DNA of 64,000 bases from Takakia lepidozioides (Eukaryota; Plantae; Bryophyta). Positions 1 to 64,000 of the stretch are shown piece by piece (the stretch's first letter is position 1; the number at the start of each line of letters is the position of its first letter). The position numbers and the translations under genes are program-made. The DNA lies in the NCBI GenBank assembly GCA_030704615.1, contig CM060732.1, positions 28,396,001 through 28,460,000 on the forward strand, in the 5' to 3' direction. A model generated the notes under the pieces. It saw nothing but the letters and a program-made list of their open reading frames with translations. It was not told where the DNA came from and made no database searches.

Positions 1-679
1 CTTACCTTTTGTGAATGTCCTTTCCATGGGATATTGATGTGGTAGTGCAATGTGTTGATAACCTGTCCGCTTCTATGTATTTGCTTTGAATTACAAGCTA
101 TATAGGTTAGTTCTCAATGTCCAAATTATTGCTTAATCTCTGTTGTGGTGACAGTCAATTGAAGATCTCGCATCCTGATCATGGTTTAATCCAACGCGCT
201 GTTAATGATGAGGCGGCATTTGAGAGAGCTCTCCAAAGTATCACTTGACTTGGTACTCAGCAAAAGCTTCATCATGTTGGCACTAACTGGTATTAGTAAA
301 GCAGACAGCCTGCCCTCCAGTCACTCAGAAATTCTGTATGACATGGTTATTGTGGCTGTTGGCAATGCGTTTAGGTTAGTAGAGTTTCTCTATGGATGAT
401 TTTTGTCAATTGCTGGTACCTAGCCAGTACACTTCAACACCTCCCTACCATCTTTCTTCGATGCCCGAGGCCTGGGCCACTTGTTAGGGTCAAGGCCAGC
501 TCGATGCTATGGGCTCTGTCAGACAGATTACATCTTTAATTTTTTGTTATGTTGTCTGAATTTGATCTATTGTATACCGATCATTGGATTTGATTGTAGT
601 GTATAGACAGTCGAAAGAAAGCACTTCCGATTCAGGCATGTCTTTCAAAGCTTAATTTTCACACTAATGAACACTGCTT

Positions 680-1155
680 TTCTTTAGATTCCACAGGATG
701 GCACAATTCTTCAAGGAACATTGTTTGATGGCATACTATTGAGGGACGCACCTGGACATCACCAGATAGAGATAGAGATTGAACAGGCTCTTCAAACTGT
801 GATTTGTGTCTATACTCTTGTAATGTAATGCTGATGATCAAGAGCTCGTCTACCATCTACTCACTTTCTGGTTTATGCGCTATCAGAAGAAGGCCATTGA
901 CTGGGTTTTTTCAGACTCTGGAAGAAATGCATTGCAGATGCTTGGTACAAGTCGCCAAACATGCTGGCTTGGGGGTGACTGTCACATTAATGTTACTAGA
1001 GATCTAGTTGCTCTCTTGAGAAATACATGGGGTATACGACATCACTGTGGGAATTGAAAATTGCAGTACAAGGAATGTCTCATTCTGGGAACCCTACCTC
1101 AAACAGAAAGGCTCTTGATCCAAAGAGCAGACAGGGGTAGTAGCTGAGCCAAGCT
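680..1155 (+). mobile_element. Highly degenerate LINE reverse-transcriptase remnant
   Basis: Scattered, frame-broken motifs resembling non-LTR RT: 'DG..FFKEH' (~695-720), 'KAIDWVF..TLEEM' (~885-930), 'RQG..LS' (~1130-1150). No intact ORF. Confidence 0.3.
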
Positions 1156-1554
1156 GGAGGCTCAAAAAACACATTCTTGGTTGTGATTCTCTTTCCTTCC
1201 GCGCTGCCATTCGCAATCCACGTACTCCAAATGCGATGCCGCAACCGAGATTACCACAGACATTGAATGTACCACGTATTATCAGGAGAGTTCATGGATG
1301 AACTGGATGATTAACATACCTTCATGTACCGCACCCAGCCCACTGAGGATGTAAATGAGGTATGCATGGATGAAGTTTCTGCTGTCTCAGCACTCGACAG
1401 AAAGAAGGAAAGAACCAAGGGAGCTTGGCTTGTGAGCAGACTGTGTTTAGTGCAGGATCTTGGTGTTGAGTGAAATTTGGATGCACAACACGCAATTGTG
1501 CATGAGAGTTGCAGGAGGTTAGAGCTGTGATCTTCACTGGGATCGTATTTCGCA

Positions 1555-4445
1555 ATGGCGTCAGACAGCACGTCCAGCAATCCTGAAAGTTTTGAAGAGT
1601 TAACCCTGGCAGTGAAGTGGGTGGGGAAAGAGTATACAGTGCGCGTCTGTGCTGTTGATACCGTGGGGGAATTGAAGCGTCGGATCTGTGAAGTTACCAA
1701 TGTTTTGCCCAAACGCCAGAAGTTGCTGAACGTCAAGGCTGGGGCCAAGCCTGCAGACGATTCAATGCTTTTGTCTCAGTTGGCCCTCAAACCCGCCATC
1801 AAGATCATGATGATGGGGTATGTTCACAATTGCATTTCTTTCTGCAAAGGCAATTTTCCGAGCTTCCATTTCAGATTTCAAATTTTGTAGATATAGGTCT
1901 TGGGTTTCTGCATAAGAGTCGAGAGCCAGCTCACTTTTGCTATCTCTGGATCAGCTTGGTCAATTGGGAATCAAGGAAGATAATGTGTGTTCTTTGAAAA
2001 TTAGGTTACCAAGGGACGGACCATCAAACACACGTAGAGGCTATGCAGGGGCTTATACTCGGGATATATTTCCTGGAGGTCTATGAAAGTGTAGAGACAG
2101 TTGTTAGGACGATTCAAGAGGGCGCTAACACATGCGGGGTTTATGTTCCAGCACTGTGGAAGATGAAATAATGGTAGATCCTGTGGATGCACCTGAAATT
2201 TTGGACGACTTTGAGCTGGGCGACGAGGATACCGTCGACATCAAGGACCGTGATGTCAATAAACAGAAACTGCGGCGTCGGATCGATCAGTACAAGGTAA
2301 TCGTTCCCTCCCTACCATGCTCTCTGTTTGTCTCCTTTTTCGCGTTTCTATTTCCTCCACATTTTCTTCTCATCCGTGTAGTTGTGCACTATCAGTTGTG
2401 CGCTATCAATCTCTATTGTCAGTCGCTTTATGTATTGGCTTTCTCTCGCCCCTTGTAAGTTTCTGGTTTCTCCTATCAGAATACTTGTTTTAATGGATAG
2501 CAAGCCAGCTTGACTTTTCCTGAGGACTTGGGATGGTTTGTCATACCTTTTAAATCTTTCTCCAGTGAAACAACTATATCAGGTACCTAATGTGGAACTA
2601 GACTAGTCAAACTTTGGCCTAGTGCAAGAATCTATTATCGAATCCTACTAATATGTCTGAGGGATTGAGGGTAGATGATGGTATTGAATCCTTGCCGGGC
2701 CAACATGAAGCTGCTGGTATTGGACATTGACTACACACTATTTGACCACCGTTCCACTGCCGAGAATCCACATGAGCTCATGCGCCCTTGTGAGTTGCAC
2801 TATACTCTCTCTCTATTCAATTAGCTCAGAACTTCACCTCTTTCGTGTTTGACTGCAAGGTATCATATATTGAGTGGTTGGCTGGCTGGAGGTCCCTTGG
2901 CTTGCTCCAATATATAAATGCCATGTGACTTGAAGATATTAACTACTCTGGCATACAAGGGTACATGACAAATGACTTGATCTACCCTTACCTACAATGC
3001 ATTTTCTTGGTCCCGGTTGGTCATCCAACACTTCATGCATTTGGATGCTGGCTGTTTCGGGGAGCAGATCTGCATGAGTTTTTGACAACTGCTTATCAAT
3101 TCTACGACGTTATTATCTGGTCAGCAACCAGGTGAGGGCCTGGCAGTAGAAAACTGCATCCAACTGGTGAGCTGATGTATCAAATGATCAACAGCATAGA
3201 GTCTATCATGATTGTCGTACAGCAACCAGGCGAGGGCCTTGTAAAACTACAATCCTTGTGAGTTGACATATCAGATGATTGACAGCATAGAGTATAGAAA
3301 GTGATGAAGGAAGCTTGCTTGCACGTTTCAAGTAACAACTTGAAATTGTTGTCTGACGGCTGAAGTGCGCGGATTGATGTTGGAAGAGCTGGCTCCAGTG
3401 GTTTGTATTTCACTCTAGATTGATCATGAAGGAAACACCTACAATCTTTGTAGAGACAGAGCAAGGGCTGACTGAGGGTGGTGCCCAGCATGAAGAGGGT
3501 GGAGGTGAAGATGAAGGAGCTGGGGTTGCTCTCTCACCCGGACTACAAAATCACAGCTCTGGTGGATCATCTGGCTATGATAACCGTCCAATCACAATCG
3601 CATGGCGTGTTTGATTGCAAGCCGCTTGGCCTCATCTGGGGGAAGTTTCCTGAGGTGAGAGGACTAAGGAGAACCCCATGTTTTATGATGGTTTCTGGCA
3701 TGCATGTCTGGGATGGGGTTACTCTTCTTGCTGTCCTTATATGTGGACTCTGCTGTATATTCTCATGAAGTTTACCCTGGCCTTTGTAAGCTGTGGAACC
3801 CTTAGATATGGTATTCCAACACAGTGGACTGGTGCCTGGTTTAGTGTCGTAGGCCATCAATAGCTTTTAGGGAGGGCCTGTTGTCTCCTATTTCTGCTTC
3901 AGGAATTAGTGAAGGAAAGATATTGGTCTCACTCAAACTCTTTAAAGGCATGCTGCTAATGGGAGCTGTTACAGAGGGCTTGGAAGCCTCCTGGAATGCC
4001 ATGTCGTATATAATCTAGAATTTGGAACTGCTGTATGTGCCACAACGTTTGCACCTTTGGCACATACAGAGGTGGTAGAAGGTCATAGCAAGTCGAGCCT
4101 ACTTATCTTCAGCTCTTGTTTGTCTTGAAGTCAACAGTGGTAAAGGAAATGCGTTCTTGAGAAAGCGAAGTATGAGGGGTTGGGGGAATGTTTTTGTTGC
4201 AGCATTACCATGATGGGAACACAATTATGTTTGATGATTTAAAGCGGAACTTTGTGATGAATCCGCAAAATGGACTCGTCATCAAACCATTCAGGAAGGC
4301 CCATATCAACCGTGCCACTGACCAAGAACTTCTGGACCTCACTGAGTACCTTGTTGCCATAGCTGCATTAGATGACCTCAGGGAGCTCGATCACAGGAGA
4401 TGGAGGGACTATTTAGACCAGAACAAGAAGAGAAGACGATCGTGA
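1555..4445 (+). CDS. UBLCP1: Ubiquitin-like domain-containing CTD phosphatase 1; 6 exons: 1555-1817, 2152-2296, 2675-2789, 3068-3131, 3489-3654, 4203-4445
   Basis: N-terminal UBL domain ([12 protein letters not shown]...VLPKRQKLL), HAD motif [35 protein letters not shown] and [24 protein letters not shown] introns join the exons in frame. Confidence 0.93.
3122..3297 (+). repeat. Imperfect ~98-bp tandem duplication of the exon-4 end and 5' splice site inside UBLCP1 intron 4
   Basis: cagcaaccagGTgagggcct...cagcatagagt (3122-3203) recurs as cagcaaccagGCgagggcct...cagcatagagt (3220-3293). Confidence 0.7.
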
Positions 4446-5322
4446 ACAAAATGGGAAGTAATATAGAGGATTAGAGATGTTTTCTGGGGTATGTCCAATG
4501 GTTGGAAGGGCTGCAGAAATCATGAGTTTGCATGAGGGAAATTTGAGAGGCCAGTTGAAATAGGTTTTGTTGGACTCCAGTTGGGAGTGAGTTTTGTTCA
4601 ATTGTCGGACTACCCAGCATGCAGGCAGTCTCTTCCTCATTTTGTGAGGATGGCACATGCCAAATGGTGAAATTCCCATTCAGATACATGCGATTCCGTC
4701 CATGATTGGAAGGACTTGGATTATGGTGGGCACAAACCAGTGCCTGCAGATCTTTCTTCATTGGATAGCCTAATACACTCATTATTTCATGATAGCAAGG
4801 GGCTGAGACACAATTTTCCTTGAGGATCCTTATGCTGTAGAAAATGTTATATTCTCTAGGTAGAGAAAGTGGAAATGCTATCGCATTTGTAAGATTCGTG
4901 AAGAGTTATAACCGCAGAAAGGTTGGCCTGTGCATTCTATTTTGGGTTGACATACGTAGAGAGTGGGGTCATGACCAGTATTCACTCAGCAAAACTTGTC
5001 TTTATCAACTCTGGGAGCTTTTGGAGCTTCTTTTAGAGGGCACAACTGTTGCAAGGAAGAGGGGTACTGGAGGAGAATTGGCAATTGGAGCCTTTGCATT
5101 AAGTGTGGTGTCTTCGCACAGTCAGATCCGAAACAATGGTTAACAGCTCTCATCCAAAGCAGATGTCAGATCCAGCCCCATGCGAACCATGGATAAAATT
5201 TTACATGGGTAGCTTTCTTTCATGCTTGGACAATCTCGAGCAGCTTGGCTATTACATCAGCTGAGAATTACTCATTGTGGTTGATGGATTGATTTAACTG
5301 GTGGAACTAAAGAGATGCACGC

Positions 5323-5424
5323 CCATTTTTTGGTTTGTGTCATGTAGGGCCATGCTAATCTTCTCTATATTGGATTTTATATTGGTTTTTTTTTGTTGTT
5401 CCAATTTTGTCATGTCCCCAAAGC
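5323..5424 (-). pseudogene. U6: Degenerate U6 snRNA copy
   Basis: Reverse complement reads GGGGACATGACAAAATTGGAAC..(A-rich insert)..ATATAGAGAAGATTAGCATGGCCCTACATGACAC, matching the U6 5' stem and core with mutations and a deletion. Confidence 0.8.
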
Positions 5425-5425
5425 T

Positions 5426-5467
5426 TGGCCCTCTGCAAGGATGACGGACAAATCAAGAAATGGTCCA
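5426..5467 (+). pseudogene. U6: 3' half of U6 snRNA in the opposite orientation to the adjacent copy
   Basis: TGGCCCTCTGCAAGGATGACGGACAAATCAAGAAATGGTCCA resembles plant U6 3' TGGCCCCTGCGCAAGGATGACACGCATAAATCGAGAAATGGTCCA. Confidence 0.8.
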
Positions 5468-5744
5468 TCACTATCATCTCGTTAGTTCCACCGGCTCAAT
5501 CGATCCGTCAGCTATAAAACTGACAGAGTGCGCAACACTGACATTGATGGATTTGGTTTTCTGAAAATCTGTTGATCTCAATCTCCGACGTAGAAAGATG
5601 AAACTACGACACCTACAGTCAAACCATCAGCAACATAGCCAAGAAAATGAAGATAGAAGGCAACTTCATTCCTTGTTCACCTAAGAGTGGCCTTGGCATC
5701 AGCAGCTAGAGTCCACAAGCGTGATTCCAAACGTTGCACACGCA

Positions 5745-5905
5745 CTGCAAACGCACTGCAAACGCACACAAACATGATGTGGTCGAGCTTCACCCCTTCC
5801 AGCCCCGTCATTTGCTCATAGGTCTCCAAAGCCCCATCCCACACCCCTGCTCTGCACACCCTGCAAGCATCGCGTTCCATGACACCACATCTCGTTCAGC
5901 TGTGC
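5745..5905 (-). pseudogene. PLS-class PPR repeat fragment
   Basis: AERDVVSWNAMLAG..EQG followed, after a frameshift, by ALETYEQM..EGVKLDHIMFVCVCSA; a single isolated motif. Confidence 0.8.
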
Positions 5906-6289
5906 ATCTCGGCCTTTGTGCTTGTGCTCCTGCATAGTGTCTGCAATGCTGCCCTTGCTGGACCCATCTCCTAGTGCCAGGGCCCATCACCAACAATGAT
6001 GTCAGCCAATCTAATTTTCCAGTAAGCTCTCCCCAATAATCTCTCCTCTGCCACATACTCTCCATTCAAACCAAGCGTCAAAGTCTCGCACATCAAGAAA
6101 ATGCAATGTCATGGAACAACATAAAACCTGGGGTAAATGAACTGCTTACCTCATGTAGCACACGGCCAAGCTTCAGGTAATCCAGAAAACCAGTTGCCCA
6201 TGCAAACCAAATATCTGCTTCTACAATTCTCACCCGATCAGGAGGCAAATTACTTACGGAAGACTGAAAACAGTGAGGGTGAGGGGAAA

Positions 6290-6395
6290 CACCTTTGTCC
6301 ATAGAGAATGTTCAACAGTTCAAACAGCTCAGCATCACTGGCCAGCTCCAGTACAGAGTGTAGCTCTGGATCAAATGCAACTGCATGCACCAAAT
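6290..6395 (-). pseudogene. Isolated exon-like fragment of a conserved plant protein of unknown function
   Basis: AFDPELHSVLELASDAELFELLNILYG resembles, from memory, a conserved plant motif (DPELRxVLELATDSELYELExILFG). No flanking exons were recognised. Confidence 0.4.
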
Positions 6396-7404
6396 GAAAT
6401 TTAGGGCAAGAACATAGGGACGACCTCTCCAAGGTGTGAAGGTGCCCTGGGGCTTCCACTGTTATGTGCATGTGATTCAGCCTACTGCTTGAACTCCTCT
6501 GAGTTGGACAAGGTCTTGATATTGTGTTGTTGTGAACATTTATCTATTGGTCATGGCTGGAATTTGGAAGGATCATTATTTTAACCTTCCTGAAACCGTT
6601 GGTGGTGTGTAACTAGGCAGTGGCAGCTGAGTGCAGGGGTGCAAAAAAAGGGTTATAGTTCACTCCCTACAGAGGTGCATTTAGTGTCCTCGCCTACAGC
6701 AGACCGAGGCTACAGCAAGCAATCAGCTGAGCGTAAGTCACCATTGCTCCAGGTGACGACAACAACTACCATTGATGTGGCTCCCAAGGGTTTAGAGCTG
6801 CTCATGGATGCTGCAAAAGCTCTGATTCCAGAGACGCCATCAAAGCGGAAGGTGAAGCTTGGGCATGATCACACACTTTGGCAGGCAGCCACCACTGAAG
6901 ATTGAACCACCATAGGGATCTAACAAAAGATGATCCTTCCTCCACAATTGGAGGGGGCAAGGGCGCAGGTCATAGGCCACGAACCTCCTAGCACTGACTC
7001 TTTGCCAGTAAGCAGGTATATCTCTGCTGCTTTCTTGTCATGTTGTAAACAGCCTTGGAAGGTTTCAGACCTTGAGCTGGTCCACCTGTGACTTCTCAAC
7101 CTCCAACCAATAACGTGCCTCATAATAAGATGGTTTACCATTACTTGCCAAGTGCATAGAAGCATTATTGCAGCCTAACATAATCTTGCTATCGAGACAG
7201 GGAAGACGGAAGGAAATGAAGAAATGTCATAACCTCCAGCAAGCGGTAAGGAGAAGAAAGCCCGAGAACTTAGAAACAGTACCAATTTCTTCGTCAATGC
7301 CCATATCCTTATACAAAGCAGAGATTGACAAAGTCTACCCTCTAGTTTTCAAGGAGAACAAACCTTGTGCATATATTACTGATGAGCGTTCTGACGTTGA
7401 ACAG

Positions 7405-7548
7405 GCAAGAAGAGCTCTGCGTACCCTGAAAGGGTTGGTGCGGCTGCAAGCACTGGTGCGGGGCCACACAGTGCGAAGGCAGGCTGCCGGTACCCTGCGA
7501 TGCTTGCAAGCGCTGGTGCGAGTGCAGGCTCAAGTGCGAGCACGCCGT
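7405..7548 (+). pseudogene. IQ67-domain (IQD family) exon fragment
   Basis: [48 protein letters not shown] starts right after a cag| acceptor, at the conserved phase-0 IQ67 intron position. The upstream IQxxFRGYL exon was not found. Confidence 0.75.
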
Positions 7549-8541
7549 TGTTCGAATGTCACAGCAGGGCCAGACCAGACAGAGGTTTGCGAGCTTGCAA
7601 GGGGCGGGAAAGCTTGCAAGGTGGACGTCGATGGCGCGGGAAATCCCAAAGCCCACGTCAATCGCAAATCGCACTTAGTTCAGGGAAACGTAGAATGTAG
7701 GCACTCTTGTCGCTCGCGATGAGCCGACGTGGCACTACTAGTGCCACGATGTAATATTTTTATGGGGGGCCGGGTAGGACCTTTGTAGTGCAACTACCAC
7801 AAACGGGCAGATTTCAAAGAAAACAAAACTCGCGGCCTTTCTAAGGGCTCACTTAGCTTCTACTGTTTTCTCGCGCACGGCCTCAGTAGGGAACCAGTCT
7901 GATGTGAGCTGCAAAGAAAGAAGAACAAAGAATGCAAAAGCAAACAATGAACAAACAATGATCATTGTTAGAAATTCATACAATTTTCATAAGGATATTC
8001 ATGTTCATTCTACCGGATACATGGATTCAGCACATTGCGCGAGCACATGAACGTCCACAACTAAAACAGGCAGCAAATGATCATGTAAACCATGAGCAGC
8101 TGCCGCTTACCGGGCCTGCACCACCAGGTTGTGGATTCAAGTACGTTTGCACTAAGTACAGCTCAATGTAATGAGCTACAAACAGACCACACTGCCATGT
8201 GTTGGCCTGCTGTGGAACATAGCTCTAATTAGATTGCAAAAGCAAGGAAAATGTTCATTGTTGTCCAATTGGAGACGGGTTGGTCTTACAACCTATACCC
8301 TTAAAAGATGGAATCCAAATGCAACCCATAAACGCCAAAACTAAAGGAGCGGCCGCTCGATTCAACTGCAGGCAGCAATCCTTTTACCTGCCATGTGAAC
8401 GCCTTTCTACCCGCAAGCCTTGATAGCATTCAAGAAGCACTCGCTGGCACAAATAAACCCGTTACCACAGGCACAACAAGCTGTTGCCATAAGCTTCTTG
8501 GATGTGCCAAGTCCTGAGAATCAAATGATTTTAAATGTTTT

Positions 8542-10462
8542 TTACATGGCATTACCACCCACAAGCATGGGTGCAACTTCTGTACACACACGTTGATCTG
8601 GGGGAAGAATACTCCAGTTGGGTGATTGCACCGCCCGTAGCCACCGGAAGTCATCCACACTCTCCCACAACCCTGGACCATGCAACATACAAGCAAACCA
8701 AAAACGATGAAAGAAGCGACAACAAAAGCTGTTCTGTGAGAGAAGGATAGACAAAAATAGAGTAATGCCTAAAATGGTTTGAAATCTGCAGAGGGCACCT
8801 ATACTGACAGTGATCTTACTATCACCAAATCATTCATGGCCAATGTGAAGAGCAGTTATTAACAGAGAGAGAATGTAGCAGAATGTAACAGTTGTTAAAC
8901 GAGAGAGAGAGATTGTAAAGATTGAGAGCATTTGAAGTTGATCTGGGTGAAACTGTCTAGAGGGATATCAGCAACATTGCTTGCCCTAGCTATAGACCTT
9001 GCACCCAGTTTGGGCGAGAGAGAGAGAGAGCAAAGTGGGCTTATGAGATGGACACCATGAGATAGATCAAGTTTCACTGGCGTAAAAGAATGCAGCAGCA
9101 GCACCACCCATACCTGTCTCCTCTATGAGGTGAGCAGCTTGAAGATCCTCTTCAATGCCTGAATAGTGAAAAGCATAGGGGGCAAATCGAACGTCACTTG
9201 TGTACTCAACGATGGGTCGGCTACGGACACGAAGATATAAATCTGTGGCTTTGGTAGAATGTATCCGGATCTGATGAGAGGCCAACATCAATACACTACC
9301 CTGCACTTCTTCTATCAAAACCGACCCAGACACAGGTCCTGCATACACATGGCAGTCACTTAGCTTATGCATGAAGAGGGCTCTGAATTTTCCTCTCAAG
9401 TAAATCTTACAGTTGCTAAGATTTGAAAGCACAAATTCTCTGTCCTCCAGGTCCTTTGAATCCCTCACGAAAACACCGTTCTCCTTGCCTTGGATACCTT
9501 GGAAGCTAGTGCTTCCAGAAGTGCCCTCTGACACTGGACTAAGGCTAGCTACTGATGTCTCTTTTTTTTTCACCACATTGCCAATTTTTTTCCTAAAGGA
9601 GAATTTCTTTTTTGGAAGAAGCTCAGCTATGGCAGCCTCGACTTCCTCTTTCAGCTTTGCAATACTGGCCTGCGCACTCTGACTACTATAGGTGGGCAAA
9701 TGGTAGGAAGCATCTGCAACAAGCTTCTCCATGTTGCCAATCTCCAGTAATAAATTTTCGAGTTCTCCTTTCAGGGATGTCCTCTCTGCATCCGAGGTCA
9801 CTGCCGTTCTGTTGTCTAGCACCAATGCTAATCCTTGCTCCACCTGCCATCGATCCAAAACATGTTGAGAAAGAGGAGAGATGCCCTTCTACCCTCAGAA
9901 AATGACTTGTGACCATAGGCCTGCATGCTAGCCTCCTGGAAGTGAGTTAGGGCTTCTATTCGTTTCTACGATCTTAGGCTGGAAATCACATTGCGACAAT
10001 CCTAGTTGCAGGTTAATTTGGGCGGGACATGATCATACTAGTAATTAAGACAGTGCTCATCCCAGCAGTTGCTGGTCGTCTGTCATCCCAAGCATAGACA
10101 TACAATAATGCAAACCGCAACACATTCCAAAGCAGGCAATTTCCAGCAGACGTTTTAATGCCAGCCATGGCACTAGCAGCATAATCTTGTTTGAAGCCAG
10201 AGTGAGTGTTACTCGTCTCTGGAGAGTTTTTTAATTTGCATCAAAGTACCTTTTCACGGCGCTGTGCAAAGAGGGAGAGGAAATGATCCATCGATTCGGC
10301 GGGGTCCAATGATGCAACAGTCTGGGAGCGCCGGATGGAACTGTCATGCAAGTACGACTCGTAGTGGGAGTTAAGGCGCTTTTCTATGGCCGCCCGCTTC
10401 CTCTCTAGCGCTGATGAAGGAGCATCACAGCCCGTACTGTGCTGGCTTTCTGCAGCTGCCAT
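8542..10462 (-). CDS. TBCC: Tubulin-folding cofactor C; 3 exons: 10462-10250, 9843-9114, 8672-8542
   Basis: N-terminal helical domain (LPKKKFSFRKK), beta-helix C-CAP domain (GPVSGSVLIEE, ASHQIRIH, VRSRPIVE..VRFAPY) and C-terminal LWESVDDFRWLRAVQSPNWSILP. GT-AG junctions keep the frame. Confidence 0.92.
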
Positions 10463-11179
10463 CCCCGCCTCTCACAAACCAACCCTACTTCCTTTCCAGG
10501 AGGAAAGAAAATGCGAAACACCCACAAAGGAAAAAAGACTCACAAGAGGCATATCCATCTAAATCCCACCATGATGACTCTCCGAGCCCCAAACAACCAA
10601 CTGCTCCCTTCTTCCTCCTCCCCGGAAGAAAATCCGAAAAAGACTCACGAAAGGCAGGGACAGTTTACCCCAACAGGATTGGAGTCCAATACCCCTCTCA
10701 CAGAACCACCCTCCCTACAGGAATCTTACACGCACCCACTGTATTTAGCTTTCGATGATTTTTGCCCCCTTTTCGGGGGTAATAAGTACATCAAGTAATA
10801 GGTAGCGCCCCCAACACTCGCTGATTTTTGAAGTTTCCCGAAGTTTCTTGCGCAGTGCTTTCACAATTATGAGATTGTCTACACAAGAAATTCTCAGATC
10901 AAATGTGATCTTCAATGTTCGTTATGACCTAGGTCCTAAGTAAAATAGTTATGAGAGTTCGTGGCTGAATTTGCAGGAAGGCTTCCGCTGTGCCTTACCA
11001 GAGGACTCCCCCGGCTGCTTGAAGATCGCATCCCATGAGGTAGAGCGACCTAAAAACCTCTCTTATTTGCCTACAAAAATGTTACCATTCTCCCCAAATA
11101 TTCAAGAGTATAGCATGAAATATGGAGGCCGGACATCCAGCCTGAAGGGGTGATCTTTATTCTTCCTTAACCTCTCGAT

Positions 11180-11460
11180 TCACACGCTGCAATGTAGTCG
11201 GGTTGAAGTTGCGGTCTCGAAAACAGAATGGGGAAATCGATCAGCCCATATACTACACGAGTCGGTTGATGAACTGGGCGGAGAAAAACTACACATGAAC
11301 GGAAAGGGAAGCCTTGGCAATGATTTATGCAGTGCAAAAGTTTCGGCACTACTCGTTGGCAAACAAGTTCGTTCATTTCGTGGACCATCAAGCCATATCT
11401 GCAAGTTGTCAAAGAAAAGCTTGACGCCATCACAGATTGCTGTAATTCCGGGGGACTGTC
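11180..11460 (+). mobile_element. Ty3/Gypsy RNase H remnant
   Basis: PIYYTSRLMNWAEKNY..TEREALAMIYAVQKFRHYSL.NKF..FVDHQA, closely similar to the RNase H of the element at 41916-44423. Confidence 0.8.
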
Positions 11461-11757
11461 ATGGTATTGCATAAGAAAGCAGCGCGATGGGGAGGTAGTG
11501 CTTGAACTCTTTACTACTTTGATCTGTGTATATGCCACACTGGCAAGCCCTCTTTCCAGCAAGGGCTCAAACAGTGAACTATTTCAGTTCTGGTAATTTT
11601 TTCCTTAAGTTTCTGAGGATTCTAGCTCATGAGGCTTACGAGTAGAAACAGTCAGGACTTGATATGGTAAGCAACAGGTAAGTTTACAGAATGTTGGTTG
11701 TGTCAACTTCCTCTTTAGCATGGTGAATGTAACTGGTTCTCCATGTGAATGTCACAG

Positions 11758-11922
11758 GATTGGGACCAGAGATTCCAGAGGCCTTTACCAAGAAGGCTGC
11801 GGCTGTGCACAAGCATTTGGAAACGAATTGCAAGGACAAGGACTTCAAGTTCCGGCTGATTCTCATTGAGAGTTGGGGCGCGTTGCTAGAAGCACAAACG
11901 AAGTTTGCCCCAACTGGAAGTA
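11758..11922 (+). pseudogene. RPS13: 40S ribosomal protein S13 (uS15) exon fragment
   Basis: GLGPEIPE...[28 protein letters not shown]...PNWK after a cacag acceptor. It matches RPS13 [42 protein letters not shown] with deletions. Confidence 0.85.
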
Positions 11923-13643
11923 GCAATTTTCTGAGTTCCTGGTTTCAGTTGGTTGTGTGATTCATGATTGTTCATCCACGTCAGAGCATGGTCCATAGAC
12001 ATCAAGTAAACTCTCATGGCTGGGGATCTCAAATCCTGGAAATCCCATAGGCAGAGCCTTGACCTATTATAGCCAAGTCCAACTAAGATGCACCACTGAC
12101 CAAAAGAATCACTCAGATTTTGGCCCAAGTAAAGTTACAGTAGATTCCTTGGCCCTAATGTAAAGTGGGCCTAAGCTACTGCCATCGTTTGCTGGCTTTT
12201 GATTTTTTTGACTTTTCTGGGGCACGGAGCTCCTGTGGGTAACTAACATCAAAAGAAGAGACAAGGAAATAATATTACCTTTGACGGGAAACTCCCGTTG
12301 AAGTCTGAACAGCGGAACAAAGAACAAATTCACAGGGAAAACAAAACAAAACGAGAAGCCTGCACAGCAACAGCGGAGAAGCTACTGACGTGAATGGTAG
12401 ACTAAAATTCAAACGAGCCTTAGTTGAAGCAGAGCGAACGAAGCCACAGAAATTAGCGTTTCCTGCGCAGGGATTCGAGGTTCAAATGTGCCTTGGCCTT
12501 AGAATTTCTTCCAACACTGAGAAGGTGGAAACAAACAAGACCATTTTGCATTCCACTTACCCACGAAGGAGTTGACAGGGCTCATGAGATCGTAGCCTAA
12601 TTTTGCAAAGAGAGGATCCATCCAAAACCACTCCCAAGGATCAAACGAGCCGGCGGGGTCATGAAGAACCAGGACAAGGAGACATTTGAGCACCAAATAG
12701 TTGTTGCATCCATACTGTCTGGCGTCGGGTCATCTTCACCAGAATTAAGAGTTGATTACCCTGATTCGCTTTATCTCTCTATATAATTATGCCACAGCTA
12801 TTGGGCATGTCTTGCTGCACCTTCATAGTGCATTGGCAATTTGACTTGCTCATTGGTTCTATTGTACTCTTTACCATGGACCCTCTCGGCCTCCTGTGGA
12901 ACGCACATCCCGGGGAAGCCCAGACATAGACGATGATACAAACAAAATTCTCATGTTTTCCTCCTCTCTCTTCTGGGCCTCCCATGGACACAACTTTTAT
13001 TTCCTTATCTACTTCTGTGCACATCAGAGGAGCTTCATTCTGGTAGCTTCATTTCAGTTCTGGTGATCATTTCAAATCTTATAACGACACTGTTCGAGTC
13101 TTCACTTTTCAGCTTCAAGATAATCAACCTCAAGGGCAGGTCTTCAGCAATAAGAAAAAATATAACCCTGCAATACATGACCATACCCTCCTCTGGAAAA
13201 GAGGGAGTTTAGGATGGTTGAAAATGTGTACAATAATAATGAGCCTGTAAGTAGTGCCTTCCATTACAATTTCATTGGTGTATTGTATTCCACCAGCTCA
13301 CAGTTTCCCAGAAAATCTACACCAGAGCAAAAGGGCAAAGGAGATGCGCGTGACAACATACTTATAGATAACGGACTTTTACATCCCACTTCCTCAAACT
13401 AAATGTCTAGCTTGGAGCTACAAGAAAGCACCAAGGCATAACATTGCAATTGGCACCTGGCTAAATGATCACAACAAGAACCCCTACTTCCAAATGGACT
13501 GGGAAGGGTCGCAAAATGGGAAAATTGGCTATTGGGGTTACCTGGGGTGTAAACCTGAGAGATACGACTCGCGAGGACGAAACAGAAGAGCAACAACTCA
13601 TGGAACATTCCTGTTGGTATGTGGGCGGTGGGCGCAAGTCGCA

Positions 13644-16600
13644 TCACATCTTCAGTAGCAAGTTGAGTGAGGTGCTGTTGAATCGTTGGGAGAACCCACG
13701 AATTACAAGCACAATGATGTCACGGATATGGCGTGATTGCACCATGAGGTCAACTTCGTTCTCAGTGTCCATGACAATCTTGACACGATGCTGATCATTA
13801 CGAAACACCTCTACATGGAAGGGTGGGGCATAAGAACCTCGAATTTCAGTGGACGCAAAATGGGTTTTTGATGGTTTGACCACCTTCACTCTCTTCCTAT
13901 TGACATCCAGAACCCTCCTTTCCAAGCTCCCAAGGCCCTGTTGATGTTGGGCCTTCATTGGGGACCGATCACGGTCCCGTAAAGCCTCAAACTTCACTAC
14001 CCCAGATTCTAGCTTCAGCTTCACCTCCTTGGACACCTCCGGGTCAACTATAATAGGATCAGTTGAAGCTGAAACTGGGCCACCTTCTACCCCATCCTCG
14101 CGCACAGGAGTATACACCGCCACGAGTCTGTACCCAACATCATCCACATTCGCCTCATACATCCTGCCCACCTCACCAGAGATGGGAATGAGATCTGGGC
14201 TGCCGGCCATAGCCCGGAACCATTGAAGTGTACTCTTCCCTTCTTTGCCACCACTGTAGATCCCCCGTACAGCATAAAGGCTGGTGTGAAAACCACGCCC
14301 CTCTACCTCCAGATTCTCAATCCTCGGAAAACCTGGAGCAACAGGCGGGGTGATAATGAAAGCAGGTTCAGCTGATCTTCCAAAAACATCTGATACGATA
14401 CACTCACAATGCAGGCAGTAGCCCACATCCTCGAGCCGCACTTTGTAGGAACATACTCGCTGTGAGTGAAGGGGTTCAAATTCTTCTGTTGAATCTTGTT
14501 GCCATGAACGTGACCATTGATATTTGATGTCCTTCTTGTACTTCTCCCAGGACTGCTGCTGCAAATCACCTTTGGGTATGACCTCTAAAGCCGTCAACGT
14601 CTCACCTTCCACTGCCTTACCAGAGAGAACGAGTTGCTGTATTCTTGGAAGCTCTGGATAAGTCGGAGGGCTGGGCTCTGACAGCACAATCTTTCCAGAA
14701 ACTCCATCTGCTCGAACAGGAGTGTACCCAAAGATGATGGTGCACGTGTAATCATCGTCAGTGACCTCATAAGTCTTGGACTGTGCCCCTGCAATGTGGG
14801 TGCGGAGACCTCCAGTAGTTTGGCGATACCAGCACATGCGACTTTCGCCCTCTATGCCGCCATAGTACTCACCCTCTCCAACAAACACGCCAATTGACAT
14901 TTCCCTCACACTCACATTCCGCACTACTGGAAGTGCAGGTGCTACAGGGAGATTACTGTAGGCTATGATAGGTGTGCCTCGTCTACCGTCTTCACGCACA
15001 GGAACCCAGTTTAATACCAGGTATGATCCCACGTCATCCAACCTTGGGGTGTACACCTCAGAGTCACTGAGAAAACTGCCATCCTCAGGCATTAGACCCT
15101 CCTTGGGCTTGTGTGATGTCCTGTACCAAGTGTATTCACCTTCCCCTTCCTGGCCACCAAAGTAAGACTTCCGAGGTACTACTTCAATGTCCTCGAAGCA
15201 TTGTGGAATTACAAGATCCATGCCCTCTGGTTCTCCATCGACCACCACATCTGAGACAACTGATCGTGAGTCCCCAGTGGAGCCATCCTTCCGCACTGGC
15301 GTGAAAACCAGCTCAATGCAGCTGCCCACTTCCTCAGCAGTTACGTCAAGAACAGCCTCACTGCTCAACGGGTCCTGGCTGCCATCAGGGTTTAGCCTAA
15401 CCCATTCATGAGTGCAGGCACCTTTCTCTCCACCTTTGTAAGAAGCCTTGAAGCTAAGGCTTCCACCTTCCACTGGGGCACCACAAATCTCCAGGGAACC
15501 ACAGCTTGGAGGAGCTGGAACCACAGGACCCACAGTCGAGGAGACAGCAACCGGACCAGTTGCTCCATCAACGCGGACGGGCTCACAGGAAACGCAAAGC
15601 AGGCCATCAATATCTTCACTCTGCACAATATATGATTGCTGTGTGGCTCCTTTAATCTCACGCTGTGTCCCATCTTGTCGAGTCAGGAACCACTGGACCT
15701 TCGAGCAACCTTCCAACCCACCCCAGTACTCCATTTCAATTTGCAGCTCCTGAGCCTCAATGGGTTCCCCACGAATATGCAGTGACAGCAACTTTGGAGA
15801 TCCTGCGCGTATCCGCTCCATGCCAAATACAGTCTTCCAGTCACCAACTAAATTATCATCTCTAACTGGTTGACACCTGAAGGAGATGAATTTGTTGACA
15901 GCGAGCCTTGTTACTTTGTATTGCAGCCCTGATGCTTCTGTTGCAAGAGTACCAGGATCACTTTCACTCTCATGCAAATACCAGCTGTACTGACTCACCC
16001 CTTCATAACCTCCAGCATACCCATACTGCGCCGTTAGCGTTTCACCCTCCATGTAGTCACCCACTATATTGAGGAAGGTCAGCCCTGGGGGCAGCATCTC
16101 AACCATACTTTCTGAGATAACAAACACGGGTTCGCCACTCTCCCCATCAGAGCGCATGGGGGTGTACTTGGCAACTAGATAGTGGCCTACCGCTCCAAGA
16201 GGTATTCGGAATGCCTTTGCAACCTTGGAACTGCTGAGAGGCTCTATCTGGCCCTCCTCAGTGGGCAGGATGGGAGAAGATATCTTGAACCATTGCACCC
16301 GGCTGGCTCCTTCTGTTCCCCCAGTAAAGATAGCACTGATGGCCACTTTACTCCCCTCCTTCAAGTCACCCACAATTCTCAACTTCTCTACCCTTGGTGG
16401 AGCAAGTAAAACCATTGTACTCATGGCAGAAACAGGATCACCCTGATTCCCTTCTGAGTTGACAGGAGTGTACAGGAACATCATGCGCAAACCCACATCT
16501 TCCTCAGTCAGTCTGTAGTCCACAGTCCCCCTGGACACTAGCTTGAACTCCCCTGACTCTAGATTCTCCCGAAGCCACTCGAACTTGCTTGCACCCTCTT

Positions 16601-19496
16601 TTCCTCCAAAGTACTTGCCAGTCCCATGGATAACAATCCCTTCCACAGCCTCGCCCACAATGTGCACCGCACTCACACATGGAGGAGCTGCTTCAATGAT
16701 GGGTGTCGCTGCATACTGTGGCTCTCCTTTCACACCCTCCTCTGTGACAGGGGTGAACATAAAAATAAGACTGGAGCCCACATCATCCAGTGTCAGCTGG
16801 TACTCAGAGTCTTCAGCTCCCATTATTGCTTCTGGGCTGCTGTTTTCTGCATGCCTCAACCAACTTGCAACGGACTTGCCAGGTGTCCCTCCGCACCATG
16901 CAACAGCAGCAGAACCTCTGACCCTACTCCCCTCTACCACATCTCCCTCAACTTCCAATCGGAGGACCTTAGGGCAACCAGTCCCAGGAGAAACTGGCAA
17001 TGAAATGGCAAAAACTGAAGGGTATTCTGTCTCCCCCAGCACAACAGTGCACTCCACTTTCAGGCAGTTCCCCACATCCTCATGCTTTGGCCAGTAAGTG
17101 TCACTCACAGCCCCTTCAATCGGCACAAAGTTTGCGGGAGTCTTTTCTCCGACATACCATTGATACCGGAGGACGAGCTCAGAATCTTCAAATGCCCCTT
17201 CGACTTTCTCAAAAAGAAACTCACTGCGGCATGGATCTTCCTCAGCAGGCTGATCAACAAAAGCTTTCTTCACCACATATCCGGGTGGCATGCTCTCACT
17301 CCACTGTGACACCAGGAACTCCATCGTCGACTCTGCAGCCTCTTCAGGATCACAGAGTTCCCAGCCCTCTCGAATGCACAAGGCTGTGCTAGCTGGGTAC
17401 AAGCGGGCCAGCTCTTGCTCATCCACTGACAGGTCTCGATCATTGAACTTTTTCAGGGTTGGACCAACAAGTAGAATGGATGCTGCCTCAACGTGGAAGG
17501 CCTCCAATATGGGATTCTCTTCCAAGCGCAAGTGCTCTAGAGCAGGCAGATGCGGAAAACCCTTGAGGGTGGAGATTTTGTTTTTACTGGCAGCTAGAAC
17601 TTGGAGCCTCGGCTGTGATGCCATGGCAAGCGACTTGATTTTGTTCTGTGCAACTGACAAAAACTCCAAGTTTGGCAGTTGAGGCAGCCCACTCAGGGAT
17701 GTAATTTGATTCCCAGCAAGATACAGTTGCTGGAGGGCCTTGCAGGTTGCCAACGGCTCAAATCCAGCCCCTTTGAACTCGTTGAAGCTGAGATCCAAGA
17801 CCTTCACTCGTCTTAGAATCTCAATTCCATTCAAAGTTGACAGCTTGTTGTCTCTGAGGTACACAAACTCCATCTTTGGTGTCAAATTCACCAGGTTGCC
17901 GTCCAGGCTTCGCACCTTCTGGCCCCTCAGATCAAGACGCACGTCGTCTCCTCCCTTGATGTCCACTGGAGGAAGAGCTACAAACCGAGAGTCTCGAGAT
18001 TCAGAGGTCAGTGACTTTCTTCGAGAAAGCATACTTGGAGCTCGATCAGTAGACTGGGGTGGAGATGGAGGCTTCAAAGCTCGATCAGCAGACTGCTGTG
18101 GAGATGACTGCTTTAAAGCACTGCTATTCGTACTTGAGAATGAAGAAGAAGGAGACAGCTTTGCTTTGCTGCTAGAACTTGGTGCCTTTTGTACAGGAGA
18201 TGTGAAAGACGGAGAAGAGGACAACTTTGTTAGGATATTAGGTGAGCTTTGCACTCTGTCTGTAGGACTTGAGAATGTAGAAGAGGAACCAAGCTTAGCA
18301 ATTCCGCTGGTCGCCTCTGCAAAGCTTGAAGACCACTTGGGGACGGATGCAGATGGACTGAGCTTCTTCTTGGTTGCTGGCCTACCAACACCACCATTCG
18401 TTACCGGAGACTTGTGGTTTCCTGCAGTCAGGGAAGGTGTTACAAGTTGAGTTTGATCTGGGCTGCTTTGGACTTCGGATAACAGAGCTAAAGGTACTAC
18501 TGATGACTTACCAGACTCATTGGCAGACTTGAATGTTGGTGTGGAGGGACTGCTGCGCCGCAGATAATTGCTAGCCGCTTTCGGCGAAGAAGGCGTTCGG
18601 GGTGATCCTCCAGAGACACTGCTGGGTCTGCTAGACGCAGTCTTCGGCGACGGCAACTTGGGAGAGGAAGATGAAGCCCACTTCCTGAGCTCAGAAGCCG
18701 ACACATCGATTGATCTGGAAGAGAGTGAACTGATGCCCGACAAGGAGGCACGCCGGGGGTCACTGGTAGGAGTTGAGGCGCCTGACAAGGACGCTCGTCG
18801 GGGATCACTTGTAGGAGTTTTGGCCTTGGAAGGTGTGGAGAGAGCCAATGTGCGAGGGCTTGCTGAACTCCTCCTCGTGATCGGGGTGCTGGGACTCTCG
18901 GTTGGTATGATTAAGCTGCGCTTCTTCATTACAGGAGCCTTGGATGGGATTGGGGGCCCTAAGCTGCCATAGCCATTGTTGTCAGCGAGCGACCCACCAC
19001 TACCATCGTCTCCACCGCTAGCCTGAGCTTCCAGTCGCCGAGCTGCAGCTGCCGAAGATGAGGACCTCAGAAATGGCTTCGGAGATCCAGACCCTGGTGT
19101 CCGTGGTGATATCGGTGTACTCCTCTTCAATGGTGTAGATGCCACCGGCGATAGCTTGCTGACTTTCCCTCCTTTTGACGCAGACCCTCCTTTCACTGTT
19201 CTGCCATCCCCTCCTGGAGCTCCAGACGAGCATTCGGTAGCCGCATTGCCATTTGCATTCGATTCACAAGTTTCGTCTGGGAGAGAAGGTGGAGCGGATA
19301 CAAGCGACTCAATCTCTGCATCTATGGCGAGATCCCCAGCTGGATCATCTGAATTTGCAGATTCCTCCTGAGCTGCTTCTACATCCAGCTCTGCATTGTC
19401 CGACGCTGAGCCCTCGACTGGAATGTCGTCAGATATCGGCGGAGGCGGAGAGGGATGTCCATCCACCGTGGACTCAGTGGCTATGACCTCATCCAT
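13644..19496 (-). CDS. AIR9: AIR9-like microtubule-associated protein (~1950 aa), single coding exon
   Basis: Ser/Pro/basic N-terminus, DDVRLDLRGQKVRSL followed by LRRs (LTPKMEFVYLRDNKLS...), multiple A9 Ig-like repeats (YFGGKEG, Y.LT.DDVG...FMYTPV..DG..G) and C-terminal FSQRFNSTSLNLLLKM. ATG at 19496; the ORF track starts 2 codons earlier at GTG. A probable 5' UTR intron lies at ~19520-19844. Confidence 0.93.
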   Translation of the reverse strand: MDEVIATESTVDGHPSPPPPISDDIPVEGSASDNAELDVEAAQEESANSDDPAGDLAIDAEIESLVSAPPSLPDETCESNANGNAATECSSGAPGGDGRTVKGGSASKGGKVSKLSPVASTPLKRSTPISPRTPGSGSPKPFLRSSSSAAAARRLEAQASGGDDGSGGSLADNNGYGSLGPPIPSKAPVMKKRSLIIPTESPSTPITRRSSASPRTLALSTPSKAKTPTSDPRRASLSGASTPTSDPRRASLSGISSLSSRSIDVSASELRKWASSSSPKLPSPKTASSRPSSVSGGSPRTPSSPKAASNYLRRSSPSTPTFKSANESGKSSVVPLALLSEVQSSPDQTQLVTPSLTAGNHKSPVTNGGVGRPATKKKLSPSASVPKWSSSFAEATSGIAKLGSSSTFSSPTDRVQSSPNILTKLSSSPSFTSPVQKAPSSSSKAKLSPSSSFSSTNSSALKQSSPQQSADRALKPPSPPQSTDRAPSMLSRRKSLTSESRDSRFVALPPVDIKGGDDVRLDLRGQKVRSLDGNLVNLTPKMEFVYLRDNKLSTLNGIEILRRVKVLDLSFNEFKGAGFEPLATCKALQQLYLAGNQITSLSGLPQLPNLEFLSVAQNKIKSLAMASQPRLQVLAASKNKISTLKGFPHLPALEHLRLEENPILEAFHVEAASILLVGPTLKKFNDRDLSVDEQELARLYPASTALCIREGWELCDPEEAAESTMEFLVSQWSESMPPGYVVKKAFVDQPAEEDPCRSEFLFEKVEGAFEDSELVLRYQWYVGEKTPANFVPIEGAVSDTYWPKHEDVGNCLKVECTVVLGETEYPSVFAISLPVSPGTGCPKVLRLEVEGDVVEGSRVRGSAAVAWCGGTPGKSVASWLRHAENSSPEAIMGAEDSEYQLTLDDVGSSLIFMFTPVTEEGVKGEPQYAATPIIEAAPPCVSAVHIVGEAVEGIVIHGTGKYFGGKEGASKFEWLRENLESGEFKLVSRGTVDYRLTEEDVGLRMMFLYTPVNSEGNQGDPVSAMSTMVLLAPPRVEKLRIVGDLKEGSKVAISAIFTGGTEGASRVQWFKISSPILPTEEGQIEPLSSSKVAKAFRIPLGAVGHYLVAKYTPMRSDGESGEPVFVISESMVEMLPPGLTFLNIVGDYMEGETLTAQYGYAGGYEGVSQYSWYLHESESDPGTLATEASGLQYKVTRLAVNKFISFRCQPVRDDNLVGDWKTVFGMERIRAGSPKLLSLHIRGEPIEAQELQIEMEYWGGLEGCSKVQWFLTRQDGTQREIKGATQQSYIVQSEDIDGLLCVSCEPVRVDGATGPVAVSSTVGPVVPAPPSCGSLEICGAPVEGGSLSFKASYKGGEKGACTHEWVRLNPDGSQDPLSSEAVLDVTAEEVGSCIELVFTPVRKDGSTGDSRSVVSDVVVDGEPEGMDLVIPQCFEDIEVVPRKSYFGGQEGEGEYTWYRTSHKPKEGLMPEDGSFLSDSEVYTPRLDDVGSYLVLNWVPVREDGRRGTPIIAYSNLPVAPALPVVRNVSVREMSIGVFVGEGEYYGGIEGESRMCWYRQTTGGLRTHIAGAQSKTYEVTDDDYTCTIIFGYTPVRADGVSGKIVLSEPSPPTYPELPRIQQLVLSGKAVEGETLTALEVIPKGDLQQQSWEKYKKDIKYQWSRSWQQDSTEEFEPLHSQRVCSYKVRLEDVGYCLHCECIVSDVFGRSAEPAFIITPPVAPGFPRIENLEVEGRGFHTSLYAVRGIYSGGKEGKSTLQWFRAMAGSPDLIPISGEVGRMYEANVDDVGYRLVAVYTPVREDGVEGGPVSASTDPIIVDPEVSKEVKLKLESGVVKFEALRDRDRSPMKAQHQQGLGSLERRVLDVNRKRVKVVKPSKTHFASTEIRGSYAPPFHVEVFRNDQHRVKIVMDTENEVDLMVQSRHIRDIIVLVIRGFSQRFNSTSLNLLLKM

Positions 19497-22400
19497 GGCC
19501 ACCAGAAGCGAGGAGCAGCTGGATCACATAAAACGCAGGAACAACTCCACACAACAAACTGCAAGCTTCTCCCTGCACGCTTTGCAGCCAGGAGTTAACC
19601 TACAGTCGGCCGACCCCTGCATTGCGAGAGAAAATGCCAAAACAACAATGCAGTACGAAGAGACGGAGGACAAGGCAGGGGACAGCGCAGAGAAGCTAAA
19701 AGACGAAACGCATATGTGCCAGATCCCAGAATCCTCCAAGTCTCCCCGTGCAACACAGGCGACCGCCCATGAAACAATGCAGCAGCGCCAGACATAGAGA
19801 AGACATCAGAAGACGAACAAGGAGGCACAGGACGCCACAAGTACCTGACCATGAACCAGACCACCAGTTCGGTAGCAAATAACGTGCCCTGCTCGCTGCA
19901 CCCCCCGGGGGCCCGAACGAGAAACGCAGATGTGAGAAGGAGGACAGCGACGACGCAGCGATGCAATGCAGCGCGCTACGATACGTCAGTGCAGCGATCC
20001 GCAGCAACAACACTTCGCAGCACTCTCGTCGCGCATCGCCGGGCACCAGAGCCAGAGAGACGAGCGTGACGTCACTGTGGCACGCCTCTCACGCCACCCT
20101 CCCTCCTCCCATTGTCTGTGGATGAAACCTGCGCGCTTCCCTCCTTTTCTGTGCCTGCACTCTGTCCATTCCGAGTCGCGGGGCAGTCTGCATATTGACA
20201 AAGGGAATGTTGGCGCGGTGCTTGCGAGCGGGCCGGTTGGAATGTATACGTAGCATTTCACATCAAGGCATTTTTGGAATTCCCTAAGCAGCCACAGCCC
20301 GCGCAATGGCCGGTCTCTAGTCTCTAGTCTCTAAGTCTCTCAAGTCGATGGAACAGAATCCCGGCCGCGAGGGTGTGGTGTTGTTGGTGGTGCCCCACAC
20401 GGCGCTGTGAGTGTGGCAGATGCGCATGTGGGTGTGGCAGAGGGCCTCTGCTCCGGGAAATGGAAACATGGGTGTGGCCTTGTTTCATATATTTTACGGT
20501 GTGGGCGGGAATAGGAGAGCTGGAAATGGGATGGATGAACTTGTTAGCGGTTCTGACTATACACCATGTGATTGTGAGAGCGTGCTGACAAGGTGGGTCC
20601 ATGACACTAGACTTGAAACATGGACGGCGGCGGAAAGGGAGGGAAAAAGAGGATTGGTGAGAACATGAGACTTCACCAACACAGTTAGGTACCAAAACTG
20701 CTTTTTGTAAACTTATATAACTTACAACTCAACTTTCCCTAGTGAGAGACACGAAGAAAGAGGAGTGTCGGTTGTCTTTACGTGGCTGTAAGCGTCAATG
20801 TTGCTCATCAAGTTCTTACTGCAATTACAATACCTTTGCTTGGCAGTTGGTTGTTGGAGTTGAGCCTGGTGCTTGAGAGCGCAGACAATTCAACTTTTCT
20901 CGTTGCTGTTGTCGGCAGCCCAGCATGGCCAACCACTACTTAGAATTGCAGCCACGTAGTCAAGAGAGTGAGAGTGGGAGAGGGAGGGAGGGAGGTGAAG
21001 AGATGCGCCGACTTTCACAAAATCTTGTATCGCCCTTTGCCTGATCACTTTCATCATTGAAATTGATTTGCCTTTAATATCCAAGACTGTTTGTGGAGGT
21101 GCTTGCTAATGCAGCGTGCCAAATCTAACCGCCATTGGCTCTAGCCAATCACTGTAGTTGCCAAGTTAGAGTCCAATGCGGCGAGTCCAAGAAAGTGGGT
21201 GATGAATGGAATGGTGGTTCGAGGTGCATGGCATGGGACTTGGCACCAACCTCCCTGTCAGAGTGTACACTAGTACTTACCTGCTTTGATGGGGAGGTGG
21301 GTAACTTATTAGAAAGCGGCGAGCACCCATCTGCTCCAGTGAAACACGCTAAAGCTTAGCTTAGGTCGGGACGTCGGGACCAGTGACGGAGAAGCGCATC
21401 AAGCCCATCTGCAATACCAGCAGACAATGTATTCTGGCCTCGGAAAGGAGTGACGCCAAACTTTTTTAGGGTTCAGCCGCTTTACTGCCCACAGGTTTTG
21501 AACCCCACAACTCAACACTCCGGCCCATTGAGTAATAAGAGGCAGACTTGGCGAAAGCTTCTTGTAGCTGAGCTCTTAGAAACGAGAAGATGGGGGCGTA
21601 CAGCATGATTGTGATACGACAACAGACTCTCTCCAAGAATGAGCTTTACTTATTGAGGAAGCAAGAGAGGAAAGGGCACTCCCAGTGTAAAGAGGAATGA
21701 CTGAAAGTATCGGGAATTTTCTGCACCATGTTTGACTGCGTTCTACAAGGCCAGACAAGAGATGATCTGGCAGAGCTTGCACTAAAGACAGAATGTAGCA
21801 TCACACTCTTATTACCACAGCAATGGCACTTTGAGCTACATCTTGTTTTGTATACTACACATTTCTTCCAGGGAAGTTTACAGCCGACCATGTTCCATGG
21901 CCAAACAAACATCATCAAACTTTCTCTGAATAAAATTTATATGCCCTTGACACACGAGATCGAGAGCAATCCAGTCAGTAATCACAATATTTTATCTGGC
22001 CTGGATTCAAGTGCAGTGTTCCATGGACTCTGGAGTCTGGACTGATGAGAAGGTGCCAACTTGGAAGCATGAAACCCCTTCCTATCTTCAACTTAAGTGT
22101 GTCACTCTTCTGACAAAGTTTTCAATGGCATTGCAGTGCAGAGGGCATGCTACTTGCCATGCACACAGTAGGCGCATTCAGTTGCCTCTCACTCTAGAAA
22201 GACACACTGACTACCAGGAAGCAAGGAGCCACGCATTGGCTTAACCATGAGGGGCATCATACCACCCTTCATCGTCCCCACATCTTCATTTCGTCTCAGG
22301 TTTACAGTTAACTTACCTTGGCCTCAATGGGTTGTTACTGGTCCACCACACAAGAATAACACAGCAAGACATCACTGACTTCCTATAAACTGCAGCACCT

Positions 22401-22847
22401 ACGTTTATGGTTGCATGGCTCTAGTAGAGGGTAGAGGACAGTCTAGTCAGTTCTCTCTCCTTGCTAAGTCGCAGATTACCACCCGCATGCCTCAAAAATC
22501 ACTAAGATGGGCATTTCAAATAGGAAAAGGCTGGTTTCAAGCAACACATGCCTGATTTTTTGTCTCCCTCTAAAAAAGAAGTCTACACTTCAATGAAGTA
22601 ACAACATTCATCCGTGCCATGTCTCTCAACAAGCAAACGAAATTTTAACCTGAACTAGCTGTATATCAGGGAAACCCATGGGTTACCAGGCAAATATGAG
22701 TGCAATCCTTCTCATCACTACACAGCCCCATCCAGCAACACGAGAATCAAAATCAAGTTCAAATGAACTTGACCACCAAAACTCACACTCCTGGTACACC
22801 AGCGAACCATGTATCTAAAAAATTGGGGACTCCCGGTGAAGGTCTAA

Positions 22848-25800
22848 CTAGGTGTCTCTTCGTGTTCTGCGGCGAGTTGTGGTCCCTTCCTCTCCCTCCT
22901 TCTCAATCTCGCCTGCTTGCTCTTGTTCATCATCCTCAACCATGGGTTCATCCTTGGCCTCTGTGGCAACCACATCGTCGGGTGTTGCAAGATCTGTCTT
23001 CTTAGCCTTCTCCAAAGGCACCTGCAAGAGCAGTTCAACATCTGAGATGCAGCCCACAACTGTAATCTCCACCATTCCATAAGGATAAATGCCATGGACC
23101 CGTATTAGTTCCAAAGAGCAAGGACGGCCATTTTCTAAACCTAGAGAGGGTACACTCACCTCTTTGCTCCAGGTACAGTACAGAGGTAAGGCCACAATCA
23201 GTCCTTGGAGAAAACATCGGTTCAGGCGAACAAAAGAGCACCTTGGAGAGTAAAAATCAATCCAGAACACGACTTACCAGAGGAGGTACCACCTTCTTCT
23301 TGCCGGAGAAGAGAGTGTAAAGCAAGGAAAGGAGAATGACAGGAATCACCACGAGAATACCATACGTCAGTGGTGGATTCTGCTCTCCCTTGGCAATCAA
23401 TTCCTGCAATGCAGTCAGTCGCTCAAACAGGTTAGATGTTATCATTTTTTTAAACCTTGTGGGAATCAGAAAGAGGTGGCTGCCATCATCTGTTCCCTTC
23501 CAAGGCAACAGTAAAGTGGCAGAAACTAACAGCTAGCCAACTGAAACAGAACATGTTGCCACCAGTAGAACATGATTCGTCCTACAGCACTTAGAAATTG
23601 CAAAGAAAACTCTGTGATATGCTAGCAATTGTTTTAAGTTAAGTAGGTCCTTACATGTATCTGTGACTTATATGCCACAAGGAATGGAGCATCAGCTATT
23701 TTGTACAATGTCTCAAAAACTTTTTCCTGAAAACCAAACGACAATTTGCACCCACCATCTCTATGTCAAAAATATTACAAAACACGTCACCTACAATTCC
23801 CATGGAGTATAATCAAAATTGAGGGTAAGATGAGCTGCAAGGAGATGGATCCTACATCTCAGGAAACACACACACCTAACAAGCATATCTTACTTCACCG
23901 AGGCATCTTAGAAATGAAGAGCCTTAAATGTCCTTTGTGAATCCCATCACGCTTCCAACACCCATGGCACAGACACTCACAGAAACAAAAACACACCCAC
24001 CAGGAGCGAGTCTCCCTATCACACATCACCTCTCCTCCAAACAGGGAATAGACAGTGGACAGCTGATCCAGCATCTACTAATATAAATACTGTAAGATAT
24101 ATCCCTAAACCTATTGACATATCTTCATACATGGAAGTAAAGGTAGTAAAAAAGAAGTGCGGTTAGAGGGATTTCAAGATTAAAGAACATTAGGGAGATT
24201 ACAATCTGAAAAGTTCGAGGGATTTTCAGATTGTAACAGCACTATAGGAAGCAACGAGTGTAGACCAAAAGCACAAACCTTAATGCCAGTCTTGCCAGCG
24301 GCGTCATCAGTCTTGTCAACTGCGTCTTCTGCTGCTGCTGCCTTCTCCTTCTCCACATCAAACTTTGGTTTCCATGTTGTCTTCCTGTACTCCTCCGCCA
24401 CACCCTCATCATGGGCAACAAGAACATTATCAAACAAGATGCCATCCTGCATAGTCCATATCTCAATGCCGATGGCTGCAATTGGCTCTAGGTTGGGCCT
24501 GTCCAATGTAAAGTACTCCGGGTTGGGTATCTCCTGCGCCTTCCAGATGCCCTTGTAATCTGGGTTGTCAATCAGGGGAGCCTTCCATTTGCCTTTATAA
24601 GCCGGATTCTTGATGGTTGGCCGTGTCCATTCACCACACCCAGGGGCTTCATCACACTTGGGATTGCTGATTTTGGGGATTTCCCATTCACCATCTTCCT
24701 CATCATCCCAGTCCTCAGGCTTCTCTGCCTCTGGGTCATCAACTTCATCTGGCTCATCGTCCAGCCATCCCTGTAGATTTGACAACACAAGAACAATTCC
24801 CCATCCACTAAGTAGATTGACTCGGGCACCTTTATATCCAGGATTACTCTCCAAGTCCACAGAATTTGCATTGTGGAGGCCAGCACCCTACACATACTTC
24901 TCACTTGTAATCATATATGGCTATTTCAAGCATGAACTTTTTTGTGGAAGATTGGATGGTACTGGCAAATCCTAAAGAAGACTACTGCCCACTCAAGGTA
25001 CAATTTATGAGCTTCCTCACAGAAATTGTGGCTTGAAGTGCTCAACAGTACTCTGGAGGGTATCAGGACAAAAACATATAAAAGTGATCCTAACTAGCTT
25101 AACTAAGTAATGGGTACTTCTAGAACCCAGAATGATGGTATTAATTACCATCCGTATAGACAATCTGGTCAATACGCATCGTGCACTTTCAGAACTTGGG
25201 TCCAAATTCAGACCTAGATGACCACCTACACGTCTAATAATAACTAAGACCTAGGTGGCTAGCAAAACTTACCTCTGGCTTTTCTGCATCAAGGTCTTCA
25301 ATCTCTCTTGGTGCATCTTCATCCCAATCATCAGGCTTTGAAGCATCAGGGTCAGGGATTTTTGCTCGCTCATCCCAATCAGATGGTTTCTTGTCGTCAG
25401 GGTCAGGAATAGTTTCTGAAGGGACGACTGGTGGTTGAAAGTCGCTCGACAGAAGGTCTGCTGTCTGCTTCTCCTCACCATCGATCAAGAGCTTGAGTGT
25501 GTTGTCAGGATAGATCACCGCCGTGTAGACATGTGAAAGTTTATCACCTATGGGTGTTGGGGGGTTCTTAAGATGATGTTCAACATACTTCCCTGTTTTG
25601 GGGTTTTTGTGGCGGAAAATGAAGTGGACTTTATTTGTAGATCCACACTTGTCGGGCCCAAACATGAAGGTGTATGGTGCTTCATTGTTGAAATCACTGG
25701 CTGTCCAGCCCGCCTCCTACAGACGCATTACCGGGGGAGCATCAGGAACTCACAGGTGACAAATAGCCAGCTTCTAAAGTGAACTCCACCATATAATACA

Positions 25801-28562
25801 CAGTGGACAGCATGCCAACCATCTGTCGCAAGTCAACTCAAATGCATAAAACACATTATGAGCACCATTACAGTCCAACACTGCTGTACTGATGATACTT
25901 AAAAACAAGCAGACACCGTCCTTTCCTTGGCACTTCTACAGCAATATTCAGCCTTCAAAAGATATAAGCACTAGATTTGTCAGCAGCTATTGCCTTCAAT
26001 CATTCAAGAGAACTGTGATAGTGCACCCTACCTGCGGCAGCAAATACTTCAAGTAGGCACCACCACATTCGAGTCCATTCTGCAGGCGCACATCATACTG
26101 CAGCACCACTGCTCCATCCTTTGGGTCCACTGTTTCAGGTAGGTCCACTGCTATTCCGTACTTTTTTGCTTTGTCACTCACTAGCAAACCGTAATCTTCA
26201 TGCCCCTCACTCTTTGCATGCTTCCATTTACCTGCAGAGTAATAGAGGATGAGGACCAGTACCGATGTCATCTTTACGGGTGGAGAATGTTAAAAGCCAA
26301 AAACGGAGATTTCCAGCTACCGCATAAGTTCCCCCCGAGATTGCTGGAAGTGAATACAGCATCTCAGTATGAAGCAAGGATCAGGTATTTGTCCGACTGT
26401 AAGCAGGCCAGAAATAGACCTAAGAAAAGCAGTGGTATGTGTAAGCTTGCTTGTGTAAAGGGTTGTATTGTTGATATTCTTACTCTTGAGCCTGCACCAT
26501 AGCTCTACCATGAAGGGTATTGGAATACATGCACACCACCTCCGGCCTCTCAATTTCCTTTTCTACCTCAACTATCATCCTAATAACAACCAAGGAGGAC
26601 TCAGAAAAGTGCAATACCTCCATAGTCGCTACTTTGGGAAACAACCCACCGGCCCTCCCAGCTCTCCTCGAAAGAGTCGTAAAACACCTGAACAATTTCA
26701 CAACAATCCACCACATTAACTAGGTTATTTGAATGCCCCACCTCTGCCAGTTCCTAACTGGACACTTCATTTTTTCACCTCCGGCATTTGAGACACTAAA
26801 TGACCTTGGGAAGTAGTAATACCATTCACTTGAAACCACTGGCCTTGGAGGACTTTTGAATGTACTTCTCAAGTGTTTCACAAATTGGGGACTACCCCGG
26901 AAAGCTATTAGAAAAGGATATTGGACCTTCTCTGAAGAACTCAATGTTTGCTACTGGCCATCCTCACAAAAGCATGTCCTGAGGCCAGAGAGGCATGCAA
27001 GACCTACCAGTATCCTACAATGAAGTGGACTTCGGTCTGTAGACTCCAAGGGAGACAGCACTACACAGATAGAGATTAAATGTTTCAGGATATTAGAAAT
27101 CCTTCCAACCAGAACATGACTTTACAGGCCAAGAAACTTTTGAGCAGGGGGTAGAGAGTTGAATGCTTGTACAGACTGACAGCACATGTGGACTGTCACA
27201 ATCCAAGGGACATTCACCAACAGACCAGAGAAGTAGTGAGCACACAAAGGGAAATCCAAATAGACATCCAAAGAGCGGGACTGGAAAAACCCCCCACTAA
27301 AGTAGAGATGTAAGTAACAGATAACACAATCACACATGGTAGTCCTGCGTGTGACATGGAAAACCTGCTGTCACAGGTAAGAAAACCAATACAAACCTCT
27401 ACACTTGTCTCTGACAGTAAGAGAAAGACCATCAGATCACATCCATAGAGGAAAACTTGTTATGGCAGAAAGCCCTGAGGATAGAGCTTCCGGAGAAACA
27501 GCAGATCATCGACATGCTGACTTACATAAACTGAGAGAGGACCAAGTACAGACGCAGAACAATTTTCGTGGTCAAAACACTACAAATCGCCAACGGCACA
27601 TTCAGGCGGCCCTATAAAGACGCTGATCTGCCTACAGTCAGTTCCAAGGGCGAATAGGTTCCATACTGCAGAAAACAGACAGCAGAAACCCTACGAAGAT
27701 CACAAGATGAAACGGAAATCGTTCAGTTGCCAAAGTACGATGGCTGCTACTCCGCCCTACGACTCTACGATAAGAGGGTCCAAGCTCTAGAGGCGCCCAA
27801 ATCGACTGAGAACTCTAGTATACCTGACAAACCTTCTGTGATCTATTCGTCTGCGTAGGAGGTCCGAGCAGGAAAAGTTCTTAAACCAGAAAACAATGCT
27901 GGTAAATAGCAACATCGACGATGCTTCGCGGCCTAGGATCCGCCTCATCCATGACTTCCGCAAGTTAGTTTCGGCCCAGATCCTCACTTCCTCATTTCGA
28001 AATTGCTAAATGTCGAAAGTCTAGGCTATCTGAAACTATTTGCATTGCGAGGAAAGGGAACAAAAGAACTGCGCGCAAATTCCACAGCCAAGTAGCATTC
28101 CCTGAGGAGTAGTTTTTCCGGCCAAGTTACTTTACTTTCGCTTCAAAACAGTCTACGGCAATTAAAGCGGCACGGAAGCGCAAAATAGAAGCCAAGAAAA
28201 TGCAAAAGACCGAGTGCTGACGGTAAACGGACTCTCATTTGCATATCAGCTTCGTTTTTCTCCACGTAGCTACGACCTACACTAGCACATCCGCTTGCTT
28301 CAGAATACAGAGAATGAGAGACGCAAAACAAGATATAATACTCTTAAGTAAGTCCGCGATCGCGTAACCATCGGCTTCCGCGAGACGTGAACACCGCCCG
28401 ACGACAACACTGAAGCCACATCACAGCCCTCAACCAGACAGCAGACACGAAAACCGACACTCAACGAGAAAGTAAACTTACAGTGTCAGACAAAGCAGCG
28501 GCAAGACCCGAAGCGCAGCACACAAAGAAGGCTGCCAGGAACAGCAGCTTAGGCATCGCCAT
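22848..28562 (-). CDS. CNX: Calnexin; exons ~28562-28482, 26687-26618, 26231-26032, 25716-25273, 24770-24279, (possible small exon ~24030-24074), 23403-23278, 23021-22848
   Basis: Signal peptide, LECGGAYLKYL, MFGPDKCG, P-domain repeats (KPSDWDE, KPEDWDDEEDGEW, NPAYKGKW), IGIEIWTMQDGILFDN, TM helix (LTYGILVVIPVILLSLL), acidic tail and terminal RRRTRRDT. Confidence 0.93.
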
Positions 28563-28745
28563 GGCCAGCAGCCGAGCCCCTCTCGTCTGCCGTCTCCCTC
28601 CTCGCAATCGCGCCCAAGAAGGTCTGTCCTCGCACACGAGAGGAGGCCCTAGCCTTTGTGGCACAGCAAAGCCGTCGCTCGTGCTGCGCTCTGAATCGTG
28701 GAGACCCCCGGGACCCGTGCGCCCGCGTTTGTTTCGCCGCTTGTA

Positions 28746-28798
28746 CCAATCACGTTCCAGAGAGAGCTCACGAAACGTGGCTCCAGCCAATGAGCACG
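28746..28798. promoter_or_regulatory. Candidate ER-stress-type promoter elements upstream of calnexin
   Basis: CCAAT-CACG (28746-28754), ACGTGG (28775-28780) and CCAAT-gag-CACG (28787-28798), about 180-240 bp upstream of the ATG. The spacing is not the canonical ERSE spacing. Confidence 0.35.
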
Positions 28799-29556
28799 CA
28801 CCTCTGTGCGTGCGCTGCGCTGTGATTCGTCGCACATACGCGGCACCCTGCAGGGGCTGCTGACTGTGCACCTAGGACCCGTTGGATGAGCAAACCTGGA
28901 TGTCGATGAATCAGCTTCGTGGATGAGCATACGACGAATGAATGAAAATCAAGATGAAGGACGTCATCCGAAGTCAACTGCCTTAACAATAAGATGTTTG
29001 ATTTGTTTTTGAGGAATTTACTTATTTTGGTTGAAGAATTTTTGGAAGATGAGTTGGCCATAGCAATAAGGTTAGGTACTGGTAACCTCACCCAAAGCCA
29101 AAGAAATACACCTAATTTGTTTTTCAAAAAATTACGGTGGGGGTTACAATGATTTCCCATGATCATGGAACTTCATAGGGTCTGATGCAACCGCCCCTAA
29201 GAGATCCAGGATCAAGAGATGGGCCTCTTCCTTAATGTCAGATAGCTCCATAATCTTCTTGCAGGAACATAAGCTAAATAGTTCCAAGATTAACTCTATT
29301 GGTCATTTGTTATGGCCCCCTAATCTAGCTTGGTGGAATAAGACTGTGGCTGATTCAAGAGGCGGCACCGCAATCGTAATCTCGCCGAATCTAGTCGATC
29401 ATATTTCTTGCATGGATATCTGGATGACTGGAAGAGCCCAATTTGGCATTCTCTCCATTCCTAGTTCTGGATGCAAAATAGGACTTATCAATGTTTATGC
29501 TCCGAACGCCATTAATGACAAAATAGCCTTCTGGATACTACTGCACTCCAACATTC

Positions 29557-32500
29557 TGTATCGCGGCCCTTTGCCTTGAGGGCAGGGGGTCGGGACACAA
29601 GAGGGGCTGCCCCTGTGGTGGGGGCAGTGGCAGCGATAGGAGCTGAAGCACCCTTGAGTGCCCAAGGCACTCAAGGTGGCGGAGGCGCTCACTAGGTGGA
29701 GCCCCGCTCACCGGGTTGCGGTGGGGGTGGCTCCACAAGGGGTGGTGGTAGCTTAGCGGGACTTAGTGGGGGTGGCATAGGACTCACCCTGGGGCGGAGA
29801 CCTCGTGGTGGGAGTCGTGGGGAGTCTTGGGACTCATCACGGTCCATAAGGGCCGTGGTGGGTGGGCCAAGACTCACCGGGAGTCGAGGGTGTTCGTGGT
29901 GGTTCGCCATAAAATGGCATGGTTGTTTGTGAAACCCCCGCGGACAGCTACAGAAGTATATATAGGGAGTAGTAACCCCGAGAACGGTGCAAGCCCGTTG
30001 GTGACCAAAAACTAGTGAGTAAGCGAGCGAGCCGGAAAGCGACCAAAGAGTGGGGAGCTGTTCCGGACTGCCAACTACCAAAGGGAATTCCGCTGGTTCC
30101 AAAGGGGTGAAGGGTTCTTTGGGAGATCGTAGGGGGGACCGTTACGCCCCGGTGAGCAGCCGAAGCTCCAAGTTGGCCCGGCGGCCCGGTTGGGAGTTAG
30201 GCGCGCGCATCAAGCGAGTAACTATGATTTGAGGGGGGAGCTTACCGAAGTGAGGTGCGCGACACTTGGTATCAGAGCCTAGAGTTCAGTACGTGATCGC
30301 CCTTGGGATTGGCCTCATCATGGGGTCGGGCAAGCCAAAGCGAAAGCGGAACGGCCCAAAAGATGATGATCTTGGTGAGCCCGATGGGGGCGACGTGTCA
30401 CCGAGGCGGCCGTTTGAGGAAGCGATGCATGTTTCCGAAAACGAGGCCGCTCAAGAGCGGGAGGAATCTGAGGAGTCGGAGCCTGAGGAATCCCTGAGAG
30501 CTCCGACCGACCAACAGATGCATCCCATGCGGCAGCCTTTTGGGAAGGGTTGTTGGCGCAATTTGGCGGGACGTTGAAAGACGTGTTGAAAGCGGCTAAT
30601 GCCACTTCCACTAAGGCAAAGTTTAAGGTGAAGCCTAAGGAACCCGGCACCTTCGAGGGCGTCCAAAATCGGAAGGCACTCAACACCTGGCTCTTGGAGC
30701 TAGAGCAGTACTTCCGGGCGGCCAAGTTGAGTGACGAGGATCGGGTGGAAGTGGCTCCCACCTATTTGAGGGGCTATGCTCAACAATGGTGGCAGAAACG
30801 CCTTCACGACCGAGGTCCAAGCCCGGAAACCTTGAACTGGAGTGGGTTCAAGGAATTGATAAAGAGGCAGTTTGTGCCCCTCAACGCGTCTTGGCTCGTC
30901 CAGGACAAGATGAGGAATTTGAAGCAAACAGATGACATTCGGGGATATGTCCAGGCTTTCAATGTGCTGTTGCTCGAAGTCGCGGACATGGCAAAACTAG
31001 AAATGGTCTTCAACTTTGTGGCGGGACTGGCCCCATGGGCCAGGCGGAAGTTGGAGGAGAAGCCACCTAAGACTTTGAACGAGGCAATTGAGAGGGCGGA
31101 ATGTTTCTCGGATGCCCCTAAGGGTGAAAGACAAGGCCGTACGGAGCTGAACCACAAGAAGACCCGGCGGGAAGGTGACTCCTTCTGACCGGAAAAGAAG
31201 TGGGATAGGCCACGCGGCGACAATGGCACGTGGAAATCGAAGGGAGGGCCTTCACAAGTCAAGGCGGCCCCCGGTACTGCACGAAGCCCCGGCAATTGAA
31301 CATGACTCGGGCGACCACAGAGCTGTCGGAAGATACCATCAGTCGCTTGGTGGAAGCGGTGGTCGCCAGGACTTGCAAGGTAGGCAAATTTTCTTGTGAG
31401 TTGTATCAGGAAACTGGCACCTTACGTAAAGGGAGTCAGTTATTGTTCGTGGATGGGATAATATCCGGAACTAACGTGTCATTGTTGGTAGACACAGGAA
31501 CGTCGCACTCCTTCATGACACCGGCAACGGCACAAAAGCTGGGACTCCCGACAAGTGACGTGGGGGCCTCTATTGAGGTGCGTTCTGCCAAAGGAGAACC
31601 GCAATTGGCGACAAGGTTGGCGTTTGATGTTCCTCTTCAACTGGGGAGTTGGGAGGGACGTGAGAACTTCACCTTCTGCGAGATCGATGGAGTGGATCTC
31701 ATTTTGGGGATGACCTTTTTGAGCAAATCCGGAGCGGTCATAGATGGCCGCAAGAGAGTAGTCACGCTGCCATGTGGGAATGGTGTCGAGGTCTTACGAG
31801 TGTCGGAAACGCCTAAACCCGTGGGAGGGCGAATAAACCTTCTGTCAGCAAGGGAGTGGGCCGTAGAGGAGGCACACGAGCCCCAGTTTTTGCTCTTCAT
31901 TAGAGAAGTGAAGGGAGAAGGCGATGGGGAGCCGAGCCCAGATTGGATCAAGGGATTTTGGAGAAATACCAGGATGTAATGCCGGAGGATTTACCAAGCG
32001 GCTTGCCACCGCGAAGAGGAGTTGACCACAAGATTGAGGTGATACTGGGATTGGAACCGCCTGCCAAGGCGCCCTACCGGTTGAGCCACAGAGAGTTGGT
32101 CGAGCTGAAGACTCAGCTCAAAGATCTAATGTCAAAGGGGTACATCTGGCCGAGTAAGTCACCTTACGGAGCCCCGGTGCTATTCGCAGACAAGAAGGAT
32201 GGGATACTGCGGATGTGTGTCGATTACAGGGCTTTGAATAAGGTGACTATCAAAAACCGGTACCCTTTGCCAAGGATCGACGACCTTTTTGATCAGTTGG
32301 CAGGAGCGAAGTATTTCAGCCGGATCGATCTGCGCTCCGGCTATCATCAAATTTGAGTGGCGGAAGGAGATGAGGAGAAGACCGCGTGTAGGACAAGGTA
32401 TGGTTCATATGAGTTCTTGGCGATGCCTTTTGGACTCACCAACGCTCCCGCGACCTTTAGCACGCTGATGAACAGCCTTTTCGAGGAGTGGTTGGATGAC

Positions 32501-32860
32501 TTTGTGATCGTGTACATCGACGACATCTTGGTGTATTCGAAAACAAAGGAGGAGCACCTGGAGCACCTCAAAAGGGTGTTCCAGAAATTGCGGGAAGGGA
32601 AGTTGTATGCCAAAGCTTCAAAGTGCGAATTCGGGGTCACAAAAGTGGAGTTCCTGGGGCATGTGATTACACAGGATGGGATCAGAATGGATGACAGGAA
32701 GGTGAGGGCAATCTTGGACTGGGAGCCTCCGACTTCGGTCCCGGGAGTGCAATCCTTCCTAGGACTCGCCTCCTATTACCGGAAGTATGTGAGAAATTTC
32801 GCCAAGATCGCGGGGCCGCTATCAGACCTACTGTGTAAATCCAAAGTCTGGGCATGGAAC
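29557..32860 (+). mobile_element. Chromovirus-like Ty3/Gypsy, 5' half only (LTR 29557-30264, PBS, gag, PR, RT, start of RH), defective
   Basis: TG...CA LTR, PBS TGGTATCAGAGC (tRNA-iMet) at 30267-30278, gag (YLRGYAQQWW), protease [46 protein letters not shown]. It has stops and frameshifts; integrase and 3' LTR are absent. Confidence 0.9.
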
Positions 32861-32867
32861 CCTAGAA

Positions 32868-35347
32868 TTGAAGCACAGAAGTCGATACGACTTCATCCAT
32901 GACAGTGTTTTCCCAGGACAGGGGTCCCAAAAAGTATACTCTCAAAGAAACCCGATCGTAGAGACCGGAACGTTGAATTCCACAGTTGCGGAGGGTTCTG
33001 GAGTTAGCCTGGTGCGTAGAATGCAGGCCAGGGGTGATCTTCATAAGTCCTGGGTAATGTTTGATCACGTGAAGCGAGTGAAGGATTGGACGACCATGGC
33101 CTGTCATGTGTATGATCCTACATACCAGCGAGTTATGACTATTGCTATTTGTGACATGCAGTCGGAGGACACAGAGTCCCAAATTCTTATGTGGAAGGCT
33201 CTAGTTAACGTCATGAGAGTTCATGGTTTGCCAGATGCAAATTTCACAGGGTTCATGGCAGACAACGCACAAGCTAATTGGAATGTTGTGCGGACTGTGT
33301 TTGGCTCTGGTGACCCAAAAATACCAATGCAAGGCCGGGAACGCACTTGCCTCTTTCATTGGACCCAGTCCCTTCGACGGCACACAAAAAATTCCATAAA
33401 ATTGGAGTTGCAAGAGGAGCACCTGCGACTATGTCGTCTATACAAAGATGCCACCACAGAAAGGGAAGCAAATGCCATGTTTCAGACTATCAGAGCATGG
33501 TGGTACTCCTCTGAGGCGGCGAGTTTGGAGGGGATCCAAGAGCTAGAAGACTGGTTGGGCTTTTGGCACTTCAGATACAGACAGTGGGGTGCCTTCATGA
33601 CCGCTGTAAGTTAGACTCATACTACCATGATTTTCAAAACTTCTTATATATATGGGGGTGTGCATCAGCGACCTTGCTGTCCAGTCCAGTCCAGTCGAAT
33701 GCTGCTCCCCATAACAATGGCATTTGTGTGGCATTTACCTGCAGAATATGTCACTGGAAGACATTGCGGATATGCCATCCTGCAATCTTGCGGAGACTGT
33801 TCATAGTATGTGGATGGCGCAATCTGGTAAGAACAGCCGGAACCTTTACGTTGCAACTGCAGATGACCTTATCCGCGCTCTTTCGCAACAAACAAAGTAC
33901 CGAGACTTCCTCAGGGGACGGGGTGTTGGTAAGGGCCGGACAGGGCAGAGTTGTTGCTCAGGGCTGCTAACAGATGCAAGCATCCTGCAAAAATGGCTCG
34001 GGCTGTTAACGAGTACACGATTGGAACACCTTTGCAGTCCAGGCTCCCACATCTGGAAGGTGAGGAGAGATTCGGATCATGCAAGCGCAAACTGGACACC
34101 CCTCCAGGATCGGCGGGTGACTCCCATCGGCATGATAGAGATAATTTCTCCATACCTCGTGTGCATGTGCCACCCAATTTTGGATGTACTACTCCATCTG
34201 TGGATGCAGGTTGTTCTGCAGATTTCGATGCAACATATGCCACAGCTCCGGCACGGGAAGAAGGACGGACGTTGCTGCCGGTGGAGGAGACGGATTGTGG
34301 TGATGCAATGTGGCACATAGAATGGACTCCGAAAGGATCGAAAGTTGGTTGTTCTGCTATCAGGGCACTGTCTTTTGTGAAGTGCACAAGTAAAATTTGT
34401 AGAGGCACTGGCGGGACTCCAGCACCGACATTCACAGGTTTGTTCAAATATTACTCAGCGCGGGAGTCTAGACCTCACAAGTTCTGGTTCTGTCCCGATG
34501 ACATTCAGCGTTGTGTGATGGGGACTTGTCGGGAGTCAGTCATCAGCAAGCCTACCATCCCTGTTGTCTGGCCAGTCAAGGTCGGAACATCTCTCTCCAA
34601 ACAAGAGATTGACATGTTGGAGGATGCAGGGTTTCGACTTCCAAGAGGCCCAACAGTCCTAACACCAACATCATCTCGTGGTACGCCATCCGCATTCCCT
34701 GCACGTCCACCACATAGGAACGACTGGCCAACGAAAAGGAATGGAAAACCGGTTCGACGTGTTGAGTGAAGACATCTTAATTCGTCATTCCCTGATAAGG
34801 GTTACAACTCCCCCTATGATTTTTTCCAGGCCACATTTTTCTTCTTGCAACGATTTCCATGGGTTCATTTCTCATTCTGAGCATGCGATTTAAGATGTCG
34901 TTGACGACACCTTAATGCCTGGTGCATGCGCTTGATGATCCCTCAGGAGACATGCTCATACAGTCCTCCATAGAGTCCTCCATAGACCCCTCATCTGGAC
35001 AACTTCTCATCCGTGCTTTATCCAACGTTCATCCAGAACACTTTTACGTTCATCCCAAATCCATTCATCCGTGAATGTATCATCATGCATTCGTGCCACT
35101 TTCTCGTCATGGAGCCTATCTGTCTTCGGTCCGATGGAGCGGAGACTACGTCTTTGCAGTGAAGTTGGCATCCACGGAAATAGGCACACTTGTTCCCACG
35201 GTTTTGGGGTCCAGCGCGAAAGCTGCTCACGCTTTGATTCTGCTCACGCTTTGATTCTGCTCACGCTTCGGGGAATCTGCTCACACATCCAGGAATCTGC
35301 TCACAGGTTCTGCTCACGGCTTTGTTGCCCTCCCCATCCTCTCCATA
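32868..35347 (+). mobile_element. MULE-type DDE transposase fragment with one intron (33606-33744) and a repeat-rich end
   Basis: FDHVKR (D), FMADNAQANW (D), CLFHW (CxxH) and, after splicing, CNLAETVH (E). A Cys-rich C-terminal region follows, then TCTGCTCAC subterminal repeats at 35223-35318. Confidence 0.7.
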
Positions 35348-36277
35348 GTTATTAGACCGGAGCAGTCTGGCTTCTTAAAAGGAAGAACGATTCTTGATAA
35401 CATCTTTCTAGTCAATGAGGTCATGCATAAGGCTAAGTGCTCAGAGCAGCCCCTGGCTTTGTTAATGCTTGATTTTTAAAAAGCTTTTGACAATATTGAC
35501 TGGGGATTTCTGAACCAAGTCCTCATCAAAATAGGGATGCCACGGGCCTTTAACAGATGGGTTAATCTCCTGCTCACTTTGGCATCCAGTAAAGTTACTG
35601 TGAATGGTGCCATCTCCAAAATCCTTCGCTCTCTACAGATCTATAAGACAATAATGCCCTCTATCCCCATACCTGTTTCTCATAGCGGCTGATGCTCTGG
35701 GCCACTACTTTGCGGCAAGGCAGGACATTGCAGGCCTAAAAACAGATGATGGAGCCTCAATCAAGGTCTCCATGTATGCAGATGACACTACATTGTTTCT
35801 CAACAATGAAGACCCAGTCAACATAATGCGTGTCAGAGAAGCCCTGCAATTGTTTTGCGAAGCCTCGGGTCTCAAAATAAATTGGAACAAATCGGTTGAT
35901 CTGTTTACGGAGATGCCTGCTACCTCACGCCTCAGCACGGACCTAGATGGGGTCAGGACATAGGGCTCAAGTGGCTCCAGCCGGGAGAGGCACATACGCT
36001 GTTGGGCTTTCAAATTGGTATAGGGCTAACCGACGATCAGCGTTATGAACACATCTTACAAAGGCTTCGTAACAAGCTAGCATTATGGAGCTCCGCGATG
36101 CTATCAATTGCAAGTGCCTTGGTCTTGAGCCAGATCCTGCTTGCATCCATTTGGTATCCGGCCTCAGTCTGGTCCCCAGGTTCCACGCTCATTGCAAAAA
36201 TGAAGACCATGACGAGGAATTTCATGTGGGGTGCCTCCCCTCAACACCCCTCGAAGAAAGCCCTGGTCTCATGGGCT

Positions 36278-37261
36278 TGTTAGAGGACTGTCGGGGACTT
36301 AGACACTTATACGGGATCTGTAGGGTACCCTTAATTTTTGCACAGACTGAGACCAAGAGGAACCTTAGGGGTGACAGCAGCGCACTGTAGAGGGGGGTTA
36401 CACAGCCCAACACAGTCGTCACAGTCGTCACAGCCAACACAGCCAACACAGCCCGTCACAGTCGTCACAGCCGACACAGCCAACACAGCCCGTCACAGTC
36501 GTCACAGCAGACACAGCCAACACAGCCCGGCACAGCCACACAGCCAGTCACAGCCCGACACAGCCAAACACAGTCGCACAGCCAGTCACAGCCCGTCACA
36601 GTTTCACACAGCCAGTCACAGCTTGACACAGCTGTCACGATCATAGGGAACGAAGAGTAGGACAGGGAACGACTGTGGGGAACAACACCTGCGAAGGGAA
36701 CATGTTAGTTCACAGACGACGGTTAGCGAGGGAAACGGTTAGAACCGCGGAGAGGAAGATAAAGGGAGAAACGGGGAATTGAGGATCATCATTCGGAGGA
36801 GGACTTCTTGTCATGAAGGAGAGGGGATCGGGCAGAGATGAAGAACGGAAGTGAAGATAGAGAGATGATGAGTAGATGCTTGATATATGCAAGGCTGTAA
36901 TGATATTGTAGAGCAGATTAGAGACACAATGGCTTCGGCCTGATACCTGATAAATCATAATCGGATACTTTTACGATACAATCACACTGTGTAGAGAGAT
37001 CTGAGTGAAGCTGTGAATTGAATGGATGAGCTGATGGAATCCAATAGATTGATAAAGCAAACTGATACTTAATTATCAATGGTAAGATAGCTAACATGAA
37101 TACCAAAAGGGAAACAAATAGGAAACACCCCCATGATACACTAGCTGTAGGTCATGACTGATTGTTCTGCGCGGGCTGAGTACTTAGAGATTTCCAACTC
37201 TTCTATCTTGGAGTTTCCGCCTCGAATAGCGAAGGGATGGGTGAGTAAAAGCCGCGCGACA
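36278..37261 (+). repeat. 5' LTR (984 bp) with a CACAG-rich tandem array at ~36400-36640
   Basis: TG...CA termini, immediately followed by the PBS; near-perfect reverse complement of 48738-49841. Confidence 0.92.
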
Positions 37262-37849
37262 TTTGGCGACCATACTGGGGACCTGGGACATGAACAACCA
37301 GATGTGACAGGCATCTGGTGGGATCATGGTGGTTGGACCATTAAAGAATTTGAAGTGAATCAAATTCCCTGTGGAACGAAGGAAGAAAGATTGTCCAAAC
37401 AATTCTTTCAAAGGTTCTTGGAATTGCCAGACGGTTGTAAAGAAAATATTCTTAAGCGAGTGCATGATGCTGATCCAGAATGGGGTCTGGAGAAAAGAGT
37501 GATAAAGATTTATCAGGTAGCCTGTAGAGGAAGAGCACGTTGGTTACCAACATTGGTTTATGTGATAGCATTGCTATCCATTAAACGAGTAGAGTTTGAA
37601 GGCTGGGAAGAAAGAAAGGTGAATGTTTATACTCATATGCATGAAGAGCTTGTACTGGTAAAGAATTGGATTCCAAAGGATATTTTGTGGATCAAACTCA
37701 CACCAAGAACAGCTTTTCAGACTTGTTTGCCATATGGTTATATGGTAACGGAGACTTCAAGTATAGCCAAGGGTGCATTGAAGCTTGAAAGAAACCCAGG
37801 CATATACGAGAGATATTACAGAAGAGAGTTTTGGTTATTGCCACATTAA
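37154..37849 (+). CDS. Accessory pre-gag ORF of the Gypsy element (unknown function; F-box-like motif)
   Basis: 231-aa ORF that begins inside the LTR and spans the PBS; contains FLELPDGCKENILKRV. The true start is uncertain. Confidence 0.4.
   Translation: MTDCSARAEYLEISNSSILEFPPRIAKGWVSKSRATFGDHTGDLGHEQPDVTGIWWDHGGWTIKEFEVNQIPCGTKEERLSKQFFQRFLELPDGCKENILKRVHDADPEWGLEKRVIKIYQVACRGRARWLPTLVYVIALLSIKRVEFEGWEERKVNVYTHMHEELVLVKNWIPKDILWIKLTPRTAFQTCLPYGYMVTETSSIAKGALKLERNPGIYERYYRREFWLLPH
37264..37282 (+). promoter_or_regulatory. Primer-binding site (probably tRNA-Arg type)
   Basis: TGGCGACCATACTGGGGAC, 2 nt after the LTR end. TGG is the complement of the tRNA CCA end. Confidence 0.75.
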
Positions 37850-37870
37850 AAGAAATGAAAGACATGGGAC

Positions 37871-40281
37871 ATGAGTGATGAAAGAGAAGCTAGACGACGG
37901 AGATATTCAGCAAAAAGAGAAAGCTATCTGAAAGCTAATTATCCATATCTTTGGGAGAGAGGAATAGACATAGGGGAATCATCTGGACCTCTCACACCAT
38001 CAAGATCAAAAAGTGCATCACCTATACCGGAAGAACTAGAGTTGGATGCCACTCCTTCTGTTTCTTTGCAAGAAAGATTAAGGGAATTGGTACAGGAAGA
38101 AGATCAATCACGAGGTGAAAGATCTGAGGTACATCCTTGGATAAAAGACTTGACAGAAATCTTTGATAAGAGTTAGCATGGAACACCAAAAGCAGGAACT
38201 CCAGTTTCTGAAGCAGAAGGTGAAGAAGGAGAAGAGGATGTGGCAGAGCCAACGGAGAGTTCAGACTCTCCAACACCATTACAGTTGAGTTACATGAGTG
38301 AAGAAGAAACCCAAGGGCAGAACTTGGAGGATGAAAACAGAGAGAAGAAATTAGAAGAGGAAGAATATGAAGAAGTAGACCCAACAGCTGAGGTTGAGAC
38401 TACAACCAGGACATCCCAACCCGTTGGACCTGGATCAAGTGGAGCACTTGGATCACAGGCCAACGAAGGTGTCGGCTCAGGGGGATCAGGCGGGCTGCCT
38501 GGATCTGGCTCTGGGGGGACAGGGAGTGTGGAAAGTAGTGCAACTGAAGCTGGGAATACTGTGAATATCGTGGGGCCAGAAGCAAGGAGTGCTCAAGGGC
38601 CACCACTTGGTGGAAGATCCACCACAAAAACAACAGGTCCAGAAGGACCAGCACCAGCAAGGGTGCCAGCACCTGTCAGTGGGCAGAAGGTAGGGCCACG
38701 GATGGCGTTACAACCAACACGGGCAAAACCACCCTTTCCAATATATTCAGGAAAAGGGATCCCGATGTACACATTAGCCAATTTGAGCACATGTGTATAG
38801 TGAACAATGAGAATGGCGATGATGCCAAGATGAGACTGTTTCCTTGTTCACTTATCAAGAAAGCAAGTGAATGGTATGCAAGATTCCCTGATAATCATTT
38901 CCTAACCTGGAATGGCTTGAATACAACATTTCGAAATAGGTTTAGGACAAGTAAAACTGAGGATGAAGTGTATGGAAGTTTACAACAGCTGAAGCAGAAG
39001 AAGCATGAAACTGTTGAAGAGTATATGGAGAAATGGAATTGATGATGAAAAAGCTGGCTGCAGTACCAGCGCCCGGGTTACAGAAGACTTGGTTTGTGAG
39101 TGGACTAAGACCAGAGTTGCAAAAGAAAGTGGATATGTTACCCCATAATACAGTGGAGGAGGCATTTGAAACTGCGAACAGAATTGAGCAATTGGGAATG
39201 CTCAGGAGAGAGAAAAAAAGAAGATGAGGACTCTGAGGATGAGTCAGATGAAGAAGAAGAGCAAGAACTAAAGAGAAAGAGTAAGAGAAAGGAGAAGTTG
39301 AAGAGGGGTAACTATGAAAAAAAATTGGAAGAAATCTTGAAGAAGTATGCCACAGAGGCTGCAACACATTGGAGGAAGGGTGTATGGTGTGCAAAGTGTC
39401 AGAATGAAGGCCATACCACCACAGAATGCCACATGAAGGAGAAACACTGTACTATCCGTAAAATGGATAACCATTCTACTGAGAATTGTTACTACAACAG
39501 AAGGACAGCTGCAAGAGAACCTAGGCAAGTAAGGGTGCATCAGGTGCAGCCCCAGCCAAGAAGAAACAATGATCAGGACCACTATGGTAGGTCTGGTGGT
39601 TATAACAATGGCATGGAAGGGAGAGGCAATTCAAGAGGGAATTACCAAGGAAATTCCAGAGGCAACTATCAGGGTAATCCAAGGGGGAATTACCAGCCCG
39701 GGAATCAGGATTATAGAAATAATCCAAGAACAGACCAAGGGCGAGGACCCAATGGTGAAGAGCTATGTTACTATTGTAATCAGCCAGGACATCGCAAGGC
39801 AGCCTGTTCATTCTGGATAAGACACCAGAATGAGATGAGAGCTCCTGTGAATGAGGGCCCAGTGGTGGCAGCTCACATGGTTAGGCCATGTGTTGTACCA
39901 GAAGTAAGTACAATGATAGTAACAAGAAGTAAAGCCAAACTAATACCTCCAGTAGAAGAGGAAGAAGATGAGACTGGAAGTGGCAATGATATGCCTGAAG
40001 ATGAAGAGACTTGGAAAGATGAGAAGGAACTGCACAAGGAAGTGGCAGATACTATAAGGGAAATGCAAAAGAGTACTGATATTCCTGTGGCAGATTCCTC
40101 TGATTCGGATGGAGAAAAAGAAGGGAGTGAGGAAGAAAGGAAAAAAGAAGATGCAGACATGCAAAGTAATGAAGAGACTTTGGCTGAAGTAATATGTCAG
40201 ACCAAAGCAGAAATTACCATTGGACAGCTATTAGTTGTGGCACCTTATTGTAGGCACAGGCTGTATCAAGCAATCAATTGA
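37871..40281 (+). pseudogene. gag: gag with long acidic/Gly-rich N-terminal extension (one in-frame stop and several frameshifts)
   Basis: FPIYSGK..DPDVH, MRLFPCSLIKKASEWY, LKQKKHETVEEY, FVSGLRPE, three CCHC-type knuckles (CAKC..GH....C, a degenerate second, CYYCNQPGHRKAAC). Confidence 0.85.
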
Positions 40282-40320
40282 ATTGCCCAAGAGACAGGAA
40301 ACACAGACCTGAACAGCAAG

Positions 40321-43300
40321 GTGACCAGTTATAATGTGAAGCCGGAAGGGCGAGAACCAGTCATGGACTTTGATGATTCTATGCCAGTAATCCAATTGAG
40401 AATTGGAAGCACAGAACTAACTGATGTACTGATAGATGGTGATTCTGGAGTAAATATCATGACAGACCAATTAAGGAAGAAGCTTGGTCTAAGTAACATG
40501 AAACCAGCCCCATTTACAGTAACAATGGCAGATCAAAGAAGTGTACAACCATTGGGATTAATAAGAGGAGTTAAGATACAGATACAGAAAATGATCTTTA
40601 TGATCACAGTAACTGTATTAAAAATGGATGAAGTCATGGAGGCTTACTCCTTATTATTGGGACGTCCGTGGCTGAAACAGGCCAGGGTATTCCATGACTG
40701 GAATTCTCAGTTACTAACCGTGCATAATGGGATACACGAGATACAAATTACCACAAAGAAATCTAGTAGATTACCTGCTACAAGAAGACCTCGAGGAGTC
40801 AGAGAGTATGACTGGAGAGGAGGACTGGATGAGGAGCAGGAAGCTACCCTATTTGCTGCACACCCAGAGTGGGAGCAGGTTGCAGAGATGCGGCTGGAAA
40901 GCCTAAGTTGTTTGAGAGGTATCTGCTGTGGTGTAGTGACAGCAACACCAACTGAAGAAGAAACCAGCATTTACCCATCACATTTCTATGAAGAAAGAGA
41001 AGGAGAAATAGAGATCCTAGAAGAACCAGCCACTGTGAGCTTACAGGATGAAGTGGTGACTGGTTGGACAATCACAGCTGATGAGCAGGTGAGAGAAGTA
41101 AATGTGGGAACTAAAGAGGAACCGAGGATGGTGAAAGTAGGAGCTGATTTGGAGCCGGAATTCTTCGAAGAAGCTAAAAGCTTGTTCATCAAATACAGAG
41201 ATGTATTTGCTTGGAGCTATGAGGATCTAAAAGGGATACCACCTGAAGTCTGTCAGCATAAGATTGAACTGGAACTAGGGTCAGTACCAATCAAGCAGGG
41301 GAGGTATAGAATGAATCCCAACTACGCACAGAAGGTTGGAGAAGAGATAAAGAAGTTGGCTGAGGCTAAGTTTATATACCCAATAGAGTATACAACTTGG
41401 TTGTCACCCATTGTTATAGTTCCCAAGAAGAATGGCAAACTAAGAGTATGTGTGAACTATAAGAAGCTGAATGCTTGTACGAAGAAAGATCCATTCCCTT
41501 TGCCATTCATAGAAGCAGTATTAGACACTGTGGCAGGCCATGAGATGTACTCATTCATGGATGGCTTCAGTGGTTATAATCAAGTGCAAGTGGCAGAAGA
41601 AGACCAAGGGAAAACAGCTTTCATCACAGACTGGGGGGCTTATGCATACAAAGTCATGCCCTTTGGACTTTGTAATGCACCAGCGACCTTTCAGAGAGTG
41701 ATAAGTGAATCTTTTCATGAGTATCTGGATGATTTCATGCAGGTGTTCTTGGATGATTTCAGTGTGTACAGCTCTAAGAATGAGCACTTGCATAAATTGG
41801 AGTTATGCCTGGCCAGATGCAGGATGAGAGGTCTGGGCTTGAATCCAGAGAAGTGTACTTTCTGTGTGAACTCAGGGGTGCTTCTGGGACACATTGTGTG
41901 TAAGAAGGGATTCTTGTGGATCCCAGGAAGACAGAGTCCATTAAAGCCTCTCCACCACCAGTGAATGTTAAGAGTTTAAGGAGATTCCTTGGGCAAACCA
42001 GTTATTACAGAAGATTTGTCAAAAGGTATGCACAAATAGCAGCACCATTGAGCAAGCTTCTGAAGAAAGATGCAGTGTTTGCCTGGACAGCTGAATGTCA
42101 ACAGGCGTTTGAGGAACTTACACTGTCAGTAACAACTACACCTGTGCTGATTAACCCTCACTGGCATGTAGTATTTCATGTTCACTGCGATGCATCAGGA
42201 GAAGCGTTGGGAGCGGTGTTAGCCCAGAATGTTACAGGAAATATAGATTCACCTGTGTACTATGCTAGCAGGTTGATGAACAGTGCTGAAAGGAACTATA
42301 GCACAACTGAAAGAGAAGCATTGACAATGATTTATGCAGTCAAGAAATTCAGGCATTACCTATTGGGAAGAAAGTTTATGTTTTATGTGGATCACCAGGC
42401 TCTGATATATCTGGTGAACAAACCTTTGATAAGTGGAAGGATAGCGAGGTGGTTAATAATCTTGCATGAGTTTGAGTTCGAGGTTATTTACAAGCCTGGC
42501 CGTTTGCATCTTGTGGCAGATCATTTGTCACGACTAACAACAGGAGAGGCCGCCACAGGAGTGGACGATCAGTTACCTGATGCGAGTTTATTTGTAATGG
42601 AGGTGCAAGGAAGTGCAGATGAATGGTTAGATTGGCAGTGGCCAATCAGATACTACCTTGCTCATGGTCAGTGCCCACCTAGTTATGGTAAGGAGCAGAG
42701 GAAGAGAATCGCTATCAAAGCTTTACCTTATACTATGGTAGGAAGCAGAATGTATAAGTTAGGACCTGATGGAGTACTAAAACGATGCTTGTACCACCAT
42801 GAAGTAAATAAAGTTTTGGCGGAAGTTCATAAAGGAGTGGCTGGAGGTCATTTTGGAGAAGAGACTACCAGTAGAAAGATACTACTCGCAGGATACTGGT
42901 GGCCTACTTTGTTCAAAGATGTACACGAGTATTGTCAGAAGTGTGATGAATGTCAGAGGCTAGGACCTTTGCAGAGATCTGGAAGGATGGCCTTGCATCC
43001 TACAATGCCTACGGAACCATTTCAGAAATGGGGACTAGACTTTGTTGGACCAATTAACCCACCATCCAAGAATACACGAAACAGGTACATAATTACAGCC
43101 ACTGATTATACTACAAAGTGGGTGGAAGCTAAAGCTTTGAGGGACAACACAGCCAAGTCCACAGCAAGGTTCCTGTACGAGAACATACTTACAAGATTTG
43201 GCTGTCCCTTAGAATTTATCAGTGATCAAGGAAGTCACTTCATGAATGCGACCATTGAGTTGTTGACTAAAGAGTTTATGATTGTGCATAGAAAGAGTAC

Positions 43301-44423
43301 AACATATTACCCACAGGGTAATGGGCAGGCAGAGGCTACCAACAAAATACTATGTACTATCTTGGCTAAGATAGTCAATGCAAACAGAACGGATTGGGAT
43401 ACAAAGCTGCTGACAGCTTTGTGGTCATACAGGACTTCATATAAAGTCACCACTAAGTATACACCATTCCAATTAGTTTATGGTATGGAAGCCTTACTTC
43501 CAGTGGAATTCCTGTTACCTACCATGAGAACGGAGTGGGGAAAAAGAATGGAATTGCAAGACTCCATCAAGGTCAGGAAACATGAATTATACCATGTGGA
43601 AGAAGTACGTGCTGATGCAGCTGATAATATGACCAGAATTCAGATGAAGCGAAAGGAACAGTTTGATGAAGGCAAGTTAAAGACTTTTAAGACGGGGGAT
43701 TTGGTTCTATGGTTGCAGAAGAAAGGAAAGATTCAAGCTTCTAAGCTTAAATCACCGTGGAAAGGACCTTATGTCATACAAAAGATGTATGATAACAACA
43801 CCGCCATGTTACAAACCATTAACAAAGAAATGCTGGGAAGAGTCAATGCAAATAAGTTGAAGGGGTACAGTGGTATCCATGACAAACCCCTGCAGCATGA
43901 TTTGCATGTTGAACCGCAAGAGCAGTCACGGGCTGCACCAGTGTTACGAACGGAGTATGGAACACTTGTCGCTAGGCCCAGCATATATGACCAGGGTGGG
44001 CAAAACAAACATGACACATCCTATCACAGCCCATCAAGGCAAAGCACAGCCTATCACAGCCCATCACGACGTGAGACAGCCTATCACAGCCCAGCAAGGC
44101 GCAACATAGCCTATCACAGCCCATCACGACGTGACACAGCCTATCACAGCCCAGCACGGCGCAACACAGCCTATCACAGCCCATCACGACGTGACACAGC
44201 CTATCACAGCCCATCACGACGTGACACAGCCTATCACAGCCCAGCACGGCGCAACACAGCCTATCACAGCGACGTGACACAACCTATCACAGCCCAGCAA
44301 GGCGCAACACAGCCTATCACAGCAGCACAGCAACACAGCCTATCACAACCTACCACAGCGTGTCACAGCCTATCACAGCTTACCACAGTGCATCACAGCC
44401 TATCACAGCGTAACACAGTATGA
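40321..44423 (+). pseudogene. pol: pol: protease, RT, RNase H, integrase (frameshift near 41915)
   Basis: VLIDGDSGVN, LRVCVNYKKLN, MPFGLCNAPATF, FLDD, CDASG, ERNYSTTEREAL, HHCC, WGLDFVGP/SDQGSHF/NGQAEATN, WKGPY. Confidence 0.92.
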
Positions 44424-44450
44424 CACAGCCTGTCACAGCTCAACACAGTC
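44010..44450 (+). repeat. 30-bp tandem array (ACAGCCTATCACAGCCCATCACGACGTGAC-like), decaying at the 3' end
   Basis: About 8 clear copies, translated in the integrase frame as TAYHSP(S/A)RR(D/N). Confidence 0.9.
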
Positions 44451-44925
44451 TACTAAAGTTACACGATCCATAGAATCAGTGACAAGTGGACACATAATAA
44501 CTTCAGGAAAATGGCTGACGGAAGAGGAAACGGAAATTACTTTAAAAATGGACATGTGGAGGTCGGGGCGCGACACACAGCCGAGAAGGAAGTGCAAGAA
44601 CAGGTGTCAAAAAGAAAGAGGACAAGAACGGCCGTCAAAAGGGATGAAAGGCGGGCCCATTAATGAGTACGGAAAAAGGGAAACGGAACGAACGGCAAGT
44701 ACAGAAAAGCGGAATTCTTGTCACATGTGTGATCCTAGTGGACTATCCAACAGGGAAAGTCCACTAAAGAAGATAAAATCTAAAATCCAGTCACAGCGGA
44801 TACAACCAATAGAAAACCAGAGAAAGGATCAAGAAAATGGAGGGAAATTGAGCGCAAGAGGCGGCGTCGTTCTGAGTAACGGGCGTCTCGACAGGACAGA
44901 CCATCAATGCTATACCTTGGAAACT

Positions 44926-47900
44926 ATGGAGGAACTAACAGACTATACGCTCGCAATATTACTTACGCAGTGGCATAGACACGAAAGGACAGAGCGGAGC
45001 TTTTCTCTTGAGCGATGCTTGCAAGCCCCGCAGGCTTACAAGAAATTACCCATAGCTTTCTGCGACAACCATACGTTTATGCTTTGTGCACTACAGGCAT
45101 TCCTGCAGTTGTTACAGCCAAAACAGTTCTGTGAGTCTAAAATGAAGAGAGTGAGAGGAATGGAGGAAATCAGGGTGAAGAGCACCACAATTCTGCAGAA
45201 ACAAACGATTGCTACCCCACAGGCGATACAGATACTGGAGGAGCTGAGATTGCAAGGATTGCAAAGCCTAGATTGGACACTACACCATAGACAGTACATG
45301 TTACAATTTTTGCAGAACTTTGAGCCAAGGACAGGAACAACAACGGTGAAGGGAGTTGAATTAATGATTACTCCCCTATACCTCCAGCAATTGTTTCGAT
45401 TGCCAGCAGGTCAGGTGCATGTGGAGCAACACAGGGCAAGACTGCAAATAGAGGACTTATTCCAAGAAGGGAGTTTCTTTAAAACTCAGGGTTATGCTTG
45501 TACCAAGGCTGTGTACCCAGGGTTAAAAGAGGTAGGCCAGGTATTGAACGTTCTGATTGCCATGAAACAGAACCAACAGTATTTGAGCAGATCCTTCACG
45601 GAGGAAATACTCAAAGGCCTGAAGGGACGAGAGGTACAATGGGCGGACATAATGTACAACGCACTGGTAGAGGAGATGAAAAGATTACAAGGTACTACCG
45701 CAAAGTCTCCTATAATAGTGTCTGGCCCAATCATTGCTCAAATAATCCTTGATTCTTGCATACTTAATGCGCAAGAAAGAAAGGAAATGGGAGTGTTTGA
45801 ACCAGCAACAACTACAATGGAAGAGCAAGGCTCTTCACACAGTGAGGGTGGAGTAGCAGGGCAACCCGAGACTAAGAGGCAGAGACGGGGAAAGACTGTA
45901 GTGGCGGATCCACTGGCTTCACGGATTCCGCATGATAATGTTTCCCAAGCTCATGGCCAGGAAGGGGCACACCAGCACAGAGAAATGCTATTACTGGAAG
46001 CAGGACCTTCAGAGAGGGAGGAGGAAGTTACTTCTGCATCACAACCATCACAGCCACCTGAACGACTTGTCACAAGGTCACAAGTTATCCATGCAGCTCA
46101 ACCAGAAATAATTGATTTGGAAAGTGAAGGGTTAGATATTCCAACTACAGAACAAATAGTGGCAGAAATAGAGAAGGGGGACCTTCTCTATGAATATTCT
46201 GGTCTGGTCAAGGAGACAGAAATCCCAGAGGTGCAACAGTTGCCCAAGGGAAATCCTGAGGTGCATATAATACACACACCTGTGTCGGAGGTACCACAGA
46301 CGGAAAGTCATGACACTGTAGCACCGGTGATAGAGGAAGTAGTTCAGGAAGAAAATCCGGTGGGACAATGGCCTGAATGGTTAGTGAGACATCACACTGT
46401 TGAAGATCAGGAGGAACAGCAGCAACCTCACCATGATGACCCTCAACAGGCAATGCTGATGAGTTCCATAGGCAGGACACTTAATTTGTTGGGGACTTAT
46501 GTCAAATCCCATGTTCCAATTACCCAATTGACAGCCTTGAGAGAGGAACTCAGGAAGGAGTTTGAGGCTCGACTTGCCACTGAGTGTGCAAACAAGGTCG
46601 ATGAAGAGGTCACTCTCAAGATGAAGCAGGACTTGGGAAATACAGAAATGGCTTTGCAATTGGCCAAGGAACAATTGATTGAGGCAGGCCTCGCGCAAGA
46701 CCAGTTGCACGAAGCACATAAGCAACAGCTATACCAAATGCAGGTGCAGCATGAAAGCAAGTTGCAAGAACTGAATGCACTACATACGGAGTTGCAGACA
46801 GTGCATAACAGGATGACGATACAATGTGCTACATTTACAACTATGCTTGACCAATCTACAAAAGAAATAAACAGTCAAGCGGAAAAATGTACGAAGGCAG
46901 AAGAAGAGAATGTTGAGCAAATGAAGCTCATTATAGATATGAAGAATACAATCTGTCGCAATGAAGATACTTTCAAGCAATACAGGCAGATTGAAGCTGA
47001 TCAAGAGAAGCACATCGTGGAGTTGCAACAAACCATCATGGCCAATAGAAATGAAATCGTGGTCAATAACAAGGCTTGGAAGGAAGCCAATAATCTACTT
47101 GCTGCTTATGCGCAATTGGTTGAACCTCAGGCAAAGCGCATGGAGGCTTTACAACAGCAATTGGAATTGTACAAGCTAAGGGAGGAGCAAACTCTCAGGG
47201 GAACCACAAGCAACTTGGTAGATAACAGCCTTATGCAGGTCTGGTTAGCACAAGGGCCAGTAGAGGGCAAAGCACCACGGAAGCTCACCCAAAGCGAGAC
47301 GAATGAGCTCAGGCTGCAGGTGCAGAACATTGCCACAACTACTATAGACAATGTCTATAGTAGGATAGCAGAGTTACAAGAGGATGTAGACGGACTCCAG
47401 ACTCAAGTGGAAGAACTCACTTCAAACATCGGCCAAAGAGTCTATATCCCTCAGGAACAGCTAATGGCTTCTTATTTACAAGCCAGAACTTTGGCTTTTC
47501 AGTCTTCACAGGAGGTGCAGGAGATGCCAATGATACAAGAGCCAGTACCACCACCACCACAACAAGTCACTGTACCAGTAGTTGAACCTGTGGTTACTAC
47601 AACCACACCACAGCCACCACAGCCGGAGGTATGGGGCAATGCCGCTTTTAACCCACCTAAAACTCCAGCTGCAAGGGAGTACAGTAGGGCTATGATTATG
47701 CCCTTCAACCAAATTCCCATCATGTTGGATTTGGCTTGGAAAGAATTTAGTCCTCCGCAGTCATTCGCACATTACTACCAAATTATGCGTATTTGGCTGC
47801 CAGTGGCAACTAGGACTAAAGTTCTTCCGAACAATCGACATATTGAAGATCATCACTTTGCACAATACTGACACGAGGCGGGTACCATGTTGAGGGAATT

Positions 47901-48693
47901 GATTGCTTTCCAGGTTGTACATGGACTCATTTATACCAAGACCAAGGAGATAGCAAGTATTGTCATGGGGTGCGGGTTATACTACGCTGCTTGTTTTCTG
48001 GTACGTTACCACATTGAGCAACAAAAGATGCAAACACGCTTTCTGAGTTATTCCAGTGGAGATCATTGGGTATTACCTTCGGTGCCACCTCATATGTACC
48101 TATATGACCCAAAAGTTATGATGCAAAAGGATTCTCAAATTCGTTCATGGTTTCAAGCGGCCTGGAACCATTTGTCAACACAGAAATTCGGCATTGATGA
48201 CATTTTCTATAAGGGACATGTGGCATGGAAGTACTTGCACGCTGCACCAGTAATTGGTACCCCACTCACCTGGACAGACAAGGAGCTCAGTGTCTACACC
48301 AATTTTGCTGTTCAGCGGTTACACCAAGTTGTAAAATACAAACTTCCAGACATGGTAGGACAGCATTGTATGCCCCAGATGATTCCACAAAAAGTTCGAA
48401 AATTAAAACACCTGAGAGGTGATGAGGATTCTGATACAACTGTTTCTTCACCGAATTCTTTTGACATGGGAGAAGACTATGCAGTTCAGATGGCAGAGAA
48501 GAAGCGAAGGGGGTCTCCTATGCCGGAAAGGTTACCTCCATATCAGCCTCCAGAGGGCCTCACTTATCCAGGTAGTGATCAACCATCTCCGTCAACCAGA
48601 GACAGACCTCGGGCTCGTACACACAGTCCGCCACGAAACTCTCAACGTCAAGAAGGTGCTCACTCACAAAGGTTTGCTAGTCGAAATCAGTAA
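44926..48693 (+). CDS. Large accessory 3' ORF ('env-like' position), ~1250 aa, coiled-coil, with one premature TGA at 47869
   Basis: ORFs 44479-47871 and 47887-48693 are in frame; the sister copy has W at the stop. Conservation with the sister copy begins at MEELTDYTL. The N-terminal QFLQNF...VKGVEL.ITP..LQQLF.LP motif is typical of plant-TE accessory proteins. Confidence 0.8.
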
Positions 48694-48694
48694 A

Positions 48695-48728
48695 CCGTGA
48701 GGACACGGCTTTTTGAGGGGGGAAGGGG
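48695..48728 (+). promoter_or_regulatory. Pre-PPT hairpin plus polypurine tract
   Basis: CCGTG-AGGA-CACGG, then CTTTTT, then GAGGGGGGAAGGGG. The same arrangement occurs in the second copy (59907-59943, minus). Confidence 0.85.
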
Positions 48729-48737
48729 TAAACAAAA

Positions 48738-49841
48738 TGTCGCGCGGCTTTTACTCACCCATCCCTTCGCTATTCGAGGCGGAAACTCCAAGATAGAAGA
48801 GTTGGAAATCTCTAAGTACTCAGCCCGCGCAGAACAATCAGTCATGACCTACAGCTAGTGTATCATGGGGGTGTTTCCTATTTGTTTCCCTTTTGGTATT
48901 CATGTTAGCTATCTTACCATTGATAATTAAGTATCAGTTTGCTTTATCAATCTATTGGATTCCATCAGCTCATCCATTCAATTCACAGCTTCACTCAGAT
49001 CTCTCTACACAGTGTGATTGTATCGTAAAAGTATCCGATTATGATTTATCAGGTATCAGGCCGAAGCCATTGTGTCTCTAATCTGCTCTACAATATCATT
49101 ACAGCCTTGCATATATCAAGCATCTACTCATCATCTCTCTATCTTCACTTCCGTTCTTCATCTCTGCCCGATCCCCTCTCCTTCATGACAAGAAGTCCTC
49201 CTCCGAATGATGATCCTCAATTCCCCGTTTCTCCCTTTATCTTCCTCTCCGCGGTTCTAACCGTTTCCCTCGCTAACCGTCGTCTGTGAACTAACATGTT
49301 CCCTTCGCAGGTGTTGTTCCCCACAGTCGTTCCCTGTCCTACTCTTCGTTCCCTATGATCGTGACAGCTGTGTCAAGCTATGACTGGCTGTGTGAAACTG
49401 TGACGGGCTGTGACTGGCTGTGCGACTGTGTTTGGCTGTGTCAGGCTGTGACTGGCTGTGTGGCTGTGTCGGCTGTGTCGGCTGTGTCTGCTGTGACGAC
49501 TGTGACGGGCTGTGTTGGCTGTGTCGGCTGTGACGACTGTGTTTGGCTGTGTCGGGCTGTGACTGGCTGTGTGGCTGTGCCGGGCTGTGTCGGCTGTGTC
49601 GGCTGTGTTGGCTGTGACGACTGTGACGGGCTGTGTTGGCTGTGTCGGCTGTGACGACTGTGACGGGCTGTGTTGGCTGTGTTGGCTGTGATAACTGTGA
49701 CGACTGTGTTGGGCTGTGTAACCCCCCTCTATAGTGCGCTGCTGTCACCCCTAAGGTTCCTCTTGGTCTCAGTCTGTGCAAAAATTAAGGGTACCCTACA
49801 GATCCCGTATAAGTGTCTAAGTCCCCGACAGTCCTCTAACA
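48738..49841 (-). repeat. 3' LTR in inverted orientation (1104 bp)
   Basis: Reverse complement of 36278-37261. The 62-aa and 82-aa shadow ORFs are identical on opposite strands, and the tandem array is 120 bp longer. Confidence 0.92.
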
Positions 49842-50507
49842 GGGCTCAGCTCTGTAGGCCTCGCAAGGAAGGAGGGCTGGGCTTGCTGGATCCAGCTCTG
49901 CAAATTACGGCATTACTTGCAAAATGGATCCCTAGGTCGCTCACCAATGAAGGCAGGCCTTGGTGTAACTTAGTTCGAGAACACCAGGTTCGATCTTTCC
50001 CGGCAAATTCCACAACTTGGGCACCATCTCTCAAGTGGATGATGCATGGTCATGGGAAGACGAAAAAAGTTGGGCTCTGCAGCTTGGACCTCTATATGGG
50101 ATGCCCGGAGGATAATCCGACCTCATCTCACCCAGAGAAGAGCCAAATGCTTTGAGGAGGCTGTCAGGCAGCCCTTATTTGGCAATCTTCATCTGGATTA
50201 TGGCCCTTTGGCCTTGCTTCACAAACGATGGGCTACCAGGGAGGCAAAAGGACTCTCTCATATTGCGAGAGCTCCTATTCTGTCAGTTACCAACGCAATT
50301 CCATCAGTGACGAAGGTCAACGAAGGTGAACAAGAACATTTCAATCTGCCCAACGAACTTGCCCGGAAAAAAATGAATTTTAGAGTTTGAAATCGAATAA
50401 AAGATCGCATTCCAAAAAGCGAAAAGTACCTTATACAAGGACACAAGAGCTACCTTCGTTCAACTTAGGTCCAACAAATATATATATTTTTTGCCAGACA
50501 ACCAACA

Positions 50508-50570
50508 TGTAGCCCAATGGTAATGGGCACATACCACGTTGGATGTGGTTGTGGGTTCAAACCAAGGTCC
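50508..50570 (+). mobile_element. tRNA-derived SINE-like head
   Basis: A-box-like TAGCCCAATGG and B-box GGTTCAAACC at tRNA-like spacing; no cloverleaf could be supported. Confidence 0.35.
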
Positions 50571-50817
50571 GGTGTGTCATGAAGGTGTCCACCTTTCAGC
50601 TGGAAGGCAGTAGCCCTTGTGGTGAAGTGACACCATAAGTTACGCTCCCTTCGGGAGGCGCGTCATACTTTTATTTTATTTTTATTTTTTTGGCTAGCAT
50701 CATTGGACATTTCCGTAGCATACGATAATCCAAGCTAGAGATTAAAACGGCTAAAAAACATGCAGAATTCTTCCACTCTCATGTTGGTTTTTTTTTTTTT
50801 TTTTTTTTGGGTCCCAA

Positions 50818-51014
50818 CATCCATTTATTTCGTTTTTTACCTTTATGTTCTCCCGCTCAGCCTCCACCTTCGGCAGCCAAAGGTGCATGTCAGTACAATG
50901 TCGGTTTTATTTTTATTTTTATTTTTATTTCGACATCCATTTATTTCGTTTTTACCTTTATGTTCTCCCGCTCAGCCTCCACCTTCGGCAGCCAAAGGTG
51001 GCATGTCAGTACAA
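50818..51014 (+). repeat. Tandem duplication of an ~82-bp unit, each preceded by a T-rich tract
   Basis: catccatttatttcgttttt...ctcccgctcagcctccaccttcggcagccaaaggt(g)gcatgtcagtacaat occurs at 50818 and 50933. Confidence 0.8.
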
Positions 51015-52784
51015 TCCCGTATCATTTTTCATTATTGTTTCTCACAAATCCAAGCATACAATTACGGGCAGCCCGAGAAAAAATATTATATTGCCATGTG
51101 GCCGCCGTTTGCGCATCCACGTCACATAGATGGCTGATGGCTAATAGCTGATAGAATAGCAAACCTCTCATATTGCCAATGTCTTGGAAAATGGTTAGTT
51201 TATCCATTCCGGCCTCTTGTCCTCTCTAATTTCGGCCAGATCCATTGTTTGTGCTTGGGATCATATTAAAAGAGGGGTACAATACGTTCAGCCCTTACTA
51301 GTAGGGGGTCCATGCACAGCTAGCGAACTGCCAATATGGTTTGGATGCTCTCAAGGAAACTGCCGGCTTGCCCTCTTGGCCACCTCCACCTCTGCTAACC
51401 ATTGGGAAGGGCTTCTCTTCCAGGCTGGGAATGGTGGGCATTTGACCCTTCTAGGCACAAGAGAAATGCATCATGATCTAGCTTACCGGATACGAGTCTT
51501 TGAAACGTGACCTGTGTCGAGCTATGATCACACAGTCATGAAGCACCACAGCTGCGCAAAATTTAGGGGTACCCACTGCCTAAGCTGAGCAGAGCTTAGT
51601 AAGTGATGTGCAATCACAACAGTGGGGGCATTCTAGGGTGGCAGAGTTTGTGCGTTGGATACACCTTATTGAATTTCAATGCACTCTTTTGATTTGAAAT
51701 GGTCAGCTAGGTGGAATCATACTCATGGGGCTAATACTCATTGGAAAGTGGTATGGATTGATGTCTAGCGATAAAACAAGGCTTACATGTACACTGTTTT
51801 TCACATCATTTAGAGTATTTATAGGATCGTCTTCTCTATTTGTCATGTTGCTCGCATAGTTTTCCCATTTAGGTAATGATTACTGGCTAGTTTGGCCATA
51901 ATGGGTAACAACCAACATACACATACATTGTGACTTTGAACCCACGACCATTTGTAAGGCAAGAATATCACATGTTGGATACAAACTTGTTGATAGCATG
52001 ATATGTCGATTTTTGACCTACCAAGTCTTCCTTAACCCCTCTCAAGGGTGACACCAAACCCCGGAGTAACACTAAAAGTGACTCCAAATTGACACGGAAC
52101 CAATTGACATCACCGGAGTGACATTAGTAATTGAAGTGATATTAGAGTGGCATAGAAATGAGTGTCTCCACTCTAGTCGCGGGTGTACCTCCCCATTGTA
52201 GTCACAAAATTTGGACACGTATATAAAAGTACAAAAAAGATGTGAGACCATACACCGGAGTGACATGAAACATGTGACATCAGATGGATGACACGGACCA
52301 AGGTGACATAACCATCAAGGAAGAATCAAAATCATATATCTCATAGCTACTATTATCATCGCCTTACCAATAGAGTACGCAACATTACACATTAACCACC
52401 AACGACATTCTGAATCTTTAATAGCGAGTAAAGATAAGTCTAGTGGGTGTGGAGGATTTGACAAGGGCTGCAAGAGAAGTTGACGTTATCAAAAATCGGT
52501 GAAAATATCTTGAGATTGAACATGCAATATAATGTTTACATTATTTCTATTGGTTTCTGTTGGCGTAACCGCCCAACCTACTATAATACTAAAAGTGTAA
52601 AATTGAAAATATAACCTAGTCGGCATCATGAACTACTCATAAAGTGGGAAGCATCCCAAAGGGAAGATAATAGGAATAATGTAAAACTTAATGCTCACGT
52701 GCAACCTTTGACAGGATGGTACGCCGGTTTTTGGCATGTCAAATCTTCCCCACCCTCTCATGAAAGTGACATGGAACTGAAGGA

Positions 52785-53112
52785 GTGTAAACTCGAGTCG
52801 GGGTTACACTGGGTTACACGACAAGGTGTGTAACTCCACTTGGGGTTACATCGGGTTACACGACGAGGTGTGTAACTCCACTTGGGGTTACATCGGGTTA
52901 CATGACGAGGTGTGTAACTCCACTCGGGGTGACACAGAATGGAGTGTAACTCCTCTTGGTGTAACTCACACTTGGTCGCGAAATTTGAGTAAGTCCAAAT
53001 TTGGTTTAAGTATAAAATGGACTAACCAGAGTTACATGAGAAACCGGGGTTATAGAGGGTTACATCGATTCGAGGGTTATACTACCGGGATTACACCGAC
53101 TAGGGTTACACT
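52785..53112. repeat. 42-bp tandem repeat (3 copies) plus dispersed GGGTTACAC/GTGTAAC motifs; probable DNA-transposon subterminal region
   Basis: ggggttacatcgggttacacgacgaggtgtgtaactccactt x3 (52800-52927). The motif recurs on both strands up to 53110. Confidence 0.75.
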
Positions 53113-56100
53113 ACAAGCGCCTGCCATCAAGAATCGAACCCTGAACCTCGCCTATCACCTTACCATCATGCTACCCACCGCAACCTGCAACCCACTTGGA
53201 TTCTTAAGTATTTAATAGTGAAACTGAGGTAAGAGGGGGTGGGGAGGCCTTTGGAATCTGGCGAAAGTACCGTCAGATCACACGCGTCCATTAAGTTCTT
53301 ACATTATTTCTATTGTCTTCCATCCCAAAGCCACCATACTAGGTAGGATAGAATAATTTAGTATCTCCTAACAAAGGTTAGCTAATAAAAGAGACCCGGA
53401 AGGCATAATCCTATACCCTTTACAAATTAGCAACTTAGGATATGTGTAAGCAAAAAGAACTACAAAAATAAATGAAAACACTATGAACTTTCTTAACAGA
53501 AAATGATATGAAATTACATTCTATACGGTCTAAGTGGCTTGAAGTTGAGGTACATTTGATTGTCAAGTTCCTAATTATTTTGCAATGTTAGCTGATGTCG
53601 TTGTCAAGATCAATAAAGGGCTAGACCTAAAGCCTCTAGTCAATGGCAAGGTTGTTCTGAAACTTGCATAAATTCATAACTTAGGAACACAAGATCAAAG
53701 TGCCAGCCCCAAGAATTATTGTATAACTTGCTAAAAAAATTTACTTTCAAATAATAAGTCAGGAAAAAATATGAATATTAATGGAAAGATTTGTAATTTT
53801 GTTGTAAAGACCTTTGAACACCATTGTTTTCCATGGAATTTTTCTCGCACATATACCTAGAGTATTGAGCAACAATGTCAAAAATTCCATATACAAAGAT
53901 TGATTAGTAAATGGATCAGAACATTATCCGCACACAACGTAATGATAGACTAGACTAAATGGATGTTAAAACGTGAAGCTTATGTGAGCCCACCATTTTC
54001 AGTAAGCCTAGACCTATAAACTGCGGAAGAAGTCTAAGAAAGATGCGATGAGCCATAGACCTTGCAAACATGTTGAATCCACAAAACAAAAATGAAACCA
54101 CAAACAAAGCCATCGGATGGATTTCAAACGAGGATATCCAAACATCATACTTGAGACCAGTAAGAACAAAACATTATGTAAAATATGCCTAGACATTCAG
54201 GGAAACATCAATAAATTTTATTTCCCATGATCCTTCATAACCAATATCATGTTCAAGAATATATGGAAGTAATGGTGCAACTAGAACTAATACTACCCCC
54301 TGAAACGAAGGCACTATCATCTACAAATACCCTAGCTTGGCATACGAATGTCTCCAAATATAGTTGGAGTTCATAGGACTGGGTGATCATCGAATGATAG
54401 ACACAACTACCGTGCAATTACCACCGTGTACTCGGGCAGATGGAGGTACTCAACTAGAAACACTCAATTTTCCCTATCATCTCTATAGCTAACAACCTCT
54501 CCTTACAGAACTTCTAAACGTCATCTCTCCCTCTAATGTCACCTTCATCTTGTCACTCATAACTCAATTTCAGCAGGTCCATCTTTCACACCTGTTTCTC
54601 TCTCTCTTTTTTAGCAGTGGGAGGGGGCCAAAAATGAGTCCGTTACCATATATAGTTTCAATCTTCTCTCCTACTTGTCTATCTCAACTTTGTCACACCT
54701 CTGATCTCTATTTCTTTTGCAATCAACCTCTCCAAATTGATGCTTCTACGAACACATGTACAAATGCGAGACAATGGTTGACAACGAATGTTTTGACAGG
54801 CTGCAACATCATTCAATCTACATTGCACAATACTTCAGAACAGGCCATTACCTTGATCTGGCTCTTCAAACACTTGCACATCATGGGCTGGACATTCCAA
54901 TAATGATACTTCACGATTACCTCATTTGTAGGTTCAGAAAGCTCTTCCGCACCAACTGTATGATGTTTATGACGCACGGTACCTGCAGCTGCAACATAGT
55001 TATCTATATCTGGCAAGATATCCCAATGGTCCACTTGGCAAGGAGACCATGCATGAGTACCAGATCTGGGCCCGGGCTGAGTACCAAAGGAAGGAAAGTG
55101 GGCTTGAAGCGTTTGTTGAAGCCACTCTTGCATAGTAAGTTAACCGTCACCTGCAACAAAGTGTAATCCTTGTGAGAACCCTAATCTCTGACATTGCCCA
55201 ACATCAACAGAAGACACCTAACCAATCAGCTGCCCATACGTCTCTAGAGAAAGCCTCCAGGTTGCAAGCCTGAAAATCCATGGAAACCCTATGCACACTG
55301 TTCATGATACCCTATTGGCACGATTACAACACAGATAGTTTATCTATTATCTATTATCTTCAAAAGCATAAAACACTATTTTAACTAATTCTGGACTTTT
55401 GTTTGGTCCAGAAATAATATAAGATATATGAATAAATATAATCTATAATAGAAATAAAGAGATATATCTATAATTATTTGGCTATTTGTGCACTATATAA
55501 CAACGAATTATATAATCCTCCACACATTCTACGCATAAATACAAGTATGTATTGTGGTCTTAGAGGAACATCCACTGCCAAGTTGACGTTCATTAAAAGG
55601 AATGGGAGGATGCAATGAATCAAACAACGATGAGAGCTCCGATATCCAAAATGACATACACAAACAAACAGAACAATGGCAGAACCAATGAAACAATGAT
55701 GGCATGTGATGAAGATGACAACATGGAAAAACGAGTCTGTCGGGACCTGATTGATGATATCAAACATTCATATTTTATTTGAGATTGTATCATTCAAGGC
55801 AATGGACCAACAGAAAAATGAACGTCAATTGTCCATCCGTTCATGGACTTAATGCCATACAAGCCATAGATTCTGAAGCCATAGAACCGTTACAGCTTAC
55901 ACTAACTCATTAATAATACTGAGCCTCCTCCCAAACTGCTCACAGTCAAGGCATGTGTCCGAAGACACCTCCGGTTACCACAACCACTTGCAACGGTCTC
56001 CGCACCAGAGGAAACGGAGATACTTTCAGGAAGGTGAAACCGGCTGACATTGTCATCTGAAATATTATTGCCAACTCTACTTGATGCACTTGAAGCCTCC

Positions 56101-56569
56101 CGGCACGCCCGCCATTCTTCCCAATCACGCAATTATTTATTTATTTCTAGAATTTGTTCCTTCAATGTAACTGGGGACACGCGGTTGAAATGACAAATGT
56201 TAGGCCCAAAGTGGAAGTTTTGCATAATGAGGATTTATTGAGGTAAGAGTGCAAATGCAAATGCAAAAGAATTGGAAAATCAAATTATGAACAAACAACA
56301 GAACAGTGGGATTCACGTGCCTACTAACGTAATCAGGTTCCTTTTGTTGTGGGATCCAAACACGAGGATCAAGATATCTTCCATACCAGGCCCAGCAGAC
56401 ATGGTCTTGACCAATAGGCTTATGAGAACACTTTGTCCGGTTCTCGCTAATGTAATCAACGACTGTTGAAGCTCCAGCCATCTCCGATATATATGGCCAC
56501 AATGCCTTTGTCATATCATCCCGGTCACGCAAGCCGTTTGGTGATGGCTTGAATGAGAAAGGGAATAAT

Positions 56570-56975
56570 CACTAGTACAGATTATCATTTTTATGACTGC
56601 AAATATCACTACATTTGCAGTGATAAGTGCGATTATTACTACATCACTCTGCAGTGAAAAACACGAAGTCAGTTCTATCATCACTGCGGAGTGATAAGTG
56701 CGAAGTGATGGTCATCACTGCAGACGTGGCACCTGCCCAACGACTCAGAGTGACGTGGGGTGTAGTCATAATTATACGACTACAAGGCTACGTGTCAGAC
56801 TACACTTACGACTACGTCACTACAGATGAGCGCCAACATGGAGAGGTCTCTCCATGACACGTGTGACCCCACGGATGTATATGACTACACTTATGACTAT
56901 ATCACTACTCACTACATCACTGAGGGTAGCATGTAGCATATTTCATGACTACAAATATGACTCCATCACTATAGC
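56570..56975 (+). mobile_element. CACTA (En/Spm) transposon terminus with subterminal repeats
   Basis: CACTAGTACAG start followed by dense direct and inverted ATCACTGC/GCAGTGAT/GACTAC motifs. The other end was not identified. Confidence 0.65.
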
Positions 56976-57999
56976 TTTATTCTGGTTTTGGTAGGTCATC
57001 TAAAACGTGTCTTTATTCAATTAGTTTATAAAACCATTAATGTTATTTTATTTATTAATGTTATTTAAATTTTATTTATCGTTTTGATATTCAAAAGTGT
57101 ATAAATATACAGAGCAATATAGTTAATTGAATGAAAGAATTTCACACAAATACATAGATTGTCTCTCGAATGTCGCTCATACTACAAAAATCCAATGGGA
57201 AAAATGTTCCCATGGATGCCACAAAGGCTCTACAATCAAGAAGCCTGAAAGGCCACATGGATAAATAACCAAGCCTCAAAAGCTACAAGTCCCAAAACCC
57301 AAGCCCACTTAGGGGCAGCAGTCCACTAGTACTCCTACAATTGAAGAGCTCTATTTATATATCACCACTGTGGCATATTTTCAACGACATTGCATCATCT
57401 TTCAGGAGCTTCAGGCTCCAAATTGTGGTGTTTCCTACCACCTGCCTCAACTCTCTCAGAGGAGCATTACTTATGCTCGCCTCTTTGATGGATAGAGCAG
57501 CATAATCGAGTGGCACCACAGGGTACCCATCACGCACCATGCTCCCTTGCAGACCAACAAAAAGTCCACATCCAACCTTGGTGCATTTGCTGTTGACATC
57601 AAATAGCCGAACATGATCTCCTACCTTGAACTGTCATCCCAACTCCCAAATACATAGAAGTATATATCAAAACTCCTTAGAAGTGCTGGACTAGCAACCA
57701 GCTACATACAATAGCAGCCCAAAAGTAACTACTGCTCAGGGGATTGCCTAAAGGTCAAGGCCTCGTGCAGGTTAGCTGCCAAGCATTTCTGATCCTCAAA
57801 ATGCAAGACTTCAGTGACAGATTGAGTCCCATGGAATAGACCATCAGATTCTACCCATGCAGGTTTATTGTAGCTATTGATCCACAGGGAATCATAGGTA
57901 ATCTTGTGCTTGAAATCTGACCCCCTTGGATGAATCTGGACCCACACTCTATCTCTGCTCCTTTAGGTATCCATGCCTATGCATTCATCCTTGCCTTGC

Positions 58000-58987
58000 T
58001 ACTAGCAGCAGCCTATATTTGTTCTAGGAAACACCCAACTCAGCTTATCACACTAGTTCCTATGCTGATATTGCGTCTGCTACTCTCTGAAATGTAACAG
58101 GCATTCACCTTTTTGCCTCAGTTGTCCCACCATTGACTGGGGTAAGAAAAGTAATCATTCCACAGCTTCTCGTCATTTGCCCCTAGGTCTCCAAAGCCTC
58201 ATCCCGCGCCCTTGTTATGCATATCCTGCAATCATCACTCCACAATACCACATATCGTTCAGCCATACTGTTGAACACTCCCTTTGCATCCTCAATGCAC
58301 CCACATTTGGCATACATGTCCACCAGGGCAGTGTTCAAAATGACAGGTGCAATTGCAGATTTGATGATGTCATCATGCATCTCTTTGCCCTTTTCCAGGG
58401 TTGCCAGGCTTGCACAAGCATTGCAAACACACAAACGTGATCTGGTTACATTTCACCTCTTCCCCCCCTCATTTGCTCATAGGTCTTGCCTCCATCTCGC
58501 GCCCCTGCTGTGCATATCCTGCAAGCATGGCATTCCATGACACCATATCTTGTTCAGCCATATTATCGAACACTCCCTTTGCATCCTTGATGCACCCACA
58601 TCTTGGATACATGTCCACTAGGGTATTGTACTTCAGAATGACATCGGGTACAATCCAGCTCTGACAATGTCACTATGGACCTCTTTGCCTTTTTCCAGGG
58701 CTTCCAGGCTTGCACATGCATTCCAAATGCACACAAACGTGATGTGTTTGGGCTTCACCCCTTCCCCCATCATTTGATCCTAGGTCTCCAAAGCCTCCAT
58801 ACCAAGTCCCTGCTGTGCATACTCTGCAAGCATCGCATTCCACGACACCACATCTCATTCAGCCATAGTGTTGAAAACTCCCTTCGCATCCTTAATGCAC
58901 CCACATTTCGCATACATGTCCACTAGGGCAGTGTTCAAAATAACATCTGGTACAATTCCAGCTTTGACGATGTCAGCATGGACCTCT
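58000..58987 (-). pseudogene. PLS-class PPR gene, frameshifted and truncated by an LTR insertion
   Basis: Repeated EVHADIVKAG...VILNTALVDMYAKCG.I.DAKGVF..MAE.D.V.WNAMLAGYAQQG units with frameshifts; cut at 58988 by the LTR. Confidence 0.85.
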
Positions 58988-61900
58988 TGTCGGGCGGCTT
59001 TTACTCACCCATCCCTTCGCTATCCGAGGTGGAAACTCCAAGATAGAAGAGTTGGATATCTCTAAGCACTCAGCCCGCTCAGAACAATCAGTCATGACCT
59101 GCAGCTAGTGAATCATGGTTGTGCTTCATATTTGTATTCCTTCTTGCCTTCATGTTATCAATTTACCTTACCGTGTATACTGAAGCATCAGATTGCTTCA
59201 GTATCTACTAAGTTCCAGTTAATCATGCATTCATCCCACAGCTTCACTCATGTCTCTCTACACAGTGTGATTGTATCGAATAAGTATCAGATTATGATTT
59301 ATCAGGTATCAGGCCAATGCCATGGTGACTCTAATCTGCCCTACAATATCACTACAGCTTTGCATGTACAAGCATCTACTGTTCATCTCTCCTCCTCTCC
59401 GTGCTCTCATTCTTGCTCTCCGCCTGATCTCCTCTCATCCATGACCAAGAAGCACTCCCCGTGAAGTCCCCTCTTCCTGTTGCCGTTCTCCTTAATCTAC
59501 CCCCAAGCTGTTCTAACCACCTAACTAACTAACCGTCACCCCTGAAGTAACACGTTCCCCCTGCAGATGTCGTTCCCACACAGTCATTCTCTGTCAATGA
59601 TAACTGTTCCCCATGTACTGTGACAGACTGTGTCAAGCTGTGCCGAGCTGTGACTGGCTGTGTAAAGCGGGCTGTGACTGGCTGTGTGAAGCTGTGTCAG
59701 GCTGTGCAAAGCTGTGGCGGCTGTGACGGGCTGTGTGAAGCTGTGCGAAACTGTGGCGGGCTGTGTAAAGCTGTGTCGGGCTGTGTAACCCCCCTAAAGC
59801 CTGCTGCTGCCACCCCTAAGGCTCCTGTTGGTCTCAATCTGCGCAAAAATTAAGGGTACCCCACTGAACCCGTAAAAGCGTCTAAGTCCCAAGCAGCCCT
59901 TTAACATTACCCCTCCCCCTCTCAAAAAGCCGTGTCCTCACGGTTTACTTTTTGGGATTAGCAAACCTTTGTGAGCGAGCACCCTTCTGACGGTGAGAGT
60001 CTCGCGAAGGACTCTGTGTGCGAGCCTGAGTCCAGTCACTGGTGGATGGAGATGATTGAGCACTACCTGGAAATGTCTGACCCTCCTTTGGCTGATAACG
60101 AGGTAACCTCTCAGGCATAGGAGATCCCCGTTGTTTCTTCTCTGCCATCTGAAGTGCATAGTCCTCTGCCATGTCAAAAGAGTCCGCTGAACAAATAGTA
60201 GTATCAGAATCCTCGTCCCCCCTTAGGTGTTTTAACAGCCGAATTTTAAGTGGAATCTTGTGTGGCATACAATGTGGTCCCACCATGTCTGGAAGTTTAA
60301 ACTGTACAACTTGTTGTAAGCGTTTGCAAGCAAAATTAGTGAACGTCCTGAACTCCTTATCTGTATAGGTAAGAGGTGTGCCAATGACTTTGGAACAGTG
60401 TAAGTATTTCCAGGCTTCATGTCCCTTAAAGAAAATATCCTCAGGGCCAAATTTCTGTGTTGTCAAACTGTTCCAAGCCGAATGAAACCATGTACGAAGT
60501 TGGGAATCCTTTTGCATCATAATTTTTGCATCATATAGGTACATATGAGGTGGCACTGAAGATAAGACCCAATGATCCCCACTGGAATAACTCAGAAATT
60601 GCGATTGCATCCTCTGCTGCTCAATGTGATAACGTGCCAGAAAACAAGCAACATAGTATAAGCCACAGCCCATGACAATACTTGATACCTCATTGGTCTT
60701 GGTATAAATGTACCCATGTACAACTTGGAACACAATTAATTCCCTTAGCATGGTACCTGCTTCAGACCAGTACCTCGCAAAGTGATGATCCTCAATGGGT
60801 CGATTGCTCGGAATAACCTTAGTCCGAGTTGTCACCGGCAACCAAATGCACATGATCTGGTAGTAATGTGCCAAGGACTGCGGAGGACTTAATTCCTTCC
60901 AAGCCAAATCCAACACAATGGGAATTTGGTTGAAGGGCATAATCATAGCCCGACTGTACTCTCGTGCAGCAGGAGTCTTAGGTGGGTTAAAAAGCAGCAT
61001 CTCCCCATACCTCAGGTTGTGGTGTGGCTGTAGTAACAATAGGGTCAGCTACTTGCACAACCACCTGCTGTGGTAATTGTACCACTGACCCTTCTACCAC
61101 TAGCATCTCCTGTACCGGTATCTCCTGCACCCCCTACAAAGAAGATTGAAAAATTAGAGACCTGGTATGTAAATAAGTAGCCATGAGCTGCTCCTCAGGA
61201 ACAAAGACTCTCTTGTCAATATTTGAACTCAGGTCATCCACTTGAGTCTGCAGACCGTCCACGTCCTCCTGTAGCTCCGCTATTCTACTATAGACATTGT
61301 CTGTAGTAGTTGTGGCAATGTTCTGCACCTGCAATCTGAGCTCATTCATCTCGCCCTGGGTGAGCTTTCGTGGTGCTTTGCCTTCTACCGGCCCTTGTGC
61401 TAACCAGACCTGCATAAGGTGGTTATCCACCAAGTCGTGTGTGGCACCCCTGAGAGTTTGCTCCTCCGTGAGTCTGTACACATCTATCTGCTATTGTAAA
61501 GCCTCAATGCGCTTAGCATGAGGTTCAACCAGACTCGCATAGGCAGCAGCCAGATTATTGGCTTCCTTCCAAGCCTTGTTAGCCACAGAAAGTTCATTTC
61601 TATTGACCATGACTGTTTGTTGCAACTCCAGGATGTACCTCTCCTGGTCAGCCTCATCCTGTCTATATTGTTTGAAAGTATTCTCATTGCGACAGATTGT
61701 ATTCTTCATATCAACAATGAGTTTCGCTTGCTCTATTATCTCAGCTTCTGCCCTCATACATCTCTCTCCTTGTCTGTTAACTTCTGATGCAGTTTGCTCA
61801 AGAGTAGTTGTGAGTGTAGCATATTGTATGGTCATCTTCTCATGTACTGCCTCCAACTCTGTATGTAGTACATTCACTTCTTGCAACTTGCCCTCATGCT

Positions 61901-64000
61901 TCATTTGCATTTGGTATAACTGTTGTTTATGTGCTTCATGCAACTGGTCCTGCTCGAGGCCTGCTTCAATCAATTGTCCCTTGGCCAACTGCAAAGCAGC
62001 CTTTGTGTCCTCCAACTCCTGCTGTAACTTGAGATTGACCTCCTCATCTACCTTGTTAGCACATTCCATGGCAATTTGAGCCTCAAACTCTTTCCTGAGT
62101 TCTTCCCTCAAAGCTGCCAATTGGGTAGATGGAACATGGGATTTCATATAAGTGCCCAACAAATTAAGTGTCCTGCTTATCGAACTCATAAGCATGGTCT
62201 GTTGAGGGTCATCATGGTGAACTTGTTGCTGTTCTCCTTGATCCTCCATAGTGTGATGCCTCACCAACCATTCAGGCCATTGTCCCACCAAATTCTCTTC
62301 CTAAACCACCTCATCCTCCACCGGTGTTGCAGTGTCCTTATTTTCTACCCCTGATACCTCTGTCACAGGTGTGGGTATTACATGCACAGCAGGGTTTTCC
62401 CTAGACAAGTGCTGCACCTCAGGAACAACTGATTCCCTTACCAAGCCAGAGTTTTCATAGAGAAGGTTACCATTCTCAATTTCGGCCACGACCTGCTCTG
62501 TAGTGGGAATGTCCAAGCCTTCTCCGTCCAGAGCAATTGGGGGTTGTGTCACAACATACTCTAACTGTGGAACCTCTAAAACAACTGAGTCAACTGGTTG
62601 TGGTGGCTGTGGTATCAAAGTGACTTCCTCTTTCCTCTCCGAGGGCCGTGCTTCCAATAATAACAGCTCTTTGTGCTGCTGTGCCCAATCCTACATAAGA
62701 GCTTGGGAAACATTATCTTGCGGTTTTCGTGAAGCCAGTGGATCGGCCACTATAGTCATACCCCGCTTTTGTCTCTTAGACTGGTGTTGCCCTGCCAGTC
62801 CACCCTCACTATGTGAAGAGCCCTGCTCTTCAATTGCAGTGATTTCTGCCTCAAACACTCCCATCTCTTTACGTTCCCGAGTATCAAGTATGCAAGAATC
62901 AAGAATGATTTGGGCAATGACTGGACCAGACACAATGATCGGAGACTTAGCAGCAGTGCCATGTAACCTTTTCATCTCATCCACCAGAGCATTGTACATT
63001 AACTCCGCCCAAGCTACATCCTCTCCCCTCAAAGCTTTCAGGATCTCCTCTGTGAATGACCTGCTCAAATACTGTTGGTTCTGTTTCATGGCAAACAGAA
63101 CGTTCAATATTTGGCCAACTTCTCTGAGCCCTGGGTACTCGGCTTTGGTACAAGCGTAACCTTGAGTTTTAAAGAAACTCCCTTCTTGGAACAAATTCCC
63201 TATCTGCAATCTTGCCATGTGTTCATCCACATCCACATGACCTGATGGCAAATCGAACAATTGCTGTAGGTACTGGGGAGTAATTTCTATATCTACTCCC
63301 CTCACCGGAGTAACTCCAGTCCGAGGCTCAAAGTTCTGAAGGAATTGAATCATATATTGCCGATGATGCAAGGACCAGTTCTTGCGTAGCAGCCCCTCCA
63401 ATCGCAACTTCCTTAGCAGCTGCACTGCCTGCGGTGCTGCAATTGTTTGCTTCTGCAGTATCGTGGTGCTCTTCACCCTGATATCCTCCATTCCCCTCAC
63501 TCTCTTCATTCTAGACAAACAAAAAGGCTTTGTTTGAAACAGCTGAAGGAAAGATTGCAGGGCACAGAGCATGAAGGTATGGTTGGCACAGAATGAAACA
63601 GGTAAGTGTGTGTAAGCCTGTGGGGCTTGCAAGTATCGAGTGAGAGAAAATGTACTCTCAACTCGTCCGTCGTTGCGCCACTGTGTGAAAAGTAAAGCAA
63701 GTGTGTAATCCGTTACATCCGCCATAGCTACAAAGCTAGTGCTTTGATTGCCCCTCCCATCGAGACCTTGGCTATTCAGAGCCACCCCGACTCTTCTGCT
63801 CATAAACTTTCCTATTTCTTGTTCTTGTTTCTTGGAGGGAACCACCTGCATGTAATTCGCACTCCTGATTGGCTGTGGACTGCTTAAGTAATTTCTTAAT
63901 TCCACCCCCCTCCATGGACATTCCCACCTGGAATGTCCAGTAGGACAGCACATGTGGCATAGGTTCCCCTTTTCTGTACTCGGAAAGGGTTCCGTTACCC
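58988..64000 (-). mobile_element. Second, diverged member of the same Gypsy family: 3' LTR (58988-59906), PPT and broken accessory ORF (63725-59945); continues beyond the window
   Basis: The LTR is homologous to 36278-37261. The minus strand reads PPT GAGAGGGGGAGGGGGTAA then TGTTAAAGGG (normal orientation). ORF fragments align with 44926-48693. Confidence 0.9.

What the first reader, a model, noticed from the sequence alone, without database searches (positions are those of the whole stretch)
36273..49846. Ty3/Gypsy retrotransposon integrated with INVERTED LTRs (two U3 ends) and a clean 5-bp TSD
Seen: the element starts GGGCT|TGTTAGAGG and ends CCTCTAACA|GGGCT, and the interrupted LINE frame (LVSWA|QLCRP) rejoins exactly. 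The 5' LTR (36278-37261) is followed by a PBS as normal. After the PPT, however, the sequence reads GGGGTAA-ACAAAA-TGTCGCGCGG..., i.e. the whole LTR reversed (48738-49841) with 6 extra nt. The sister copy has PPT-GGGGTAA-TGTTAAAGG, so the family norm at this junction is direct orientation. Established: LTR reverse transcription makes direct repeats, and integrase uses one U3 and one U5 end. Inference: the structure could be an aberrant cDNA (fold-back or mis-primed strand transfer, or two-cDNA integration), a precise post-insertion flip of the LTR, or a lineage that moves as a TIR-bounded, integrase-driven element (Ginger-like). The 6-nt filler partly resembles the reversed PBS junction (CCAAA-TGTCG).
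Basis: partly seen in the sequence, partly recalled or inferred. Interest (0 to 1): 0.9.

Follow-up and report, generated by a model that had tools for sequence, protein, structure and literature searches.

The report
Gypsy retrotransposon with one flipped LTR
A young 13.6-kb plant Ty3/Gypsy retrotransposon copy really does carry its right-hand LTR upside down, yet it sits in a clean 5-bp target duplication; the best reading is a rare one-off accident in which integrase joined two 'U3' ends, which has a 1988 retrovirus precedent and is not a new kind of element.

Summary
A 984-nt 5' LTR (36278-37261) is followed by TT and a PBS. The interior encodes gag-PR-RT-RH-IN plus a large extra ORF and ends in a PPT at 48731. 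Then come six bases (ACAAAA) and the whole LTR in reverse complement (48738-49841). Both outer termini are the same U3 end, flanked by GGGCT on each side, and open frames of the host LINE-like sequence abut in phase across the site.

The diverged sister copy in the window and a distant relative from a metagenome contig both have normally oriented LTRs, so the flip is specific to this copy.

The inverted LTR is bounded by reverse-transcription landmarks. The U3 terminus lies outside. The U5 end plus the complement of the spacer lies inside. The left part stops exactly at the PPT/U3 border.

I conclude that an aberrant pre-integration DNA with two U3 ends was inserted by integrase. My preferred route is a finished cDNA broken at the PPT/U3 border, with its LTR fragment flipped and the free ends joined by the host.

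A post-insertion flip, replication template switching and misassembly all fit poorly. The copy should be a replicative dead end. No census was possible. The precedent is a MoMLV provirus (Colicelli and Goff 1988). Interest is moderate.

The parts
35255..36277 (+). Left part of the interrupted host sequence, a degenerate LINE-like RT region. The last 126 codons are open and end in ...ALVSWA.
   Evidence: The LINE call rests on motif recognition only; Pfam found nothing in the stop-free pieces.
36273..36277 (.). Left copy of the 5-bp target-site duplication, GGGCT.
36278..37261 (+). 5' LTR, 984 nt, TGTTAGAGG...GCGCGACA. The U3 contains a CACAGC-rich 9/37-nt tandem array at 36400-36632.
37262..37282 (+). 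TT spacer followed by the primer-binding site TGGCGACCATACTGGGGAC.
   Evidence: Relative L006 has TGGCGACTCCGCTGGGGA, also 2 nt after its LTR. No match to a tRNA gene could be tested, because the window holds no tRNA.
38869..40281 (+). gag, with a capsid-like N-terminus and a CCHC zinc knuckle. It is broken by stops at 39040-39048, 39103-39105 and 39112-39114.
40321..41964 (+). Protease (DSG motif) and reverse transcriptase.
41916..44423 (+). RNase H, integrase (H2C2 plus rve) and a proline-rich tail. It lies in a different frame from RT, whereas in relative L006 pol is one ORF.
44479..48693 (+). Extra 3' ORF. ORFx (1130 aa) and ORFy (268 aa) share one frame with one stop at 47869-47871. A conserved ~200-aa domain lies at about 45.2-45.8 kb.
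48715..48731 (+). Polypurine tract GAGGGGGGAAGGGG plus TAA. It ends exactly where U3 begins in the sister copy.
48732..48737 (.). Six-base junction ACAAAA. ACA has no template. AAA is the complement of the TT spacer plus the first PBS base.
48738..49841 (-). Complete LTR in reverse complement, 1104 nt. The U5 end faces inward and the U3 terminus faces outward. Its tandem array at 49367-49719 is 120 nt longer than in the 5' LTR.
49842..49846 (.). Right copy of the 5-bp target-site duplication, GGGCT.
49847..50152 (+). Right part of the interrupted LINE-like frame, starting QLCRPRKEGGLGLLD. It is 102 codons long and open.
58988..64000 (-). Sister copy, about 79% identical in the interior. Its 3' LTR (58988-59906) is in normal orientation after the PPT. 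It runs off the end of the window.

Best explanation
This is one defective copy of a large plant Ty3/Gypsy retrotransposon. It was inserted by the family's integrase from an abnormal DNA that carried a U3 terminus at both ends.

**Preferred route (inference).**
1. Reverse transcription finished a normal linear cDNA.
2. That cDNA broke at the PPT/U3 border of the right LTR. This is the start of PPT-primed plus-strand DNA, where a plus-strand discontinuity can persist.
3. The freed LTR fragment then offered its U3 end to integrase together with the U3 end of the left LTR.
4. Integrase joined both U3 ends to a 5-bp staggered target, so the right LTR ended up inverted.
5. The two remaining free ends were sealed by host end joining with a 3-nt filler, ACA. 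These ends were the PPT end and the natural U5 terminus with its two spacer bases plus one more.

The break and flip could equally have happened before integration.

**Consequences (inference from the standard model).** An RNA started in the 5' LTR would end in antisense LTR and lack a 3' R. The copy therefore cannot complete minus-strand transfer and is a dead end. Its two inward-facing LTRs could give convergent or panhandle RNA.
For: **Shown**
- Both outer termini are identical U3 ends next to a perfect 5-bp duplication, and open host frames abut in phase.
- The left part stops exactly at the PPT/U3 border as defined by the sister copy.
- The inverted LTR is complete to the last U5 base. 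It carries AAA, the complement of the bases that follow U5 in the 5' LTR, but none of the remaining PBS. That is what the right terminus of a finished cDNA should look like, and not what full plus-strand strong-stop DNA should look like.
- The U3 and U5 termini share only TGT plus G at position 9 and CT at positions 11-12, in both copies. Integrase already accepts dissimilar ends.
- The sister copy and relative L006 have normally oriented LTRs.
- The LTRs differ by two transitions and by array length. They are therefore independent sequences of a young insertion that is not brand new.

**Precedent and feasibility**
- The title of Colicelli and Goff, J Virol 1988;62:633, describes the same structure.
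- A cassette flanked by a 21-nt U3 end sequence was inserted in an HIV-1 integrase-based transgenesis assay (PMC7240061).
Against: - There is a single copy and no reads, so the assembly cannot be checked.
- The third A, and the idea that ACA is end-joining filler, are interpretations. AAA has a 1/64 chance of matching.
- A persisting nick or break at the PPT/U3 border is inferred from general retroviral biology. It has not been shown for this family.
- The 120-nt difference in the U3 arrays needs slippage, either during reverse transcription or later. The alternative is two source molecules.
Confidence: 0.75

Rival explanations
1. A reverse-transcription error occurred inside the particle. The growing plus strand reached the PPT and switched template onto a displaced plus-sense LTR strand, a copy-back or fold-back event. 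This made the inverted LTR before integration, and the product was then integrated through two U3 ends.
For: It gives the same end structure, including the exact stop at the PPT/U3 border and run-off at the U3 5' end. Strand-displacing polymerases are known to make inverted chimeras (own knowledge).
Against: Plus-strand strong-stop DNA should carry the whole PBS, yet only 3 bases beyond U5 are present. There is no microhomology at the switch point, and ACA has no template nearby.
Confidence: 0.2
2. Two separate cDNA molecules each gave one U3 end to a single concerted integration. The host then joined their distal ends after trimming.
For: The U3 arrays of the two LTRs differ by 120 nt, which two source RNAs would explain directly.
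Against: Random trimming would have to stop exactly at the PPT/U3 border on one molecule and exactly 3 nt past U5 on the other. A single break in a single molecule explains both. Outside the array the LTRs differ by only two transitions.
Confidence: 0.1
3. A normal insertion was followed by inversion of just the 3' LTR. This could occur by two breaks and rejoining, or by replication template switching that copied the 5' LTR backwards.
For: It would keep the TSD. Short fillers are typical of end joining. The AAA could have been copied from the junction of the 5' LTR with the PBS.
Against: Both breakpoints must fall exactly at the LTR edges, with 0 nt lost at the flank side. An in-place flip would not bring AAA. 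A copy of the 5' LTR would run on into the complement of the left flank (AGCCC...) rather than GGGCT and the right flank. There is no microhomology at the entry point.
Confidence: 0.07
4. This is an assembly artefact and the LTR is really in direct orientation.
For: LTRs are repeats, and no read evidence is available here.
Against: Two junctions absent from a normal copy would both have to be invented: PPT-ACAAAA-U5(rc), and U3(rc)-GGGCT-right flank. The right junction is not the reverse complement of the left one (GGGCT versus AGCCC). The two LTRs are not copies of each other, because they differ by two transitions and 120 nt of array.
Confidence: 0.06
5. This is a lineage that habitually moves as a TIR-bounded, integrase-driven DNA element, like Ginger.
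For: It has 1-kb terminal inverted repeats, a DDE integrase and a 5-bp TSD.
Against: The sister copy and relative L006 have normal LTRs. The element keeps gag, PR, RT, RH, a PBS and a PPT. This copy is coding-defective. Retroviral-type integrases are not known to excise integrated DNA (own knowledge).
Confidence: 0.03

Closest known systems
MoMLV provirus with LTRs in inverted orientation, integrated through two U3 sequences (Colicelli and Goff, J Virol 1988;62:633-636)
   Same: It has inverted LTRs, a U3 terminus at both ends, and insertion attributed to integrase. The title is confirmed in a reference list. From memory only, that provirus also had the normal short target duplication.
   Different: That case was a laboratory retrovirus and, from memory, a terminus mutant. 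This one is a natural insertion of a plant Ty3/Gypsy element in a genome assembly. The paper itself could not be read, so its inner junction cannot be compared.
Ordinary Ty3/Gypsy (Metaviridae) LTR retrotransposons of non-seed plants, for example the relative on ENA contig L006
   Same: It shares gag-PR-RT-RH-IN order, a PBS 2 nt after the LTR, a PPT, TG...CA LTRs, a size of about 13 kb and an extra ORF after pol with the same conserved domain.
   Different: The right LTR is inverted and joined through six extra bases.
DIRS retrotransposons
   Same: They are retroelements with inverted terminal repeats.
   Different: DIRS elements use a tyrosine recombinase and make no target duplication (own knowledge for the TSD). 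This element has a DDE integrase, a PBS, a PPT and a 5-bp TSD.
Ginger and Polinton-type DNA transposons (TIRs plus an rve integrase)
   Same: They combine terminal inverted repeats, an rve-family integrase and a short TSD.
   Different: Those elements lack RT, gag, a PBS and a PPT, and they propagate as DNA. Here all retrotransposon parts are present and the relatives have direct LTRs.
Retroviral autointegration products (inversion circles)
   Same: Integrase action produces LTRs that are inverted relative to each other (own knowledge).
   Different: Autointegrants are circles with an internal target duplication. Here the duplication is host DNA and the inverted segment is exactly one LTR.
Mu killer-type inverted TE rearrangements that trigger silencing
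   Same: An inverted terminal duplication could yield hairpin or convergent RNA against its own family (own knowledge; a possible consequence only).
   Different: No RNA or small-RNA data are available here. Mu killer derives from a DNA transposon.

Membership tests
Ty3/Gypsy (Metaviridae) LTR retrotransposon | pol domain order PR-RT-RNase H-integrase, with gag upstream | tested here: met
   Pfam finds zf-CCHC, RVT_1, RT_RNaseH, Integrase_H2C2 and rve in that order. The DSG protease motif and the FLDD RT motif appear in the translation. The element is collinear with relative L006 gag and pol.
Ty3/Gypsy (Metaviridae) LTR retrotransposon | PBS next to the 5' LTR and PPT next to the 3' LTR | tested here: met
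   TGG starts 2 nt after the LTR and resembles the PBS of L006 at the same position. The purine tract ends at 48731, and the same tract abuts U3 in the sister copy. Complementarity to a tRNA was not tested.
Ty3/Gypsy (Metaviridae) LTR retrotransposon | Two LTRs in direct orientation | tested here: not met
   The right LTR of this copy is the reverse complement. The 3' LTR of the sister copy is normally oriented after its PPT. L006 has two direct LTRs. This copy is therefore an aberrant member, not a different family.
Ty3/Gypsy (Metaviridae) LTR retrotransposon | Short target-site duplication (4-6 bp) made by integrase | tested here: met
   GGGCT lies on both sides.
Provirus integrated through two U3 ends (Colicelli and Goff type) | Inverted LTRs with a U3 terminus at both outer ends and a normal-size target duplication | tested here: met
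   The 20 outermost bases at both ends are identical U3 sequence, and there is a 5-bp TSD.
Provirus integrated through two U3 ends (Colicelli and Goff type) | Insertion demonstrably catalysed by integrase from an aberrant cDNA | not testable with these tools
   This is inferred from exact termini plus the TSD. It needs experiments or cDNA sequencing.
DIRS | Tyrosine recombinase instead of a DDE integrase, and no TSD | tested here: not met
   An rve integrase is present and no recombinase domain was found. A TSD is present.
Ginger-like or TIR DNA transposon with an rve integrase | No reverse-transcription machinery, and several TIR-bounded copies | tested here: not met
   RT, RNase H, gag, a PBS and a PPT are present. 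The only other copies seen have normal LTR orientation. Copy number in the genome could not be tested.

The most novel reading that the evidence does not exclude
The inverted-LTR form is not a one-off. Either this family repeatedly makes and inserts U3/U3 molecules, or the TIR-bounded copy can be mobilised at the DNA level by integrase. That would be a living intermediate between LTR retrotransposons and Ginger-type DNA transposons.

A milder version, not excluded either, is that this single copy acts as a hairpin or convergent-transcript source that silences its family.
Probability: 0.03. Interest if true: 0.85.

Novelty: new member of a known kind. Interest (0 to 1): 0.4.

Why it matters
It is a natural, sequence-resolved example showing that a plant Ty3/Gypsy integrase can carry out concerted integration with two U3 ends. 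Its inner junction preserves the landmarks of the DNA intermediate, namely the PPT/U3 border and the U5 end with its spacer. Evidence of that kind is seldom available outside laboratory retroviruses.

There is also a practical point. LTR finders that require direct repeats will miss such copies, and TIR finders may call them giant DNA transposons with a 5-bp TSD.

If a copy like this is transcribed from both LTRs, it could feed small-RNA silencing of its own family. As a single dead-end copy it does not change how these elements are understood.

Tried and rejected
**Searches for more copies (all blank)**
- Exact-protein look-ups of ORFy, of the ORF spanning the right junction, and of the neighbouring TBCC gene found nothing on record. 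The source genome is therefore probably not in these collections, and no census or independent assembly of the junction was possible.
- The metagenome scan used a 19-mer just upstream of the PPT that is conserved between the two copies.

**Other dead ends**
- The word-index search with ORFx was blank.
- Pfam on the stop-free pieces of the host LINE-like sequence was blank at E <= 1. 'LINE' therefore rests on motif recognition alone.
- No nearby template for the ACAAAA filler was found. Only scattered 8-9-mers elsewhere matched.
- The 1988 paper is not held, so only its title could be confirmed.
- Literature searches for inverted LTRs in integrase-type elements gave only DIRS papers and one passing mention of a guppy ERV.
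- The fold search of the ORFx domain against the PDB gave no match.

**Explanations rejected on logic**
- Recombination between inverted LTRs elsewhere would invert what lies between the repeats, not the LTR itself.
- A nested insertion into a solo LTR needs an exact adjacent insertion plus an exact deletion.
- A missed-adapter palindrome would invert the interior as well.
Full report
**Source.** The window is plant DNA, not human.
- It carries an AIR9 gene. The best named relatives, at about 70% identity, come from lycophytes, liverworts and ferns.
- It also carries TBCC and a calreticulin fragment.
- A PPR-like pseudogene flanks the sister LTR.
- The RH-IN region of the element is 48-62% identical to polyproteins from liverworts, conifers, ferns and unnamed metagenome contigs.
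Copies were only compared and their breaks described.

**The observation.**
- The 5' LTR runs from 36278 to 37261 (TGTTAGAGG...GCGCGACA). It is followed by TT and TGGCGACCATACTGGGGAC.
- The interior ends in a purine tract plus TAA at 48731. Six bases (ACAAAA) follow. From 48738 to 49841 the whole LTR appears in reverse complement, U5 end first.
- The repeat finder reports inverted arms of 738 nt and 250 nt.
- A gapped alignment shows how the LTRs differ. There are two transitions (36387/49732 and 36619/49380), a few changes inside a CACAGC-rich 9/37-nt array, and 120 extra array bases in the right LTR.
- The inverted match runs three bases beyond the LTR: AAA at 48735-48737 pairs with TTT at 37262-37264.
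- GGGCT flanks both ends. The outermost 20 bases on both sides are the same U3 terminus.

**The empty site.** A 126-codon open frame ends ...FMWGASPQHPSKKALVSWA at 36277. A 102-codon open frame starts QLCRPRKEGGLGLLD at 49847.
- With one GGGCT removed, the two frames are in phase.
- From my own knowledge, the joined motif looks like the conserved region downstream of RT in plant LINEs.
- The joined sequence has no reference, so I did not send it to any search tool.
- Pfam did not recognise the separate pieces.
- No second copy of this host sequence exists in the window.

**What the element is.**
- Pfam and the translations give gag (CCHC), protease (DSG), RT, RNase H and integrase in Ty3/Gypsy order.
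- After integrase come a proline-rich tail encoded by a second CACAGC-type array (44014-44439) and a roughly 1400-codon extra reading frame.
- This copy is coding-defective. gag has a cluster of stops around 39.04-39.11 kb. RT and RNase H lie in different frames around 41.92 kb, whereas the relative L006 has a single pol ORF. One stop splits the extra ORF at 47869-47871.

**Family norm.**
- The sister copy lies on the minus strand at 58988-64000. It is about 79% identical in the interior and 73-77% identical in the LTR. It reads ...GGGGTAA|TGTTAAAGG and ends ...CCCGACA|AGAGG, so its 3' LTR is in normal orientation.
- A relative on an ENA metagenome contig (L006, 55% identity over RH-IN) has direct LTRs at 1-1566 and 11781-13257 and no inverted repeats. 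Its PBS, TGGCGACTCCGCTGGGGA, sits two bases after the LTR.
- The inversion is therefore specific to this copy.

**Mechanism.** The key point is where the breakpoints lie.
- The left part stops exactly at the PPT/U3 border, where PPT-primed plus-strand DNA starts.
- The inverted LTR is complete at both ends. Its outer end is the U3 terminus that integrase normally uses.
- Its inner end is the last U5 base plus the complement of the two spacer bases and one more base. None of the remaining PBS is present.
- Under the standard model of reverse transcription (established knowledge), that is the right terminus of a finished linear cDNA. The minus strand starts right after the tRNA. In HIV-1, from my own knowledge, one primer base is left behind.
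- Full plus-strand strong-stop DNA would instead carry the 18-nt PBS.

One break at the PPT/U3 border of one finished cDNA therefore explains both inner boundaries. Integrase joins the two U3 ends to a 5-bp staggered target, and host end joining seals the two free ends with ACA as filler. Every step after 'two U3 ends plus a TSD' is inference.

Feasibility is supported in three ways.
- The U3 and U5 termini in this family share only TGT, G at position 9 and CT at positions 11-12.
- A cassette flanked by a 21-nt U3 end sequence was inserted in an HIV-1 integrase-based transgenesis assay (PMC7240061).
- The MoMLV provirus reported by Colicelli and Goff in 1988 has a title describing exactly this structure.

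**Rivals.**
- *Template switch at the PPT during reverse transcription.* This gives the same product, but it predicts PBS sequence or microhomology at the junction. Neither is seen, and no template for the filler was found.
- *Two cDNA molecules.* This would explain the different array lengths, but it needs two exact trims.
- *In-place flip after insertion.* This needs two breaks exactly at the LTR edges and would not bring AAA.
- *Replication template switching onto the 5' LTR.* This would run on into the complement of the left flank (AGCCC...) rather than GGGCT.
- *Misassembly.* This would need two invented junctions. The right junction is not the reverse complement of the left one, and the LTRs are not copies of each other.
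- *A TIR-bounded lineage.* The normal relatives and the retained RT machinery count against this, but it was not tested by census.

**Consequences (inference).** An RNA started in the 5' LTR would end in antisense LTR and have no 3' R, so minus-strand transfer fails. The copy cannot propagate as a retrotransposon. The inward-facing right LTR could give convergent or panhandle RNA.

**Age.** One or two differences in about 750 non-array LTR bases point to a young insertion that is not brand new. No rate is known for this plant.

**What could not be done.**
- The source genome is probably not in the searchable collections.
- The single metagenome scan gave only unrelated hits.
- The 1988 paper is not held.

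**Verdict.** It is a rare aberrant integration of a known kind, newly seen in a plant Ty3/Gypsy element. Interest is moderate.

Noticed in passing
window 44479-48693 (+); also L006:7720-8829 and L005:11030-13507: The element carries a roughly 1400-codon extra ORF after integrase.
- Against the sister copy it shows dN/dS of 0.24 over 1318 codons, so it is a real coding region.
- Only 5 distant homologues turned up among 1.84 billion representative proteins. All of them align to a ~200-aa domain at residues ~250-450.
- That domain is shared with the extra ORFs of relatives L005 and L006.
- One homologue matches Pfam Transposase_32, 'putative plant transposon protein'.
- An AlphaFold model (pLDDT 76, pTM 0.72) has no PDB fold match.
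   Followed up: partly
window 36400-36632, 44014-44439, 49367-49719, 59610-59790: Tandem arrays built on the same CACAGC motif occur in the U3 of both LTRs, in the sister LTR, and inside the element at the end of the integrase ORF, where they encode the proline-rich tail. Together they hold 89 of the 144 CACAGC sites in the window. The reason for the shared motif is unknown.
   Followed up: partly
window 13644-19502 (-): AIR9 (LRR, eleven A9 domains and a PH-like domain) is present as one uninterrupted 1952-codon ORF with no introns. The closest relatives, at 77-82% identity, are likewise single ORFs on short unnamed metagenome or Logan contigs. This could reflect an intron-poor lineage or a retrogene.
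   Followed up: no
window 58700-58987 (-): The sister copy is inserted in a PPR-like sequence (...VSWNAML...) that contains stop codons, so it is probably a pseudogene.
   Followed up: no
window 30550-31979 (+): gag and protease ORFs of another Ty3-type element lie just upstream of the LINE-like sequence, so the region is a stack of nested or adjacent retroelements.
   Followed up: no
window 37264-37282 versus L006:1569-1586: The PBS of this element differs from that of relative L006 at four central positions (CATA versus TCCG), while both ends of the PBS are identical. This could reflect a different tRNA isoacceptor or decay.
   Followed up: no
window 37262-38868 (+): There is a long leader of about 1.6 kb between the PBS and the start of gag. 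It holds two ORFs of 231 and 186 codons with no Pfam match.
   Followed up: no
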